In this document: in pieces, positions 1-64,000 of the stretch | How the letters are laid out: every line of letters begins with the position of its first letter | How positions within the stretch are numbered: position 1 is the stretch's first letter | Assembly (NCBI GenBank): GCA_965223905.1 | Contig: CBDCXV010000002.1 | Coordinates: 128,001 to 192,000 of the forward strand | Direction of reading: 5' to 3' | Length of the DNA: 64,000 nucleotides | From: Candidatus Latescibacterota bacterium | Lineage (GTDB): Bacteria; Latescibacterota; UBA2968; UBA8231 | Made by a program: the position numbers and the translations under genes | The notes under the pieces: model-generated | Databases searched by the model: none | What the model was told of the DNA's origin: nothing | What the model saw: only the letters and a program-made list of their open reading frames with translations

Positions 1-2
1 TT

Positions 3-3000
3 CAACGGGCCAACCTCGACGGCACGGAAATAGAGGACTTGGTGACCACCGGTTTGGGCACCCCCCGGGGCCTGGCCCTCGACGTTTCTGCGGGCAAGCT
101 CTACTGGGCCGACAGCAGCACCGACAAGATTCAGCGCGCCAACCTCGATGGCAGCGAAATCGAAGACTTGGTGACCGAGGGCTTGCTGAGTCCCCGGGGG
201 CTGGCCCTGGCCCGGACCGCGGCCGGCGACAACCAGGCCCCGGAACTGGAGCCGCTGGCGGACCGCACCGCTGCCACCGGCGACTCGCTCACCCTCGAGC
301 TTACGGGCAGCGACCCGGACGGCGACGCCCTGACCTACACGGCCTCCTCCGGCGACGAAGCGGTGGCCACGGCGGAAGCCGCCGATTCCCTGGTGACCCT
401 GCGTCTGCTGGCCGTCGGCGAGACCGCCATCACCGTGACCGCCCGCGACCCGGGGGGCCTGCAGGCGATCCGGACTTTCACCGTCACCGTGCAGGCCTCC
501 AACGAGCCCCCGCTCGCCGTGCCCTGGCTCTACTGGAGCGACGCGCGCACCGACCGCATCCAGCGCGCCGAGCTCGACGGCAGCGACCTCCGCACCCTGG
601 TCGACGGCCTCGGACAGCCCCGGGACCTCGCCCTCGACCGGGACGGCGGCCGCATGTACTGGACCGACAGCGGCGCCGACAAGATCCAGCGCGCCCACCT
701 CGACGGGTCGCGGGTCGAAGACTTGGTGACCGAGGGCTTGAAGGAGCCGTTCGGCCTCGCCCTCGATAAGGCCGGCGGCAAGATCTACTGGAGCGACTGG
801 GGCAGCGACAAGATCCAGCGGTCCAACCTCGACGGCTCCGAGGTGGAAGACCTGGTCGCTACCGGCCTGAACGAGCCCTACGGCTTGGCTCTCGACCTTT
901 CCGGCGGCAAGCTCTACTGGACGGACTGGGGCAGCGACCGCATCCAGCGGGCAAATCTCGACGGCTCCGGAGTCGAGGACCTGGTCACCGGGCTCAACCA
1001 GCCGCGGGGGATCGCCCTCGATTTGGGGGACGGCCGCATGTACTGGCCGGACTGGGGCACCGACAAGATCCAGCGCGCCCAGCTCGACGGCTCGGATGTG
1101 GAAGACCTGGTCACCGAGGGGCTGCAGACCTCCCAGGCGATCGCGCTGGATTTGGGCGGCGGCAAGATGTACTGGACCGACTACGGCACCGACAAGATCC
1201 AGCGGGCCAACCTCAACGGCTCCGAGGTGGAAGACCTGGTCACCTCCGGCCTGAAGGAGCCCTACGGCCTGACCCTGGGGGCCGGCCTTTCGGCGCAGGT
1301 CTTCAAGGTAGGGGGAGACTCGACGACCCTGAACCTGTCGGGCCGCTTCCGCGACCCGGAGGGGGGCGCCCTGACCCTCACGGTGTCTTCCAGCAACGAG
1401 GCGGTCGCCACCGCGACCCTGACCGATTCGGTGTTGACCATCGCTCCGGTAACCCCCGGCCAGGTGACGGTCTCGGTGACCGCCCGCGACGAAGGAGGCC
1501 GGGCTACGACCCTGCCGGTCCCGGTGACCGTGTACCCGACCAACCGTTCCCCCGTGGCCCAGACTGTGGACGACCGCAAGGTCCGCATCGACCGGCCGGC
1601 CCGGGTGGAGCTGTCGACCGCCTTCACCGACCCGGACGAAGGAGACGTGCTGACCTACGCGGCCACCTCGAGCAACGAGGCGGTGGCCACGGCAGCGGTC
1701 GAGGGGTCCGGGGTGGACATCGCTCCCAAGAGCCTCGGGCAGACGACCATTGCGGTGACCGCCCGCGACCCCGAAGGCCTGGAGGCGTCGCTGAGCTTCG
1801 GAGTCACCGTCGAGCCCAAGCCGCCGCCCAGGCCTCCCCGGCCCCCGCCCGGCTCGAGTGATAATGGCGGCGGCGGCGGTCCGGTAACCCCCCCGCCCCC
1901 GCCACCGCCTCCGCGGCCGCCCCCAGGTCCGAACAACGCCCCCACCTTCGACGAGGGCCCGGCCGCCACCCGCAGCGTCGCCGAAAACACCGGGGCGAAC
2001 CGGAACATCCAGCACCCGGTCCGCGCCACCGACGACGACGGACACCGCCTGACCTACCGCCTCTCCGGCACCGACGAGGCCCGCTTCGCCGTCGTCTCCG
2101 GCAGCGGGCAGCTGCGCACCCGGTCCGGGGTCGCCTATGACTTCGAGACGACTAACCGCTACAAGGTGACGTTGGAAGCCGACGACCCCTACGGCGGCAC
2201 CGATGCCATCGACGTGACCGTGCACGTGGCCGACGTCGACGAACCTCCCCAGGCCCCGGGCAGGCCTCAGGTCGACCCGGCTTCATCCACCAGCCTGACG
2301 GTAACCTGGACGGAGCCCGTCAACACCGGCCCCGATGTCCACGACTACGACGTGCAGTACCGCAAGAGCGGCAGCTTCCTCCCCTGGCCGCACACCGGCC
2401 CCGGCACCGCCGCCACGATCCCGGACCTGGACGTCAACACCCGTTACGAGGTGCAGGTGCGGGCGCACAACGACGAAGGCGAGAGCTCCTGGTCCGCCTC
2501 CGGCTTCGGGACCACCAGCGCCAACCAGCGGCCGGTATTCGACGAATCCGCTCCGACGCGCAGCCTCGACGAGAACACCACCGGAACACAAGACATCGGC
2601 GCCCCGGTGAGGGCGACCGATTCGGAGAACACGGCGCTGACCTACCGCCTCTCCGGAGGGGACGCGAGCTCCTTCACCCTCGACGAGACCAACGGCCAGC
2701 TGCGCACCCGCCCCGGCGTCGCCTACGACTTCGAGACGCAGAGCCGCTACTCGGTTACGGTGGAGGCAACCGACGAGCCGGGCGGCGGAACGACCGTCAC
2801 CGTGACCATCGAACTGATCGACGACGACAACGAGCGGCCGGACCGGCCCGACCGGCCCACGGTGACAGCCTCGACGCTGAACAGTCTATCCATTCGCTGG
2901 ACCGCCCCGGCCAACACCGGTCCCGACATCCACGACTACGACGTGCAGTACAGCGAAGACGGCGGCACCTTCGGCGACTGGCCGCACACCGGACCGGGCA

Positions 3001-6000
3001 CGAGCACGACGATCACCAGCCTGACCGCGGACACGCGCTACCAGGTGCAGGTGCTCGCGCGTAGCCCGGAAGGCGAGAGCCTCCGGTCCGAGTCGGTGGA
3101 GGCGAGGACCGTCGCCAACCAGGCGCCCACGTTCAGCGAAGGATCGCGCACCTCGCGCAGTCTGGACGAGAACACCGCCGGGACGAACGACATCGGCAAC
3201 CCGGTGACCGCCACCGACAACGACGGAGGGACGCTGGACTACCGGCTCGCCGGCACCGACGCGGCCAGCTTCGACCTCGACGCGAACGACGGACAGCTCG
3301 AGACCCGGTCCGGCGAGACCTACGACTACGAGGAGAAGGCCAGCTACGAGGTGACGGTGCGCGTCGAGGACGGCCAGGGCGGCAGCAACACCATCGAGGT
3401 GACAATTAACCTGAGAGACGAAACCGAACCGCCCGAGGACCCGGCAGCACCCAGCGTCTCGGCGGCCTCCTCTACCAGTTTGACGGTGACCTGGGCGGAG
3501 CCGGCCACCACCGGCCCCGACATCGACGACTACGACATCCAATACCGCGAAGGGGACAGCGGCAGCTTCACCTCCTGGTCCCACAACAGCGCGGAACGCA
3601 CCGCGACCATCACCAACCTGACCCCGGGCACGAGCTACCAGGTGCAGGTGCTCGCGCGCAACGACGAAGGAGCCAGCGACTGGTCCTCCTCCGGCACGGG
3701 AAGCACCGACCCCAATCAGCTGCCGGTGTTCACCGACGGGTCGAGCGCCACCCGCCGCCTCGACGAGAACACCACCGGCGTTGAGGACGTCGGCGATCCG
3801 GTCGGCGCTACCGACCCGGAGAACACTCCCCTGACCTACAGCCTCGGAGGCACGGATGCGGACGCCTTCGCCATCGACACGCGCAGCGGCCAGCTCCGCA
3901 CCGACCGCGACGAGACCTGGGACTACGAAACCAAGTCCAGCTATTCGGTGTCGGTGAAAGCCGAGGACGGCCACGGCGGCGAGCGCACCATCCCCGTGTT
4001 CATCGACCTGAACGACCTCAACGAGGCTCCGGAGTTCATCAGCGACGCGGCCTTCGAGGCCGCGGAGAACCAGACCTTTGCCGGCCTGGTGACCGCTCAG
4101 GACCTCGATAGCGGCGACCAGATCACAGACTACACCCCCACCGGCGGCGCCGACCGCGACCGGTTCGAGATCAACAGCGGGGGCGTGCTGATCTTCAAGG
4201 ATACCCCCGACTTCGAGAACCCCTCGGACGCGGGAAGGAACAACCAGTACAGCGTGGTGGTCACAGCCACCGGCGGCACCGGAGGGCGCGCACTGACCGC
4301 GGAACAAGCGATCACCGTCACCGTCACCGACGAGAACGAAGAGCCCGCCTTCACCAGCGACGATGCCTTCATGGTCCATGAAAACGAGCGGTTCGTCGGC
4401 CGGGTGACCGCCCAGGATGTCGACAGGGACGATGGCATCACCGGCTACGAGGTCGCCGGAGGGGCCGACGGGAGCCGGTTCGAGATCGCCAACACCAACG
4501 AGCTGCGCTTCAAGGAGAGTCCCGACGAGAAGCCCGACTTCGAGCGGCCATCGGATTCAGGGGGTGACAACGAATACAACGTGCTGGTAGAAGCCGGCGG
4601 CGGCACGGACACCCGAAAGCTGACGGCAACGCAAGCCGTCACCGTCACCGTGGAAGATGTGGATGAGCCGCCGGGCAAACCCGATCCGCCCACCGTGAGC
4701 GACGAGACCGAGAGCAGCCTGAGGGTGAGCTGGACCGAGCCGGCCAACACCGGCCCCGTCATCACCAACTACCACGTGCAGTACCGCCACACCGGCGCCT
4801 ACATCGCCTGGTCCGACAGCGGCGCGGCCCCGAGCCGCACGATCACCGGCCTGCGCTCGGGACGGACCTACCAGGTCCAGGTGCAGGCCAAAAACGACGA
4901 GGGGGAAGGACCGTGGTCCAATCCGGGCAGCGGGACCACCCTCACGGCCCCGACGGTTTCCAGCGTCGCCTTCACCTCGACGCCTGCCTCGGGGCAGAAC
5001 AACAACTACAAGAAGGACGACGTGATCGGCGTGACCGCGACCTTCAGCGAGGCGGTGACGGTCACCGGAACGCCGCAGATCGACCTGACCATCGGTTCCA
5101 CCGAACGCCAGGCCGACTACGAAAGCGGCTCTACAACGACCCAGCTCCTGTTCCAGTACGAGGTGCAGGCCAGCGACGAGGACGATAACGGCGCTTCCAT
5201 CAACGAAAATGGGCTCAAGCTCAACAACGGCCGCATCTTCCTGCTCAAGAACAGCACCACCGTCAACGCGGATCTGGCGCACGGGGGGCGCACCAATCAG
5301 TCCGCACACAAGGTCGACGGCGTCGCTCCGACCCTCACCAAAGCGGAGGTCAAGAGCGAGGAGCTGACCCTGGCGTACGTCGAGAGACTCGACGTCGCTT
5401 CGAAGCCGGCAACCGGGGACTTCGCCGTGACCGTCGACGGCGAGGCGCGAAGCGTCACCGCGGTAACGATGCACACCAGCGAAGTGGCCCTCACCCTCGC
5501 CTCGGAGGTGACGCCGGGCGAGACAGTGACGGTCACCTACACGCCGGGGACCAACCCGATCCGCGACCTGGCGCAGAACCCCGCCGGCGTCCTGAGCAAC
5601 CTGACGGCGGCGAACCGGACTCCGATCGGCAATGTCTGCAGCCGCACCGCGCAGGTGCGCAACGAGATCGTCAGGCAGGCTCCCGTAAGCACCTGCGGTG
5701 CCGTGACAGCGGAACACCTGGCGGAAATCGAGTACCTCTTCCTGTACGGCGAGAACATCTCGACACTGAAAGCCGGCGACTTCGCCGGGCTGACGGCCCT
5801 GGAACTCCTCGACCTGGGGAGCAACAGCATCAGCTCGCTGCCGGCCACCCTGTTCTCCGGGTTGTCGGCGCTGATCGCCCTCGACCTGTCCGACAACTCC
5901 TTCACCGCCCTGCAGGCCAACCGTTTCTTGGGGTTGACCGCCCTCGAAGACCTCTACCTGGACGGCAACGACCTCGCCAGCCTCGACGCCAACGCCTTCT

Positions 6001-9000
6001 CCGGGCTGACGGCGCTGATTGTCCTCGACCTGTCCGGGAACTCGTTGACCACGCTGTCGGCCAACCTCTTTTCCGGCTTGTCGGCACTGGAAGACCTCTA
6101 CCTGTTCGAAAACGAGCTCGGCAGCCTCGGAGCGAACCTGTTCTCCGGACTGACGGCGCTGACGGATCTCCTGCTGGCCGGCAACGACCTCGGCAGCCTC
6201 GACGCCAGCCTGTTCTCCGGGCTGACCTCGCTGGCCAGTCTCGACCTCTCCGATGCCGGAGTCACCATCCTGCCGGCGAACGGCTTCTCCGCATTGTCGG
6301 CGCTGGAAACACTCCACCTGGATTTCAACGATCTCGGCAGCCTCGACGCCAGCGCCTTCTCCGGGTTGTCGGCGCTCGAACGCCTCGACCTGACCAAGGC
6401 CGGAATCACCGGCCTGCCGGCCACGGTCTTCTCGGGCTTGTCGGCGCTGGAAGTAGCCCACCTGGACAGCAACGACCTCGGCGGCCTCGACGCCAGCCTG
6501 TTCTCCGGGCTGACCTCGCTGAGAGGACTCGACCTTTCCGATTCAGAGATCACCTCCGTTCCCAGCAACCTCTTTTCCGGGCTGACCGTGCTCGAGGTGC
6601 TCGACCTGGGCTACAACAAACTCAGCAGCGTGGACGCGAACCTCCTCTCCGCTCCGACGGAGTTGACCGTGTTCTCCCTGAGCGGCAACGACCTCACCAC
6701 GTTGCCGGCGACGCTCTTTTCCGGATTGACGGAACTGCGATGGCTGTATCTGAGGGAAAACCAGCTATCTACACTTCCGGACGGCCTCTTTTCCGGGCTG
6801 ACCGCGCTCACCAGACTCCGGCTCGAGGGCAACACGGTCGACCCCCTGCCCGTAAACGTCTCCCTGGAAGGGGTCGGGTCCCTGTTCCGGGCCGAGGCGC
6901 ACACCGCCGCCCCCTTCGAGCTGGTCCTGCCGCTGCGGCTGGCCAACGGCGAAATCGACAGCGGCGAAGAGAGCATCACAGTTCCCCAGGGCAGCATCCA
7001 AAGCGGGTTCCTCTTTGTATCCCGCACGGCCGGCACCAGCGCCGCCGTCACCGTCGATCTCGGCGTTCTGCCGGTACTGCCGGCGAGCGACAGGGGCTAC
7101 GTCTTCGTCCGATCCGGCGACCTGCCGGTGGAGGTGATCGCCGCCGAACAGGGGGTGGAGATCTATCCGGCGGAGCTGACCATGCCCGAGGACGACAGCG
7201 ACACCTACACGGTGGTGCTGACCTCGCGGCCGACCGCTGACGTGACGGTTTCGGTGACCGTTCCGTCGGGTGCGGATGTCACGGTGAACCCCTCTCCGCT
7301 CACCTTCACCGCCGACGACTGGGATACGCCGCAAACCGTGACGGTGACCTCCAGCGCCGACACCGACAGCGAGGACGACGAGGTCACCCTGAGTCACTCG
7401 GTAAGCGGCGGCTACCAGAGCGTGACCGTCGAGGACGTGGAGGTGAAGGTCACGGAGACGGACGTGACCACCAACAGCTCGCCGGTCTTCGCCACCACTT
7501 CCTTCGACGTGCAGGAGAACCAAACCCAGGTCGCCACGCTGGTCGCCACCGATGCCGACGCCAGGGACTACATCACCGGATACGAGATCACCGGCGGGAC
7601 CGATCAGGCCCTGTTCGAGATCACCAGCCGGGGCGAGTTGAGCTTCGCGGAACTGCCCGACTACGAACGTCCCGCCGCCAGGAACAACCTGTATGTGGTC
7701 AATGTCACCGCCACCAGCGGCATGGGCACCCGGGAACGGACCCGCGAGCAGCAGATTCTCGTTTCGGTGACCGACGTCGACGAGCCGCCGGGGCCGCCGG
7801 GGCCCCCCAGACTGGCACTCCCCTTCGTCTATTCCCGCATCATCGCGGTGACCCCGGGCAGGAGACCGCCGGCGAATACCGGACCGGACATCACCGCCTG
7901 GGAGATACAGTACCGCGTCAAGGACAGCGGCGACTTCGTCGGCTACACCCCGGACCCGGAGCCGGACTGGACGGAACCTGATTGGGTGGCGTTGATCAGA
8001 AACCTGAATCGAGCCACGACCTACGAGGTGCAGGTGGCGGCGAAGAACGACGAGGGGGCAGGCGAGTGGTCGCCCTCGGCGGAGATAGAGATCCCCAACC
8101 AGTCCCCGGTTGTCGAGGGCTCCATCGACGACGTGACGCTGCCTGTGGGAGGCGCGGTGGAGGTCGTGTCCGTGGATGAAGCCTTCGACGATCCCGACGA
8201 TCTGGTCCTGAATTTCACGGCGTCGTCGAACAACACTGCCGCCGCGCCCGTGCGGGTGAGCGGTGCCGAGGTCCTGGTCGATCCGCTGGCCGTCGGCACC
8301 GCGACCGTAACGGTAACGGCGAGCGATCCCTGGGGAGCGAGCGTCTCGACGACCTTCGGCGCCGACATCCGGACCCCGACCTTGTCGGCCCCCACCCTGA
8401 GCATCAGCGGCGACCTGTTCACACTGGAATTCAGCGATGACTTCACCGCCGACGAAACCCGGGCTTACGAGATCCGAATCCGGCAGAAGGAGCCCATTGG
8501 GAACTGGGCCACGGGGTGCTTTTCCGCAACCAACGACGAGAGTTCCCCCAAGACGGTAACGGTAACGGTGCAGGACCTGGTCTCCGATTTCTTCGAGCCC
8601 GGCAGCACCTACGAAGCCGACTACGGGTACCTCGGGGAGGATTGCACCGGCAGTCTGACGGGCGTGCGCTCGGCGGTCGCCGAGGCGACCGTGCCGGGGA
8701 CCCCCGAGTTCGACATCGAGCTCGTCTACGCCGGCGGCGCGCCGGCCCGCCGGGTCCAGTCGGCATTCGAGACCGCTGCCGCCCGCTGGGAACGGATCAT
8801 CGCCCAGGACATCCCCAACCACCGCTTGTCCGACAACCGGCGCAGCCTGTTGGAACGGCTCTATCCGGGGACCACCTCCCCCGAGGTCGTCGACGACCTG
8901 GTGGTCTACGTGGAAGTGGTCGAGATCGACGGGTTGAGCGGTACCCTCGGGCAGGCGGGACGGCTCGTCTGGCGAGTCCCGTCCTCGTTGCCGATCGCGG

Positions 9001-9602
9001 CCGGCATCGAGCTCGACCGGGACGACCTGCGTATCCTGACGGACCAGGAGTTGGGATCCCTCGTTCTGCACGAGCTCGGTCACACCCTGGGCTTCGGCCT
9101 CGGGTCGTGGGAAGACCACAATCTGCTGAAGAACCCGTCCCTCGACGTGAACGGCGATCCCATCGTCCCCGCCCCCGACACCTATTTCTCCGGTGCCAAT
9201 GCGATTGCCGCCTTCAATGCCGCGGGCGGGTCGAGCTACACCGGGGCCAAGGTGCCCGTGGAGAACACCTCCGGGGGATCGGGCAGCCAGGACAGCCACT
9301 GGCGGGAGTCCGTGCTGCAGCACGAGCTCATGACGCCCCGAATCGGGGAGGCCACTTCCCACCCGCTGAGCGCGATCACCATCCAGTCGCTGGCCGACAT
9401 CGGCTACGTCGTCGACGTCACCCAGGCCGACGCCTACACCCTGCCTTCCACGACCTCTTCCTCTACCCGCTTCGCCAGGGCGGCCGGTGAAGATCAGGAG
9501 TGGCTGGTCCTGCTCAACTGCGTCGTGACCCACCCCGAGGCCGGGCCCGACGAGCCCGAGTCCATCACCCTGAATCTGCGCAGGGCCGGCGAGACGGAAT
9601 GA
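3..9602 (+). CDS. Giant modular surface protein, 5'-truncated by window (YWTD propellers, Ig/cadherin-like, FN3, SwmB-like, LRR, C-terminal M8/leishmanolysin-like Zn protease); paralog A
   Basis: Frame is open from base 3 (QRANLDGTEIEDLV). Contains YW[TS]D repeats, cadherin-like DYE/DFE motifs, FN3 (YEVQVRA.N.EG), 24-aa LRRs at about 5730-6834, and HELGH at 9069 followed by SHWR and ELMT. Colinear with 51966-63929. Confidence 0.93.
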   Translation, partial: QRANLDGTEIEDLVTTGLGTPRGLALDVSAGKLYWADSSTDKIQRANLDGSEIEDLVTEGLLSPRGLALARTAAGDNQAPELEPLADRTAATGDSLTLELTGSDPDGDALTYTASSGDEAVATAEAADSLVTLRLLAVGETAITVTARDPGGLQAIRTFTVTVQASNEPPLAVPWLYWSDARTDRIQRAELDGSDLRTLVDGLGQPRDLALDRDGGRMYWTDSGADKIQRAHLDGSRVEDLVTEGLKEPFGLALDKAGGKIYWSDWGSDKIQRSNLDGSEVEDLVATGLNEPYGLALDLSGGKLYWTDWGSDRIQRANLDGSGVEDLVTGLNQPRGIALDLGDGRMYWPDWGTDKIQRAQLDGSDVEDLVTEGLQTSQAIALDLGGGKMYWTDYGTDKIQRANLNGSEVEDLVTSGLKEPYGLTLGAGLSAQVFKVGGDSTTLNLSGRFRDPEGGALTLTVSSSNEAVATATLTDSVLTIAPVTPGQVTVSVTARDEGGRATTLPVPVTVYPTNRSPVAQTVDDRKVRIDRPARVELSTAFTDPDEGDVLTYAATSSNEAVATAAVEGSGVDIAPKSLGQTTIAVTARDPEGLEASLSFGVTVEPKPPPRPPRPPPGSSDNGGGGGPVTPPPPPPPPRPPPGPNNAPTFDEGPAATRSVAENTGANRNIQHPVRATDDDGHRLTYRLSGTDEARFAVVSGSGQLRTRSGVAYDFETTNRYKVTLEADDPYGGTDAIDVTVHVADVDEPPQAPGRPQVDPASSTSLTVTWTEPVNTGPDVHDYDVQYRKSGSFLPWPHTGPGTAATIPDLDVNTRYEVQVRAHNDEGESSWSASGFGTTSANQRPVFDESAPTRSLDENTTGTQDIGAPVRATDSENTALTYRLSGGDASSFTLDETNGQLRTRPGVAYDFETQSRYSVTVEATDEPGGGTTVTVTIELIDDDNERPDRPDRPTVTASTLNSLSIRWTAPANTGPDIHDYDVQYSEDGGTFGDWPHTGPGTSTTITSLTADTRYQVQVLARSPEGESLRSESVEARTVANQAPTFSEGSRTSRSLDENTAGTNDIGNPVTATDNDGGTLDYRLAGTDAASFDLDANDGQLETRSGETYDYEEKASYEVTVRVEDGQGGSNTIEVTINLRDETEPPEDPAAPSVSAASSTSLTVTWAEPATTGPDIDDYDIQYREGDSGSFTSWSHNSAERTATITNLTPGTSYQVQVLARNDEGASDWSSSGTGSTDPNQLPVFTDGSSATRRLDENTTGVEDVGDPVGATDPENTPLTYSLGGTDADAFAIDTRSGQLRTDRDETWDYETKSSYSVSVKAEDGHGGERTIPVFIDLNDLNEAPEFISDAAFEAAENQTFAGLVTAQDLDSGDQITDYTPTGGADRDRFEINSGGVLIFKDTPDFENPSDAGRNNQYSVVVTATGGTGGRALTAEQAITVTVTDENEEPAFTSDDAFMVHENERFVGRVTAQDVDRDDGITGYEVAGGADGSRFEIANTNELRFKESPDEKPDFERPSDSGGDNEYNVLVEAGGGTDTRKLTATQAVTVTVEDVDEPPGKPDPPTVSDETESSLRVSWTEPANTGPVITNYHVQYRHTGAYIAWSDSGAAPSRTITGLRSGRTYQVQVQAKNDEGEGPWSNPGSGTTLTAPTVSSVAFTSTPASGQNNNYKKDDVIGVTATFSEAVTVTGTPQIDLTIGSTERQADYESGSTTTQLLFQYEVQASDEDDNGASINENGLKLNNGRIFLLKNSTTVNADLAHGGRTNQSAHKVDGVAPTLTKAEVKSEELTLAYVERLDVASKPATGDFAVTVDGEARSVTAVTMHTSEVALTLASEVTPGETVTVTYTPGTNPIRDLAQNPAGVLSNLTAANRTPIGNVCSRTAQVRNEIVRQAPVSTCGAVTAEHLAEIEYLFLYGENISTLKAGDFAGLTALELLDLGSNSISSLPATLFSGLSALIALDLSDNSFTALQANRFLGLTALEDLYLDGNDLASLDANAFSGLTALIVLDLSGNSLTTLSANLFSGLSALEDLYLFENELGSLGANLFSGLTALTDLLLAGNDLGSLDASLFSGLTSLASLDLSDAGVTILPANGFSALSALETLHLDFNDLGSLDASAFSGLSALERLDLTKAGITGLPATVFSGLSALEVAHLDSNDLGGLDASLFSGLTSLRGLDLSDSEITSVPSNLFSGLTVLEVLDLGYNKLSSVDANLLSAPTELTVFSLSGNDLTTLPATLFSGLTELRWLYLRENQLSTLPDGLFSGLTALTRLRLEGNTVDPLPVNVSLEGVGSLFRAEAHTAAPFELVLPLRLANGEIDSGEESITVPQGSIQSGFLFVSRTAGTSAAVTVDLGVLPVLPASDRGYVFVRSGDLPVEVIAAEQGVEIYPAELTMPEDDSDTYTVVLTSRPTADVTVSVTVPSGADVTVNPSPLTFTADDWDTPQTVTVTSSADTDSEDDEVTLSHSVSGGYQSVTVEDVEVKVTETDVTTNSSPVFATTSFDVQENQTQVATLVATDADARDYITGYEITGGTDQALFEITSRGELSFAELPDYERPAARNNLYVVNVTATSGMGTRERTREQQILVSVTDVDEPPGPPGPPRLALPFVYSRIIAVTPGRRPPANTGPDITAWEIQYRVKDSGDFVGYTPDPEPDWTEPDWVALIRNLNRATTYEVQVAAKNDEGAGEWSPSAEIEIPNQSPVVEGSIDDVTLPVGGAVEVVSVDEAFDDPDDLVLNFTASSNNTAAAPVRVSGAEVLVDPLAVGTATVTVTASDPWGASVSTTFGADIRTPTLSAPTLSISGDLFTLEFSDDFTADETRAYEIRIRQKEPIGNWATGCFSATNDESSPKTVTVTVQDLVSDFFEPGSTYEADYGYLGEDCTGSLTGVRSAVAEATVPGTPEFDIELVYAGGAPARRVQSAFETAAARWERIIAQDIPNHRLSDNRRSLLERLYPGTTSPEVVDDLVVYVEVVEIDGLSGTLGQAGRLVWRVPSSLPIAAGIELDRDDLRILTDQELGSLVLHELGHTLGFGLGSWEDHNLLKNPSLDVNGDPIVPAPDTYFSGANAIAAFNAAGGSSYTGAKVPVENTSGGSGSQDSHWRESVLQHELMTPRIGEATSHPLSAITIQSLADIGYVVDVTQADAYTLPSTTSSSTRFARAAGEDQEWLVLLNCVVTHPEAGPDEPESITLNLRRAGETE

Positions 9603-10228
9603 GCCGACAGCCTGCATACCTCGGGCCCCTCGTGGCGGTCTCCCTGGCCCTTGCGGCCGGCTCCCGGGCGGAAGAGCCGCCGCCGGAGGAGGGGGCCGGG
9701 CCGCAGCAGGAAGAGGGTCCCTTGCCCCAGCAACAAGCGTCCGTCTGCGAACCAGCTTCGGGCCCCCTGCCCGCCGGCGCGACCCTGGCGGGCAAGGCCG
9801 GCACCTACCGGCTGACCCTTGTGGAGGTCGTCGACAGCGTCGACGCCCGCCGTGTAAAGGGCGCGCTCACCCTGCGCCGGCAGCCGCCGGGGCTCGACTC
9901 GCTGGGCACGGCCTCGACGCCGCTGTACGGATTCACGGACCTCGACCTCCGGGCGGTGGGCGCGCACCGGGTCGGCGATCCGGCCGGCACCGACCCGCAG
10001 GCACCGGGCGTCCTCGTGCTCGAGAGCGGCCGCGGCGGCAAGCGCCGCATCCTGCTGCGCCTCGGCGCCGACGCCAACCGCCGGGATGCCGCCCTTTTCG
10101 ACGGGGCCTGGACGGTGCTGGAGGTGCGGGAGGTCTCGCCTGAAGGTTTCGCCGGCAACTGGCGCAGCGGGGTGCGACTGTCGCGAACCCAGGGCTACTT
10201 CTGCGCCAAAAGGGATTGCCCCCGCTGA
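9599..10228 (+). CDS. Hypothetical secreted protein (209 aa), translationally coupled to paralog A
   Basis: ATG at 9599 overlaps the paralog A stop (ATGA). Signal-peptide-like N-terminus (LVAVSLALAAGSRA), beta-rich body, Cys residues near both ends. Confidence 0.75.
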   Translation: MSRQPAYLGPLVAVSLALAAGSRAEEPPPEEGAGPQQEEGPLPQQQASVCEPASGPLPAGATLAGKAGTYRLTLVEVVDSVDARRVKGALTLRRQPPGLDSLGTASTPLYGFTDLDLRAVGAHRVGDPAGTDPQAPGVLVLESGRGGKRRILLRLGADANRRDAALFDGAWTVLEVREVSPEGFAGNWRSGVRLSRTQGYFCAKRDCPR

Positions 10229-10369
10229 AATCCAGGCGCACCATGCCGGCTCCGGTTTCTCCTGCGCAAAAGGGTTTGACCGGCTGCTTCCCGCAATGAC
10301 AGATCGCCGCCCCGAAGCTCCGAAACCCATCTTTTGCCACTGTGCAGACCGGGGCGCAGTGTTGAGAAA

Positions 10370-12059
10370 ATGGTACTCACTCACTTCGGAGGCCGGCTCC
10401 GCCCGTGGCGCTGGCTTCTCATGTTCGCGGCGGCCGCCCCCGCAGGCGCCGACACCACCCGTTCCGTCACCGCCCTGCGCGTCGACCGGCCCCCGCGCAT
10501 CGACGGCGATCTCTCCGAGCCGGCCTGGCGAGAGGCCGAGGCCGCCGGGGACTTCTTCCGCGCCCAGCAGACCCGCGGCACGCCGGCCCGGCTCCGCACC
10601 GAGGCCTACGTCCTCTACGACACCGCGGCGATCTACGTCGGCTTCCGTTGCTGGGAACCGGATATGGCCGGCCTGCGCGAGACGCTGACGCGCCGCGACA
10701 CGCGGGTCTGGGACGACGACGCCGTCGAGGTCGTCTTCGACACCTTCCACGACCGCCGCAACGCCTACATCTTCGGCATCAACACGCTGGGGACGCAGAT
10801 GGACCAGCGGGTCAGCAACGAGAGCTCCTTCACCTTCGCCTGGGACGCGTCGTGGGAGGCGAAGGTGCGGAAGAGCGACCCGACGCTGATCAACGTCAAC
10901 GACGACCGCGAGCTGTCCCTGCCGGAGCGCCGGCCCTTTTTCCGCGACGGCGCCGAGCTGTTCGATCTCCCCTTGCGCCTGTTCTACACCCGCCGCGTGC
11001 AGGAAATCGATCTCGGCGTCAAAGGCACGGGGAAGACCGGCGGCTACACCTGGGCGGCGGTAAACGCGTACGGCCGCATCATCGACCGCTACGACGGCGA
11101 CGCCAAACGGCGCGCCAACCTCCTCAACCTGCGGCTCAACCGCGACGTCGGCGAGCGTACCGTCATCGGCGCCATGGCGGTTCACAAGCACCAGTCCGAC
11201 CGCGACTACGGCCTGCTGTCCCTCAACGGCCGCCTCGGCCTCGGGCGCGACTGGACCGCCGCGGGCCAGTTCGCCGGCAGTTCAACCGGCGGCGGTCCCG
11301 GGTACGCGTACCACGCCTCGACGAACTGGCGCAACCAGTCGAGGCTGAGCGGCTTCGTCGAGCTCGAGGAGATCGGCGACCGCTTCCGGCCGAACGAAAC
11401 CGGCCTCGAGGACGAGGCCTACCGCCGCGCGCGGGGCGCCATCACCTTCCGCAACGAGTATTCCGAGGGCAGCAGGCTCAACGCCCTGGTGATGCGCGGG
11501 CGGGTGTTCCGGCAGACGGAAGCGGGCGGGCGGCTGCGCGAGCAGTACGCGCAGGCCGAGGGATCGCTGGACGTCGGGCCGTTTCGACTTTTATTCGCTC
11601 GCCCGCAGCGGACAACTGCGCGAAGCCGGACGGCTGTGGAAAACGCGATTGGCCGGGGCCGGCATCGAATACGCGTCGACAAACGGTTCCGCGGGTCTCT
11701 ACAACCAGATCGGCAGCCGCCAGGGCGCCTTCAACTGGCTCGTCAGCCTCGACGCCGACGCCAACCTGTTCAGCCGCCTGACGATCGGCCTGAGGGGGCA
11801 GCGTTTCTACTGGAGCGCCCGCAGGGAAACGCTGCTCCTGCGCACGACGACGAACTACCAGTTCACCCGCAAGATCGGACTGCGGCTGTTCCACGAGCGG
11901 GTGATCGAGCGCACCTCGGACACGACGGAGGACAACTTCAACACGGTTTTCGACTATGAGTTCACCCCGGAGAGCCACTTCTTTCTCGTCTTCGTTCGCG
12001 ACCGCGATCGCAGCAGGGCTGTTTTCAGCAAGATCGCCTATCTGTTCGGCCGGGTCTGA
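10370..12059 (+). pseudogene. CBM9-like sugar-binding + DUF5916-type outer-membrane protein, frameshifted and apparently internally deleted
   Basis: PRIDGDLSEPAW, DDAVEVVFDTFHDRRNAY, ERRPFF and LFYTRR motifs. An extra T at about 11582-11584 breaks the frame; the C-terminus continues in the 11649-12059 ORF, ending KIAYLFGRV. Abrupt join WEAKVRK|SDPTLINV at about 10873. Confidence 0.7.
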
Positions 12060-12229
12060 ACAGCCTCGCGAAGAGGAGCACCCCCCTCGCAGACAAGGAC
12101 ACCGGATGGACCCAGCGAGTAAGGGGAAGGAGTAGGCAGCCCCGGCGCGGGCGGTCTCTCCGGTCGGCAGCCGGAGCCGTCCTGATCGCCTGGTTCCCCT
12201 CCTGCCAGGGAGGCGGCCCGCTGCCCGGT

Positions 12230-12600
12230 CCGCCGGCGGTCCCGGGATTTCTCTCTCGACGCCGAGGTCGCCGCCGCGGTCGAACGGGCCCGCGCCAAAG
12301 TCGTCGCCGACCGCGGGGACCCCGCCGCCTGGATGCGCCTCGGCATGACCTTCGCGGCGAACGAGCTGCCGCAACAGGCGGCGGCTTCCTTCGAGGTGGC
12401 GGCGCGGATCGGGCTCAGGACCCCGAAGCCTGGTACCGCCTAGGCCTGGCGCGCGCCCGGACCGGGGCGCTGACCCCCGCCATCGAAGCCCTGGGTCAGG
12501 CGGAAGCCTCGACACGACCTGCGCTCCGATCGCCTGGCGCCGCGGTTTCTGGCGGCTCGAAACCGGGGACCTGGACGGAGCCGGGGAGGACTTCTGCCGC
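12230..12600 (+). pseudogene. Degraded TPR-protein fragment
   Basis: Translates to LDAEVAAAVERARAKVVADRGDPAAWMRLGMTFAANELPQQAAASFEVAARI (TPR-like), then stops and frameshifts. Confidence 0.5.
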
Positions 12601-12713
12601 ACCTCGATCAGGAACGAGATTCCCGACTTCCTGTACGACGACACCTCGAGCGCGGGGATACCTTCGTCCTCTGGCACGGGCAGACCGAGGAGTTCCTCGA
12701 ACGGAGGATCTCG

Positions 12714-13005
12714 GCGCCGGGATTCCGGCGGCCTTGGCGCCGGTGACGCCGCTCCCCGAAGGGGATGGGGGGACTGGGGTGGCCTTCAGACAGGGAGCCG
12801 GCGCGGAATGACGCGGGCGGCCCCTGCCGTCAGCCGGCCGCCTTCCAGATGAGGCGGGAAACCCGGAGCTGCCGGCCCCGCCAGGGTTGGGAACCTGCCC
12901 GGGGCGACGGACAATCCCAAAAAATGAGATAGCGGAACACGCCGGATTTTTCGCGGGGCGACCGGGGCCGCGCCAGGGTTCCGGTAGCCCTGGCGCCGGT
13001 GACGC
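12714..13005. repeat. Two copies of a 36-nt imperfect palindromic (REP-like) repeat
   Basis: 12714-12749 and 12970-13005 are 31/36 identical; the second copy folds GCGCCAGGG...CCCTGGCGC. Confidence 0.6.
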
Positions 13006-13059
13006 TGCATGGAAAAGCCCAGGCTCAGGGAACGGCTGCGGCGGGATTCCCGCGGACCG

Positions 13060-13917
13060 CTACGGCCGGCCCGGGGCGAAGCGCGGGGGGATCGGCTGGA
13101 CGATGGCGCGCTGTTCGTCGTCGAGGCTTTCCAGCAGCTCTGCGCTCGGCACGTAGTGGAAGCGGCTGCGCAGGTATCGCGGCGAGTAGCGGTACAGGGT
13201 GATGCGCCGGTAGCCGTCGTTGGTGCGGGCGGCGGAGCCGTGGGTGATGGCGTCGGTCAGCATCAGGACGTCGCCGGCTTCGAGGTAAAGCTCCTTCATG
13301 CCGAACTGGTTGCCCGCGGCATCGTCGCTGCGGTAGGTCTGTTCGAGGAGCTTGGGGTGGCGCATCGCCGACTTGTGGCTGCCGGGAATCAGGGTCGTGG
13401 CCCCGTCCCCGGGTCCGATGTCCTGCAGGGCGCCGATGACGTTGATCTGTCCGACCATCCACTCGCCGGTGTTCTCCTGGCGGAAGGTCAGGTAGCAGAT
13501 GGGCAGGGCGCCGCCGCAGTGGATGCCGATGTAGCCGCCCAGGCCGCGCACGTTGAGCAGGTTCTCGTGGATGGAGATGCCGTTGACCGGGTTGATCCAG
13601 CGGCGGCAGTGGCCGATCCAGGCCGGGTAGTCGATGAGGCGCCGGAACACCTGCCCGCCCTCGACGATGTTCTGGAAATTGCAGCCGTCGGAGTCGCTGT
13701 AGGTGTGGGTCTCGACGTGGCCGATCCATTCCCCCTGCTCGTTCCCCTGGCGGCGCCCGCCCTCGACGTAACTCCAGCGGTCGTCGACCCACTGGTTCAT
13801 TTCGTCGAGGTCCCGCTTCGCGATCCCCCCCTTGAGGACGATGTAGCCGTGGAGATCGAACAGGTAGTCGATCAGGTACTCGTCCCGCTCGCCGGCGTCG
13901 ACCCAATCGCGCGACAT
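13060..13917 (-). CDS. PhyH-family Fe(II)/2OG oxygenase with HxG motif
   Basis: YLFDLHGYIVL, GDGATTLIPGSHK, AGDVLMLTDAITHG, distal Arg; first motif reads IHCGG. Start MSRDW follows a GAAGG RBS-like sequence. Confidence 0.88.
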   Translation of the reverse strand: MSRDWVDAGERDEYLIDYLFDLHGYIVLKGGIAKRDLDEMNQWVDDRWSYVEGGRRQGNEQGEWIGHVETHTYSDSDGCNFQNIVEGGQVFRRLIDYPAWIGHCRRWINPVNGISIHENLLNVRGLGGYIGIHCGGALPICYLTFRQENTGEWMVGQINVIGALQDIGPGDGATTLIPGSHKSAMRHPKLLEQTYRSDDAAGNQFGMKELYLEAGDVLMLTDAITHGSAARTNDGYRRITLYRYSPRYLRSRFHYVPSAELLESLDDEQRAIVQPIPPRFAPGRP

Positions 13918-14294
13918 GGTCAGTTCACCTTCTTCGATGAGGCCTCGCCGGCAGCAGCCTGTCGGATGGATATCATGTGGGTGACGATCCGGGATCCCCT
14001 GCAGGCCTGCACGGAGGCAAATCCGGGTCGGCCGTGCGCCTGTCAGGATGGCGGGGCTGGCATATCCTGCAGGTTGCAGGCAGGGTAAGGAACGGACTCC
14101 GGCAAGGCAATATCCCCTTCTCCTCCTCGGGGCTCTCCGTTCCATGCCGCCGAACGGCGATGTCGGGATCTGCCGCGGCCTGCTTACGGAGCAGAAGAAT
14201 CTCCTGCTCGCCGCCTGCATATCCGGGCTGGCGTCCGGCCGGCGCTGCCCGTTCCTTTGGGACCCACCGAGAAACCAAACGCAAGCCAACAACC

Positions 14295-15128
14295 ATGAGT
14301 ACGACTTCAACGACGGAGAGCCTGCCTGCATATCTCGCAGAACAGGCCCCCGACGACGAGCTGATCGACGGCTGGGTCGAGCAGTTCGACCGCCAAGGCT
14401 TTCTCTTCCTGCGCAACGTGCTGCCGCCGGACTGGTGCGCGGAGCTGCGCCGGGACCTCGACCGCGCCCTCGACGGGCGGGATACCCCTGACAACCGGAA
14501 GAAGAAGACCGGATCCAGAATCGAGCTCCATCACCGCATGTTCGAGCTCAGCGGCGCCAACCTGCGGCTGTTCGACCTCGAGCCGATCGTCACTTTCGCC
14601 GAGCGCCTGGTGGCCGCCAACTGCCACGTCATCCACAACAACAGCTTCCGCACCCCTCCCGAGGGCGGCATCAGCGGCTGGCACCAGGACGACCCTCCCC
14701 ACTTCGAGGTGACCCACGGGGAGCCGCCGGCCAACGTGCGGCTGCCGGTGCTGCTGTTCACCTGCAACTACTACCTCACCGACGTCGACACCGTCGAGCA
14801 CGGCCCTACCCAGACGGTGCCGCGCTCGCACCTGTACGGCGCCCCTCCGCCGAACCCGATCGAGGGCAGCGGCTACGAGGAGCAGGTGGTCTCCAACATC
14901 GGTCCCGCCGGCAGCGTCATCATGTTCAACAACCAGGTCTGGCACCGGGGAGCGCCGAACGCCAGCACCCGCACCCGCTACATCACCCAGATCAGCTACG
15001 CGCGCCGGGTGATCGGCCACAAGTATTTCCCTTTCATGAACTACCAGATGCCGGAGCACGTGTACGCCGGCGCCGGGGAGCGCCTCAGTCGGCTGCTCGG
15101 CTTCCTGCCGCACGGCGCCTACGGATAA
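14295..15128 (+). CDS. PhyH-family Fe(II)/2OG dioxygenase
   Basis: FDRQGFLFLRNVL, WHQDD, GPTQTVPRSH, VWHRG...R. Confidence 0.9.
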   Translation: MSTTSTTESLPAYLAEQAPDDELIDGWVEQFDRQGFLFLRNVLPPDWCAELRRDLDRALDGRDTPDNRKKKTGSRIELHHRMFELSGANLRLFDLEPIVTFAERLVAANCHVIHNNSFRTPPEGGISGWHQDDPPHFEVTHGEPPANVRLPVLLFTCNYYLTDVDTVEHGPTQTVPRSHLYGAPPPNPIEGSGYEEQVVSNIGPAGSVIMFNNQVWHRGAPNASTRTRYITQISYARRVIGHKYFPFMNYQMPEHVYAGAGERLSRLLGFLPHGAYG

Positions 15129-15139
15129 AAGAACTGCGG

Positions 15140-16180
15140 ATGACGAAGCTGCGAATGGGGGTCGTCGGCATGGGCATGGGCAAGGGCCACGCCCTCGGCT
15201 TCCAGGCTCATCCCGGCGCCGAGCTCGCGGCGCTGTGCGACATCGACGAAGAACGGCTGCGCCTCGCCGCCGACGAGCTCGGGGTGCACGAGCGCTACAC
15301 CGATGCCGGCGAGATGTTCAGCCATGCCGGGCTCGATGCGGTCGGCATCGCCGTGCCCAACAAGTTCCACGCGCCGCTGACGATAGCCGCCCTCGAGCAG
15401 GGGCTGCACGTCCTGTGCGAGAAGCCGATGGCGATGTCGGTGGCGGAGGCGGAAAGCATGAACGCCGCCGCGGAAAAGGCGGGGCGCAACCTGATGATCG
15501 ATTTCTCCCATCGCTTCACGGACTCGGCCGCGGCCCTCAAGCGGCAGGTGGAAGCCGGGGCGCTCGGCGGCATCTATTTCGGGCGCACTACCTGGCACCG
15601 GCGCCGCGGGGTTCCCGGTTTCGGCGGCTGGTTCGGTATCCAAGAGCTGTCCGGGGGCGGGCCCCTGGTCGACCTAGGCGTGCACATGCTCGATCTCGCC
15701 ATGTGGTTCATGGACTACCCCGAGCCGATTGCGGTCTCCGGATCGATCTACAGCGAGATCGCACCTGCCCTGGCGCGCCGGGAGGGGAAGCCGTTCGACG
15801 TCGAGGACCTCGCCTGCGGCCTGGTGAAGTTCGCCGGCGGGGCCACCCTTATCGTCGAGTCGAGCTGGGCCATCAATCTGGAGCCGCCCGAGACGATTGC
15901 CGTCAACCTGTGCGGCGACAAGGGCGGCCTGTCGTACCGCCACGGCCCCGGGGGCTGGATGGCCGAGGTCTACAGCGACGAGGAGGGGGATCTCTACACC
16001 AGGAAGCTCGACCGCAGAACGGACCCGACCCCTTCCCCCTACAGCGACTTCGTCGACAGCATCCTCGAGAACCGCCCGCCGCTGGCCACCGGGGATCACG
16101 GCCTCAAGGCGATGAAGATCATCGAGGGGATCTACCGCAGCGCCCGGACCGGCAGGGAAGTCCGCTACCCGGAAGGGTGA
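15140..16180 (+). CDS. Gfo/Idh/MocA family oxidoreductase
   Basis: GVVGMGMG Rossmann motif, HVLCEKP, GGGPLVDLGVHMLD. Confidence 0.93.
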   Translation: MTKLRMGVVGMGMGKGHALGFQAHPGAELAALCDIDEERLRLAADELGVHERYTDAGEMFSHAGLDAVGIAVPNKFHAPLTIAALEQGLHVLCEKPMAMSVAEAESMNAAAEKAGRNLMIDFSHRFTDSAAALKRQVEAGALGGIYFGRTTWHRRRGVPGFGGWFGIQELSGGGPLVDLGVHMLDLAMWFMDYPEPIAVSGSIYSEIAPALARREGKPFDVEDLACGLVKFAGGATLIVESSWAINLEPPETIAVNLCGDKGGLSYRHGPGGWMAEVYSDEEGDLYTRKLDRRTDPTPSPYSDFVDSILENRPPLATGDHGLKAMKIIEGIYRSARTGREVRYPEG

Positions 16181-16374
16181 GCCAGTGCCTGCGCGCAATT
16201 CCGCGTATTCGGCCGCCGCTGCATCCCGGCTCACGGCGCCCTCGTTGGTACGCGTATAAATGAGCGCAGGCACTTGGGACGATTGGCCGCGTGCGATTTG
16301 CCGTGAGCAGATTTTGCGCCGGCCGAAAAAAAGAGGGCCTCATGCGGCCGCGGCAGTGGAAGGAGAGCGTTCAT

Positions 16375-17280
16375 ATGACCCGGACTACGGATTTTCCCGT
16401 TGAAGAGATCCTGCAGTTGACTCCGGACGCCGGCGCCTGGCTGAGGGGGGAGGCGGAATCGCGCGGGCAGTCCATCGCTGAGATTCTCTGCAGCATGGTC
16501 GAGGAGGGCGCGGTCCCTGCTGCCACGCCACCCCTTTCCCCGGACCAGCTGGCGCGGTACCGCCGCGATGGCTACCTGCTGGTTTCCGGGCTGATTCCCG
16601 ACGACATGGCGGCGCGCGCCGAGCAGGCGATGTGGCGCTGCATCGGCTGCGATCCGGAGAGTCCGCCCCCCTCCTGGGAGGACGTTCCCGGAGACCTGCG
16701 GCTCTACAACGACTCCGACCTCAAGAACTGCTTCACCCCGGACGTCCTCGCCGCCGCGGCGCAGATCACCGGGGACGACCTGTCGACTTTCGGCAAGTCG
16801 GACACCCACCCCAAGACCAGTCACTCGGCCACCTACCTCGAAGCGGAAGCCGCGGGGGAGGACCTGAGCCGCTTCTATCGCTGGGACTGCGCCTACACGA
16901 TCAACATCATGCCGGGGAAGGGCGACAGGGGCGAACACCCGCATATCGATCACTCGATGGGCGACCACCACCACCGCACCTTCCCGCCGGTGTTCCGGGT
17001 AGGAGCCCTGATATTCCTGAACGACATCGGCCCGAACGGCGGCGGCACCCGGGTGTGGCCGGGATCCCACCGCGTTTTCGAGGAGCTCGCGCGCCGTTCG
17101 CCGCAGCGCTACGAGTGGAGGTCGGCCTTCATGGAGGAGATGGCCGAGCTGAACCCGGGAGTGCCCCTGAGCCTGACGATCTCGCGGGGAGACGTCCTCT
17201 TCCTGCATCACCTTCTCGCCCACGCCGGCAGCTGCAACGCCAGCGATCGCCCGCGCTTCGCGCTCAACATGAAATGGTAG
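16375..17280 (+). CDS. PhyH-family dioxygenase with N-terminal ribbon-helix-helix-like extension
   Basis: AGGAG RBS; YRRDGYLLV, HID, GGGTRVWPGSH, GDVLFLHHLLAH, PRF. Confidence 0.87.
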   Translation: MTRTTDFPVEEILQLTPDAGAWLRGEAESRGQSIAEILCSMVEEGAVPAATPPLSPDQLARYRRDGYLLVSGLIPDDMAARAEQAMWRCIGCDPESPPPSWEDVPGDLRLYNDSDLKNCFTPDVLAAAAQITGDDLSTFGKSDTHPKTSHSATYLEAEAAGEDLSRFYRWDCAYTINIMPGKGDRGEHPHIDHSMGDHHHRTFPPVFRVGALIFLNDIGPNGGGTRVWPGSHRVFEELARRSPQRYEWRSAFMEEMAELNPGVPLSLTISRGDVLFLHHLLAHAGSCNASDRPRFALNMKW

Positions 17281-17284
17281 ACCC

Positions 17285-18331
17285 ATGCCCGTAATCCAGC
17301 ACCAGCCCCTCCGCAAGCTCGCCTTCGAGATCTTCCGCGCCGCCGGACTCCCCGAGGAGGACGCCGGCATGGTCAGCGAGCACCTCGTCGACAGCAACCT
17401 CGCCGGCCACGACTCGCACGGGGTCTGGTGCCTGCCGCGCTATGTCCCCGCCATGCGCGAGAAGTACGTGACCTGGGAGGAGCGCGAGGTCCTGCGCGAG
17501 ACCCCCTGCCTGACGGTCATCGACTGCAAGGGGGGAAACGGCATCGTGGCGACGACGCGGGCCCTCGACATCGCCGTGGAAAAGGCGCGGCGGACCACCT
17601 TCGGCTTCACCGGCCTGCGCAACACCACGCACATCTGCCGCCTCGGCGACTACACGCCGCGGATTGCCGAACAGGGCATGATCGGGCTCGTCTGGCTCAA
17701 CGGCGGCGGCCTTTTCATGACCCCCAACGGCAGCTCCGACCGGCGCCTCTGCCCGGAGCCGATCTCCTTCGGCGCCCCGCGCCGGAACGGGCCCCCGTTC
17801 ATGCTCGACATGACGGTGACGACGGTGGCCGGCGGCAAGATCGAGCAGAAGATCGTGCGCGGAGACCCGATGCCCGACAACTGGGTGATCGACCGGACCG
17901 GCAGCTCCGTCAGCGACCCCCGGAAATACCACGACCACCCCGAGGAGACCGGGGTGCCTCCCCTGGGGTGGCCGCAGTTCGGCCACAAGGGAGCCGGCCT
18001 GGCGATGATGGTCGAGATGCTGGTCGGCCCGCTCTCCCATGCAGGCTGCACCAAGGGGCCGGGAAAGGGGGGCCAGGGGGTGATGGTGATGGCGATCGAC
18101 ATCGAGGCCTTCACCGACCTCGACACCTACAAGGACGAGGTGGAAGGGCTGCGGGACTGGGTCTGCTCGGCGCGGCCCCTGCCCGGCATCGAGCGGGTCT
18201 ACGCCCCCGGAGAGATCGAGGAGGAGTGCAGGCAGAAGCGCCTGCGCGACGGCATCGAGGTCCCGAAGCCGACCTGGGAGCAGATTGTCGCCACCGCGGC
18301 CGAGCTCGGCGTCGAGGTGCCGGCGGTTTGA
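17285..18331 (+). CDS. Ldh_2 family (malate/L-lactate/sulfolactate/ureidoglycolate-type) oxidoreductase
   Basis: LAGHDSHG, HICRLG, GHKGAGLAMMVE, YAPGE. Confidence 0.9.
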   Translation: MPVIQHQPLRKLAFEIFRAAGLPEEDAGMVSEHLVDSNLAGHDSHGVWCLPRYVPAMREKYVTWEEREVLRETPCLTVIDCKGGNGIVATTRALDIAVEKARRTTFGFTGLRNTTHICRLGDYTPRIAEQGMIGLVWLNGGGLFMTPNGSSDRRLCPEPISFGAPRRNGPPFMLDMTVTTVAGGKIEQKIVRGDPMPDNWVIDRTGSSVSDPRKYHDHPEETGVPPLGWPQFGHKGAGLAMMVEMLVGPLSHAGCTKGPGKGGQGVMVMAIDIEAFTDLDTYKDEVEGLRDWVCSARPLPGIERVYAPGEIEEECRQKRLRDGIEVPKPTWEQIVATAAELGVEVPAV

Positions 18332-18359
18332 ACGGGAATCCTGTCCCTGTCCCGGTTTC

Positions 18360-19223
18360 TCATTCCCGGTTCTGAAACATCGGCGGCCGCTCCCTCAGGG
18401 CCGGATCCGCGAGCGCCTCGGCCAGCTCGTGAACTTTGCCGCGGTCCGCCCCCCGCCAGCGCAAATCGTCGAGACTCTCCGACAGCGGCACGTCGATGCT
18501 CTTGATCGATCGATCGCGGTAGTCCAGGGCCTCGGCGCGCCTCGCGGCAAACGTCTCTGCCAGCTTCTGCCTGCCGCGCACCTCCAGGCTCTCCCACTCC
18601 GCCGGGTCCTCCGGGAAATCCTCCAGGCGTCCGAACCGGCTGATGGCGGCAGCGGCTGACTTCCGGCCGAACCCCGCAATCCCGGGTATCCCGTCGGACG
18701 GGTCGCCCACCAGGCCCAGGTATTCCGGGATGAACCCGGGACCGACCCCGAATCTGGCTTTCACGCCCGTCTCGTCGGTCCGTTCCCGTTTGATCCGGTT
18801 CAGCAGGACCACCCTTTCACCGCGAACGCACTGCGCGAAATCGTTGTCGGAGGAGCAGATCACGATCTCATCGAGAACGGGATCGGAACGGAACCGATAA
18901 GCAGCCGTCGCAATGGCGTCATCCGCCTGGTACTCCGACATCTGCCAGAGCGTAACCCCCAGGGCACGCGCCGTTTCGAGCGCCGCGTCGTACTGGCTGT
19001 GGATGAGAACCGTGTCGCTCTCTTCGCGCGCCTCCAGCAACTGGACATCATCGAAGGCAATCGCCGCGTGCGTCAGCTCCGGCTCCCGCAGCAGTGCGGC
19101 CAGGGTGCGAAAGAGCGCCCGTACGGCAGCGACCTCCGCGCCGGAGTCGAGTTGTGCCTTCGGGGCGCCGTAATAGCAGCGGAACAACTCGAAGCTTCCG
19201 TCGATCAGATACAGAGCGGCCAT
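18360..19223 (-). CDS. Stand-alone 5'-3' exonuclease / flap endonuclease (PolI N-terminal-like)
   Basis: LYLIDGS, ADDAIAT, SSDND, LVGDPSDGIPGIAGFGRKSA (H3TH motif). Confidence 0.88.
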   Translation of the reverse strand: MAALYLIDGSFELFRCYYGAPKAQLDSGAEVAAVRALFRTLAALLREPELTHAAIAFDDVQLLEAREESDTVLIHSQYDAALETARALGVTLWQMSEYQADDAIATAAYRFRSDPVLDEIVICSSDNDFAQCVRGERVVLLNRIKRERTDETGVKARFGVGPGFIPEYLGLVGDPSDGIPGIAGFGRKSAAAAISRFGRLEDFPEDPAEWESLEVRGRQKLAETFAARRAEALDYRDRSIKSIDVPLSESLDDLRWRGADRGKVHELAEALADPALRERPPMFQNRE

Positions 19224-19275
19224 GTATCGCGAGTGGGGTTCACCCCCCGTGTGTCATGGGATTCGCACCCGGGTC

Positions 19276-19884
19276 TCACTGGCGGCGTTCCCGGAGATTC
19301 CGGTACTCCTCGGGTGTATCGATGTCTGCCAGAATCCCGGAGGCGGAGACCGGCACTGCCACCACGCATTCGGGGTGTCTCTCGACTACGCTGCGAGCGC
19401 CCCGGTCACCCGATATCGCCAGCAGCTCCTGTCTGTAGCCGCTGGCGAAGATCACCGGGTGGCCCCTGCGCCCCTCGTGCACGGGAAGCACGATGGCCGA
19501 CCTTCCGGCCTCGTCGAATCTCCGGCACAGCAGATCGACGAGGCCGGTGCTGATTCCGGGCATGTCCCCCAGGGCGACGAGATACCCCCTCGCCATGGCG
19601 TCCGCTGCCTCGATCCCGGTGCGCAGCGAAGCGGACATGCCGGCGGCGAAGTCGTTGTTCGTCACGACGCGAACGGGGTACGGCTCCAGCACGGCGGCGA
19701 CGGTTTCCGCCTCGTGACCGACCACGACGACGACTTCATGCAGCGCGGCGCCGACCAGGGCTTTCACCACGACTTCGAGAACCGGTCTGTCGCCCCACGG
19801 CAGCAGCAGCTTGTTCTCCGCTCCCATGCGGCTCGAGGTGCCGGCCGCCAGGACGACGGCTGAAATAGGGTATCTGTTGTGCAA
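19276..19884 (-). CDS. mocA: Molybdenum cofactor cytidylyltransferase (MocA-like NTP transferase)
   Basis: VVLAAGTSSRMG.NKLLL, LGDMP, GHPVIF, DIDTPEEY; adjacent to xdhC and cox genes. Confidence 0.82.
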   Translation of the reverse strand: MHNRYPISAVVLAAGTSSRMGAENKLLLPWGDRPVLEVVVKALVGAALHEVVVVVGHEAETVAAVLEPYPVRVVTNNDFAAGMSASLRTGIEAADAMARGYLVALGDMPGISTGLVDLLCRRFDEAGRSAIVLPVHEGRRGHPVIFASGYRQELLAISGDRGARSVVERHPECVVAVPVSASGILADIDTPEEYRNLRERRQ

Positions 19885-19918
19885 GAGAAGTGGGTGTTTC
19901 AGCGACGGGCACCCGCCC

Positions 19919-20971
19919 CTATTTGCGCGCCGTCCGCGACCGCTTCACCGCCACGACCTCGGCGAGGATGCTGAGGGCGATTTCCGCCGGGGTCTTGGCG
20001 CCGATGTCGAGCCCTATGGGCCCCTTGATGCGGTCGATCTCCGCCTCGGCGAACCCCGCCTCCTGCAATCGCGCCTTGCGTCTGGCGTGGGACTTGCGCC
20101 CCCCCAGCGCACCGATGTAGGCGACCGGCGCCTTGAGGAAACGGTGCAGGGCCTCGTCGTCGATCTTGGGATCGTGCGTCAGAACCGCGCAGTAGCAGTC
20201 CTCGTTGAGATCCCAGCCGTCCAGCAGATCGCCGGGCCATTTCGCCAACAGCTGAGACGGCTGCACGGGAAACCGCTCCGGCGTCGCGAACACCTCGCGC
20301 GGGTCGATGACCACGGTTTCGAAATCGATCAGCGCCGCGTACTGAACCAGGGGGAGGGTGATATGTCCGGCGCCGATCAGGAGCAGCTGGTCGCGCCGCG
20401 GGAACACCTGGGCGAAGACCGCCTCTCCAGCGACCTCGACGACGCGGCTCTCGCGGGTGGCGTACGCCTCGAGCCCGGAGGCCACTCCGGTTTCGGTCGC
20501 CGCGCCCCATGACCCGGTCACCTCTCCTTCCGGGGTGACCAGCAGGTGCGGGGGAGCCTCCCCCGGCCCCAGGCGGGTCAGCAGGACCGCCGGCCGGTTC
20601 CCCTCCACCCGTTCCCGGAGCTTTCTCCAGACCGCGGCGCTGCCCTCACCATCTGCCTGCGGCAGGTGCCGTTCGACCAGCACCGACACCTCGCCCCCGC
20701 AGGACAGCCCGACCGACCAGGCGGTCTCGTCGTCGACGCCGTAGGTCAGCTTTTTCGGGGCTCCCGTGGCCAGGACCTGTCCCGCCTCTTCGATGACGGA
20801 CCCCTCGATGCACCCCCCGCTGACCGAGCCGGCCACTTTCATCGCCGCGTCGACGATCATCGCCGACCCCACGCCGCGGGGAGAGGATCCCCAGGTCTCC
20901 ACCACGCGCGCCAGGGCGAACGGTCTCGCGCTCGCGTCCCACTCGACCAGATCGTTCCAGATATCCCGCAT
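19919..20971 (-). CDS. xdhC: XdhC/CoxI molybdoenzyme maturation factor
   Basis: WGSSPRGVG, GSVSGGCIE, GLSCGG, THDPKIDD, GPIGLDIGAKTPAEIALSI. Confidence 0.92.
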   Translation of the reverse strand: MRDIWNDLVEWDASARPFALARVVETWGSSPRGVGSAMIVDAAMKVAGSVSGGCIEGSVIEEAGQVLATGAPKKLTYGVDDETAWSVGLSCGGEVSVLVERHLPQADGEGSAAVWRKLRERVEGNRPAVLLTRLGPGEAPPHLLVTPEGEVTGSWGAATETGVASGLEAYATRESRVVEVAGEAVFAQVFPRRDQLLLIGAGHITLPLVQYAALIDFETVVIDPREVFATPERFPVQPSQLLAKWPGDLLDGWDLNEDCYCAVLTHDPKIDDEALHRFLKAPVAYIGALGGRKSHARRKARLQEAGFAEAEIDRIKGPIGLDIGAKTPAEIALSILAEVVAVKRSRTARK

Positions 20972-21126
20972 CCTATGCTCCCACCTTGATTTATGCCATG
21001 TCCGGAAGGCCTGGGAATATACGCCCCGCAGCACCGATTGACAGCCCCGGACAACCTTATATATATAGTAGCCCCCCTCGCCGCCGCGGACCGGTCCCGG
21101 CGGCACTTCTCAAGCGAGAAAACGGA

Positions 21127-21561
21127 TTGAATTTCGAAGGCACCCACAAGCTCCAGACCGACGCGGAATCGGCCTGGAACCTGCTCAACGATCCCGAAGT
21201 GCTGAGCCGCTGCACTCCCGGGGTGGTGAAGCTGATTTCGATAGAAGGCGAAAAATACGAGGCCGTCTTCGACATCAAGCTCGGCCCGATAAACAGCGGC
21301 TTCGAAGGCACCATCGAGGTCACCGACAAGGTGGCCCCGCAGAGCTATCGCCTGGTCGTCGAGGTCGACGGCAGGATCGGCACCGTAACTGCCGAGGGCT
21401 CCTTCGACATCAAGCCGGACGGCGACGCCTCGGTCGTATCGTTCGTCGGAAAGGGCCGCATGACCGGCGTGCTCGCACGCCTGGGACAGCGCGTCATGTC
21501 CGGTGTCGCGAGGTTGTTCACGGCGCAGTTCTTCCAGGCTCTCGAAAAGGAAATTGCCTGA
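21127..21561 (+). CDS. coxG: CoxG/SRPBCC family accessory protein
   Basis: [27 protein letters not shown]; probable TTG start. Confidence 0.85.
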
Positions 21562-21610
21562 TACTCACACCGCTCCGGTTGGCTCCGGGGCGCCGACAGG
21601 AGGTTCACCT

Positions 21611-22072
21611 ATGGCGGTACCGATCGAGGTAACCGTAAACGGGCAGACTCACCAGCACGAGGTCGAGCCGCGCACCCTGCTCGTCAGCTACCTGCGCGAG
21701 ACCCTCGCGCTCACCGGGACCCACGTCGGCTGCGACACGAGCAGCTGCGGGGCCTGCACCATCGTCGTCGACGGCCAGGCCGTGAAGTCCTGCACCATGC
21801 TCGCCGCCCAGGCCGACGGCAGAGAGATCACGACGATCGAAGGGCTCGCCACGAATGGCGAGCTGCACCCGATACAGCAGGGGTTCCACGAGGAGCACGG
21901 CCTGCAGTGCGGCTTCTGCACCCCCGGCATGATCATGACGGCCTGGCAGATTCTCGAGGACAACCCGAGCCCCTCCGACGAGGAGATCCGGCACGGCCTC
22001 GAGGGCAACTTCTGCCGCTGCACGGGGTACGACAACATCGTCCGCGCGGTGCAGCACGCCGCCGCGAGCTAG
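21611..22072 (+). CDS. coxS: 2x[2Fe-2S] small subunit of CO-dehydrogenase-like molybdoenzyme
   Basis: [10 protein letters not shown]...[19 protein letters not shown]. Confidence 0.95.
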
Positions 22073-22091
22073 ACCCGGATCGACACTTTTC

Positions 22092-23246
22092 ATGGCCACG
22101 TACCTTCTCACGTGGAATCCGAAGCGAACCTCATGGGACGACCCAGAGGACGGCCTCGAAGCACTCGTTGAGGATTTCCATTACGGCGAGCGCCCCATCA
22201 CCGACTGGAGTTGTGGGAACACCAAACGCATTGAGGAAGGGGGTCGCGTATGGCACCTACGGCAAGGAGAAGACCCGGGCGGGCTATTCGCCTGGGGAAC
22301 TGTCGTCACTCCGACTTGGGAAGAACAGCACTGGGAAGATCCAACCAAGACCTCTCAATATATAGAATACCAAATGGACTGGATCGTGGATCCGGACACC
22401 GATCCCGATCAGATCATACCGCGTGCACGGCTGGATGATCCGCCGTTTAATTCCGTGCACTGGGACACACAACGCTCTGGAATCCACATTCCCGATGATG
22501 TTGCGAGCGCACTCCAGCAGGAATTGCCACGATGGTCAAGGCTGGTCCAGCTTGACCTCGCAACACCGGACGGCGACGTGGCCGGCAGTTACACAATTTC
22601 TGTCCCCGCCGCCGAGGAAGAGCGCCTCCGCGCAGAACTAGACACCCACCCGGAAGCGGAATACGGGGTACTCGACGGCTACGCCGACCACCTCGGCTTC
22701 GATCTCGATACGGAAGACTGGGACGGCTGGACGTGGCGGCCGCGGCAGATGACCGAAAACCTGGAAGCCAACGGCCAGGAGGGAAATGAACTGCAGGAGT
22801 CAGGGCAGGCGCAGAAAAGCCAAACAATCGAAGTGGGTAAGGAAGGTTCCACTCAGTTCAAAGAAAACCAAGAGACTTGCTTCGAGAATGCACCACAGAC
22901 TGTTGTTAAACCGCTACCTGTTCCCAAGGCACCCCGTACCAAAATAGCACCCAAGCAACAACTACCAGAGCCCACAGGGCAGGGTCTGAAAGCTCTACAC
23001 ATAGCTGGCAAGGCTACATGGTGGATGATCACCGCTACAGTCTACACGCTCAAAGCACTGCTTCAGGCTACATGGTGGATGATCCGAATGATGTGGAGGG
23101 TGTTGTGTAAAATAGCGTGGTGGACGTTTTCGGTGACTTGTTGGGCGATTGGTATCGCCTCCGTGTTGTTCTTTTTCGTAATGTGGGTTGCCAGTAAACT
23201 CTTCGATAAAGTCATTGAGGTGGGAACGCCAAAGAAGATGGAGTGA
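22092..23246 (+). CDS. EVE/PUA-like domain protein with acidic linker and C-terminal hydrophobic helices
   Basis: N-terminal YLLTWNP...WSCG..K.I..G.RV..LRQG...W.TQ.SG pattern; Trp/Met-rich hydrophobic C-terminus; 3' part AT-richer than the cox flanks. Confidence 0.7.
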   Translation: MATYLLTWNPKRTSWDDPEDGLEALVEDFHYGERPITDWSCGNTKRIEEGGRVWHLRQGEDPGGLFAWGTVVTPTWEEQHWEDPTKTSQYIEYQMDWIVDPDTDPDQIIPRARLDDPPFNSVHWDTQRSGIHIPDDVASALQQELPRWSRLVQLDLATPDGDVAGSYTISVPAAEEERLRAELDTHPEAEYGVLDGYADHLGFDLDTEDWDGWTWRPRQMTENLEANGQEGNELQESGQAQKSQTIEVGKEGSTQFKENQETCFENAPQTVVKPLPVPKAPRTKIAPKQQLPEPTGQGLKALHIAGKATWWMITATVYTLKALLQATWWMIRMMWRVLCKIAWWTFSVTCWAIGIASVLFFFVMWVASKLFDKVIEVGTPKKME

Positions 23247-23323
23247 CCGAAGCAGGCGCTACGGGGGACAGCCTCGGGCCAACAGAGAGAACGAACGATG
23301 AAAGAGGGAAAGGAGATATAGCC

Positions 23324-25690
23324 ATGAGCGTACTCGGACAATCCGTAAAGCGCGTGGAAGACTACAAGTTCCTCACCGGGAAGGGGCGCTACACCGACGA
23401 CATCGTCCTTCCGCGCATGACCTTCGCCTCGGTGGTGCGGTCTCCGCACGCGCACGCGAACATCAGGGGGATCGACTCCTCGGAAGCGGCCAAAGCTGAC
23501 GGCGTCGTCGCCGTCCTCAACGGCGAGGAGATGGCCGCGGACGGCATCGGCGGGCTGCCCGCCGGCTGGCAGGTCGACTTCAAGAACGGCGACACCATGA
23601 AGGAGCCGCCGCATCCGCCGCTGGCGGTCGGCAAGGTGCGCCACGTCGGAGACTCGGTCGCCGTCGTCGTCGCCGAAACCCGCGAGCAGGCCAGGGACGC
23701 CGCCGAGCTGGTCAAGGTCGACTACGAGGTCCTCGACGCCGTCGTCGACGTCGTCGCAGCCCAGGAAGAGGGGGCTCCCCAGCTGCACGAGGACGTCCCC
23801 AACAACGTCCCCTTCGACTGGGAGCTCGGCGACAAGGAGGCGACCGACGCCGCCATCGCCGGCGCCGCCCACGTCACCACCCTCGAATACGCCAACCAGC
23901 GCCTGATCCCCAACGCCATCGAGCCGCGCTGCGCCATCGGCGACTACGACGGCGCCCGCGACCACTACACCCTCTACACCTCCTCCCAGAACCCGCACGT
24001 CATACGGCTGCTGATGTCGGCCTTCGTGATGGGCCTCCCGGAGCACAAGGTGCGGGTGGTCTCCCCCGACGTCGGCGGCGGATTCGGCAGCAAGATCTTT
24101 CACTACGCCGAAGAGGTGATCGCCATGTGGACCTCGAAGCGCCTCGGGCGGCCGGTGAAATGGACCGCGGAGCGCAGCGAGAGCTTCCTGACCGACGCCC
24201 ACGGCCGCGACCACGCCACCAAGGCGGAGATGGGTTTCGACGGCGACGGCAACATCCTCGGCCTGCGGGTCAAGACCCACGCCAACATGGGGGCCTACTT
24301 CTCGACCTTCGGCCCCTGCATCCCGACCTACCTCTACGGCACCCTGCTGCAGGGGCTCTACAGGACGCCGGCGATCCACGTCGACGTCACCGCGGCCTTC
24401 ACCAACACGGTTCCCGTCGACGCCCTGCGCGGCGCCGGCCGGCCCGAGGCGACCTACCTGCTCGAGCGGCTGCTCGACCAGGGGGCGCACGAGACCGGCA
24501 GGGATCCGGCCGAGCTGCGGCGGCAGAACTTCATCCCGCCGTTCGACGGCGTCGAACAGCCCGGGTACGAGACCCAGGTGGCGCTGGTCTACGACAGCGG
24601 CAACTACGAAGCCGTCCTCGACAAGGCGCTCGAGAACGCCGGCTACGCCGCCCTGCGCAAGGAGCAGGAAGATGCCCGCGCCGAAGGGCGCCTGATCGGC
24701 ATCGGGTTCTCGACCTACATCGAGGCCTGCGGCATCGCTCCCTCCGCCGTCGTCGGCGCCCTGGGCGCGCGCGCCGGACTCTACGAAAGCGGCACGGTGC
24801 GGGTGCAGCCCACCGGCAAGGTGTCCGTCTACACCGGCAGCCACTCGCACGGCCAGGGGCACGAAACCACCTTCTCGCAGCTCGTCTCCGACAGCCTCGG
24901 CATCCCGATGGAGGACGTCGAGATCGTCCACGGCGACACCGAGCAGGTGCCTTTCGGCATGGGCACCTACGGGTCCCGGTCCCTGGCGGTGGGCGGCATG
25001 GCCATCACCAGGAGCCTGGAGAAGGTCAAGGAGAAGGGGGCGAAGATCGCCGCCCACCTGCTCGAGGCGTCGGAGGAGGACCTCGAGTACGTCGACGCCT
25101 CCTGGAAGGTGAAGGGGACCGACCAGTCGGTCGGTTTCGGCGACGTCGCCCTGACCGCGTACGTGCCGCACAACTACCCCGAGGGGCTCGAGCCCGGTCT
25201 CGAGTTCACCAGCTTCTACGACCCGGCCAACTTCACCTTCCCGTACGGGGCTCACATCGCCGTCGTCGAGGTCTGCCCCTACACCGGCATGGTGCAGCTG
25301 AGGCGCTACATCGCCGTCGACGACGTCGGCAACGTCGTCAACCCGATGATCGTCGACGGGCAGGTCCACGGCGGCATCACCCACGGCGTCGGACAAGCCC
25401 TGCTCGAAGGCGCGGTGTACGACGACAACGGCCAGCTCACCAACGGCTCCTACATGGACTACGCGATGCCGCGCGCCGACGACGTGCCGAGGTTCGAGAC
25501 CGACCGCACCGTGACCCCGTGCCCCCACAACACCCTCGGCGTCAAGGGAGCGGGAGAGACCGGCACCATCGGTTCGACGCCGGCGGTGGTCAACGCGGTG
25601 GTCGACGCCCTCTGGCATCTCGGCGTCCGCGACCTGCAGATGCCCCTTACCCCGCAGACCGTGTGGAAGGCCATGCAGGACGCGGCCTAG
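23324..25690 (+). CDS. coxL: Molybdopterin-binding large subunit, form-II CoxL-like / xanthine oxidase family
   Basis: AAGGAG RBS; [50 protein letters not shown]. Confidence 0.93.
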
Positions 25691-25707
25691 CATAGAGGAG
25701 ACAGGAA

Positions 25708-26568
25708 ATGATACCGGAAGCATTCGAATACCATCGTCCCGCCACCGTCGACGAGGCGCTTTCCCTGCTCGACGAGCACGGTGCCGACGCCAGCCTTCTG
25801 GCCGGAGGCCACAGCCTGCTGCCGGCGATGAAGCTGCGCCTTTCGGCGCCGGGCCACCTCATCGACATCGGCCAGATCGACGAGCTGCAGCAGATCTCGA
25901 CCGCCGGCGACGACGTCGTCATCGGCGCCGGGGCCACGCATCACGACATCGAGTCCTCCGACGTCGTCAAGGAGAAAGCCCCGTTGCTCGCCCAGGCAGC
26001 CGGCTCCATCGGCGACGTCCAGGTCCGCAACATGGGCACCATCGGCGGCAGCCTCGCGCACGCCGACCCGGCCGCGGACTATCCGGCCGCGGTGCTGGCC
26101 GCCAATGCGCGGATCCGCGTCAGGGGACCCGGGGGAGAACGCGAAATCGCCGGGTCCTCCTTCTTCGTCGAACTCTACATGACCAACCTCGCTCCCGACG
26201 AGATCATCCTCGACGTGCGGGTCCCGTCGCAGGGGGCCGGCACCGGCTCGTCGTACGCCAAGTTCCCCCACCCGGCATCCCGGTTCGCGGTCTGCGGCTG
26301 CGCCGCCTCGGTAACGAAGAACGGCGGCAGCTGCAGCGACGTCCGCGTCGGTTTCACCGGCATCGCCAACGCCGCTTTCAGGGACTCCGGGGTGGAGAAT
26401 GCGATGAACGGCAGCTCGGGGGATTCCGAGGCGATCTCGGCGGCCGCGGCCAACGCCGCCGCCGGCGTCGACCTGTTGAGCGATTCGTTCGCCGGGGAGG
26501 AGTACCGGCGGCACCTCGCATCGGTGCTCGCGATGAAGGCTCTCGGGGAGGCGGTCCGGGCCGCATAG
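25708..26568 (+). CDS. coxM: FAD-binding medium subunit of CO-dehydrogenase-like enzyme
   Basis: LAGGHSLLPAMKLRL, QVRNMGTIGGSLAHADP. Confidence 0.94.
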   Translation: MIPEAFEYHRPATVDEALSLLDEHGADASLLAGGHSLLPAMKLRLSAPGHLIDIGQIDELQQISTAGDDVVIGAGATHHDIESSDVVKEKAPLLAQAAGSIGDVQVRNMGTIGGSLAHADPAADYPAAVLAANARIRVRGPGGEREIAGSSFFVELYMTNLAPDEIILDVRVPSQGAGTGSSYAKFPHPASRFAVCGCAASVTKNGGSCSDVRVGFTGIANAAFRDSGVENAMNGSSGDSEAISAAAANAAAGVDLLSDSFAGEEYRRHLASVLAMKALGEAVRAA

Positions 26569-26614
26569 GTCTGATTTGGCTGGCGCCCCGCAGTGGACGC
26601 TGGCATGACACAGG

Positions 26615-26646
26615 GGGCAGGCGCCGAGTCGAGCGCCTGCCCTTTT
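26615..26646 (+). terminator. Rho-independent terminator after coxM
   Basis: GGGCAGGCGC, 8-nt loop, GCGCCTGCCC, then TTTT. Confidence 0.75.
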
Positions 26647-26735
26647 CATTTCCGGAAGCGGATTCGCGATGCGGTTTGGGCCGGGCGCCTTCCCGGCAGG
26701 ACCGCTTGCAAGACCCGCCTCCGGATGGAGCATAG

Positions 26736-27581
26736 ATGAGCGAAATCAAACTGGCAGGGGCCCAGTGGAGCTGGGTCGGGGCGAGCCTGCGGGAGTCGGC
26801 CGGCATCTACAGGGCGCTCGGCATCGGCGCCATGGACCTCATCACCGCGCCCGGCATGCTGCTGGACGTCGGGGAGATCGAGACCGATCCCCAGGCAGTT
26901 GCCCGGCGGGTCGGAGAGGCGCTCGCGGGCGTCGAAGTCGAGCTCGTGAACCTCATGACACTGATCGGCACCGACTTCGAGGACCGGGCACTCAACTCTC
27001 CCGACGGGGCGATGCGCCGGCGCAACGCCGATTCGGTGGCGGCGCTCTGCGAGTTCGCCGCGGCCGCGGGCCTAAGGTCGATCACCCTGCTTCCCGGCGT
27101 CGAGCAGCCGGTGATGTCCCGCGAGGATGCCCAGGCGCTTGCCGCCGAAGCGCTGCGGGCCGCCGCGGAAACCGGAACCCGGACCGGGGTCGACGTGGTC
27201 TTCGAGCCGCACCGCGAGTCGGTGCTGGAAAGCCCCGCCGAGACCCTCGCCTTCATGCGGGTGAACCCCGATCTCAGGATCTGCGTCGACTACTCGCACT
27301 GCGTGTCGATCGGCTACAGGGAAGATGAGCTGCACCCGCTGCTGCCGTACGCCGGCCACGTTCACCTGCGACAGGGGGCCGCGGGTCAGATCCAGGCGCG
27401 CTGGGACGACGGGGAGATCGATTTCCCCGGACTGATGCGGCGGCTCGCCGAGCAGGGGTACGACGGCTACGCCACCCTCGAGTACGAGCACGAGGAGGTG
27501 TGGGACATGGACAAGGCCGACACCATGAAGGAGACGATCCGAATGAGGGACGCGGTTCGTCCATTCGTGGTTTCGCCGTGA
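26736..27581 (+). CDS. Sugar-phosphate isomerase/epimerase (xylose-isomerase-like TIM barrel)
   Basis: FEPH, CVDYSH, HVHLRQ, GEIDF, GYDGYATLEY. Confidence 0.87.
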   Translation: MSEIKLAGAQWSWVGASLRESAGIYRALGIGAMDLITAPGMLLDVGEIETDPQAVARRVGEALAGVEVELVNLMTLIGTDFEDRALNSPDGAMRRRNADSVAALCEFAAAAGLRSITLLPGVEQPVMSREDAQALAAEALRAAAETGTRTGVDVVFEPHRESVLESPAETLAFMRVNPDLRICVDYSHCVSIGYREDELHPLLPYAGHVHLRQGAAGQIQARWDDGEIDFPGLMRRLAEQGYDGYATLEYEHEEVWDMDKADTMKETIRMRDAVRPFVVSP

Positions 27582-27597
27582 AGCTGGAGGCAAGGAG

Positions 27598-27777
27598 ATG
27601 GTGTGGCTTCTGGCGGGCAGGGCGCAAGACCTGAACGGCCGGGACACGAAGGGCCGCATGTCGCTGCACCATTGCCATGTACGAGGGCGCCCTCGAGCGG
27701 CGGAGGTCCTGATCGTGCTCGGCGCCAAGGTGCGCATCCCAACCGCCAGAAGAGGACACCTCTGGGTGGTGGAGTGA
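27598..27777 (+). pseudogene. Ankyrin-repeat remnant / 59-aa mini ORF
   Basis: MVWLLAGRAQDLNGRDTKGRMSLHH...AAEVLIVLGAKV matches the ankyrin consensus; GGAGG 7 nt upstream. Not in the ORF track. Confidence 0.55.
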
Positions 27778-27890
27778 AGAGGTTGCCTGTTCTTCAGGAG
27801 GGGGTGAGGAGAGCGAAGGTCATGGAGACGGCCGCTGGAACCCCCTCTCCACTCGCGTCAACAGCACTGCCGTGTATACCAAAGTATACT

Positions 27891-28088
27891 CTAAACGAAA
27901 GCACCCAGAAAACCCTCGAAACTTGCAATATGGCCTGTTTCTTCCAACCTCTTCTTTACCCTCTCGTAGTACCGGTCATGCAAGAGGGGTTTGGAATTAA
28001 CAACCCTGAGCTTCGGATTAACCAGTGGAACCCAATGTTCGTATACTCTTTTCTCTCCATTCCCCTCAACAACCAAATATACATCCAT
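27891..28088 (-). pseudogene. Truncated TOPRIM-like partner of an AAA ATPase
   Basis: MDVYLVVEGNGEKRVY (VEG..E motif), only 65 aa; ATG lies 1 nt after the ATPase stop. Confidence 0.55.
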
Positions 28089-28089
28089 T

Positions 28090-28850
28090 TCAATTAATGC
28101 CGGTGTAGAATGGATCATTGATGAGTTGTACAAAAGCTTTCTGCTTTGACTTACCATATTTTTCTTCAAATTCTGCTCCATCTTTGATGGATACCTTTGA
28201 GCCATTCCTGTGAAAGACTCTCCACGTCTTTACGGGCATGCTGTTAATCAGATAGGGGTGGTGCGTCGTAACCAGGAATTGGATATCTATACCATGAGTA
28301 GCCAAGAATCCGAGTAGCCAAGAATCCTGGAAGAAAATCAATGGCGTTTATTCCGAGGGAGTTTTCGTATTCGTCGATGATGTAAATCGAACCTTTTGGC
28401 AAGGTAAGTATGTCGGCAATGATCAATAAAACTTTCTGCATTCCCGATGAGAGCTCCAGCACTGGAATCTTCCTGTTTACTTTCATTTCCTTTATTAGGA
28501 ATACAGGGACTTGGCCTGGAGGCCTAATTCCCACTTCGCATTCCTTAATTGAAGGAAATACCTGTTCAAAGGTTTCTACCGCCAACTTATACAATTCAGG
28601 GAACTTCTTCTCCAAAAGAAACATTCTGGCACTAAGTGCGGGTTAAAGAAAAGGCATCAGAAGTTCGATTGATCAGATTCTCAAATTCTTCCATCGAACC
28701 CATAGGCTTACGCTTAAGCACTTCCTTTTCAATTTGGTTCTCACCACCATCATATTCCCAAAGATATTCATACTCGTCAGTTTCTACAGTTAACCTCCAA
28801 TGTCCAGAGATAAATGGCTGGCCGCGTACAATAGAGTTCGAAACAAGGTA
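28090..28850 (-). pseudogene. AAA/ABC-type ATPase (AAA_15/AAA_21-like), fragmented
   Basis: ELSSGMQK signature, IIDEYENSLG Walker B and VTTHHPYLIN H-loop are split over three frames; Walker A absent; AT-rich. Confidence 0.78.
28296..28327. repeat. Perfect 16-bp tandem duplication GAGTAGCCAAGAATCC x2
   Basis: 28296-28311 equals 28312-28327; coincides with an ATPase frameshift. Confidence 0.9.
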
Positions 28851-29121
28851 GCCAGGGTGGTTCAGCCGGGCAACTTTCCATGAGTCCGGAGTCGACTCCC
28901 GGATTTGTCGGTGTGGATAACGAATCGATTTCACAGCCACGGTGTCGCGAGACGAGATCCGCGATCTGCTGATCGCCCACGGTGCCAGGGCCGAGGAACA
29001 GCTCCCGCACCGCGTAATCGATTGACAAGTGCAGGTGAGGTGAAACTGCCGGCCCGTCAGAAAATCTTCATGGCCATCCCTTCCGGAGCGCCGATCACTC
29101 GTTCAGGAGAAACAGGTTCCC

Positions 29122-30198
29122 ATGGCTGACAAGGCACGCATCGCCATCATCGGCACCGGGTGGTGGGCGACGACCGCCCACTTCCCCGCTGTCCTCGCCC
29201 ATCCCCAGGCGGAGCTCGCCGCCGCCGCAGACCTCCGTCCCGAAATCCTGGCGAAAGCAGCGGAAGCATACGGCGTCGAACGCACTTACACCGACTATCG
29301 CGAGATGCTGGAGAAGGAGCGGCTCGACGGCGCCGTCGTCGCCGTCTGGCACGCGGAGCATTTCGACGTCGCCCGCACCTGCCTGGAGGCCGGCCTGCAC
29401 GTCATGCTGGAAAAGCCTATGGTGCTGCAGGCCGCCCAGGCGCGGGACCTGGTGGCGCTTGCCGGGGAGAAGGGCCGCGAGCTGATCATCGGCTACCCCT
29501 GGCACTTCACGCCGCAGACGCTGCGCGCCAGGGAGGTCGTGCAGTCGGGGCAGCTCGGCTCCGTCCTGCTCGTCAACTCCGTCTTCGCCTCGATGGTGCT
29601 GCAGTTCCTGCGCGGAGACGACCGGACCTACAGGCCGCACTTCGACTATCCGGTAATCGGCCCGGGGGATGTCTACGCCGACATCGAGCGGTCCGGGGGC
29701 GGCCAGGGCCACCTGCAGGTAACCCACTCCGCGGCGCTGGCGCTGTTCGTCACCGGTGCGCGGCCGGTGCGGACCACCGCCCTGATGGAGAACCTCGATG
29801 TCGCCACCGACGTCGTCGACGCCATATCGGCGCGCCTCGACAACGGCGCCCTCGCCTCGATCGCCAGCACCGGCGCCATCCGCCACGGCGACCCGGAGTG
29901 GCTGCGCACCGACATCATTTGCGAGCAGGGACAGGTCTCGCTCGATTCCACGGCGGGAACCGGAAGCATCACCCACCCCGACCACAGCGTCGAAACGCTC
30001 GAGCCGCTGGTCGGGGACGATGCGATCTATCCGATGCAGGCCACGGCCTCGAACCTGGTGGACGTAATCACGGGGGCCGCCGGGAACGGCTCGCCCGCGG
30101 AGGTGGGGTGGCGAACCGTCGAGCTGCTGGACTCGGCCTACCGCTCCGCCGCGGAAGGGGGGCGGCCGGTCGATGCGGAGGAGCTGTACTCCGATTAG
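29122..30198 (+). CDS. Gfo/Idh/MocA family oxidoreductase
   Basis: AIIGTGWWA, HVMLEKP; AGGAG RBS. Confidence 0.92.
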   Translation: MADKARIAIIGTGWWATTAHFPAVLAHPQAELAAAADLRPEILAKAAEAYGVERTYTDYREMLEKERLDGAVVAVWHAEHFDVARTCLEAGLHVMLEKPMVLQAAQARDLVALAGEKGRELIIGYPWHFTPQTLRAREVVQSGQLGSVLLVNSVFASMVLQFLRGDDRTYRPHFDYPVIGPGDVYADIERSGGGQGHLQVTHSAALALFVTGARPVRTTALMENLDVATDVVDAISARLDNGALASIASTGAIRHGDPEWLRTDIICEQGQVSLDSTAGTGSITHPDHSVETLEPLVGDDAIYPMQATASNLVDVITGAAGNGSPAEVGWRTVELLDSAYRSAAEGGRPVDAEELYSD

Positions 30199-30436
30199 CG
30201 GTAACAGGGATTTCGCGGCAACTGCCGAGATGGGACCCGGGCCGGAGAGCCGCGAACCGGACGCAGAACCACCGGGTTTCAGGAATGCGAGCAGTCGTTC
30301 CGGGAACGCAGGGGGGGCAGCTGCTCTCGGGGTCTGTGTTCGTAGGAGGCCCGAATGATCGACATGGCCTGCCGCGGAGGCTGAAACCTCACCGCGGGCC
30401 TCGGTGTTCCCCCGCAGCCCGCGCCCCCCCAGGGAC

Positions 30437-31360
30437 TCAACCCGCCGGGCCGAAGTGCTCCCCCCAGCTTTTCCCGAGATCGGCGCCGGCTCTCTCCAGC
30501 ATCGCCAGCTCGGTTTCCGCCAGCGGCTCGTACCTGCAGGCCAGCTCGATGTTCTGCTCGATCTCCCGCTCGGTGTACATCCCGATCACGTTGACCGCCA
30601 CCCCGGGCAGGTCGAGGCAGTAGCGGAAGGCGCGCTCGTAGTCGGAAAAGCCGTGGACGGCCATGGCCGTCGGGCGAAAGCGCTCCTCCCCGTCGAGCTG
30701 GTACTTCATCCCCGAGGCGCCGCCATACACCTTCATCGCCGCGATCCCGGTGTTCTGCGCGCGCGCCAGCGGCAGCACCTTCTCCTCGAAGTTGTAGGTG
30801 TGGCGGTCCCCCGGATTCAGCGCGAACATGCCGACGTCGACGTCGGCGCTGTTCAGGATCCGCACGGAGTGGTCCGGCATGTGGTGCGCGGTGATGCCGA
30901 CGAAGCGGGTCATGCCCCGCCTCTGCGCCTGACGCAACCCTGCAAGCGACCCGCTGGCGGACAGCACCGCTTCCGGGTCGAGGTTGCCGACGCTGTGGAC
31001 GTAGACGAGATCGAGCTGGTCGATGCGCAGATCCTTCAGGCTCTGCTCGACGATGCGCAGGGCCTCGTCGTACTCCGCGGTGTGCGCCTTGCTGGCGAGG
31101 AACAGCCCCTCGCGGTGCTGCGGCAGGATCTCGCCGAGCTGGCGGTGGGCGCGGTCGTACGAGGGAGCGGTATCGAAATAGGTGATCCCCAGCTCGATGG
31201 CGCCCAGGTAAAGGGCGATGGCGTCGTCGTCCTTCATGCCCAGGCCGCCCGGGCCGGTCCCCAGACCCAGCACCGGGACCAGCTCTCCCGTCTTGCCGAG
31301 AAGGCGCTGCGGAATGCTCCGGGTCCCGGGGGTTTGCCTTGTTGCGTTGGTAACAGTCAT
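30437..31360 (-). CDS. Aldo/keto reductase
   Basis: RLLGKTG, YFDTAPSY, LASK, SLKDLRIDQLDLVYVH, IAAMK. Confidence 0.92.
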   Translation of the reverse strand: MTVTNATRQTPGTRSIPQRLLGKTGELVPVLGLGTGPGGLGMKDDDAIALYLGAIELGITYFDTAPSYDRAHRQLGEILPQHREGLFLASKAHTAEYDEALRIVEQSLKDLRIDQLDLVYVHSVGNLDPEAVLSASGSLAGLRQAQRRGMTRFVGITAHHMPDHSVRILNSADVDVGMFALNPGDRHTYNFEEKVLPLARAQNTGIAAMKVYGGASGMKYQLDGEERFRPTAMAVHGFSDYERAFRYCLDLPGVAVNVIGMYTEREIEQNIELACRYEPLAETELAMLERAGADLGKSWGEHFGPAG

Positions 31361-31791
31361 GATCCCTCCCCTTTCTGCATGCATGGCTTACCCGGCATTC
31401 CCGAGCTGCCGATCCCATCTACCGGATACCCCGCGTCTGTCCAGCCGCGGTAGCCTCCGTCCATGGAAATCACGTTGGCGTACCCCATCTTCCGCAAGCT
31501 GTCCGCGGCCAGGGCCGAGCGGTAGCCGCCCCCGCAGTACAGGACGATCTCCGCTCCGTAGTCGGGGAAGTGCTCCTCGACATCCCGTTCGATGATGCCG
31601 CGGCCGAGGTGAAAGGCCCCGGGCAGGTGCCCTTCCGCCCACTCGCTATCTTCGCGGACATCGACGAGATGGAAATCCTCTCCCGAATCGATCCGCTCCC
31701 TGATCGCGTCGGCGGTCGTCTCGCGGATGCGGCTCCTCGCGTCCTCTGCGAGTTTCTCGAACCGCTCGGTGTGTTCCTTGTGCAGGGCCAT
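31357..31791 (-). CDS. Rhodanese-like sulfurtransferase
   Basis: LVDVRE..EW..GHLPGA, LYCGGGYRSA, MDGGYRGW. Confidence 0.9.
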   Translation of the reverse strand: MALHKEHTERFEKLAEDARSRIRETTADAIRERIDSGEDFHLVDVREDSEWAEGHLPGAFHLGRGIIERDVEEHFPDYGAEIVLYCGGGYRSALAADSLRKMGYANVISMDGGYRGWTDAGYPVDGIGSSGMPGKPCMQKGEGS

Positions 31792-31984
31792 GAAATCTCC
31801 TGTCGCGGAAATACGATTTCGTTCGGAATTCAGTTTCGTCCCAGAAGGTACCTCGTCCCTCTTCCGCCGGTCCATCCTCGCGCCCGGCAGCCGGATTCGA
31901 CGTTTCCTTCACCATGGTCTCCATCCGGACCGGCCGTCGCGCCCCGCCTCGGAAGGCATTGCCGGGCTTGCCCTGCAACCCGCC

Positions 31985-32941
31985 CTACTCCTCCAGCGAG
32001 CGGTAGGCATCGAATACGATCTGCAGGTCGCGGCGCGCGCGCGCCAGGTTCGAGTACGGTGAACGGCCCCGGTCCTCCAGGCAGGCGAGAAAATCCTCCA
32101 TCATCCCCCGGTATCCCATCATGTCGCGGAAGCCTGGGAACTCCAGGGCCCGGCGCCGCTGCGAGCGCACCCAGTGGTATATCCCGTTGCTCTCGAACAG
32201 CACCCCGCCCTCGCTGCCGGCGATGCGGGAATGCTGAAACACCCCCCCCGTCGGCGACGGCACGTTCCAGGCGTAGCGGATCTCCGCCTTCGGCCCGCCC
32301 GGCGCCTCGAGCGCGACGACGGCGTGGCGCTCCGCCTCGCCGCTCTGCCGGCCGGGGAACTCCGCCCCGAGCAGCCGCGGCCGGCCGCATTCGCTTCCGG
32401 TGGCCGCGTCGAGCAGGTCGGCTGCGAGGGCGACGAAATGGATGCCCCCCTCCAGCAGCGACCCGTGGGCCGCCCGCCACCCGGAGGCCTTCTGCTCCTT
32501 CAGCTTCTTCACCTCGATGCGCTCGATCTCGCCAAGGTCCCCCGACCTGATGTGCTGCTTCAGCTTCAGCAGCGAGGGTTTGTAGTAGTAGTTCTCGGCG
32601 ACCATCAGCACCGTCCCGGGATGCCGGGCCGCGGCCGCCTCGATGCGGAGGAGCTGATCCGGCTCGTGGCAGAGCGGTTTCTCGACGAGAACCGCCGCGG
32701 CCCCAGCGGCGAGGGCGGCGACCGTCTCGGTCTCGTGCCGCTCCGGCGGCGTCGCGATGACCACCCCGTCGGCGCTGTCGAGAAGCTCCTCGTAGCTCGC
32801 GCACACCTCGCCGCCGAACTCCCGCGCGAACTCCTCGGCCCGGGCCCGGGTGCGGCTGTGGAACAGCAGCCCGGCCCGGCCCCGCAGGTTGCCGGCGTGC
32901 TTCCTGCCGATGGCGCCGCAGCCGGCGAGGCCGACCCGCAT
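31985..32941 (-). CDS. Gfo/Idh/MocA family oxidoreductase
   Basis: MRVGLAGCGAIG, VLVEKP, LLEGGIH; start overlaps the GMC stop. Confidence 0.88.
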   Translation of the reverse strand: MRVGLAGCGAIGRKHAGNLRGRAGLLFHSRTRARAEEFAREFGGEVCASYEELLDSADGVVIATPPERHETETVAALAAGAAAVLVEKPLCHEPDQLLRIEAAAARHPGTVLMVAENYYYKPSLLKLKQHIRSGDLGEIERIEVKKLKEQKASGWRAAHGSLLEGGIHFVALAADLLDAATGSECGRPRLLGAEFPGRQSGEAERHAVVALEAPGGPKAEIRYAWNVPSPTGGVFQHSRIAGSEGGVLFESNGIYHWVRSQRRRALEFPGFRDMMGYRGMMEDFLACLEDRGRSPYSNLARARRDLQIVFDAYRSLEE

Positions 32942-34428
32942 CACGCCGCGCGCCCCACATCGGCCACGCGCAGGGCGTTGGCGGCGATGGTGAGACTCGG
33001 GTTGACGCCCCCCGAGGCCGGGAAGCAGCTGCCGTCGACGACGTAGAGATTTTCCAGTCCCCAGACGCGGCAGTCGCGGTCGAGGGCTCCGCGCTCCGGG
33101 GAGTCGGCGCAGCGCACCGTGCCGACGGCATGGGAGAAGGTGTCGATCTCGTACATCCGCGTCTTCCACGCCCCGGCCGCCCTCAGCACCCGGCGGGCCT
33201 GGGCCGCGAGGAAATCCCGGCGCTCGAGGTCCGCCTCGCTGTACTGGTGGTCGACGCGGGGGATCTCGACCCCCCAGCTGTCCCTGCGGTTGTCGAGGTT
33301 CACCGCATTGTCGAAGCGCGGCTCGTCCTCGGCTATGCAGAGCAGGTTCTGCATGAAGGGGCCGAACGCCCCGGCGATCCGCTTTAGCCCGAAAGGAGCG
33401 AAGTGGGAGATCACCTCGCTGGACGGGGTGTAGATATCCTGGATGACCCCGGCGGCGGTGCCGTGCCGGACGCGGAAGCGCTCGTAGAACTCGGTGAAGC
33501 AGAGCTGCTTGTGGAAGAGGTTGCCGGGGTTGGTGCGGAACGGGAAGACCCCGGCGACCACGGCGTTGCAGTGCCTCATCAGGCAGCGGCCGATCCACCG
33601 GGCCCCGGGCGAGTCGAGGCGCGACCGCAGCAGCAGGGCCGGTGTCTGCAGGGCTCCGGCGGCGACGAAGAAGCGCTCCCCTTCCAGGACGAGGGTTTTC
33701 GGCTCGCCTGTGACGGCCACCGCGTGCAGGGCTTCGACACGGCCCCCCGAGACCGCCAGGTGCGTCGCCGCCAGGCCGGCGATGATCTCGAGGCCGGCCT
33801 CCTGCCCCAGGCGCAGCGCCGTCGCCGTCATGTCGTTCTTGGCCTCGATCCGGCACGGGAACCCGTCGCAGGTCGAGCAGCGGACGCAGAGCGGCCGGTC
33901 CGGATCGTCGAAGTTTATCGCCATCGGCAGAGGAAACGGTTTGAGGCCGAGCCGTTCCGCGGCCGACCGGATGCGCCGGGCAGGGGGGGCGAGCTCGACC
34001 GGAGCCCGCGGATAGGGAGTGGACCGCCGCGGCTCGCAGGGGTCGGTCCCGGTCTCGCCGTGAACGGCCAGCAGGTTCTCGGCCTCGGCGTAGTACGGTT
34101 CCAACTCGTCGTAGGCGATCGGCCACTTCTCGAAATCGGTTTCCCGCAGGCGCAGGGAGGCTCCCCCGAAAAAGACGGAGTTGCCGCCGACCACCTCGTT
34201 CGGATAGAGCGGTTCGCATTCCCTGGCCCCGTACTGGCGAACCGACACCGGCGACCCGGATCGATACCGCTTCTCGATCAGGATTTGCCGCTGGTTCCAG
34301 TCCCCCTCGTCCCGGTGCGGCCAGCCGCCGCGCTCGACCAGGAGGGTCTTCAGCCCGGCACGGACCAGGCGGTAGGCGGCGCAGGCCCCGCCGAACCCGG
34401 AACCGACGATGACGGCATCGTATTTCAC
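32941..34428 (-). CDS. GMC family FAD oxidoreductase
   Basis: VIVGSGFGG, VGGNS, CVRCSTC, HAVGT, NLYVVDGS, GVNPSLTIAANALR. Confidence 0.93.
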   Translation of the reverse strand: MKYDAVIVGSGFGGACAAYRLVRAGLKTLLVERGGWPHRDEGDWNQRQILIEKRYRSGSPVSVRQYGARECEPLYPNEVVGGNSVFFGGASLRLRETDFEKWPIAYDELEPYYAEAENLLAVHGETGTDPCEPRRSTPYPRAPVELAPPARRIRSAAERLGLKPFPLPMAINFDDPDRPLCVRCSTCDGFPCRIEAKNDMTATALRLGQEAGLEIIAGLAATHLAVSGGRVEALHAVAVTGEPKTLVLEGERFFVAAGALQTPALLLRSRLDSPGARWIGRCLMRHCNAVVAGVFPFRTNPGNLFHKQLCFTEFYERFRVRHGTAAGVIQDIYTPSSEVISHFAPFGLKRIAGAFGPFMQNLLCIAEDEPRFDNAVNLDNRRDSWGVEIPRVDHQYSEADLERRDFLAAQARRVLRAAGAWKTRMYEIDTFSHAVGTVRCADSPERGALDRDCRVWGLENLYVVDGSCFPASGGVNPSLTIAANALRVADVGRAA

Positions 34429-34469
34429 GAATTGTCTCCGCCGTGGAATCAGGCGGAAACGGTAGGGAA

Positions 34470-35282
34470 TTACAAGGCGCGCACCTCGACGACGTAGAGC
34501 ACCGCGAGGGCGGCGACGATCACCAGGGCGAGGTAGTGGAATTTCTCCCGGGTCTGCACGAACTGCTCGATACGCTCGAGATCCCCCTTGAACTTCCCCG
34601 ACATGTTGCGCTGCACGTAGGTCTTGTAGTACTCAACGGAAAAGCGCTCGAGGCCGCCGTTCATGTAGACGAGGAACCCGGCCGAAACCGGGGAGGCAGG
34701 ATCGTTGACGAAATAGAACAGCGGGCTCAAAAGGGCCAGGACCATACCTGAGCGCTGGAATTTCAGCGGCTTGAACCCCTCGAAAGGCGCGTCCTTGTAG
34801 GCGCCCCCGAGGGACACCACCAGCCCGGTGCCGTAGGCAATGAGGACGAACCAGAAGAAGCGCTCGACCGGAACCTCTATCCGGGTAACGGCGAACACGG
34901 CGGCGACGATCACCGCCCCGGCCGCGTACCGGAGGAGATCGCTCTGGACGTGCCGCCCGAAAAAGGTGATGCGGGAGGGGACGAAGTACTTCTCCTGGTC
35001 TTCGGTGCGGGAAAACCCCTTGTAGATCTCGGCCAGGAACCGCTCGATCCCCATGACCAGGAAGAAGAGCTGGAACATCCCGATCCCGGCCAGGCGCTGG
35101 GTGAACGGGGGAAGGGTATACAGCACCAGGAAAATGGCCAGGCTGAACCAGATGCTGCGGGGGAAGGTGCGCGGCTTGAACCCCTCGAAGGGGGAGTCCT
35201 TGAAGGCTCCCCAGAGAGAGGTGTAAAGGCCGGACAGGAGGGTCACGGCCAGGATGGTGGTTAAGGGCAATTGGGGGTACAA
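34470..35282 (-). CDS. Integral membrane protein of unknown function with two internal repeats
   Basis: Multiple TM segments; GAFKDSPFEGFKP and GAYKDAPFEGFKP; GIERFLAEIYK and GLERFSVEYYK. Confidence 0.8.
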   Translation of the reverse strand: MYPQLPLTTILAVTLLSGLYTSLWGAFKDSPFEGFKPRTFPRSIWFSLAIFLVLYTLPPFTQRLAGIGMFQLFFLVMGIERFLAEIYKGFSRTEDQEKYFVPSRITFFGRHVQSDLLRYAAGAVIVAAVFAVTRIEVPVERFFWFVLIAYGTGLVVSLGGAYKDAPFEGFKPLKFQRSGMVLALLSPLFYFVNDPASPVSAGFLVYMNGGLERFSVEYYKTYVQRNMSGKFKGDLERIEQFVQTREKFHYLALVIVAALAVLYVVEVRAL

Positions 35283-35410
35283 GGTTGGAGGGGCAGATGG
35301 CGCTGGAGTCTACCACAGGGCTGCCGAGGAGGCAAGCGCAACACCGGGTTCCCGGGCGCCGGGGAGGCTGCTCGGATGGAGCTTCCACGGGCGCTGTAAG
35401 CCGATGAGGG

Positions 35411-36097
35411 TTATGACGGCAGCACGAAGGTGAAACCGGCCCAGAAGGCGAGTGTTACCAGCCAAAACACGCAAACGATGCCGCCGGTGCGCAGCCAGCT
35501 GAATCGACAGACCCTTTGAATACCGAGAGTCAGAAGAAAGTTATACCACACCTTGAACGGATTGACGTCCGCAAGGATCACATTCAGGACAGGGTGGGTC
35601 GTCTCTTTCCAAAAGAGATCGAGCCCCATTCTCATCTGCAGAATCTCAGGGGCAAGTTCGCCGTTTTGGGTTCGGATGAAAAGGATGATCGATCCCGTTA
35701 CAACGTGGAGCAGGGTAGCGACGCTTGCGTGCGCAACCACCGACAAGATCGATTTGATGCTCGCCAATCCCTCGAAGATCTGAATAATCAACCAGAGTAG
35801 AAACGCGGAAACGGACCAGGAAAGCAAAGTTGCGAAAAAGGAAGCCGCCGTAGATGCATACCTTACTGCCTGTTCGATCGATGATACGCCAGCTGCCTGG
35901 GAATCCGGAAGAGTACCAGGAACAAGGAACAAGGTCTGCTGAAAAACCGTGGTAGTATACCAGGCCGAAATGGCAGTTACAAAAGCGATTGTGAAATATG
36001 CGCATATCCAGGTCGGCCGTTCGGAGATTTCATCGAATGCGAGGAAAGGCGAGAAAATCACCAGGGCCAGGCGTCGCAGGGAAGGAAGAAAAGACAT
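35411..36097 (-). CDS. Yip1-family membrane protein
   Basis: VIFSPFLAFDEISERPTW start, about 5 TM helices, NPFKVW..LLTLGI motif. Confidence 0.78.
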   Translation of the reverse strand: MSFLPSLRRLALVIFSPFLAFDEISERPTWICAYFTIAFVTAISAWYTTTVFQQTLFLVPGTLPDSQAAGVSSIEQAVRYASTAASFFATLLSWSVSAFLLWLIIQIFEGLASIKSILSVVAHASVATLLHVVTGSIILFIRTQNGELAPEILQMRMGLDLFWKETTHPVLNVILADVNPFKVWYNFLLTLGIQRVCRFSWLRTGGIVCVFWLVTLAFWAGFTFVLPS

Positions 36098-36145
36098 GGA
36101 TCCGCAGTTCAGGCAATCGGTTTGCGCAAACCGGAGGGGCGAGTC

Positions 36146-36772
36146 TTACCGGGGAGAACGGGCGACTGAAGGCAACGCCGACAGCCCGGACGGACCGCCG
36201 GTGGAATAGCGAGGGATTGATGAGAGAGGACACCGGGACTTGTGATCCTGAACCATGGAATCAATGATTCCTCGGACTTGCCGAAAGGCCTTATAGCCTA
36301 CGTGCTTATGCAACAGGATGCCTTCTTCGTCGATGAGAAACAGTGCCGGGACAGCTGAGGTTCCGAGTTTTTCTCGTAGTTGAAGCTTGGATTCCATCCA
36401 GAGCGGAAAGGAAAAAGCATCACCGGACTGGAAGTTTCGAGGCACAACGGAGCCGTAGGTAGCAACAGCTACTATGGAGAATTTGCCGTCCTGCCCATGC
36501 TGGTGGTGTATTGCGTCCAGGACTTTGAGCTGTTCTTGGCAATAACCGCAACCCAGATCGAGGAACACGGCGATTATCTTCTTGCCGCGAAAGCTGTCGA
36601 GGTCAACGGTCTCTCCCGCAAGATCCGTGAGCTCAAGGCGCGGAAAGGTGTGCCCTGTGAGGATGATGCTTTCGACGCCGTACCGGTTGTGAAACCACAG
36701 GAGCCCGAAAGCTGCGATTCCCAGGATGCCTGACAAAATTGACGTTGCAATGAGTCTGCGGCGACTTCTCAT
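36146..36772 (-). CDS. Membrane-anchored TlpA/redoxin-type thiol-disulfide oxidoreductase
   Basis: N-terminal TM, LTDLAGETVDLDSFRGK, CGYC, VPALFLIDEEG; start codon uncertain. Confidence 0.85.
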   Translation of the reverse strand: MRSRRRLIATSILSGILGIAAFGLLWFHNRYGVESIILTGHTFPRLELTDLAGETVDLDSFRGKKIIAVFLDLGCGYCQEQLKVLDAIHHQHGQDGKFSIVAVATYGSVVPRNFQSGDAFSFPLWMESKLQLREKLGTSAVPALFLIDEEGILLHKHVGYKAFRQVRGIIDSMVQDHKSRCPLSSIPRYSTGGPSGLSALPSVARSPR

Positions 36773-36925
36773 AAGTCTCAGTCTCAGCTTGAATCCACTA
36801 TTGTGGAAAGCGTAAATCACGAAGTGCCTCCCGTAAGGATTCACGGGGAATGGTGACCCGAAAAACCATGGAAATTCTGCGCCGCGGAAACATGGCCCCG
36901 GCAGCCAAGTTGATAGTGGCAAGCC

Positions 36926-37369
36926 CTAAACTCCGGGGCGATCCAGGATACTGGAGAACAAGGCTCTCAGGATGGACACCCCTTGCTCTTGCACGAGCGT
37001 AGCTTCTACCACCTGAAAGGAGTCCGTCCCGGCTGCATCGCCCCCTGTCCCGTCGATTTCGATCCGCACTGCAACCGAGGGCTCCCCGTCCGCCAGGCAT
37101 CCACTTACCTTTCCGACCTTCAGGTACCTGACCTCATTTCCCCGGCTCCGGATTTTGAGGTGCCTGCACCTGTGCAAAAGAGCGACCCGGTCCCCAGGAA
37201 CCTTGGTGGTCATTACCCAACCCGTCTCTGTGAGCATGATCTTCCCCTCGACTTCCATCCCCACATCCATGCGCGTCACCGTAAGGGCAATCAGCAGAAG
37301 GAGGAAAACCGCGGCCGCCCCGAGGAGCATGGCACCCGCGCGCCATTCGATTGTTGCCGGGATTCTCAT
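36926..37369 (-). CDS. Small membrane-anchored protein resembling a reduced HlyD/membrane-fusion accessory protein
   Basis: Single TM followed by 'V.MEVEGKI', C-terminal 'ATLV...SILRALF'; ATGA-coupled to the ABC exporter; no coiled coil. Confidence 0.55.
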   Translation of the reverse strand: MRIPATIEWRAGAMLLGAAAVFLLLLIALTVTRMDVGMEVEGKIMLTETGWVMTTKVPGDRVALLHRCRHLKIRSRGNEVRYLKVGKVSGCLADGEPSVAVRIEIDGTGGDAAGTDSFQVVEATLVQEQGVSILRALFSSILDRPGV

Positions 37370-39180
37370 CCTGCCTTCTTCAAGTCCTGCTCGTATATGG
37401 TGGTGAAATGCCCCCCCATTCGAAGAAGCTCCTGTAACGTACCCTCCTCAACGATCCGGCCCCCCACCAGCACGAGAATTCGATCTGCGAACAACACGGT
37501 GGAAAGACGGTGGGCGACCAGTAGCGTCGTACGGTCCTGCGCGGCGCGGCGCAACGAGTCCCCAACGAGATTTTCCGCCCGTGGATCAAGTGAGGCGGTG
37601 CCCTCGTCCAGCACGAGAAGCCTGGGATCCCGGATCACGGCGCGGGCTAACGCAACCCGCTGCTTCTGCCCGGCGGAAAGTTGAACGCCGTCGCCACCAA
37701 GCCGGGTCTCCAAGCGGGCTGGAAACCCGTTGATGAACTCCATGCAATTGGTGGATTCCGCCGCAGCCAGAACCTCCTCCTTGGTAGCCCCCGGCTTGCC
37801 GTAGGCGATATTCTCCCAAATGGTCCCGGGAAACAACCGGAGGTTCTGTTCGACAAGCGCGACGTTCTTGCGAAGCGCGCGTACGTCATATGATAGAAAA
37901 TCGTTCCCATCAAGCAGCATTCGACCCGAAATCGGCTCGTACAGCCGTAACAGGAGGTGAACCAAGGTGGTTTTCCCGGACCCGCTGGGCCCCACTACGA
38001 CAGATATTTTCCCAGGTTCAAGGACGAGGTTTACTCCCTTCAATACCGGAAGCTGGGGAATGTACCCAAAATGCAAATCCTCAATGACAACTTTCCCAAT
38101 CTTTGCTGGGCTCCGAAAGGTTCCGCCTCGTCCTTTTTCTTCCGGAACATCCAGAACCCCAAAAACCCGTTTCAAGACTCCTACTCCTCGCTTGAAGTTC
38201 AGGTAAATTCCAGTGAGCTGCCCGATCGGTCCGTATATATAGGAAACCAGCATATTGAAGGCCATGAATTCACCGAGGGTCAGCTCGTCGCGCATGATTG
38301 CGTAGGTCCCGTACCACAGCAGGAGAATTCCGCCGAGAGCATAGAGAAAAACCTGCACCAGATGGCCGCAGGTCATGGTGACATTTCTGGATAGATCGGC
38401 GTCGAATTCGGAGTGCAAGGCGGACACCAGCCGACGTGCTTCCAATTTTTCCCGGTCGAACGCCCTGACTACGTGCGCCGATTCCAGGGACTCCAACCGG
38501 ACAGCATTCGTGACGCCCTTTCGCTCCTGCACCTGTTCACTCAGCACCTGGACCTTGCGCCCAAACAAAAAATTGACGGCAACAATCCCCGGTAAAACAA
38601 CAAGGACGGCCAAGCCCAATTCCGGGTTAATGGTGAACATGATGCAGGTCGCGGCGACTAAAACGGTGATGCTGCTGAGTCCTTCGATATAGGCTCCGGC
38701 CATCATGGACCCAAGCTGCCTGACATCGTCGCTGATTCTTGTGGCAATGTACCCGCTGGCGTGGGATTTCAGATAGGAGAGTGGTACCGAATGAATCTTT
38801 TGAAACAATTTCAGTTCTATATCGAAAAACACCCGTCTGGTAAATATCAGCAGCAAATAGTGCTGTAAAAAACTCAAAACAATTCCCAGAAGGATAATGG
38901 ACGCTAGCACAGCGCAGACCAAATGGAGAATATCCTCCTGATGGTTCACGATAATATGGTCGATTATGTAAATGGAGAACAAGGGCATGGGAAGGGCCAA
39001 TACAGTGGAGAAGACCATGCATGCGGCGGCTTCGATTACCCGAATCCAATAGGGCTGAAAAAAGAAAAGCAGCCGCAAAAAAAGGAATCGTCCCACACCC
39101 GGTGACGGGTTGGAGGTAAAAACCTGGCGGAGGGTAAAGCCCCTTTGTCGCGCTAGCTCAAGTTGTCGAAAGAAGCCCAT
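37366..39180 (-). CDS. ABC exporter (TMD+NBD), peptide/bacteriocin-type, without C39 peptidase domain
   Basis: 6-TM domain (SGYIATRI.DD, LTLGEFMAF), GPSGSGKTT, LSAGQKQR, VLDEGT, VAHRL. Confidence 0.92.
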   Translation of the reverse strand: MGFFRQLELARQRGFTLRQVFTSNPSPGVGRFLFLRLLFFFQPYWIRVIEAAACMVFSTVLALPMPLFSIYIIDHIIVNHQEDILHLVCAVLASIILLGIVLSFLQHYLLLIFTRRVFFDIELKLFQKIHSVPLSYLKSHASGYIATRISDDVRQLGSMMAGAYIEGLSSITVLVAATCIMFTINPELGLAVLVVLPGIVAVNFLFGRKVQVLSEQVQERKGVTNAVRLESLESAHVVRAFDREKLEARRLVSALHSEFDADLSRNVTMTCGHLVQVFLYALGGILLLWYGTYAIMRDELTLGEFMAFNMLVSYIYGPIGQLTGIYLNFKRGVGVLKRVFGVLDVPEEKGRGGTFRSPAKIGKVVIEDLHFGYIPQLPVLKGVNLVLEPGKISVVVGPSGSGKTTLVHLLLRLYEPISGRMLLDGNDFLSYDVRALRKNVALVEQNLRLFPGTIWENIAYGKPGATKEEVLAAAESTNCMEFINGFPARLETRLGGDGVQLSAGQKQRVALARAVIRDPRLLVLDEGTASLDPRAENLVGDSLRRAAQDRTTLLVAHRLSTVLFADRILVLVGGRIVEEGTLQELLRMGGHFTTIYEQDLKKAG

Positions 39181-39288
39181 CTTGCATCAGCTGCATCCAT
39201 CAGGTGGGGGAAAGCCGCGAAAGCGTGAAGACAGGACGGATTGGCGGAGGAAGCGGAAGCGACGGTTTGGGTATTTGTGGACAGGACA

Positions 39289-40068
39289 CTATACCGGAGA
39301 CGGCCCGGCATTCAGCCAGGAGAGGTTCCCGCCTTGAGCGGGGTGACGCACGAGCTCCAGGAAAACTTTCTCAAGGCCGGAAACTCTCCCTCCGGCGGTA
39401 GGATAACGGTCCCGTTTGGCCGTGTGAATGATCTCTCCCTCATGCATTATGGCAACCTCCGAACAAAGCTTTTCAACCAGTTCCAGATTATGAGAGGTGA
39501 GAAAAATGGTGATTCCCCGATCCTGCATGGAGAGTAGGACCTCCTGTATGACTATTGCGGAGGCCGGATCAATTCCCTCGAAAGGTTCGTCCATAATCAA
39601 AACGCGGGGAGACCGGATGAATAAGGAGGCCAGGTAAAGCTTTTTCTTCATCCCGGCGGAATATCTATAAATGAACCCGTGGCGCGCTTCTGCCAAACAC
39701 ATCAATTCCAATAATTCTTCACACCTGGCGAAGATCACCCGGTCAGGGATGGAGAAAACTTTGCCGATAAATACGAGGTACTCCTCTCCAGTCAATTGTT
39801 CGTAGAGGCCAAGGGTGTCTGTCATCACACCGAGTTGGCGTTTAATTTCGACCCCATGGAGGTGAAAGTTCTTACCAAGGATCTTGACAATACCTGACGT
39901 GGGTTGCAGCAACCCGGAAAGCATCCCAACGGCTGTTGTCTTTCCCGCCCCGTTGGTTCCAAGGAGACCGAAAAAGGCTCCTTCGTTTATGGAAAGGGAA
40001 AGATTCTTCACAGCAGTGACAGGCCCGAATTCCTTGATCAGGTTTTGTGCGGATATGGCTATGTTCAT
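39289..40068 (-). CDS. ABC-2-type ATP-binding protein
   Basis: GTNGAGKTT, YSAGMKKK, IMDEPF, LTSH. Confidence 0.93.
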   Translation of the reverse strand: MNIAISAQNLIKEFGPVTAVKNLSLSINEGAFFGLLGTNGAGKTTAVGMLSGLLQPTSGIVKILGKNFHLHGVEIKRQLGVMTDTLGLYEQLTGEEYLVFIGKVFSIPDRVIFARCEELLELMCLAEARHGFIYRYSAGMKKKLYLASLFIRSPRVLIMDEPFEGIDPASAIVIQEVLLSMQDRGITIFLTSHNLELVEKLCSEVAIMHEGEIIHTAKRDRYPTAGGRVSGLEKVFLELVRHPAQGGNLSWLNAGPSPV

Positions 40069-40081
40069 TTGTGGGCCTTCC

Positions 40082-41707
40082 CTATTTGAAAAGCACGCCC
40101 AGCAGTTTTTCTTGTCTGGATTTCATAAGAGCTGATGATTTTCTGATGGCAGGAAAGTAGGTACCCAGACTCACTAGAAAAACTAGGAAAAAGCTGATAA
40201 TCGTCAATTGTGGGGAACGTAAGACAATATGGAAAACATAAACGTTGATCCCAATAAAAATTACCGCGGGCAACCAGGCAATTAAAATCAAACAAACACT
40301 TTGGGTCGACCAGGTTCTCTGACTCATCGAACCAAAGGATTTGAGTTTCTTTGGAAAAAGAACGGATGAAAAATTTCCAGTCGCGGCAACGTAAATGGGA
40401 ACGCAAACGGTCAATGGAATCAATGCAAAGGCCAGTGTCAGGTCTGTTTCCTTCCCTTGCCAGGTCCAGAAAAGGATTCCTGGAAGATACATCCAGTTAT
40501 TGAAAATCTGAAGACATACCAGCGCCAAATTTTTACTGATAAGCACATCTCGTAAATGAATCGGTAAAAGAAAGTGGTGAACAACACCTTTAGACTCTTT
40601 ATTGAACAGAGAGTGCATGAAACCACTCATTCCCCCGAAATAGAAGACCAGGAACGCCCAATAGTACTCAAACCGTGCCGAAAGGATTACTACTGACATG
40701 CACCAGGCAATAACTACTTGAAAAACGGCCATTACCCGGAACTGATTCCATCTACACAGATATAATAGCTCGTGGGTGAAAAAAGGGATATACTTCCTGG
40801 GAAGAAAGCGGTCCGCAATGCCGCAAATTTTAAAATAAATATTGCCTGGTAGCCCCTGACTTTCTCTACTAACCGAGGGTTCGTGGAACATCAGACTCAT
40901 GGTGCTTCTGCGTGACACGAGATACCCCAATGAGAGGTATCCCATAAGGCCAAGGAAACAGACTATCGAATCAAAAATTCTTCCCCGACTCAAAAAATAG
41001 AAAATATCAGCGAGCATGCCCGGTGGTGTAAATTTGAGGTAGGAAGATAAACGAAGTTTTCCTAATTGAGTTATCATTTCTTGCATGTACTCATCCTTCA
41101 AAAGAAGCAAAGCCAACATCAGATTAACCATGAGGAAAGCTAAGCTTGTAAGTATGACCAAACCGTATTTGGATATCCACCAACTAAGGGAAATATCTAT
41201 CCACGAACGCAACGCCTGAATCCAGCTTACCATCAGCACAGCAAACGCAATCATCGAAAGACCGCAGATAATTCCGGTTGTGATTGATTTCAACAATCCA
41301 CATGCCATCGCCGAAGAGACCAAAACAGGTGCAAATATAATCAGCCATCGGTCAGAAAGGGTTCTAACCACTCCGGCAGCGTAAACCTGTTTGTAGGTCC
41401 ATGGATACTTGACGGTTTCGCGAAGATCCTTACAAACAGAAGTACTTATGATACTCTTGAGCCCTAGAACCACCCATACCATCGACAAACCGGCAAACAA
41501 TGCGTGAAGCAATTCCCGAACCATCAAGCCCCCGTCACCCATAGCATGAAGCAACGCGTGGTGTATGCCTGCGGAGGCCCAGAGCGAGAGGACCAGGATC
41601 GCTATCTCCCCCGATATTTTAACGGCATAACTTCCAGGGCCCGATTTTGATTCAGTTCGCTCGCCCTTTAAATGGAGCCATGTCATGTACCACCAAACTT
41701 TTAGCAT
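40082..41707 (-). CDS. Multi-pass membrane protein, probable ABC-2-type permease
   Basis: About 12 TM segments, 'FLLPIHLRDVLISKN' motif, immediately upstream of the ABC ATPase; AT-rich. Confidence 0.8.
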   Translation of the reverse strand: MLKVWWYMTWLHLKGERTESKSGPGSYAVKISGEIAILVLSLWASAGIHHALLHAMGDGGLMVRELLHALFAGLSMVWVVLGLKSIISTSVCKDLRETVKYPWTYKQVYAAGVVRTLSDRWLIIFAPVLVSSAMACGLLKSITTGIICGLSMIAFAVLMVSWIQALRSWIDISLSWWISKYGLVILTSLAFLMVNLMLALLLLKDEYMQEMITQLGKLRLSSYLKFTPPGMLADIFYFLSRGRIFDSIVCFLGLMGYLSLGYLVSRRSTMSLMFHEPSVSRESQGLPGNIYFKICGIADRFLPRKYIPFFTHELLYLCRWNQFRVMAVFQVVIAWCMSVVILSARFEYYWAFLVFYFGGMSGFMHSLFNKESKGVVHHFLLPIHLRDVLISKNLALVCLQIFNNWMYLPGILFWTWQGKETDLTLAFALIPLTVCVPIYVAATGNFSSVLFPKKLKSFGSMSQRTWSTQSVCLILIAWLPAVIFIGINVYVFHIVLRSPQLTIISFFLVFLVSLGTYFPAIRKSSALMKSRQEKLLGVLFK

Positions 41708-41884
41708 TTTTATCTGAATTTCCGATGCGAGGGGGTACGGACCAAACTCAGACTCTTTTTCTCATTTTTGAGTTACACCCCATGCTTACCCTGGACTCTC
41801 TTCCATTCTCCCAGACAGTTACATGTTTCCTTCATATTCGCTACTAATAAAAGTGAGGGAGGCCATCTCCTTCAGATTAAATCT

Positions 41885-41906
41885 CGAGGCTGAAATTCAA
41901 GCCTCG
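41885..41906 (-). terminator. Stem-loop downstream of the peptide gene (terminator or mRNA-stabilising hairpin)
   Basis: CGAGGCT...AGCCTCG inverted repeat about 10 nt after the peptide stop; weak U tract. Confidence 0.5.
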
Positions 41907-41916
41907 TTCGTTTTCA

Positions 41917-42141
41917 TCAACCAAACCAGCCGTAGCTGACAGCGGTGATAAAGCCACAGTGCAATGCTGCCGAAATCGCCAGTGCCCCGCCGAGCGGCCC
42001 AGTAAACAGGGAAGAAGCTAATGCGGCAGCGGTTGCTAAACCGCAAACAAAGAACTTCAAACCTGTCAACTCATCGTGATAGGCATCGACTTTGCCCGAT
42101 GCATCGTAGTCCCTATATGAAGGTTTCTTCAAAGGTTTCAT
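41917..42141 (-). CDS. Candidate bacteriocin/RiPP-like precursor (74 aa)
   Basis: Charged 24-aa leader, then a Gly/Ala-rich hydrophobic core with Cys33 and Cys62 around a central GP; in an operon with exporters and a thioredoxin. Confidence 0.68.
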   Translation of the reverse strand: MKPLKKPSYRDYDASGKVDAYHDELTGLKFFVCGLATAAALASSLFTGPLGGALAISAALHCGFITAVSYGWFG

Positions 42142-42287
42142 AGGTCTAGCCCTTTCAAGGTTATGAATTTGGTAAAGGAGTGGCCTCCCTCAACAAGGGC
42201 CTGAAATTCGGGTTCGTTCCGCGAATTTTCATCTTGTCCTCGATCACCCTGCGCCCCCAATCTGACGCCCCTCTCAACTAGTTTCAT
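42138..42287 (-). CDS. Possible 49-aa peptide ORF (MKLVERGVRLGAQGDRGQDENSRNEPEFQALVEGGHSFTKFITLKGLDL)
   Basis: Starts 10 nt after the TPR stop; its TGA overlaps the precursor ATG (ATGA); no clear RBS. Confidence 0.35.
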   Translation of the reverse strand: MKLVERGVRLGAQGDRGQDENSRNEPEFQALVEGGHSFTKFITLKGLDL

Positions 42288-42297
42288 CTTAATTCAT

Positions 42298-43755
42298 TCA
42301 GCTCATCAGGACCACCCTTCGTGCTTTAAATTTATCAGCCAACTCAACCAAGCCTTTTTGTTCAAAAATCATTCCTATTCTCGTCGACATTTCACTTTCC
42401 AGCACGTGGCAACCGACATTGTTTGCCATTTCCACGGCCCTTTCAAAATAGGACAATCCCTGGAACACCTCGTTTTGCCCGACCAGGATGATACCAATCC
42501 TCTCGTACGCCCTTATCTCCTCGAAAATATTCCGGGTTTTTCGAGCCGCTTCAACGATATTTTTCGTGATATCCATGGCGCGCTCCCCATCCCCTTCCAT
42601 CGAATAAACTTCGGCCAGGGAATTTCCACTCCGAAATTTACCATTGGCATACCCGATCGCAGTCGCCACCGCACGGGCCTTCTCCAACGAAATTTTCCCT
42701 GCCTGGTAATCCCCCATGGCAACTTGTTGCATGCTTAAACGGACGAGAATATCCACTTCTCCTTTCTTGTATCCCAGTTCCCTAATTAAGGCCAATCCCT
42801 TTTCAATCCACAACAGGCCAGATGTTGGATCGTCTGCACCTGATATCTCACCTGATAAAACTAAAATTTTCGCCTTGTGATGGTCATCCCCCAACTTGGT
42901 ATCCGTTTCCAAAACCTTGGCCAACAGCTCCGCTGTCTCGTTCAACCGATTATTCATTAAATGTAATGTTGCATAATTCGTCAGAATGCGGACATGATCC
43001 TGGGACATCTGCCGATTTGCGACCAATCCCATGTTTTCACGGAATATCTTTTCCGCCTCCTGAATTTGTCCCCGGGACAGATAAACTATACCCATGGTAC
43101 AACGCACGCCTACGAGCCCCCTTCCTGCCTGGATCGTATCGAACACCGTAAGGGCCTTCTCGCAGCAGGACATCGCCTTTTCGTATTCTCCGATCCTGAG
43201 TTGGAGAAGTCCTTTTTGATGGATGGCCATTGCAAGCAAAGACCCAACACCATTTTCTTTCGCCGTTTTGATAGCCCGGTCAAATACCTCTTCCGAGTTG
43301 TCTGTCTCGCCCAGATCTGAGTAAACCTGGCCCAGGTTGATCCCAGACGCAATTTCGAACGGAATCTCCTTTTGCTTTTCCGACAGGGCCCTGGCTGTTT
43401 CGAATCCATTGGCGGCTTCTCTCAGATCCGAAACCATCATTAACGCCGCTGCATGCGCTGAAACGGCGCACATACTCTCCATGCTTTTTTGAGAAGCAAT
43501 ATAGTGCCCGGCCGCATCGAGAAATTTCCGTTCCTTGAACGCCTTTTCCCCTTGGTTATAATGATGAATTGCCCGACTCCCTCCCAGCCCGGCCTGGTCT
43601 CCCATTTCCCCTACCAGGATACTTGCTGACGGCTTGAGTAGCCTCTGTCCATCATCAGGCAGATATACCAAATCGAAACCGGCAAATGATCCCGACCAAA
43701 TAGGCCCGGGTTTTTTACCGGTTAGTCTTCTCCTTTCAGACCTGTGATTTTTCAT
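42298..43755 (-). CDS. Tetratricopeptide-repeat protein
   Basis: Serial repeats such as INLGQVYSDLGE..., HQKGLLQLRIGEYEKA, TMGIVYLSRG; start codon uncertain. Confidence 0.82.
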   Translation of the reverse strand: MKNHRSERRRLTGKKPGPIWSGSFAGFDLVYLPDDGQRLLKPSASILVGEMGDQAGLGGSRAIHHYNQGEKAFKERKFLDAAGHYIASQKSMESMCAVSAHAAALMMVSDLREAANGFETARALSEKQKEIPFEIASGINLGQVYSDLGETDNSEEVFDRAIKTAKENGVGSLLAMAIHQKGLLQLRIGEYEKAMSCCEKALTVFDTIQAGRGLVGVRCTMGIVYLSRGQIQEAEKIFRENMGLVANRQMSQDHVRILTNYATLHLMNNRLNETAELLAKVLETDTKLGDDHHKAKILVLSGEISGADDPTSGLLWIEKGLALIRELGYKKGEVDILVRLSMQQVAMGDYQAGKISLEKARAVATAIGYANGKFRSGNSLAEVYSMEGDGERAMDITKNIVEAARKTRNIFEEIRAYERIGIILVGQNEVFQGLSYFERAVEMANNVGCHVLESEMSTRIGMIFEQKGLVELADKFKARRVVLMS

Positions 43756-44250
43756 TTCTGTCAAGTCAGGGTACCAACCAACCGATCCGTATTTTGACCA
43801 CCCCATCCACTCCGGCCCCACTCCTGTAGTGTGACTCCGCACTCCCCGGGGTTTCTTCCCATTGGGTGTACGCTGGATTTATTCTTGATCAGACGCAAAA
43901 TCTGGGCCAGCAACCTCGATGGCCCAACGGACGCCTCTAGCCAGGGTGACGCTGTGCCCCTTCTCACACAAATCCCTGTAACGACCCTCGGTCCACTCCC
44001 TCTGGCAAAATGGTCCGCATTCGCTTCGCCACTGGCCCGACGCGTTACTATTCCTACGGCCGTGCCTGATCCATACCAAGTTTGCAGGAAAAAAATTACC
44101 GCCTTGGTGCATGGGCCTGCCCCCCGGGGATGCTCCCTGGGTGGTCCAGCACACGGTTCTGTGTCCTGGAGCACACACTCCGGTGCCATCGGCGGCAAGG
44201 GGAGCCTACGGATCCCATTCCACTCCCTCTCGAACTGCGGCGGGGCCGCG

Positions 44251-44740
44251 GGTATTTTCATCGTCGACGACGTCTTCGGCCCCGATCTGCTGGAACGCCT
44301 GGAGACCGCCTCCTGGAACGTCTGGAAGAAGGTGCGGTCCGGAGAGGTGGACGAACTTCCGCTGGCAGCCGGCCCTGATCGACGACCCCTGCCTCTGGCT
44401 GATTCCCTGGAGCCAGAGCCGCTACCGCACCGACGAGGAGCAGGACGCCCTCGTCTCCGACAGGAACAGGGACCTCCCCGACATGGAGAACGTTGTCCTC
44501 AAGCGGGGGCAGACCCTGTTCTGGGACGGTAACCCCATCCACCGCGGCAAGCTGCCCCCGGGGGTGAACCAGCGGCTCGTGCTGACAGGCGGGCTGTGCA
44601 GGTACGACCCGGACGAGCCCGAGCTGGAGCCGGACAAGCGCTTCCAGTGGCGGGTCGCTGAGAACATCGGACCGGCCCTGCCGGATCGGGTGCGCCTTCG
44701 GCGGCGGCCAGGGTTCGCACCCTGGGGCCACGGTGAATAG
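44251..44740 (+). pseudogene. PhyH-family dioxygenase remnant
   Basis: GIFIVDDVF... followed, after a frame change, by CLWLIPWS, LKRGQTLFWDGNPIHRG; the central HxD region is missing. Confidence 0.65.
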
Positions 44741-45118
44741 GTCAGACTGTCCCGCGCACTCTGTGCGGCAACGGTGTCCAGGCCCGGCCTTCCCGGCTTC
44801 CGGGAAGCCGAAGCAAGTCCCTCCCCAGGGACCTAAAGGACACCACAATTTTTGAAAAACATCCTCGGGACCGACCGATCCCATGGACGGGCGCACCCCG
44901 GCTTGGCGGGCAGCGCATCCCGAAGGCCAGGGCTATGTACTGACTGTTCCGATCGGTGTTGTGAATGGGTATGGACGGAGCCTTTCCGCCCCGAACCGGC
45001 TCTGCCCAACACGTAGAACCAAAATGGCCGGGTTAGACAGCAGTCTGGCTGTGAAAGTCTTCGGTTTTGTTGTAAGTTGAACACGTTTCCATCAGGGCCA
45101 ACTCACGAGGGAATCACC

Positions 45119-48100
45119 ATGGATAAACATCGAAGGATCATTTCTCAGCTTGGGCAGCTTACGCAAAAAATCGCCCATCCTACGCGGCTGGTGATCGGCG
45201 GTCTCGTGGCACTGGTATCCGGCGCCGGTGCGGAACCGCTGCTCGAAGGGCGGGTGCGGCTGTTCGCCGACCTGGGCAGCTCGCTGGGCGCCGCCACCGA
45301 TGAGAGCGGCTATTTCGCGCTGCCCCTGAACGCGCTGCGCCAGGCCGCCCCCCGGCCGGCGCACATGCAGCTGGGGCAGAACTACCCCAACCCGTTCAAT
45401 CCCTCGACGATCATCCCGTATCAGCTGCCCGCCCCGACTCGGGTGCGGCTGGAGGTGTTCAACATTCTGGGGCAGCGGGTTGCCACCCTGGTCGACGGGA
45501 AACAGGCGGCCGGTTTTCACACCGCGACATGGAACGCCACAGATGCTTCAGGGCGGGGTGTGGCAACGGGGGTGTACCTGTACCGGCTGCTGGCCGACAG
45601 GGAGCGCTTGACGCGGTCGATGGTTCTGCTGGACGGACCGGTGAGCCCGGCGGGAATAGCTCCCTCCGGTGGCGGGATCTCAGCCGGTCCGCAGGGCACC
45701 GACGGTGCAGCGGATCCATCAGGTAGGACTGCGGGAGCGATAGCATCAGGGTCGTGGGTCCCCCCCGGCGGCCAAGGGCAGGTCTACGGGTTGACGGTCA
45801 CTGGCCCGGGACTCATCCCCTATGTCGACCCGGCCTTCCGGGTGGGGGACGGTCCGGTCGAAATCCGGGTGGAAACGCTGGCCAGCTTGCCTCGCGGAAA
45901 GATGGCCGCAGACGGCCTGCTGGGAGACGTCGACGGCAACGGCCAAGTCGACCTCTCCGACGCCCTGCTGGTCGCCTCGTACAGCGAGGACCCCTCCCTT
46001 TCCATTCCCAACGGGGATATCACCCTGGGGGACGTCAACCGGGACGGTCAGGTCGATCTGGCCGACGCCCGCCTCATCGTGGCGTACCATGCGGACCCGT
46101 CCGACCTGTCGCTACCGGAAGGGATCGGCGCCCCGGTGGGGGCAGATGACGAAGGACCGCGGCTCTACTGGACGGACGCGGGCAGCGACAAGATCCAGCG
46201 GTCCCGCCTCGATGGCTCCGGGGTCGAGGACGTCGTCGACAGCGGCCTGGTCTATCCGCGCGGCCTGGCGGTGGACCTGGCGGCCTCCAAGCTGTACTGG
46301 ACCGACTACGGCACCGACAAGATCCAGCGCTCCAACCTCGACGGAACCGAGGTGGAAGACCTGGTGACCGAGGGCCTGAAGGAGCCGTTCGGTATCGCCC
46401 TCGATCTGGGCGGCGGCAAGATCTACTGGAGCGACTGGGGCACCGACAAGATCCAGCGATCCAACCTCGACGGCTCCGAAATCGAAGACCTCGTCGCCAC
46501 CGGTCTGAACGAGCCCTACGGCCTCGCCCTCGACCTGGGGGAGGGCAAGATCTACTGGACCGACTGGGGCAGCGACCGGATTCAGCGCGCCAATCTCGAC
46601 GGCTCACAAGTCGAGGACCTGGTCACCGGGCTCAACCAGCCCCGGGGGATCGCCCTCGATCTGGAAGACGGCCGCATGTACTGGCCCGACTGGGGCACGG
46701 ACAAGATCCAGCGCGCGAATCTCGACGGCTCCGAGGTGGAAGACTTGGTTACCGAGGGCCTGCGGACCTCCCAGGCGATCGCCCTCGATCTGGGCAGCGG
46801 CAAGATGTACTGGACCGACTACGGCACCGACAAGATCCAGCGGGCCAACCTCGACGGCAGCCAGGTCGAGGATCTGATCACCTCCGGTCTGAAGGAGCCG
46901 TACGGCTTGACCCTGGGCGCCGGCCTGCCGGCGCAGATCCTGAAAGTAAAGGGCGCCTCGGCGACCCTGAACCTGGCCGGCCGCTTCCGCGACCCGGAGG
47001 GGGGCGCCCTGACCCTCGCCGCCGCCTCCAGCGACGAGGCGGTCGCCGCCGCGAGTCTGGCCGACTCGGTGCTGACCATCGCGCCGGTGACCCCCGGCCG
47101 GGTGACGGTCGCGGTGACCGCCCGCGACGAGGGGGGCCGGGCTGCCACCCTGCCGGTGGCCGTGACCGTGTACCCGGCCAACCGCCCCCCGGTGGCCAAA
47201 GCCCTGGCCGACCGCAAGATCCGCATCGGCAGCCCGGACCGGGTCGAGCTGACCAGCGCCTTCACCGACCCGGACGAAACAGACGTGCTGACCTACACGG
47301 CCGCGTCGAGCAACGAGGCGGTGGCCACCGCAGCCATCGAGGGGACCGGCCTGCGCATCACCCCCAAGAGCATCGGGCAGACCGGGATCTCAGTGACCGC
47401 CCGCGACCCGAAGGAACTGGAGGCGTCACTGAGCTTCAGGGTCACCGTCGAGCCCAAGCCGCCCCCCAGGCCGCCCCGGACCCCGCCCGGCTCGGGCAGT
47501 GACGATGGTGATGGTAATGGTGATGACGGTGGTGGTCCGGTAACCCCCCCGCCCCCGACGCCTCCACCTCCACCGCCGACGCCTCCGCCTACCCCACCTC
47601 CGCCGGGTCAGAACAACGCCCCCACCTTCGACGAGAGGCCGAGCGCCACCCGCAGCGTCGCCGAAAACACCGAGGCGGGTGAAGACATCGGCAACCCGGT
47701 GACCGCGACGGATAGCGATGACGACAGGCTGACCTACAGCCTGGAGGGGACGGATGCGGGGAGTTTCACCCTCGCCTCCACCAGCGGCCAGTTGCGCACC
47801 CGCTCGGGCGCCACCTACGACTACGAGACAAAGCCCCGCTATTCTGTGTCGGTGAAAGCCGAGGACGGACATGGCGGCATTGCCGCCATTGACGTGACCA
47901 TCCACGTGGCCGACGTGAACGAACCGCCCGGGAGGCCGTCTGCCCCGTGGGTTGAGCCGGCCTCCTCCACCAGCCTGACCGTGAGCTGGACCGAGCCGGC
48001 CAACACCGGCCCCGATGTCCACGACTACGACGTGCAGTACCGCAAGAGCGGCAGCTTCCTCCCCTGGCCGCACGACGGCCCCGGTACCACTACCACGATC

Positions 48101-50344
48101 CCGGACCTGGAGGTCAACACCCGTTACGAGGTGCAGGTGCGGGCGCACAACGACGAAGGGGAGAGCGAATGGTCCGCCTCGGGCTTCGGGGGGAGCTGTT
48201 CAGAAGGCGGCGATGCCCCGACGCCGGTGGAAGTGGAAGTGACGGCGGTGCCCATCGTGGTCGAGTCCAAGACCGACAAGTACTTCGTGCTCTACGTGCG
48301 GCACGACGTGGATGGCGCGACGGTAGAGGTGCCGGTTCTGGTCAAGCGCGGCGAAGCCGGCACGACCACGCTGGCCGAGAACGTGGTGGCCCTGCCCGCA
48401 GAGCGCTACCGGGTAGAGGAGTACCTCATCGCCGACCCGGCCGACGTCGACGGCGACTGCACCGACGACCTCACCGAACTGGCAGACCCGGTGGGCATGA
48501 ACCCGGTGAACCCCGCCGCGGCCATCGAATTCAGTGACGGGGCCGTGACCGTTCCCGATCGGGAAACATTCGAGACGCTCTCCTTTAACGATTTCTTCCT
48601 CAAGTTCGTTCTGCTCGGCATGCACACCGACAGCCCGCGTCTCTACTTCATGAACACCAAAACCACTTTGAATCATAAAGAGTTCCTGGAGGTCATCGGC
48701 ATCGAGCTGGGACAGGAGGGGATGATCGAAGGCAGTCTCATGCGTCGCTGGGATCTCGTTGCCCCCGATGGCAGTCCGGGAGTCTACTGCTATTGGTGGC
48801 GACATCGCCAGCATCCGTACTCCTTCAGCGTCGTGGCGCGCGCCCATACGCTGCTTGCCGCCAGCATGCCGCTGCTCGAAGACGACCTGGCGTTCTACAT
48901 ATCGAACGACGCTCTTCTGCATTCTCAACCCGACTTGCCGTTGTACAGGGAGTCCCGAATCCCACTCGTGTTCGCCGAGGAGTTCTTCGGCGAAACCAAT
49001 TTTCTGGCGTTGAACCCGGGGGAGGGGTACGGCCTGCTGCGGGTCATGGACCCGGACGAACGTCCCCACCCGCGCGACATCGTGATCTACGAGGCGCTGC
49101 CCAACGAGCTGCCCCGCGTGGCCGGCATCATCTCCACCGTGCCCCAGACGGCGCTCTCGCATGTCAACCTGCGCGCCGTGCAGGATGGCATTCCCAACGC
49201 CTTCATCCGCAACGCCCTCGACAAGCCCTACATCGACGATCTCCTCGGCAGCTACGTCCGTTACAGAGTGACCGAGGACGGCTGGGACCTGCGCGCCGCC
49301 ACCCGCGCGGAGGTCGATGCCCACTACGAGTCTTCGCGGCCCGCCCATGACCAGGTCCCGCAACGCGACCTCGGCGTCACGACGATCGCCGCCCTCGGTG
49401 ACATCGGCTTCGATGACTGGGACGCGTTCGGCGTCAAGGCGGCCAACGTGGCGGTGCTGGGGACGCTGGGGTTTCCGGAGGGGACGGTGCCCGACGGCTT
49501 CGCGATCCCGTTCTACTTCTACGACGAGTTCATGAAGCACAACGGGTTCTACACCCGCATTGAAACCATGCTGGCCGACGAAGCTTTCCAGACGGACTTC
49601 GAAGCCCAGGCGGACTCACTCAAGAAGCCGCGCAAGGACATCGAAGACGCGGAGACGCCGGATTGGATCGTCTCGGCAATCGAGGCAATGAATGAGTCTT
49701 TCTCCGAGGGGATCAACCGCCGCTACCGGTCCAGCACCAACAACGAGGACCTGCCCGGGTTCAACGGCGCGGGGCTGTACGACTCCAAGAGCCAGAAGCC
49801 GAGCGAGGACGAGAAGGATCTCGCCAAGTCCCTCAAGGAGGTGTACGCCGGTCTGTGGAACTTCCGCGCCTTCGTCGAACGCGACTTCCATCGCATCGAT
49901 CACCTGGCGGCGGCGATGGGCATCCTGGTGCATCCCAGCTACAGGGACGAGCTGGCCAACGGCGTGGCCGTCAGCTTCGACCCCATCTACGGCAGAGCCC
50001 GACGCTACTACGTCAACACGCAGGTCGGCGAGGATCTGGTCACCAATCCCGAGGCGCACTCGGTGCCGGAGGAAGTCCTGTTGAACCCGCCTTCTGTTTC
50101 TCTCCCTTACACCGTCCTTGGGACCTCCAACCAGGTGCCGCCGGGGCAACTCCTCATGAGCCGTGACCAAATGCGCCAGTTGAGAGAACATCTCGAGGTG
50201 ATCCATAAGGAGTTCGCCGATCTGTACGACCCCGCAGACGATGAACCGTTCGCCATGGAGATCGAGTTCAAGATCACCAGCGACAACATCCTGGCGATCA
50301 AGCAGGCCCGCCCCTGGGTCTTCGGCGCCCAGGTCGATGAGTGA
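45119..50344 (+). CDS. Giant modular secreted protein (FlgD-Ig/PNPFN, dockerin-like, one YWTD propeller, Ig/cadherin, FN3) ending in a phosphohistidine + ATP-grasp dikinase module; paralog B
   Basis: Signal-like VIGGLVALVSGAGA, NYPNPFNP, GDV[DN].DG.VD x2, 6 YWTD repeats, then LSHVNLRA, FGVKAAN, YRSSTNNEDL, GAGLYDS, EIEFK, IKQARP. Confidence 0.92.
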   Translation: MDKHRRIISQLGQLTQKIAHPTRLVIGGLVALVSGAGAEPLLEGRVRLFADLGSSLGAATDESGYFALPLNALRQAAPRPAHMQLGQNYPNPFNPSTIIPYQLPAPTRVRLEVFNILGQRVATLVDGKQAAGFHTATWNATDASGRGVATGVYLYRLLADRERLTRSMVLLDGPVSPAGIAPSGGGISAGPQGTDGAADPSGRTAGAIASGSWVPPGGQGQVYGLTVTGPGLIPYVDPAFRVGDGPVEIRVETLASLPRGKMAADGLLGDVDGNGQVDLSDALLVASYSEDPSLSIPNGDITLGDVNRDGQVDLADARLIVAYHADPSDLSLPEGIGAPVGADDEGPRLYWTDAGSDKIQRSRLDGSGVEDVVDSGLVYPRGLAVDLAASKLYWTDYGTDKIQRSNLDGTEVEDLVTEGLKEPFGIALDLGGGKIYWSDWGTDKIQRSNLDGSEIEDLVATGLNEPYGLALDLGEGKIYWTDWGSDRIQRANLDGSQVEDLVTGLNQPRGIALDLEDGRMYWPDWGTDKIQRANLDGSEVEDLVTEGLRTSQAIALDLGSGKMYWTDYGTDKIQRANLDGSQVEDLITSGLKEPYGLTLGAGLPAQILKVKGASATLNLAGRFRDPEGGALTLAAASSDEAVAAASLADSVLTIAPVTPGRVTVAVTARDEGGRAATLPVAVTVYPANRPPVAKALADRKIRIGSPDRVELTSAFTDPDETDVLTYTAASSNEAVATAAIEGTGLRITPKSIGQTGISVTARDPKELEASLSFRVTVEPKPPPRPPRTPPGSGSDDGDGNGDDGGGPVTPPPPTPPPPPPTPPPTPPPPGQNNAPTFDERPSATRSVAENTEAGEDIGNPVTATDSDDDRLTYSLEGTDAGSFTLASTSGQLRTRSGATYDYETKPRYSVSVKAEDGHGGIAAIDVTIHVADVNEPPGRPSAPWVEPASSTSLTVSWTEPANTGPDVHDYDVQYRKSGSFLPWPHDGPGTTTTIPDLEVNTRYEVQVRAHNDEGESEWSASGFGGSCSEGGDAPTPVEVEVTAVPIVVESKTDKYFVLYVRHDVDGATVEVPVLVKRGEAGTTTLAENVVALPAERYRVEEYLIADPADVDGDCTDDLTELADPVGMNPVNPAAAIEFSDGAVTVPDRETFETLSFNDFFLKFVLLGMHTDSPRLYFMNTKTTLNHKEFLEVIGIELGQEGMIEGSLMRRWDLVAPDGSPGVYCYWWRHRQHPYSFSVVARAHTLLAASMPLLEDDLAFYISNDALLHSQPDLPLYRESRIPLVFAEEFFGETNFLALNPGEGYGLLRVMDPDERPHPRDIVIYEALPNELPRVAGIISTVPQTALSHVNLRAVQDGIPNAFIRNALDKPYIDDLLGSYVRYRVTEDGWDLRAATRAEVDAHYESSRPAHDQVPQRDLGVTTIAALGDIGFDDWDAFGVKAANVAVLGTLGFPEGTVPDGFAIPFYFYDEFMKHNGFYTRIETMLADEAFQTDFEAQADSLKKPRKDIEDAETPDWIVSAIEAMNESFSEGINRRYRSSTNNEDLPGFNGAGLYDSKSQKPSEDEKDLAKSLKEVYAGLWNFRAFVERDFHRIDHLAAAMGILVHPSYRDELANGVAVSFDPIYGRARRYYVNTQVGEDLVTNPEAHSVPEEVLLNPPSVSLPYTVLGTSNQVPPGQLLMSRDQMRQLREHLEVIHKEFADLYDPADDEPFAMEIEFKITSDNILAIKQARPWVFGAQVDE

Positions 50345-50790
50345 TTCCGGCGGTGAGAGAGAGCGGCGCTGCGAAGGGCACGGCGGGCGGGAGCCGGAAG
50401 CAGGAGTGCCCGGGCCGCGTCGTTCACCGATCCCACGGCTTTCGCGTTGACCCCCGCCCACGATAAGTCCCCCGTCCTTCCCGGTGAAGGCTGACGAACG
50501 GGGTGCCGTCCGAACGCATCCCGGCGCCATCCCTGACAAGCCTGCGACCATCGTCCTTTAAGTAAAGAGCACCACCGAGAGCGAGTGAGCCGCCTGACCC
50601 TCAGCCCACTCGTGGCCATCGTCCTGGCTGTCGGTGCCCCGGAAGGTGCTGCGCTCACAGCGATTTGAGCTCTGCGAGGAACTTGGCGAGTCTGCCCGTC
50701 AACCGGCCGACGTTCGAGCAGGACGGACAACTCGTCCGGTGGCCATAAGGGGGGTTTCAGTGGAGCTGTTGCTGTGTTCGGCCATGCCCC

Positions 50791-51200
50791 TCAGAACTCT
50801 TCCCCTCCCACCGTCATCAACGCTTCGGCCACCTGCCCGAAGGGCCGTCCCCCGGCGACCAGGTCGACGGCGAACGGCTGCCGCCGGCAGGGCCGGTCCG
50901 GTTCGATCGACAGCTCGCAGCTGACCTCGCAGCGGGGACCTGCCTGCAGGCTCGCCGACTCTCCCCGCCATCCTTTAGGGCCGACGAGGTCGACCTCCAG
51001 CTCTGCCCTCTGCGGCAGGGGATTGCGCACGGTCACCCTCACCCGAGCCGGTCCGGGCTCGGCAAGGTGCACGCGGTAGGGCCAGATCCAGCCTCCCCAG
51101 CTGTCGAGATCGAAGTGGATCTCCTCCTCGCCGAGGGGCGCTGCCTGCCCGCTGATCACGTCGCATTGCCCGGACAGCAGGCGCTGAAGCAGCGCCCAGG
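50791..51200 (-). pseudogene. 3' remnant of a larger gene (C-terminal Ig-like domain), duplicate of the gene ending at 63939
   Basis: FDLDSWGGWIWPYR...VTVRNP...GQVAEALMTVGGEEF; 58/62 nt identical to 63939-64000; 5' part replaced by an IS fragment. Confidence 0.65.
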
Positions 51201-51204
51201 AGGC

Positions 51205-51443
51205 CAAGCCCTCGGCCGCCGTGCTCCAGGCCCTCGACACCGGTCAGCGCGAACATCTCCTTGAGCAGAAGAACGTCCCCAGACCGGTTGCACCGGCCGG
51301 TTGGGACGTCCGTTGTCCTCGCAATACAAAGGCGCGAACTGTTCTTCGTCGATCAACGGCAAGGCGCGCCTGCGAAAGGTCTCGGCCCAGCTCGCCAGCA
51401 GGCGCCGCCGCTTGGCCGGGGCCCCCAGGGTGCGCGTTTCCAA
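51205..51443 (-). mobile_element. Transposase N-terminal remnant (IS5/IS1182-like, DUF772-type)
   Basis: SWAETFRRRALPLIDEEQFAPLYCEDNGRPNRPV then, frameshifted, LLKEMFALT. Confidence 0.62.
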
Positions 51444-51688
51444 CAGGTTCCGTTGCGATTCCTTAACATAAATTTAATTTGTCAATTCCAAGGCTCCGAC
51501 AGTCCGCTTTTGGACCCTTTGCAGCACCTGCCGGCAGGGAAATCCGCGGCCCGTCCAACTCCCCGGCAGCGGGTCCTCTAGTAGCGATTAATTTTGCTTT
51601 AGGCATAAAATAATTTCCCTTTCTTTTTTTAAAAAATCAGGGCGACGCATGAACTTCAGACACTTAACTTTATTTGCAGTGAAACAAG

Positions 51689-51960
51689 CAGTGTCCCGGT
51701 CCATGATATGGAAGGCGTCCGGTTCCGACACCAAATGGTCGAGGAGAATGACATCGTGCGGTTTTCCCCCTGTGATGCGGATACAGCGGGGAATCGCGGT
51801 TTTGCGCTGACGAAAGCGGGCGAATGCCGACACGGTACAGTTTGGGGTGTAGCGCTCGCAGGCCGGTTTCGATGTCTCGCAGGCTCTCGCGGCCGGTCAG
51901 TTGAGAAAAGACCATGCAAAGAAACTGATCCGGACAGAAACCCAGCGGAAAACGGAACCT
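51689..51960 (-). mobile_element. IS4-family transposase remnant (DUF4372 + DDE fragments)
   Basis: DQFLCMVFSQLTGRESLRDIE and IRITGGKPHDVILLD...FHIMDR; ends in ACCGGGACACTG, resembling an IS4 terminus. Confidence 0.72.
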
Positions 51961-51965
51961 GCCGC

Positions 51966-54900
51966 ATGCGGTGGGTGATCGGCTGTCTCCTGGCCCTGGC
52001 CCCGGCCGCCGGGGCCGAGCCGCTGCTGGAGGGTCGGGTGCTTCTGTCTTCGGGCGCTCCGGCGGCCGGGGCCCGGGTGCGGCTGTTCGCCGACCTGGAG
52101 CGCTCGCTGCGGGCCACCGCCGATGAGAGCGGCTATTTTGCCTTTCCCCTGAACGCCCTGCGCAAGGCCGCCCCTCTGCCGGCGCGCCTGCACCTGGGCC
52201 AGAACTACCCCAACCCGTTCAATCCCTCGACCATCATCCCGTATCAGCTGCCGGCGGCAACGCGGGTGCGGCTGGAGGTGTTCAACATCCTGGGTCAGCG
52301 GGTGGCGACCCTGGTGGACGGAGAGCGGCCGGCCGGTTTTCACACGGCGGCCTGGAATGCGACCGACGCCTCGGGCCGGGGGGTGGGCTCGGGGGTGTAC
52401 CTGTATCGGCTGCTGGGGGGCGGGGAGCGCCTGACGCGGTCGATGGTGCTGCTGGACGGGGCGGTGGGCTTGGGGGGTGGAGGGGGTTCCGCCAGGGCGG
52501 CAGCCCCGCCTCGCGGTAAGGGACCGGTCTACGGGCTGACAGTCTCGGGTCCGGGGCTGGTCCCTTACGTCGACCCGGCCTTCCGAATGGGAGGCGGGCC
52601 TGTCGAGATCCAGGTTCAGCCGCTGTCATCCCTTCCTCGCGGCAAGGTGGCCGCAGGCGGCCTGCTGGGGGACGTCAACCGGGACGGCCGGGTCGACCTC
52701 GCCGACGCCCTGCTGGTCGCCTCCTACAGCGAGGATCCGACCCTGTCCCTTGCCAACGGCGACCTCACCCTGGGGGACGTCAACCGGGACGGGCAGGTCG
52801 ATCTGGCCGACGCCCGGCTCATCGAGGCCTACCACGCCGACCCGTCCGACGCGTCGCTGCCGGAAGGGATCGGCGCCCCGGTAGGGGCCGAGGCGCGGCT
52901 CTACTGGACGGACGCGGACGGCGACCGCATTCAGCGGTCCTTCCTCGACGGCTCCGGAGTGGAGGATGTGGTCGACAGCGGCCTGGTCAACCCGCGCGGC
53001 CTGGCCGTGGATCAGGCGGCCGGCAAGCTCTACTGGACCGACTACGGCAGCGACCGCATCCAGCGGTCCAACCTCGACGGCTCCGAAGTGGAGGACCTGG
53101 TGACCACCGGTCTGCGCATCCCCTTGGGGCTGGCCCTGGACACGGTCGCGGGCAAGCTCTACTGGACGGACAACGGCAGCGACAAGATTCAGCGGTCCAA
53201 CCTCGACGGCTCCGAGGTCGAGGACCTGGTCACCGGCCTGCAGACGCCGTTGAGCCTGGCCCTGGACGCAGCCGCGGGCAAGCTCTACTGGACCGACAGC
53301 GGCACGGACAAGATTCAGCGGGCCAACCTGGACGGCAGCGAGATCGAAGACCTGGTCGCCACCGGCCTGGAGCTTCCCCGGGGCCTGGCCGTGGACGCGG
53401 CCGGCGGCAAGCTCTACTGGACGGACAACGGCAGCGACCAGATCCAACGGGCCAATCTCGACGGGTCACAGGTGGAAGAGCTGGTGAGGGAGGGACTGCA
53501 CACGCCCCGGGGCCTGGCCCTCGATCCGGAGGCGGGCAAGCTCTACTGGACGGACAGCGGCACGGGGAAGATTCAGCGGGCCAACCTCGACGGAACGGAA
53601 ATCGAAGACCTGGTGACCGAAGGCCTGCTGAGTCCGCGGGGCCTGGTCCTGGTCCGGACCGTTGCCCCCGGCAACCAGGCCCCGGTCCTGGCGCCTATAG
53701 CGGACCGGACCGCGGCGGCTGGCGATACCCTGACCCTGGTGGCAGCCGGCAGCGACCCGGACGGCGACACTCTGACCTACACGGCTTCATCAGGCAACGA
53801 GGCGGTCGTCTCTGTGGAGATAGCCGATTCCCTGGTGACGGTCTACGCGCTGTCCGCGGGCGGGGCCACGATCACCGCGACCGTCCGCGACCCGGAGGGC
53901 CTGGAAGCCGTGCAGACCTTCTCAGTGCTCGTCGGAGCCGGAGGTCTCGGGGCCGTCAACCGGCTCTACTGGACCGACGCGGAGGCGGACCGGATCCAGC
54001 GCGCAAACCTCGACGGCTCCGCTGTCGAGGACGTGATCGACAGCGGCCTGGTCAATCCGCGCGGCCTGGCCGTGGACGAGGCCGCCGGCAAGCTCTACTG
54101 GACCGACTACGGCAGCGACCGCATCCAGCGGTCCAACCTCGACGGCACCGAGGTGGAGGACCTGGTCACCGCCGGCCTGCAGATCCCGTTGGCCCTGGCC
54201 CTGGACGCGGCGGCCGGCAAGCTCTACTGGACCGACAACGGCACCAACCGCATTCAGCGATCCAACCTCGACGGTTCCGAAGTAGAGGACTTGGTCACCG
54301 GCCTGCAGACGCCGTTGGGCCTGGCCCTCGATCAGGCCGGAGGCAAGCTCTACTGGACGGACAGCGGCGCCGACAAGATCCAGCGCGCGAATCTCGACGG
54401 CACGGAAATCGAGGACCTGGTCACTGCCGGCCTGCAGATCCCCCGGGGGCTGGCCCTGGATACGGCCGGCGGCAAGCTCTACTGGGCCGACAGCGGCACC
54501 GACCGCATTCAACGGGCCAACCTCGACGGCACGGAAATCGAGGATCTCGTCACCACCGGCCTGGGCACGCCCCGGGGCCTGGCCCTCGACGTTTCTGCGG
54601 GCAAGCTCTACTGGGCCGACAGCAGCACCGACCGCATCCAGCGGTCCAACCTGGACGGCTCGGAAATCGAAGACCTGGTGACCGAGGGCCTGCTGAGCCC
54701 TCGGGGCCTGGCCCTGGCCCGGATTCCGTCCGCCGACAACCAGGCCCCCACCCTGGAGCCGCTGGCGGACCGGATGGCCGCGACCGGGGACTCGCTGACC
54801 CTCGAGCTGGCCGGCAGCGACCCGGACGGAGACGCCCTGACCTACACGGCCTCGTCCAGCCAGGAGGAAATTGCCACGGCGGAGGCGGCCGATTCCCTGG

Positions 54901-57900
54901 TCACCCTGCGTCTGCTGTCCGTAGGCCAGACCGCCATAACCGTGACCGCCGGCGACCCGGGCGGCCTGCAGGCATCCCGGACCTTCACCGTCACCGTGCA
55001 GGCCTCCAACGAGCCCCCGCTCGCCATCCCCTGGCTCTACTGGACCGACGCCCGCACCGACCGCATCCAGCGCGCCGAGCTCGACGGCAGCGGCATCCGC
55101 ACCCTGGTAAGCGGCCTCGGGCAGCCCCGCGACATCGCCCTGGACCGGGACGGCGGCCGCATGTACTGGACCGACAGCGGCAGCGACAAGATCCAGCGCG
55201 CCCACCTCGACGGCTCAAAGGTCGAAGACCTGGTGACCGAAGGGTTGAAGGAGCCGTTCGGCATCGCCCTCGATAAGGCCGGAGGCAAGATCTACTGGAG
55301 CGACTGGGGCACCGACAAGATCCAGCGGTCCAACCTCGACGGCTCCGAAATCGAAGACCTCGTCGCCACCGGTCTGAACGAGCCCTACGGCCTCGCCCTC
55401 GACCTGGGGGAAGGCAAGATCTACTGGACCGACTGGGGCAGCGACCGGATTCAGCGTGCCAATCTCGACGGCTCCCAAATCGAGGACCTGGTCATCGGCC
55501 TCAACCAGCCCCGGGGCCTCGCCCTCGACCTGGAAGGCGGCCGCATGTACTGGCCCGACTGGGGCACGGACAAGATCCAGCGCGCGAATCTCGACGGCTC
55601 CGAGGTGGAAGACTTGGTTACCGAGGGCCTGCGGACCTCCCAGGCGATCGCCCTCGATCTGGACGAGGGCAGGATGTACTGGACCGACTACGGCACCGAC
55701 AAGATCCAGCGCGCCAACCTCGATGGGAGCCAGGTCGAGGACCTGGTCACCTCCGGCCTGAAGGAGCCCTACGGCCTGGCCCTGGGGGCCGGGCTGCCGG
55801 CGCAGGTCTTCAAGGTGGAGGGGGACTCGGCGACTTTGAACCTGGCCGGCCGCTTCCGCGACCCGGAGGGGGGCGTCCTGACCCTGACCGTGTCTTCCAG
55901 CGACGAGGGGGTCGCCGCGGCGACCCTGGCCGACTCGGTGGTCACCATCGCCCCGGTGACCCCCGGCCGGGTGACGGTCTCGGTGACGGCCCGGGACGAG
56001 GGAGGCCGGGCTGCCACCCTGCCGGTGCCGGTGACCGTGTACCCAGCCAACCGCCCCCCCGTGGCCCAGACCCTGGGCGACCGCAAGATCCGCATCGACC
56101 GGCCTGCCCGGGTCGACCTGTCGACCGCCTTCACCGACCCGGACGAAGGAGACGTGCTGACCTACACCGCCATGTCGAGCAACGAGGCGGTGGCCACCGC
56201 GGCCGTCGAGGGGTCCGGGGTGAACATCGCCCCCAAGAGCCTCGGGCAGACGACCATTGCGGTGACCGCCCGCGACCCCGAAGGCCTGGAGGCGAGCCTG
56301 AGCTTCGGCGTAACCGTCGAGCCCAAACCGCCCCCCCGGCCGCCCCGGCCCCCGTCCGGCTCGGGCAGTGATGATAATGGAAATGGAAATAGTAATGACG
56401 GTGGTGGTCCGGCCCCCCCGCCCCAGCCGCCGCCGCCGCCGCCGGGTCAGAACAACGCCCCCACCTTCGACGAGGCCCCGGCGCCAACCCGCACCGTGGC
56501 CGAGAACACCCCGGCGAACCGGAACATTCAGCACCCGGTGCGCGCCACCGACCCGGACGGACACCGCCTCACCTACCGGCTCGCAGGCCCCGACGAGACC
56601 CGCTTCACCGTCGTCTCCAGCAGCGGCCAGCTGCGCACCCGGTCCGGTGTCGCCTACGATTTCGAGGTCAAGGACCGCTACGAGGTGAGGCTGGAATCCG
56701 ACGATACCTACGGCGGCACCGACGCCATCGACGTGACCGTGCACGTGGCCGACGTCGACGAACCCCCGCAGACCCCGGCCCGGCCCCGGGTCGAGCCGGG
56801 CGACTCGAAGAGCCTGACCGTGACCTGGACCGAGCCGGCCAACACCGGGCCCGAGGTCGACGGCTACGACGTCCAATATCGGACGGGCAGCGGCAGCTTC
56901 CTCCCCTGGACGCACGACGGCGACGGCACCACCGCCACGATCACGGGCCTCGACGTCAACACCCGCTACGAGGTGCAGGTGCGGGCCACCAACGACGAAG
57001 GCACGGGTGCCTGGTCGTCCTCGGGTCGCGGCGCCACCAGCACCAACCAGCGGCCGATTTTCGACGAGGGGGGCAGCGCCACGCGCAGCCTGGCCGAGAA
57101 CACGCCCGGCGGACAGGACGTCGGCAACCCCATAAGAGCGGCCGATCCCGAGGGCGGCGCGCTGACCTACCGTCTTACAGGTGGTGACACGGATCAATTC
57201 ACCATCGACTCAAGCAACGGCCAGCTGCGCACACGGACCGGCGTCGATTACGACTACGAGGCGCAGAATCGCTATTCGGTGACGGTCGAGGCACAGGACG
57301 AGCAGGGGGGCCGTGCCACCATCGCGGTGACGATTGACATAAACGACGACGACAACGAACGGCCGGAAAGACCCGACCGGCCCTCGGTGACGGCCTCGAC
57401 GCTGACGAGTCTGACCCTGCGGTGGACAGAGCCAGCCAACCCTGGGCCGCCCATCACCGATTACAACGTGCAATACCGTGAGGGCAGCAGCGGGGCCTTC
57501 ACTGCGGCGGCACACGATGGCACGGGCACGACGACGACGATTGCGAACCTGGAGTCGGACACCTCGTATGAGATTCAGGTGCAGGCCACCAGTGACGAGG
57601 GCACGAGCCAGTGGTCGCCATCGGGTAACGGGCGGACCGTCGCCAACCAGGCGCCGACGTTCAACGAAGGATCGCGCACTACGCGTCGTTTGGCCGAGAA
57701 CACGACGGGCACCCAGGACATCGGCAACCCGGTAACCGCCACCGACGGCGACGGTGGGACACTGCTCTACCACCTCGAAGGCACGGACCGGGCCTCCTTC
57801 ACTCTCGATGTCAACCAGCTTCAGACGATAGCGGGCGTCACCTACGACTACGAAGAGAAGAGCAGCTACGAGGTAACCGTACGCGTAGAAGACGGTCAGG

Positions 57901-60900
57901 GCGGCAGCAACACCATCGAGGTGACCATCAATCTGATAGACCAACAGGAACCGCCGGAGACCCCGTCAGCACCCGGCGTCTCAGCCGCCTCATCGACGAG
58001 CCTGACCGTAACCTGGATCGAGCCGACCAACACCGGTCCCGACGTCGACGACTACGACCTGCAGTACCGCGAAGGAGACAGCGGCGGCTTTACCTCCTGG
58101 ACGCACAACGGCGCGGACCTGACCGCGACCATCACGGGGCTGACCCCGGGCGCGAACTATGAGGCGCAGGTGCGAGCGAGCAACGACGAAGGCACGAGCG
58201 ACTGGTCGCCGTCGGGCACGGGAAACACCAGCGCCAATGAGCCCCCGGTCTTCACCGACGGGTCGAGCGCCACCCGCGCCCTCGACGAGAACACCACCGG
58301 CGTCGTCGACGTCGGCGATCCGGTCGGTGCCACCGACCCGGAGAACACGACCCTGGCCTACAGCCTCCAGGGCGCGGATGCCGACTCCTTCACCGTCCAC
58401 TCGAGCAGCGGTCAGCTGCGCACCCGTTCGGGGAAAACCTGGGACTACGAGACGACGTCCAACTATTCGGTGTCGGTGAAAGCCACCGACGGCCACGGCG
58501 GCGAGCGCACCATCCCGGTGTTCGTCGAGCTGAACGACCTCAACGAGCCCCCTTCGTTCACCAGCGACGCGGCTTTCCAAGCCGCCGAGAACCAGACCTT
58601 TGCCGGTCGGGTGACCGCTCAGGACCTCGACAGCGGAGACAACATCGCGACCTACACCGTCACCGGCGGCGCCGACCAGAACCTGTTCGAGGTCAACAGC
58701 GCAGGCACGCTGACCTTCAAGGACGCTCCCGACTTCGAGAACCCCTCGGACGCGGGAAGGAACAACCAGTACAACGTGGCCGTCACCGCCACCGGCGGCA
58801 CCGGAGGGCGCGCCCTGACATCGGAGCAGGCCATCACCGTCACCGTCACCGACGAGAACGAACCGCCCGTTTTCACCAGCGACGATGCCTTCAAGGTCGA
58901 TGAAAACGAGCAGATCGTCGGCCGCGTGATCGCCACCGACGTCGACAGGGACGACGGCATCACCGGCTACGAGATCACCGGCGGGGCCGACGAGGACGAG
59001 TTCGAGATCGCCGGCACCAACCAGTTGCGCTTCAAGGACGACCCCGACTTCGAGCGGCCGGCGGACTCTGGAGGCGACAACGAATACCTCGTGGAGGTCA
59101 CGGCCACCGGCGGCACGGACACCCGGGTGATGACGGGAACGCAGACTATCACCGTCGCCATCGAAGACGAGGTCGAGCCGCCCGGCAAGCCCGACCCGCC
59201 TGCGGTCAGCGACGAGACCGAGAGCAGCCTGACCGTGACCTGGACCGAGCCGGCCAACACCGGTCCCGTCATCACCAACTACCACGTGCAGTACCGCGAA
59301 GGCACAAGCGGCCCATTCACCGATTGGCCGGACACCGGTCCGACCCTGACCCGCACGATCACCGGCCTGCGCTCGGGTCAGACCTACCAAGTCCAGGTGC
59401 AGGCCAAAAACGACGAGGGGGAAGGAGCCTGGTCCAACGCGGGCAGCGGCAGGACCCTCACCGCGCCGACTGTTTCCAGCGTCGCCTTCACCTCGACACC
59501 ACCTTCGGGGCAGAACAACACCTACAAGAAGGACGACGTCATCGGCGTGACCGTGACCTTCAGCGAGGCGGTGACCGTCACCGGCACCCCCCAGGTCGAC
59601 CTGACCCTCGGCTCCACCGTGCGCCAGGCCGGCTACGAGAGCGGCTCGACCACGACGCAGCTGCTGTTCCAGTACGAGGTGCAGGCCGACGACGAGGACG
59701 ACAACGGCGCGGCCATCAACGAAAACGGGCTCAAGCTCAACAGCGGCCGCATCTTCCTGCTCAAGAACAGCGTCACCGTCAACGCCGACCTGGCCCACTC
59801 GGCCGTCGCCAACCAGTCCCGCCACAAGGTCGACGGCGTCGCCCCAACCCCCACCAAAGCGGAAGTGGATGGAACCAAGCTGACCCTGACGTACGGCGAA
59901 ACGCTCGTCAGCAATCCAAAGCCGGCCAACAGCGATTTCGAAGTGACCGTGGACAGCGAGACGCGAAGCGTTACCGCGGTGGCCGTCAGCAACACCAAGG
60001 TGACGCTCACCCTGGCCTCGGCCGTAAACACGGGGGAGACGGTGGCGCTTGCCTACACGCCGGGGACCAACCCGATCCGCGACCGGGCCCGGAACCCCGC
60101 CGGCGCCCTCAGCAACCTGGCGGTGGACAACCTCAGAAACGTCTGCAACCGCACCGCGCAGGTGCGCGACGAGATCATGGATGAAGCAGGGGTCAGCGCC
60201 TGCGGCGACGTAACCGCGGACCATCTTGCCGCGATCACCCGCCTCTCCCTGATTGACGAAAGCATCTCCACGCTGAAAGCCGGCGACTTCGCCGGGCTGA
60301 CGTCCCTGGAAGAACTCTACCTGTCAGACAACAGTATCAGCAGCCTGCCGGCGGGTATCTTCTCCGGCCTGTCGGCGCTGGAAGACCTCAGCCTCAGGCA
60401 GAACAACCTCTCCAACCTCGGAGCGAACACGTTCTCCGGACTGACCGCGCTGGTATCTCTCGATCTCTCCTTCAGCCATCTTGGCGACTTCGACCCCGGC
60501 CTGTTCTCCGGGCTGGCGTCCCTGACCCATCTCAATCTGCTGAGTGCCCGCATCAACAACCTGCCGGCGAACGGCTTCTCCGCGCTGACGGCGCTGGACA
60601 CCCTCATCCTTCAATACAACCTCCTGGGCGACCTCGACGCCAACGAGTTCTCCGGGCTGTCGACGCTCGAATACCTCGACCTGAGCAACACCCGAATCAC
60701 CAGCCTGCCGGCGGACGTCTTCTCGGGCCTGTCGTCGCTCAAACACCTCGACATGGAGTATGCCCGACTCTCCAGCCTTCCGGCGACCGTATTCTCCGGG
60801 TTGTCGTCACTCGAACACCTCAACGTGAAACGCAACGATCTCCCCAGTCTCGACCCCGGCCAGTTCTCCGGGCTGACGGCGCTGATCCATCTCGACATTT

Positions 60901-63900
60901 CCAGCATCGATCTCACCTCCGTGCACGCCGACCTCTTCTCAGGGCTGACTGAGCTCGAGTTCCTCGACCTGAGCTACAACAACAACCACCTCACCACACT
61001 GTCGGCAACCGTCTTTTCCGAACAGACGAAACTCAGAACGCTGAGCCTGAGAACCAACGACATATCGACATTGGACAGCCTTTTTGTCGGACTGACGGAG
61101 CTGAGATCGCTGGACCTGCGTCAAATGGACCTATCGACACTGGGAGACAGCGTTTTTTCCGGCCTGACCGAGCTGACCAGGCTCCAGCTTCAGTGGAACC
61201 CGGTCGACCCGCTGCCGATTACGGTTTCACTGGAATCGGCAGAGACGGACCAGTTCCGGGCCAAAGCGCACACCGGCGCGCCATTTGACGTGGTCCTGCC
61301 GTTGCGGCTCTCCAACGGCGAGATCGACGGCGGCGAATCGAGCATCACCATCCCCCAGGGCAGTGTCGAGAGCGAGCCTCTCTCGGTCTCCCGTACCGCC
61401 GGGACCAGGGCGGCGGTCACTGTCGATCTCGGGACGCTGCCGGCCCTCCCGTCGGGCGACAACGGCTACGAGTTGGTGAGGTCCGCCGACCTGCCGCTGG
61501 TAGTCATCGCCGCCGAGAAAGGCGTGGAGATCTACCCCACGGAACTGACCCTGCCGGAGGACGACAGCGACACCTACACGGTGGTGCTGACCATGGAGCC
61601 CACCGCTGACGTGACGGTGACCGTGACCGTGCCGTCGGGCGCCGATGTCACGGTGAACCCATCGCCGCTGACTTTCACGACCGACAACTGGGATACGCCG
61701 CAGACCGTGACGGTGAGTACCAGCGCCGACACCGACACCGATGACGACGAGGTCACCCTGACCCACACGGTGAGCGGCGGCGGCTACCAGGGAGTCACCG
61801 CCGATGACGTGGAGGTGACTGTCACGGAGACCGCGGTCAGCACCAACAGCCCGCCGTCCATCTTCCACAATTCCTGGACCGTGGATGAGAACTTCAGCGG
61901 GCACATTTCCATAGTGGGAACGGATCCGGATGACAGGGACTACATCACCGGGTACGAGATCACCGGGGGCCGCGACCGGGCCCTGTTCGAGATCGCCACC
62001 CGGGGCGGACGGGGCGAGCTGACCTTCGTGGATGTACCCGACTTCGAACGTCCGGCAGGCACCAGCAACCGGAATGAGATCGTCGTCACCGTCACCAGCG
62101 GCATGGGCGCCCGAAAGCGGACCGGGCAGCGGCAGATTGCCATCAACGTGAACGACGTGGACGAGCCGCCGGGCCGGCCGCCGGCGCCCGGATTGAGTCT
62201 CCCCGGCGGCTCTCCCACCATCGCGGTGAGCATGGGAGGCCGGATCCCGCCGGTGAATACCGGACCGGACATCAGTGGCTGGGGAATAGGATACCGCGAG
62301 AAGGACAGCGGCGACTTCATCACCTCCACGCACACCTCCTCAACCTTGGACGCGCGGATCGACAATCTGACCAAAGGCGTTACCTACGAGGTGCAGGTAC
62401 AGGCGAAGAACGACGAAGGGGACAGCGAGTGGTCACCCTCGGCGGAGAAAGAGCTCCCCAACAAGCCGCCGGTCGTCGTCGGCTCCTTCGACGATCTCAC
62501 GCTGGCGGTGGGAGGCGCCGTTGAGATCGTGTCCGCAGACGGGGTCTTCAGCAGCCAGGACGGCGACCTGCTGACGTATTCGGCGTCGTCCGGCAATACG
62601 GCTGCCGCTACCGTTCAGCTGATCGGTACCAAGGTCCTCGTGGATCCCGGGTCGGCCGGCAGTGCGACCATCACCGTGACCGCGAGCGATCCATACGGTG
62701 CGTCCGACTCGGAGACGTTCGACGTTACGGTGCAGACGCCGACCCTTTCGGCGCCCACACTGACCATCACCGGCAACCTCTTCACGCTGTCATTCACGGA
62801 TGACTTCGCGGCCGAGGAAACCCGGGCCTACCATGTACGCATCCGCCAGAAGACGAACCATGGACCCTGGGCGACAGGGTGCCATACCGAGACCAATGAC
62901 GAGGATTCCCAGCAGTCCATTTCGGTATCGCTGGAGGACGCGGTCTCCGATTTCTTCGAACCGGGCACCACGTATGAGGCGGACTACGGATACCTGGGGG
63001 CGGACTGCGACGGCAGCCTGACGGGTTCGCGGTCGGCGACCGGCGAGGTGACCACGTCCGGGACGGCATCCTTCGATATCGACCTTGTCTTCGTCGGCAG
63101 CATCTCGTCGACAAACCGGTCCCATATCGAAGACGCCGTCGAGCGCTGGGAGGAGATCATCACCGGTGATCTTCCCAACCATCAGTTAACCAGCAGGAAT
63201 CGCGAGTACCTGAACCGGCGTTATCCAGGTACTACCGCCCCCGAGGTCGTGGACGATATCGTGATCTACGTGAGAACCGGTTACGTGTTGGGGCTCGCAG
63301 CGGCTACGTCCTTGTCGCACCGGACTCCCTCCTCCCTGCCGTTCGCATCCGAAATAGTACTCGGCACCAGCAACGTGATCAATTACCTCGTCGCTCTGCA
63401 CGAGATAGGCCACGCGCTGGGATTCGGAACCTATCCGTGGACAGCTCACAACCTGTTGAAGGACCCCTCCCGAGGACCATTCTCAACCATCATCACTCCC
63501 TCTCCCGACACCTACTTCTCGGGCGCGAAGGCGGTTGCCGCCTTCGACGCGGCGGGCGGGACGAGCTACACCGGCACCAAGGTGCCTGTGGAGAACGGCT
63601 CCAGCACGCGGTACCGACCCAGCCTGGACAGCCACTGGCGGCAATCCGTCATACAAAGCGAACTGATGACGCCAGGGTTTTCCGATCCCGGTCCGCTGAG
63701 CGCGATCACCATCCAGTCGATGGCCGACCTGGGCTACACCGTCGACGTCACCCAGGCCGACGCCTACACCCTGCCGTCTTCCATTACCGCGAAACGGGTG
63801 GCCTGGGCGGGCGGGGACGACAAGGAGGAGGCGGTCCTGCTCAACTGCGTCCTCGATCACCACGAGACCGGGCCCGAGGAGCCCGAGCCGATCACCCTGA

Positions 63901-64000: not shown

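Follow-up and report, generated by a model that had tools for sequence, protein, structure and literature searches.

A low-GC island in a Candidatus Latescibacterota genome that may encode a leader-dependent, bacteriocin-like peptide and its export and self-protection

A 64,000-nucleotide stretch of a Candidatus Latescibacterota genome (hereafter the window) contains a low-GC island of about 9 kb. The best explanation, favored at slightly better than even chances, is that this cassette was acquired horizontally and serves to produce, export and protect against a ribosomal, leader-dependent, membrane-active peptide. With similarly modest confidence, the product is read as a leader-dependent, bacteriocin-like peptide, a disulfide-stapled helical hairpin served by its own exporter, by an oxidoreductase acting outside the cytoplasm and by ABC/Yip1 self-protection. 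A literature search found no description of this cluster family, and the 74-aa precursor peptide, a 541-aa membrane protein and a 147-aa protein have no match in Pfam or NCBIfam. The family is considered undescribed, in agreement with an earlier note made from the sequence alone.

Results

The island (~35238-44244) was delimited by its drop in GC and by comparison with congener G001, which lacks the cassette: left-flank homology stops at window position 35237 and right-flank homology restarts at ~44245, so that the whole cassette and ~0.5 kb upstream of the TPR gene are enclosed. All eight genes lie on the minus strand according to the window translations, and GC is 0.43-0.60 across 35.5-43.5 kb vs 0.65-0.72 in the flanks, as expected from the co-oriented genes and AT-richer island of the earlier note. 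Flanking direct repeats, a tRNA gene and an integrase were sought at the borders and none was found. At the same site G001 has a different low-GC island encoding HlyD, an ABC exporter and a CAAX-protease-like protein; searching that genome with the membrane-protein query returned no cassette. The 541-aa protein occurs in 14 of 168 genomes of the phylum (6 of 49 genera), and the cassette family is patchy in Candidatus Latescibacterota and present in two MAGs labelled Gemmatimonadaceae. Based on low GC, patchy occurrence and the different island at the G001 site, the island is apparently accessory, mobile and horizontally acquired.

The precursor gene (41917-42141, minus strand) encodes a leader of approximately residues 1-25, with the motif L-x-K-P-x4-Y ... 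A-Y-H-D-E, and a hydrophobic core of ~50 aa that in the window is Gly/Ala-rich and contains Cys33 and Cys62. In alignment A3 (12 peptides from 7 loci, including the window), M1, K6, P7, Y12 and Y21 are invariant in 12/12, the cores are divergent and hydrophobic with 1-5 Cys each, and a cleavage-site motif such as GG is absent; overall identity outside the window's genus is 20-38%. All five peptides of the two-Cys type have one Cys near the core start and the second at the C-terminus or close to it. A leader-HMM scan of the 7.9-Mb genome returned the 74-aa peptide as the sole match (E 2.1e-11; next E 7.2). The AlphaFold2 model (pLDDT 75) is a hairpin of helix 17-47, a turn and helix 49-70, and does not separate a resident two-TM protein from a secreted hairpin. 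Cys33 lies 15 residues before and Cys62 14 after the predicted G-P turn, opposed across the two helices, and a bond between them would therefore staple the hairpin.

Sequence evidence suggests that the peptide gene codes for protein: pN/pS is 0.27 relative to sister genome G002 (7 synonymous and 6 non-synonymous differences), and eight natural variants are 91-100% identical with conservative changes only, vs a neighboring 49-aa ORF (42138-42287) whose frame is broken in G002 by a 1-nt indel despite ~96% DNA identity. This ORF, which has no family match in Pfam or NCBIfam, was rejected as a ninth gene; of the "eight or nine genes" proposed previously, eight stand and the ninth does not, and the island therefore has a single peptide gene. 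A conserved non-coding leader region (42142-42297, minus strand; ~96% identical to G002) precedes that gene. A hairpin noted earlier 3' of the peptide stop does exist (41885-41906), with a GC-rich 7-bp stem starting 11 nt past the stop codon and a fold energy of -20.4 kcal/mol, only modestly better than shuffled sequences (z -1.8; 8/200 shuffles equally stable). There is no U-tract on its coding strand, and it could be an attenuator or an mRNA-stabilizing structure.

Gene order is kept in eight related loci (L016, L017, L018, L019, L020, L021, L024 and L028) as TPR, peptide(s), membrane protein(s), ATPase, exporter, 147-aa protein, thioredoxin where present, and Yip1, with protein identities to the window dropping as low as 24-56%. 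Homologous cassettes without a comparable small ORF would have counted against the peptide, and this was checked: 6/8 loci carry 1-4 small ORFs in the peptide position that share the leader (12 peptides including the window's), with three tandem paralogues in one locus and four in another. L021 keeps genes for transport, Yip1 and S8 but has neither a TPR gene nor a leader ORF upstream. Synteny in eight loci, an invariant leader and divergent cores agree with the proposal of a conserved unit built around variable small ORFs.

Pfam and NCBIfam agree on TPR, ABC_tran, ABC_membrane plus ABC_tran, AhpC-TSA/Redoxin and Yip1 for the island proteins, which bears out the two ABC systems, CxxC oxidoreductase and Yip1 protein named from the sequence; family names taken from NCBIfam (QhpE, TIGR04066, YknW, ResA, DrrA) all rest on matches under the curated cut-offs. 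The TPR protein (42298-43755, minus strand) has ~485 aa from the ATG at 43755, in a frame open up to a GTG at 43842, and matches TPR_12 (9.6e-23), TPR_MalT (5.2e-13) and, weakly and below cut-off, RNPP_C (1.5e-05), with no DNA-binding domain in Pfam. Its homologues precede the peptide genes in six related loci and conserve an L-P-D-D-G motif (alignment A5), and it may serve as a leader-binding chaperone or as a regulator.

The 541-aa polytopic membrane protein (40082-41707, minus strand) retrieved 461 representatives at E<=1e-3 and 98 at E<=1e-10 in a profile search; 4/38 relatives give sub-threshold matches to ABC-2-clan families, the nearest Atlas clusters carry 12TM_1, ABC_tran_2 and ABC_export (scores 0.96-0.98), and in G035 the gene overlaps the ATPase start. 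This sub-threshold and language-model evidence points to an ABC-2-type (12-TM) permease that would act with the adjacent ATPase in self-protection efflux. Two smaller membrane genes occupy the permease position in L024 and L028, with no demonstrable similarity to the 541-aa protein (hhalign E 0.81 and 0.012). The ATPase itself (39289-40068, minus strand; ABC_tran 6.3e-24) is DrrA-like, matching the DrrA subfamily (1.2e-58) and the lantibiotic-protection ATPase (6.3e-42), both under cut-off.

An MsbA/HlyB-type half-transporter with membrane and nucleotide-binding domains (37366-39180, minus strand) matches MsbA_rel (9.5e-117) and HlyB (3e-104) under their cut-offs and is 42-63% identical to its counterparts in related cassettes; it is probably a dedicated peptide exporter. 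Its ABC_membrane match (3.7e-42, residues 50-318; ABC_tran 4.3e-31) begins at residue 50 and therefore leaves no room for a C39 domain, as was previously noted. The ATG of the 147-aa protein gene (36926-37369, minus strand) overlaps the exporter stop codon, and the protein, found in 8/8 related loci, is modelled by AlphaFold2 (pLDDT 72) as a TM helix (5-31) followed by an extracytoplasmic beta-barrel. Foldseek gave nothing at E<=1e-3; VIA-align gave BesA (Z 8.3), MacA (7.7) and AcrA (7.2), its top 23 comprising ~11 membrane-fusion proteins plus unrelated FAD-binding barrels, and among named Atlas clusters it falls closest to 'putative HlyD family', LcnD_C and Beta-barrel_AprE (0.91-0.92). These results lend moderate structural support to the label 'mini-HlyD' and make the protein a candidate truncated LcnD/HlyD-type exporter accessory.

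The membrane-anchored ResA/TlpA-like thioredoxin-fold oxidoreductase (36146-36772, minus strand) lies in an ORF spanning 36146-36922 with a likely start at M51 (36772); it matches AhpC-TSA (2e-12), Redoxin (3.3e-11) and, under cut-off, ResA (7.7e-15, residues 51-223), and its translation shows a C-G-Y-C motif and a hydrophobic N-terminal segment. The gene is present in L016, L017, L024 and L028 and undetected in the four G019-type loci, L018-L021, and is therefore not a universal part of the system; the seven peptides of G019-type cassettes include three- and four-Cys ones (3/7 have four Cys). The Yip1-domain protein (35411-36097, minus strand; Yip1 2.4e-11) belongs nearest to the YknW family (1.8e-16; 60.3 bits vs a cut-off of 110), is found in 8/8 related loci and may act as an accessory to immunity or transport.

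No modifying enzyme or peptidase was detected inside the window island by Pfam or NCBIfam, and the island ends at Yip1; the earlier note was right on this for the island but not for the family, as an S8 protease fused to a DUF1611 domain directly follows Yip1 in 7/7 cassettes outside the window's genus, g1, and a copy is encoded in trans here. The S8 half scores best against QhpE (3.5e-46; 157 and 148 bits vs a cut-off of 165), the C-terminal half matches TIGR04066, 'peptide maturation system protein' (2.3e-40; 139 and 99 bits vs a cut-off of 200), and no signal peptide was found. The window's genome has exactly one S8::DUF1611 gene, on contig C10, and exactly one leader-bearing ORF. The D-S-G, H-G-T and G-T-S motifs of this trans copy are intact, and in a homology search the cassette-linked G012 copy (65% identity) came nearest to it after the G001 orthologue (87% identity). 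Because it is kept in G001, where the membrane-protein query found no cassette, the enzyme may have other substrates. In G002, where the cassette is present, the trans copy has a 1-bp indel in a C-homopolymer run, which reflects either a true frameshift or a fault in the assembly. Its linkage to the cassettes suggests that S8::DUF1611 is the leader peptidase of the family.

Discussion

In the proposed path, the 74-aa precursor would be made with an N-terminal leader of ~21-25 residues, the part conserved across the family, and this leader would be removed in the cytoplasm by the QhpE-like, cassette-linked S8::DUF1611 protein, acting here in trans from C10; the DUF1611 domain may add further modification. 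The ~50-aa core would then be moved out by the C39-less exporter and its single-TM beta-barrel accessory, by analogy with QhpE/QhpF and LcnC/LcnD, and the membrane-anchored CxxC thioredoxin would join Cys33 to Cys62. The 12-TM permease, DrrA-like ATPase and Yip1 protein may clear the peptide from the producer membrane, as in LanFEG, SkfEF and YknWXYZ, and the TPR protein would putatively bind the leader or regulate the operon.

The small ORFs could also be resident two-TM membrane proteins (transport-complex subunits, regulators or substrates) whose N-terminus, instead of being a cleaved leader, stays in the cytoplasm as a tail that binds partners such as the TPR protein. The AlphaFold2 core of two hydrophobic helices, ~20-30 residues each, is hydrophobic enough for this, and the missing GG-like motif, a TPR gene that always adjoins the peptide genes and an island without its own peptidase all fit; we nevertheless find it unlikely, since a conserved N-terminus with hypervariable cores and 3- or 4-copy arrays is unusual for structural subunits and typical of toxin or bacteriocin precursors, and since it does not explain why 7/7 distant loci have a peptide-type exporter together with a cytoplasmic S8 protease. 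A peptide no longer matured is suggested by an island that stops at Yip1 without the S8::DUF1611 gene closing those same cassettes, which would make the peptide gene a remnant and the island mainly a resistance or immunity cassette against relatives' peptides; L021, which keeps the transport part without peptide genes, and the possibly frameshifted G002 enzyme are in keeping with this. That reading is quite improbable given a peptide gene intact in the window, G002 and eight cluster variants, its low pN/pS, its fully conserved leader, and the pairing in one genome of a single leader-bearing ORF with a single S8::DUF1611 enzyme of complete catalytic motifs.

Known RNPP signals are short peptides, unlike the strongly hydrophobic 50-aa core with its predicted Cys staple, and for this reason among others we give little credence to a secreted signal of the quorum-sensing or pheromone type, exported and recycled by the transporters and sensed by the TPR protein as an RNPP-like receptor. 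The weak RNPP_C and MalT-like TPR matches would suit such a receptor, as would the response-regulator/AraC genes upstream of the cassettes in G035 and G033, but the TPR protein lacks a DNA-binding domain, the ABC-2 transporter and Yip1 resemble immunity and not signaling, and hypervariable cores and paralogues would need co-varying receptors where each locus has one TPR gene.

Read as a bacteriocin-like cassette, the island shares features with several known systems. Sublancin/glycocin-type peptides are disulfide-stapled helical hairpins with dedicated thiol-disulfide oxidoreductases, a SunS-type glycosyltransferase, a C39-ABC exporter and a GG leader; the predicted two-helix hairpin with inter-helix disulfide(s) and the thioredoxin-fold oxidoreductase are alike, whereas the island has no SunS-type glycosyltransferase, C39-ABC exporter or GG leader and its peptide core is far more hydrophobic. 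Circular and leaderless bacteriocin clusters, in which Yip1 proteins are described (PMC8659200, PMC11580447), resemble it in a hydrophobic helical peptide of ~50-70 aa, Yip1, an ABC ATPase plus permease, and a large membrane protein. The analogy with circular bacteriocins drawn earlier holds for Yip1, but the class-defining DUF95/SpoIIM protein is absent from the island by Pfam and the circular reading is therefore unsupported; the island system further differs in its long conserved leader and S8::DUF1611 maturation enzyme, and its peptide termini would be joined, if at all, by a predicted disulfide and not a peptide bond. YknWXYZ, reported to guard Bacillus against its own SDP toxin (PMC4887032), similarly pairs an ABC transporter with a Yip1/YknW membrane protein and a membrane-fusion-like accessory in protection from an endogenous peptide toxin (putative here). 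In the island, by contrast, the transporter does not belong to the MacB/FtsX type, the accessory has the beta-barrel alone, and the YknW-family match, at 60 bits, falls short of the cut-off of 110.

For maturation, there are parallels with the qhp and TIGR04066 systems. QhpE is reported to cleave a 28-residue leader in the cytoplasm before export via the ABC transporter QhpF (PMC7876137), and the qhp system is comparable in its cytoplasmic S8 protease, N-terminal leader, small Cys-rich polypeptide and C39-less ABC exporter, with QhpE the best match of the S8 half of the cassette-linked fusion, at scores (157/148 bits) below the cut-off of 165. The island system differs in having no radical-SAM QhpD, QhpG or dehydrogenase subunits, in a cargo that is a predicted hydrophobic hairpin and not an enzyme subunit, and in the fusion of the protease to DUF1611. 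In sactipeptide-like clusters (PMC10731318, PMC4573289), TIGR04066 proteins are encoded next to an ABC transporter and a subtilase; these 'Cys-rich peptide' maturation clusters of Clostridia and Paenibacillus (e.g. SacP23) comprise the rSAM protein TIGR04068, TIGR04066, the ACP-like TIGR04069, a subtilase and an ABC transporter. A Pfam scan of 10 window, 12 G035 and 9 G019 ORFs found no radical-SAM domain and no ACP-like family matched, the leader and core families differ, and the TIGR04066 scores (139/99 bits) are below the cut-off of 200. Both kinds of cluster nevertheless place a DUF1611-type protein, a subtilase and an ABC exporter beside small Cys-containing precursors, the first two being a single protein in the cassettes described here.

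Gene content and genomic setting

Eight co-oriented genes lie on the minus strand at 35411-43755 of the window, which itself spans positions 128001-192000 of contig C2 in a 7.9-Mb genome of 11 contigs. As the earlier note had read from the sequence, they form one co-oriented set, and Pfam or NCBIfam support was obtained for five of them. The first encodes a TPR protein (42298-43755; TPR repeats in both databases), followed by a 74-aa peptide (41917-42141) and a 541-aa polytopic membrane protein (40082-41707), neither of which belongs to a Pfam or NCBIfam family. Next are a DrrA-like ABC ATPase (39289-40068) and a fused ABC exporter of the MsbA/HlyB-like half-transporter type (37366-39180), both recognized by Pfam and NCBIfam, and a 147-aa protein (36926-37369) without a family in either database, whose own ATG overlaps the exporter stop codon. 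The set ends with two genes. One encodes a thioredoxin-fold protein at 36146-36922, which probably starts at 36772 and resembles the ResA/TlpA redoxins, having a C-G-Y-C motif and a hydrophobic anchor at its N-terminus; the other encodes a YknW-like Yip1 protein (35411-36097; Pfam, NCBIfam). The G+C content is 0.43-0.60 over the cassette vs 0.65-0.72 on both sides, in agreement with the AT-richer island described before.

A 49-aa ORF between the TPR and peptide genes had been listed as a possible second peptide gene. The corresponding DNA of G002, a congener that carries the cassette, is ~96% identical, yet a 1-nt indel breaks the frame, and the ORF was therefore rejected as a gene. A GC-rich hairpin follows the peptide stop codon (z -1.8, modestly better than shuffles), with no U-tract on the coding strand.

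The cassette occupies the same position in G002, where its proteins are 92-98% identical to those of the window. In the congener G001, which lacks the cassette, homology to the left flank stops at window position 35237, and that to the right flank begins again near 44245. At this syntenic site G001 has a different low-GC island (GC 0.37-0.49; about 1950-6350 of locus L036, G001:C3:3830500-3838500), with genes for HlyD (401 aa), an MsbA-like ABC exporter (579 aa), a 125-aa protein and a CAAX/Rce1-like protease (288 aa), which looks like another bacteriocin-type export and immunity set. Because two congeners have different bacteriocin-type islands at one site, the site appears to be a swap hotspot, and the comparison suggests that such competition islands are exchanged there. 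No tRNA gene, integrase or flanking direct repeats were found around the window island.

Elsewhere in the window, a second low-GC patch (27900-29000; GC 0.44) may be a decayed foreign gene: its several short minus-strand ORFs seem to be broken, and one of them has a D-E-Y-E-N-S-L motif reminiscent of AAA_21/ABC-type ATPases. The region is flanked by very large plus-strand ORFs at 3-9602 (3199 aa), 45077-50344 (1755 aa) and 51708-63929 (4073 aa); in the 1755-aa ORF, a 'Y-W-T-D ... D-K-I-Q-R' unit recurs, and there are Pro-rich linkers.

The putative precursor peptide

Twelve peptides, the window's own and those from six related loci, were aligned. M1, K6, P7, Y12 and Y21 are invariant and L4 nearly so, and these positions define a predicted leader of ~21-25 residues (L-x-K-P-x4-Y ... 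Y) that has no conserved GG site in any of the 12 peptides. The cores are divergent, hydrophobic and Gly/Ala-rich. Such a peptide could be a resident membrane protein, or it could be a signal; judged from the alignment, a conserved leader joined to a divergent core is the signature of ribosomal peptide precursors. A precursor peptide is the reading followed here. The peptides of the window, G002, G035, G033 and G012 (the last three being genomes with related cassettes) have two cysteines each, one near the core start and one at or near the C-terminus, and those of genome G019 and locus L019 mostly have three or four (range 1-5).

Eight natural variants of the window peptide occur in public assemblies (91-100% identical, with conservative changes only). 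The peptide genes of the window and G002 differ by 7 synonymous and 6 non-synonymous changes (pN/pS 0.27), and the other cassette genes have pN/pS values of 0.34-0.69. An AlphaFold2 model built from the 12-sequence alignment consists of a helix at 17-47, a turn at G48-P49 and a helix at 49-70, with a mean pLDDT of 75. Cys33 precedes the turn by 15 residues and Cys62 follows it by 14, which would place them opposite each other in the hairpin; from this geometry we infer a Cys33-Cys62 disulfide staple.

With an HMM of the leader, the window peptide was the one leader-bearing ORF found in its own genome (E 2.1e-11; next match E 7.2). A word-indexed protein search with the peptide returned only near-identical relatives, in 1 cluster, and a metagenome scan with a 7-sequence subset of the peptides (alignment A6) matched 47 stretches, none of which was confirmed.

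Related cassettes

The 541-aa membrane protein was used as the search query because it is the most specific marker of the cassette. It led to cassettes in G035, G019 and four further records, and cassettes were also found around S8::DUF1611 genes (an S8 protease fused to a DUF1611 domain) in G033 and G012. Because the latter two escape the query, the count of the membrane protein in at least 14 of 168 genomes of the phylum, in at least 6 of 49 genera, is a lower bound. Two further loci come from MAGs labelled Gemmatimonadaceae.

In tblastn maps, all eight related loci have the same order (TPR, small ORF(s), membrane protein(s), DrrA-like ATPase, exporter, 147-aa protein, thioredoxin in part of the loci, Yip1), apart from the upstream ends of L020 and L021 described below. 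The exporters are 42-63% identical to that of the window; for the TPR and membrane proteins the figure is 24-29%. Small ORFs comparable to the window peptide, with the conserved leader and divergent cores, stand in the expected position in six of these loci; the earlier note had held that cassettes lacking such an ORF would count against its reading. L016, L017, L024 and L028 have a single small ORF each, L018 has three and L019 has four. The L020 cassette ends at a contig edge. No leader ORF was found in L021, where the upstream genes are unrelated: two large ORFs at 2523-7206 (1052 aa and 511 aa, stop-to-stop; the 511-aa ORF with a P-loop-like G-K-S motif) replace the TPR and peptide part, and the transport, Yip1 and S8::DUF1611 genes are kept. 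In L009, a locus of G019, a BtrH_N/DUF4872 protein and a GT4 glycosyltransferase (4193-7112) are encoded directly upstream of the TPR gene; the other cassettes are without them.

The redoxin is present in the five loci with two-Cys peptides and was not detected in the four G019-type loci. The loci form two clades, so this pattern gives no independent support for a role of the redoxin in disulfide formation.

Candidate transport and immunity proteins

The ABC_membrane match of the exporter begins at residue 50, which leaves no room for a C39 peptidase, and no C39 match was obtained with Pfam or NCBIfam; the earlier description of an exporter lacking C39 is thereby confirmed.

The 541-aa protein, which has no Pfam match, is best assigned as a 12-TM ABC-2-type permease. 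This provisional assignment draws on sub-threshold ABC2_membrane_2, ABC2_membrane_4 or 12TM_1 matches in 4 of 38 relatives, on the nearest Atlas clusters (12TM_1, ABC_tran_2 and ABC_export; scores 0.96-0.98), and on the position of the gene, which adjoins that of the DrrA-like ATPase and overlaps it in G035. A profile of four homologues searched against 1.84 billion proteins found 461 representatives at E<=1e-3, of which 98 reached E<=1e-10 and 15 reached E<=1e-30, and a word-indexed search with the window protein found near-identical relatives only (1 cluster). In L024 and L028, two smaller membrane genes stand where the gene for the 541-aa protein would be expected. They were considered as a split permease and rejected: hhalign comparison with alignment A2 gave E values of 0.81 and 0.012 and Pfam gave no match, so their homology to the 541-aa protein is not shown.

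The 147-aa protein had been called a mini-HlyD. Its model has an N-terminal TM helix and a beta-barrel (pLDDT 72) and is without a lipoyl or hairpin domain. In VIA-align, BesA (Z 8.3) and MacA (7.7), both aligned over 90-92 residues within the beta-barrel only, AcrA (7.2) and other membrane-fusion proteins are among the top matches, and Atlas leads are short 'HlyD family', LcnD_C and Beta-barrel_AprE clusters (0.91-0.92). The likeness of the barrel to membrane-fusion proteins is in favor of the name, but unrelated FAD-binding barrels reach similar Z scores, which are common, no family was matched in Pfam or NCBIfam, and a Foldseek search with the model was empty at E<=1e-3. Mini-HlyD is a fair working name, and a provisional one.

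The Yip1 protein matches Pfam Yip1 at 44.3 bits, above the cut-off of 28.6, and NCBIfam NF052650 (YknW_fam) at 1.8e-16 and 60.3 bits vs a cut-off of 110.

The S8::DUF1611 peptidase

Each of the seven cassettes from beyond the window's genus has, after Yip1, a gene for an S8::DUF1611 protein of ~650 aa. The S8 half has QhpE as its best NCBIfam match (157.3 and 147.6 bits; cut-off 165). The C-terminal half matches TIGR04066, the 'peptide maturation system protein' family, below its cut-off of 200, both in G035 (2.3e-40, 138.7 bits) and in the copy from the window's genome (2e-28, 99.4 bits), and has a weak match to DgcN, also below the curated cut-off; the nearest solved structure to the DUF1611 half is 2g0t, an uncharacterized protein. 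The catalytic motifs D-S-G, H-G-T and G-T-S are all preserved, and the protein lacks a signal peptide.

The absence of a peptidase reported in the earlier note stands for the window island, which has no S8::DUF1611 gene, but not for the genome: one copy, the only one, is located in native high-GC DNA on the minus strand of contig C10 (G000:C10:911290-913269; 10288-12270 of locus L015), and the gene is cassette-linked in all seven distant loci. On one side the C10 gene is flanked by two genes for MacB/FtsX permeases and one for an ABC ATPase; its neighbor on the opposite side encodes an ECF sigma factor. The cassette-linked gene of G019 is likewise followed by HlyD and MacB/FtsX genes. The G001 orthologue aside, the C10 gene is most closely related to the S8::DUF1611 gene linked to the G012 cassette (65% identity). 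There are two caveats. G001 keeps S8::DUF1611, and no cassette was found there with the membrane-protein query. In the G002 orthologue (L037, G002:C1:587900-590400), a C-homopolymer run located between the S8 and DUF1611 halves is 1 bp short, which splits the frame; this 1-bp deletion could be a real frameshift or an assembly error.

Among 41 related genomes, 30 have S8::DUF1611, with at most 5 matches in any one of them. In a search with 8000 scored candidates, S8::DUF1611 matched 748 protein clusters at E<=1e-20; these clusters are named only 'S8 family serine peptidase' or, from JGI, carry an epimerase-family label. Of 14 further S8::DUF1611 loci, most have an MsbA-like exporter close by, and 6 have an AraC-type response regulator. 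Four loci (L022, L025, L031 and L033) have ORFs of 120-160 aa that run in the same direction as the exporter and S8::DUF1611 genes, with leader-like N-termini (K-L-x-K ... V-x-A-Y-G/S-E) and hydrophilic cores without Cys. An HMM built from the 12 cassette leaders gave no significant match to these ORFs (best E 7.7 at genome-scale Z), so an extension of the leader family to other S8::DUF1611 loci is a hypothesis from visual comparison.

Proposed mechanism and significance

The precursor would be made with its leader, which is conserved across the cassettes. S8::DUF1611, genetically linked to the distant cassettes, would cut the leader in the cytoplasm, and the C39-less ABC exporter and beta-barrel accessory protein would carry the core out of the cytoplasm. 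The membrane-anchored CxxC redoxin would then make the disulfide outside the cytoplasm, and the ABC-2-type transporter together with Yip1 would shield the producer. The TPR protein is a candidate leader chaperone or regulator.

On a broader and, in our estimation, rather unlikely reading, the window cassette represents a single, cargo-specific form of an undescribed general pathway of leader-directed maturation and secretion, defined by a cytoplasmic S8::DUF1611 protein (with a DgcN-like, P-loop/Rossmann DUF1611 domain), a C39-less ABC exporter and K-P...Y...A-Y leaders. The DUF1611 half would modify the peptide during or right after leader removal, possibly by acylation of the newly exposed N-terminus, and the cargo would range from disulfide-stapled membrane-active hairpins to ~100-aa hydrophilic domains.

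Latescibacterota are not known to have a cultured representative, and little is therefore known experimentally about competition in this phylum. The cassette is a concrete candidate antimicrobial peptide system from the group. It brings a new leader family, predicted hypervariable disulfide-hairpin cores, and a fused S8::DUF1611 enzyme that is abundant in metagenomes; the leader family, the core type and the fusion are not present as families in Pfam or NCBIfam. If the role of S8::DUF1611 were worked out, it would give a function to DUF1611/TIGR04066, which also occurs in sactipeptide-like clusters of gut Clostridia and Paenibacillus, and would add a third ABC-export-coupled route of leader removal beside C39-ABC transporters and QhpE/QhpF.

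Comparison with known systems

No published description of the system was found in the literature searched (for Latescibacter and bacteriocins, as judged from some titles), nor any work joining Yip1, bacteriocin, thioredoxin and ABC transporter; the DUF1611 literature found concerns Dickeya. An analogy to circular bacteriocins had been drawn in the earlier note. DUF95 is the class-defining protein of circular bacteriocins (PMC11580447), and Pfam gave no DUF95/SpoIIM match in the 10 window ORFs or in the cassette ORFs of G035 and G019; the circular-bacteriocin reading was dropped because of this absence. Unlike PCAT-exported class II bacteriocins, the window cassette has no C39 domain and no GG leader, and unlike glycocins of the sublancin type it has no SunS-type or any other glycosyltransferase by Pfam; the GT4 gene upstream in G019 is not conserved in the other loci.

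The closest parallels to the peptidase come from two other systems. QhpE, a cytoplasmic subtilisin-like protease, cuts a leader of 28 residues from QhpC, a small Cys-rich polypeptide that is then exported by the ABC transporter QhpF (PMC7876137), whereas the cassette ORFs of the window and G035 include no QhpD radical-SAM enzyme, QhpG or dehydrogenase subunits. In sactipeptide-like clusters, TIGR04066 proteins are accompanied by a subtilase, an ABC transporter, a radical-SAM maturase and an ACP-like protein (PMC10731318 and PMC4573289). In contrast to this CLI_3235-type system, no radical-SAM or ACP-like family (TIGR04068, TIGR04069) was found in the window, G035 and G019 ORFs scanned, with Pfam for all three and NCBIfam for the window ORFs.

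YknWXYZ guards Bacillus against its own SDP toxin (PMC4887032), and the presence of Yip1 proteins in gene clusters for circular and leaderless bacteriocins has been noted (PMC8659200 and PMC11580447). The window ORFs differ from YknWXYZ in having no FtsX or MacB_PCD match in Pfam, whereas such genes lie beside S8::DUF1611 on C10 and in G019. What the cassette shares with bacteriocin/RiPP clusters is a putative leader peptide, a presumed dedicated exporter, a candidate immunity transporter and an oxidoreductase.

Follow-up and report, generated by a model that had tools for sequence, protein, structure and literature searches.

A dikinase-like module forms the C-terminal head of a putative secreted adhesin in a sponge-associated bacterium

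What would a dikinase do on the outside of a bacterial cell? To our knowledge, dikinases of the PPDK, PEPS, RPH and GWD types are known only as intracellular enzymes, which makes the exported dikinase predicted at this locus an oddity. Within the window (the whole 64,000-nt stretch of DNA analysed here, on the + strand of which all features given below lie), a 1755-aa, adhesin-like, putative secreted protein of a sponge-associated bacterium ends in a module of 717 residues (aa 1039–1755), here called the head. An earlier note, made from the DNA letters, had described a dikinase-like module on a predicted secreted adhesin; we confirmed this observation from the sequence.

Several independent sequence features agree on the predicted secretion and support export of the dikinase-headed protein. 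The probable start (ATG 45119, with GAGGGA 9 nt upstream) opens a signal-peptide-like leader (45119..45232; ORF aa 15–52) whose cleavage is predicted between AGA and EPLLEGR, and the hydrophobic stretch and the motif A-x-A/EP[LV][LV]EGRV are common to 13 of 13 stalk paralogues. Next comes a beta domain resembling FlgD_ig and T9SS sorting domains (45383..45613; PF13860, E 4e-8; TIGR04183 at 29 bits, cut-off 23). T9SS cargo has its sorting domain at the C-terminal end, whereas this CTD-like domain lies near the N-terminus (aa 103–179) of a protein that ends in an ATP-grasp domain; genome-wide, copies of the FlgD_ig/T9SS-type domain are C-terminal in 78 of 109 cases and N-terminal in 14. In Bacteroidota, relatives of the head end in T9SS-type C-terminal tails. 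The stalk (45920..48178) comprises, according to Pfam searches, a dockerin (aa 282–335), six YWTD repeats (aa 362–615), an Ig-like Big_9 domain followed by a Pro-rich linker, a cadherin domain (aa 860–933) and an FN3 domain (aa 958–1034). Over aa 440–1090 it is ~95% identical to the stalk of a paralogue on contig C11 (dS 0.10), and in the same genome the same leader and stalk also carry leishmanolysin (M8) and PAD (arginine-deiminase) heads, which differ from the dikinase-like head in that they need no nucleotide cofactor.

The head ends in a PPDK_N-type ATP-grasp nucleotide-binding domain (49391..50341; head residues 401–717, including K416, R513, S532, E690/E692, Q705 and R707), as found in the dikinase superfamily. 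RPH residues Lys22, Arg117, Thr136 and Glu297, described in the RPH study as ligands of the ATP phosphates and Mg (PMC4844700), align with K416, R513, S532 and E690/E692, so that the ATP site is intact. These positions are conserved across 180 relatives (K416 in 179, R513 in 180, S532 in 179 and E690/E692 in 169/178), and no other part of the module is as well conserved as the ATP-grasp domain, which has 102 of its 317 columns at >=95%. A profile of the head matched solved chains in the ATP-grasp domain only, and structure searches with the whole model were likewise dominated by ATP-grasp proteins and hence uninformative on the His domain.

Upstream of the ATP-grasp domain lies a His segment (48977..49390; residues 263–400), in which His324 (codon 49160–49162) starts a short helix. 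His324 is conserved in 178 of 180 relatives, falls where conservation along the module is highest and is the probable counterpart, by sequence, of the conserved His of the dikinase superfamily. The predicted model of the segment has 7 strands and 3 helices (pLDDT 52–93, with residues 321–323 below 50). We presume that this segment is the phosphate-carrying swivel domain, a reading at which profile comparisons hint faintly. PF00391 (E<=10) matched neither the module nor any of 22 members, and a genome-wide PF00391 search matched only PPDK and a PtsI-like gene, not the dikinase module. An HH profile scored 11.7 against 29 PPDK/EI swivel domains versus 11.6 for shuffles and was equalled by 42 of 100 shuffles; against 7 PEPS-type swivels it reached E 0.023 with His aligned on His and 1 of 100 shuffles as high, a marginal match that gave no signal in global mode. 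Given its placement on an adhesin-type stalk, the head could instead be a pseudo-enzyme, a binding module without catalysis that serves as the adhesin tip, but the nearly complete conservation of the catalytic His and the ATP-phosphate ligands across the relatives and a dN/dS of 0.33–0.40 in the His and ATP-grasp parts make this highly improbable.

The N-terminal side of the head consists of two parts, together modelled as a beta-sandwich and a mixed alpha/beta domain (residues 1–262, pLDDT ~94). The first (48191..48511; residues 1–107) is an Ig-like beta-sandwich, probably with a Cys3–Cys90 disulfide, followed by a DxDxDGDCxDD calcium-type loop. The second (48512..48976; residues 108–262) is the alpha/beta domain, which has conserved N155, H162 and S255-R256 and is nevertheless the most variable stretch of the module, differing both among relatives and between the two head copies of this genome; H162 and R256 are near-invariant (n=180). 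We presume that the acceptor-binding site lies in this domain. The proposal that the residues encoded at about 48200–49000 form a substrate-binding domain thus fits what we found, this being the variable part of the head and probably the acceptor-binding one. We found no clear relative of the alpha/beta domain among solved structures, and an ESM Atlas search with the N-terminal part gave no usable match. The only match of the N-terminal profile to solved chains, multicystatin 4lzi (summed E 0.0014), was rejected as chance because each of its three repeats alone has an E of 45–80. The 120 short matches listed that might have represented the N-terminal domain as a stand-alone protein are fragments.

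The order of acceptor part, His segment and ATP-grasp domain is, as had been proposed, that published for potato GWD1, with a central domain at 483–926, a His domain at 931–1050 (H992) and an ATP domain at 1069–1387 (PMC13553574). In plants and algae, GWD1 and PWD (EC 2.7.9.4 / 2.7.9.5) thus have three working parts in the same order as the head, with a C-terminal PPDK_N ATP-grasp domain, and the spacing between His and ATP domain is similar. In GWD1 as published, and in the model of the head, the His domain is built of 7 strands and 3 helices, and the His opens one of the short helices; V989 and L990 are conserved before H992, and L322-S-H324 of the head has the same L-x-H spacing; and the ATP domain is nearer to that of RPH than to that of PPDK in both (PMC13553574).

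The likeness to GWD described in the earlier note holds for the domain order, whereas a CBM and the all-helical central domain are missing. Unlike GWD1 and PWD, the head has no CBM45 or CBM20, the starch-binding modules of GWD and PWD respectively: Pfam found no CBM in the 1755-aa protein, nor in the module at E<=10, and no known CBM family is among the Pfam accessions listed for 120 relatives. Its acceptor side measures 262 residues of beta-sandwich and alpha/beta domain, compared with 444 residues and 20 helices in GWD (PDB 9HA9; PMC13553574), and the head is predicted to be exported on an adhesin stalk, whereas GWD is a plastidial enzyme. No GWD catalytic domain appeared among the matches when solved chains were searched with the head. 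Compared with GWD by its published description, the head would work like GWD yet is not a GWD, because its acceptor side is unlike the all-helical centre of GWD and a CBM is lacking. On the same features, nothing indicates a host glycan as substrate, one of the options that the note had named.

The remaining dikinases differ in arrangement. RPH has its ATP-grasp domain first, as the note had stated and as the RPH study describes (PMC4844700); in RPH-Lm (PDB 5HV1, 5FBS) the His domain comes last, so that the head, with its His before the ATP-grasp domain, is reversed, and the rifampin phosphotransferase model NF041857 scores 42 bits on the head against a cut-off of 999. Like HpeHI and BsPPS, two related dikinases of small molecules, RPH-Lm is moreover cytoplasmic, and the acceptor domains of all three have no sequence kinship to that of the head. 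In contrast to PEP synthase and pyruvate, phosphate dikinase (PDB 2OLS, 9DAE, 1DIK), the head has no PEP/pyruvate TIM barrel and its domain order is permuted; the genome has an ordinary PPDK elsewhere (contig C2, 337185–338219).

We favour, with a probability of roughly 0.55, the reading that the 717-residue part is the catalytic head of a surface-displayed protein and a three-site histidine-relay dikinase with its acceptor at the N-terminal domain. From the domain arrangement we infer that the ATP-grasp domain would bind Mg-ATP, that His324 on the small middle domain would attack the beta-phosphate, and that AMP would leave while water would receive the gamma-phosphate, giving Pi. The His domain would then swing to the alpha/beta domain and hand its phosphate to the acceptor bound there, and the stalk, through its YWTD, cadherin and FN3 domains, could place the head at a distance from the cell, within the host matrix. 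The leishmanolysin protease and protein-arginine deiminase heads on the same stalk suggest that the acceptor is a host or matrix macromolecule. A relay that needs no extracellular ATP is also conceivable, in which the His and N-terminal domains shuttle phosphate from phosphorylated donors to acceptors or the enzyme is phosphate-loaded before export; HpeH, the swivel and substrate-domain component of a two-component dikinase, is reported to move phosphate by itself from 4-phosphoacetophenone to acetovanillone (PMC12167813). The superior conservation of the ATP-grasp domain, with every ATP-site residue kept, argues for continued nucleotide use, and we regard such a shuttle as very unlikely.

For the favoured surface-displayed dikinase, the donor would be extracellular ATP. 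A search for conserved neighbour genes that might provide ATP or take up the products gave none, the best non-self cluster occurring in 6 of 80 loci, and a promoter/terminator scan and an Rfam search returned nothing. The regions downstream of the two head paralogues share no ORF, which argues against a toxin–immunity function. ATP is scarce outside cells. The enzyme might instead act where ATP exists, in a diderm periplasm fed by an ATP carrier or in host cells or phagosomes after uptake, and this genome does encode a TLC-type ATP/ADP carrier in a cluster of Omp85, a 558-aa protein without Pfam match and TLC (contig C11, 1302471–1306977), flanked by two stalk-family genes. The carrier, however, occurs in only one of five other module-bearing genomes and is therefore not a general partner; the T9SS tails of the Bacteroidota relatives carry cargo across the outer membrane; and many carriers of the module are Dehalococcoidia and Acidimicrobiia, which probably have no outer membrane. 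Action at such an ATP-rich site thus appears distinctly unlikely.

The module belongs to a large, exported-type family (1209 representatives at E<=1e-30) that is unnamed and well conserved, and for which literature searches, including searches for GWD motif strings, returned nothing relevant. Its members are interleaved among phyla, and many carriers belong to sponge-symbiont lineages, a frequency that would also suit a head that chiefly destroys extracellular ATP, yielding AMP and 2 Pi without free ADP, and so quenches host purinergic signals or harvests phosphate. Water would then be the final acceptor and the N-terminal domain would merely regulate or tether. Two published findings are compatible with this: RPH variants unable to phosphorylate rifampin retain ATP pyrophosphatase activity (PMC4844700), and canal responses of a freshwater sponge are triggered by ATP and ADP but not by AMP (PMC11883242). 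We nevertheless consider ATP destruction unlikely as the chief function, because the N-terminal domain is always present, keeps H162 and R256 and varies as a specificity domain would, features that one would not look for in a simple ATPase. In addition, a PF02872 search for a 5'-nucleotidase gave no match in this genome (93.6% complete), and the family extends to clusters of Saprospiraceae, Flavobacteriaceae and Verrucomicrobiota whose association with a host is not evident.

A large conserved family, spread across unrelated phyla, that couples export signals to a dikinase which looks intact is unexpected, and it implies either usable ATP in the extracellular niche of the symbionts or unfamiliar chemistry for this fold. 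On a distinctly speculative extension of the histidine-relay reading, gene transfer would have given sponge symbionts of many phyla a common surface enzyme. It would convert host extracellular ATP to AMP without releasing ADP and attach the beta-phosphate to a molecule of the host matrix, with an exchangeable acceptor domain setting the choice of that molecule; the ADP thus bypassed is the nucleotide that triggers full sponge contraction. If true, this would be the first dikinase active outside a cell, and symbionts could silence purinergic alarm signals and mark their surroundings. The head offers a testable way into the question of how the host matrix is modified or read by symbionts, and its new acceptor domain, confidently modelled and without a clear solved relative, joins an enzyme class of interest for phosphorylating polymers and small molecules. 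With dikinase, leishmanolysin and arginine deiminase as interchangeable tips, the one stalk family of this genome resembles a modular set of surface enzymes aimed at the host.

A weak hint that the head is transcribed comes from two sponge metatranscriptome runs, in which 20 and 29 contigs match it at 90–99% likeness; their run shares are small (0.06), and they may stem from relatives or DNA carry-over. One such contig, 158 nt long, matches positions 49388–49545 with 1 difference.

The target ORF (45077..50344, + strand) comprises 1755 codons, with a likely start at ATG 45119 preceded by GAGGGA 9 nt upstream, and the feature of interest occupies its final 2.15 kb. Domain assignment with Pfam and NCBIfam revealed a hydrophobic N-terminal leader, a FlgD_ig/T9SS-sorting-like domain (aa 103-179; window 45383-45613, + strand), a dockerin (aa 282-335), six YWTD repeats (aa 362-615), Ig-like Big_9 domains, a proline-rich linker, a cadherin (aa 860-933), an FN3 domain (aa 958-1034) and PPDK_N (aa 1451-1746; E 2.3e-21). 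All motifs quoted in the earlier note were found in place, including the His codon (CAT, 49160-49162), and the absence of a PEP/pyruvate barrel was borne out, because nothing lies beyond the ATP-grasp, the final domain of the protein.

To define the family, we used the last 717 residues of the target (window 48191-50341), here termed the head, as a query against 1.84 billion representative proteins, which yielded 3989 matches at E<=0.001 and 1209 at E<=1e-30. Among the best 150 of the 3989 matches, all 717 residues align as a single block with 45-89% identity, placed N-terminally in 48 proteins, in the middle in 54, C-terminally in 11, nearly alone in 7 and partially in 30; two proteins carry the block twice. 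PF01326 is the only Pfam family on the block among the relatives listed in the protein library, the other families listed in these head-bearing proteins are of adhesin type (FN3, cadherin, Calx-beta, PKD, SLH and others), and the sole source-given name among them is 'PEP/pyruvate-binding domain-containing protein [Candidatus Poriferisodalis sp.]'. Full-text literature searches returned no paper on the head family. The earlier note had described a glucan water dikinase (GWD)-like dikinase: the observation was confirmed, and its interpretation is partly supported, in that the head is a predicted dikinase acting in a GWD-like manner, yet lies outside the GWD family.

The candidate phosphorylated residue, His324 (module numbering), is present in 178 of the 180 modules and falls in the 40-residue stretch of the head with the strongest conservation. 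That this His sits in a swivel domain, as had been proposed, has weaker evidence than assumed. PF00391 matched 0 of 22 aligned members at E<=10, and the His segment was also left unmatched in the genome-wide search. When 29 PPDK/EI swivel domains of the same phylum were compared by HH, His fell on His, but 42 of 100 column-shuffled controls scored equally high. Against seven PEP synthase (PEPS)-type swivel domains, local mode gave a score of 18.0 (E 0.023), attained by 1 of 100 shuffles, whereas global mode gave no signal; the extended PEPS-type alignment (94 columns) matches His to His, G-I-I-T to I-I-T and G-v-P to G-v-P. Swivel homology of the His segment, as judged from these controlled profile comparisons, fails against the PPDK/EI type and is only marginal against the PEPS type. 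In the structure model, residues 271-382 form seven strands and three helices, with the His immediately preceding helix 325-332 (pLDDT mostly 70-93, <50 at 321-323). The His domain of potato GWD1 has three helices and seven strands, exposes its catalytic His on a short helix, carries conserved V989 and L990 before H992, and only distantly resembles its counterparts in rifampin phosphotransferase (RPH) and PPDK (PMC13553574). The head has L322-S-H324, and its modelled His segment fits GWD1 as compared through this published description, rather than by superposition.

For the ATP-grasp, the RPH study reports an essential Lys22, an alpha-phosphate held by Arg117 and Thr136, and Mg held by Glu297 (PMC4844700). 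In the alignments these residues correspond to K416, R513, S532 and E690/E692 of the head, kept in 179, 180, 179 and 169/178 of 180 family modules, respectively. Because these RPH-equivalent ATP and Mg ligands are near-universally kept, as are Q705 (180/180) and R707 (179/180) of the closing Q-x-R-P motif, the ATP-grasp looks catalytically intact.

We modelled the N-terminal 262 residues of the head from an alignment of 40 diverse counterparts (A2; 29-64% identity to the query), with pLDDT 93.9 and pTM 0.91. The model predicts an Ig-like beta-sandwich (module residues about 13-79), an acidic loop of the D-x-D-x-D-G type with four invariant Asp, which we take to be a calcium site, and an alpha/beta domain (about 124-266). 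The predicted fold is confident and has no clear solved relative; on this model, a GWD-type central domain in the head is excluded. Within the head, variability is highest in the alpha/beta N-domain (entropy 2.2 bits versus 1.1-1.3), with 6 of 155 columns at >=95% compared with 34 of 138 in the His segment and 102 of 317 in the ATP-grasp; it keeps H162 in 177 and R256 in 169 of 180 modules, and we read it as a putative acceptor site. No stand-alone N-domain was found among the 120 listed short A2 matches, all of which break off at various positions within the module, several ending in frame-shifted tails.

The genome encodes two heads, the target and one in a 2458-aa protein on contig 11, and the two proteins are mosaics. 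Their stalks are ~95% identical (dS 0.10) and their ATP-grasps 86-100% identical in most windows (dS 0.16), whereas identity falls to 54-60% in the alpha/beta N-domain patch (dS 0.63, dN/dS 0.55), where GC3 is also lower (0.75 versus 0.86-0.90). The two heads therefore probably differ in binding target, and segment exchange has taken place. The common leader and stalk also bear other enzyme tips in this genome. Two neighbouring giants on the + strand, 3..9602 (3199 aa, with an open 5' end) and 51708..63929 (4073 aa), have the leader and stalk in common with the target, contain LRR blocks and end in a leishmanolysin M8 (Peptidase_M8) head with intact HExxH (HELGH and HEIGH). A 3107-aa stalk paralogue (L090, G000:C9:822928-832251) ends in a eukaryote-type protein-arginine deiminase, unusual in bacteria (PF03068, E 5.6e-79, profile positions 2-394 of 395), which terminates in the Cys motif GAIHCGTN. 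The stalk family bears interchangeable heads, and since M8 and deiminase tips act on proteins outside the cell, they lend circumstantial support to an extracellular, host-directed role of the dikinase head.

In all 13 proteins of the genome that have the N-terminal 300 residues in common, a hydrophobic stretch precedes A-x-A and EP[LV][LV]EGRV, and stand-alone head relatives start with typical signal peptides, as read from sequence. Of 172 modules, 142 have both Cys3 and Cys90 of the head, 19 have neither and 11 have only one of them, a pattern as expected of a putative disulfide. A Pfam T9SS tail occurs in 4 of 22 aligned relatives, those of Bacteroidota type; NCBIfam places one relative above and one just below its cut-off, and in three Atlas clusters of PPDK_N proteins 62-88% of members carry the tail. 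In this genome the T9SS-sorting-like (FlgD_ig/Por_Secre_tail) domain occurs 109 times, 78 of them within 25 aa of the stop. Fourteen long proteins, the target and its two giant neighbours among them, have this domain near the N terminus, directly after the leader, a placement that differs from described T9SS tails.

ATP is the weak point of any extracellular reading. One locus (L135, G000:C11:1301500-1310000), between two stalk-family genes, encodes an Omp85 protein (E 4e-17), a 558-aa protein that matches no Pfam family and a TLC ATP/ADP carrier (E 1.5e-19); a TLC gene is present in only one of five other head-carrying genomes. The Km of RPH for ATP is about 8 micromolar (Table 2 of PMC4844700). 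ATP may be present in the niche, because sponges, according to one study, use extracellular ATP and ADP, though not AMP, as signals (PMC11883242). We speculate that an enzyme turning ATP into AMP, with no free ADP, could be of consequence for the host.

With one genome scanned per species, at least 558 stretches coding for the head were detected. Among the best 80, the nearest is from Latescibacterota (76% identity), and the titles also include many Dehalococcoidia, Acidimicrobiia including Candidatus Poriferisodalis, Thermodesulfobacteriota, Acidobacteriota, Poribacteria, Planctomycetota, Anaerolineae and Bacteroidota. A quick maximum-likelihood tree built from 79 modules places the genome's two copies with the Latescibacterota copy (support 100), nested in a Dehalococcoidia clade; head matches and tree agree with a predicted assignment of the genome to Latescibacterota. 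The well-supported branches require at least 12 label changes for Chloroflexota and 8 for Actinomycetota, an interleaving that is best explained by gene transfer, to which paralogy and binning errors could add. Distribution is patchy: within the phylum the module occurs in 15 of the 151 genomes sampled, spanning 3 of 14 families, and in the class of one Dehalococcoidia carrier it occurs in 12 of 201 genomes. No conserved neighbour gene was found, the best non-self cluster occurring at 6 of 80 loci. In runs X1 and X3, summed contig depth over the head (window 48191-50344) reaches thousands, far above that of the stalk's N-terminal part; the numerous variants and loose ends seen there show that these samples contain many related heads belonging to different organisms.

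Three stalk genes (G000:C9:417352, C9:837973 and C10:96616) are broken at an identical point of a YWTD repeat with an identical odd C-terminal peptide, and each is followed by a common 1.3-1.4 kb sequence (91-98% identical); this arrangement may represent a small mobile element or a broken gene that was duplicated. The 1.36-kb spacer 3' of the target (50345-51707) contains repeats present elsewhere in the genome: a 351-nt piece recurs at C2:191937-192287, just beyond the window end and after the next giant, a 259-nt piece next to a C1 stalk gene and a 243-nt piece at six places; these repeats may serve as substrates for recombination of the stalk family. A low-GC island (window about 38000-44000; GC 0.45-0.51 versus 0.64 genome-wide) adjoins the target on its upstream side and contains two ABC-transporter genes, a 541-aa ORF assigned to no family and a TPR protein.
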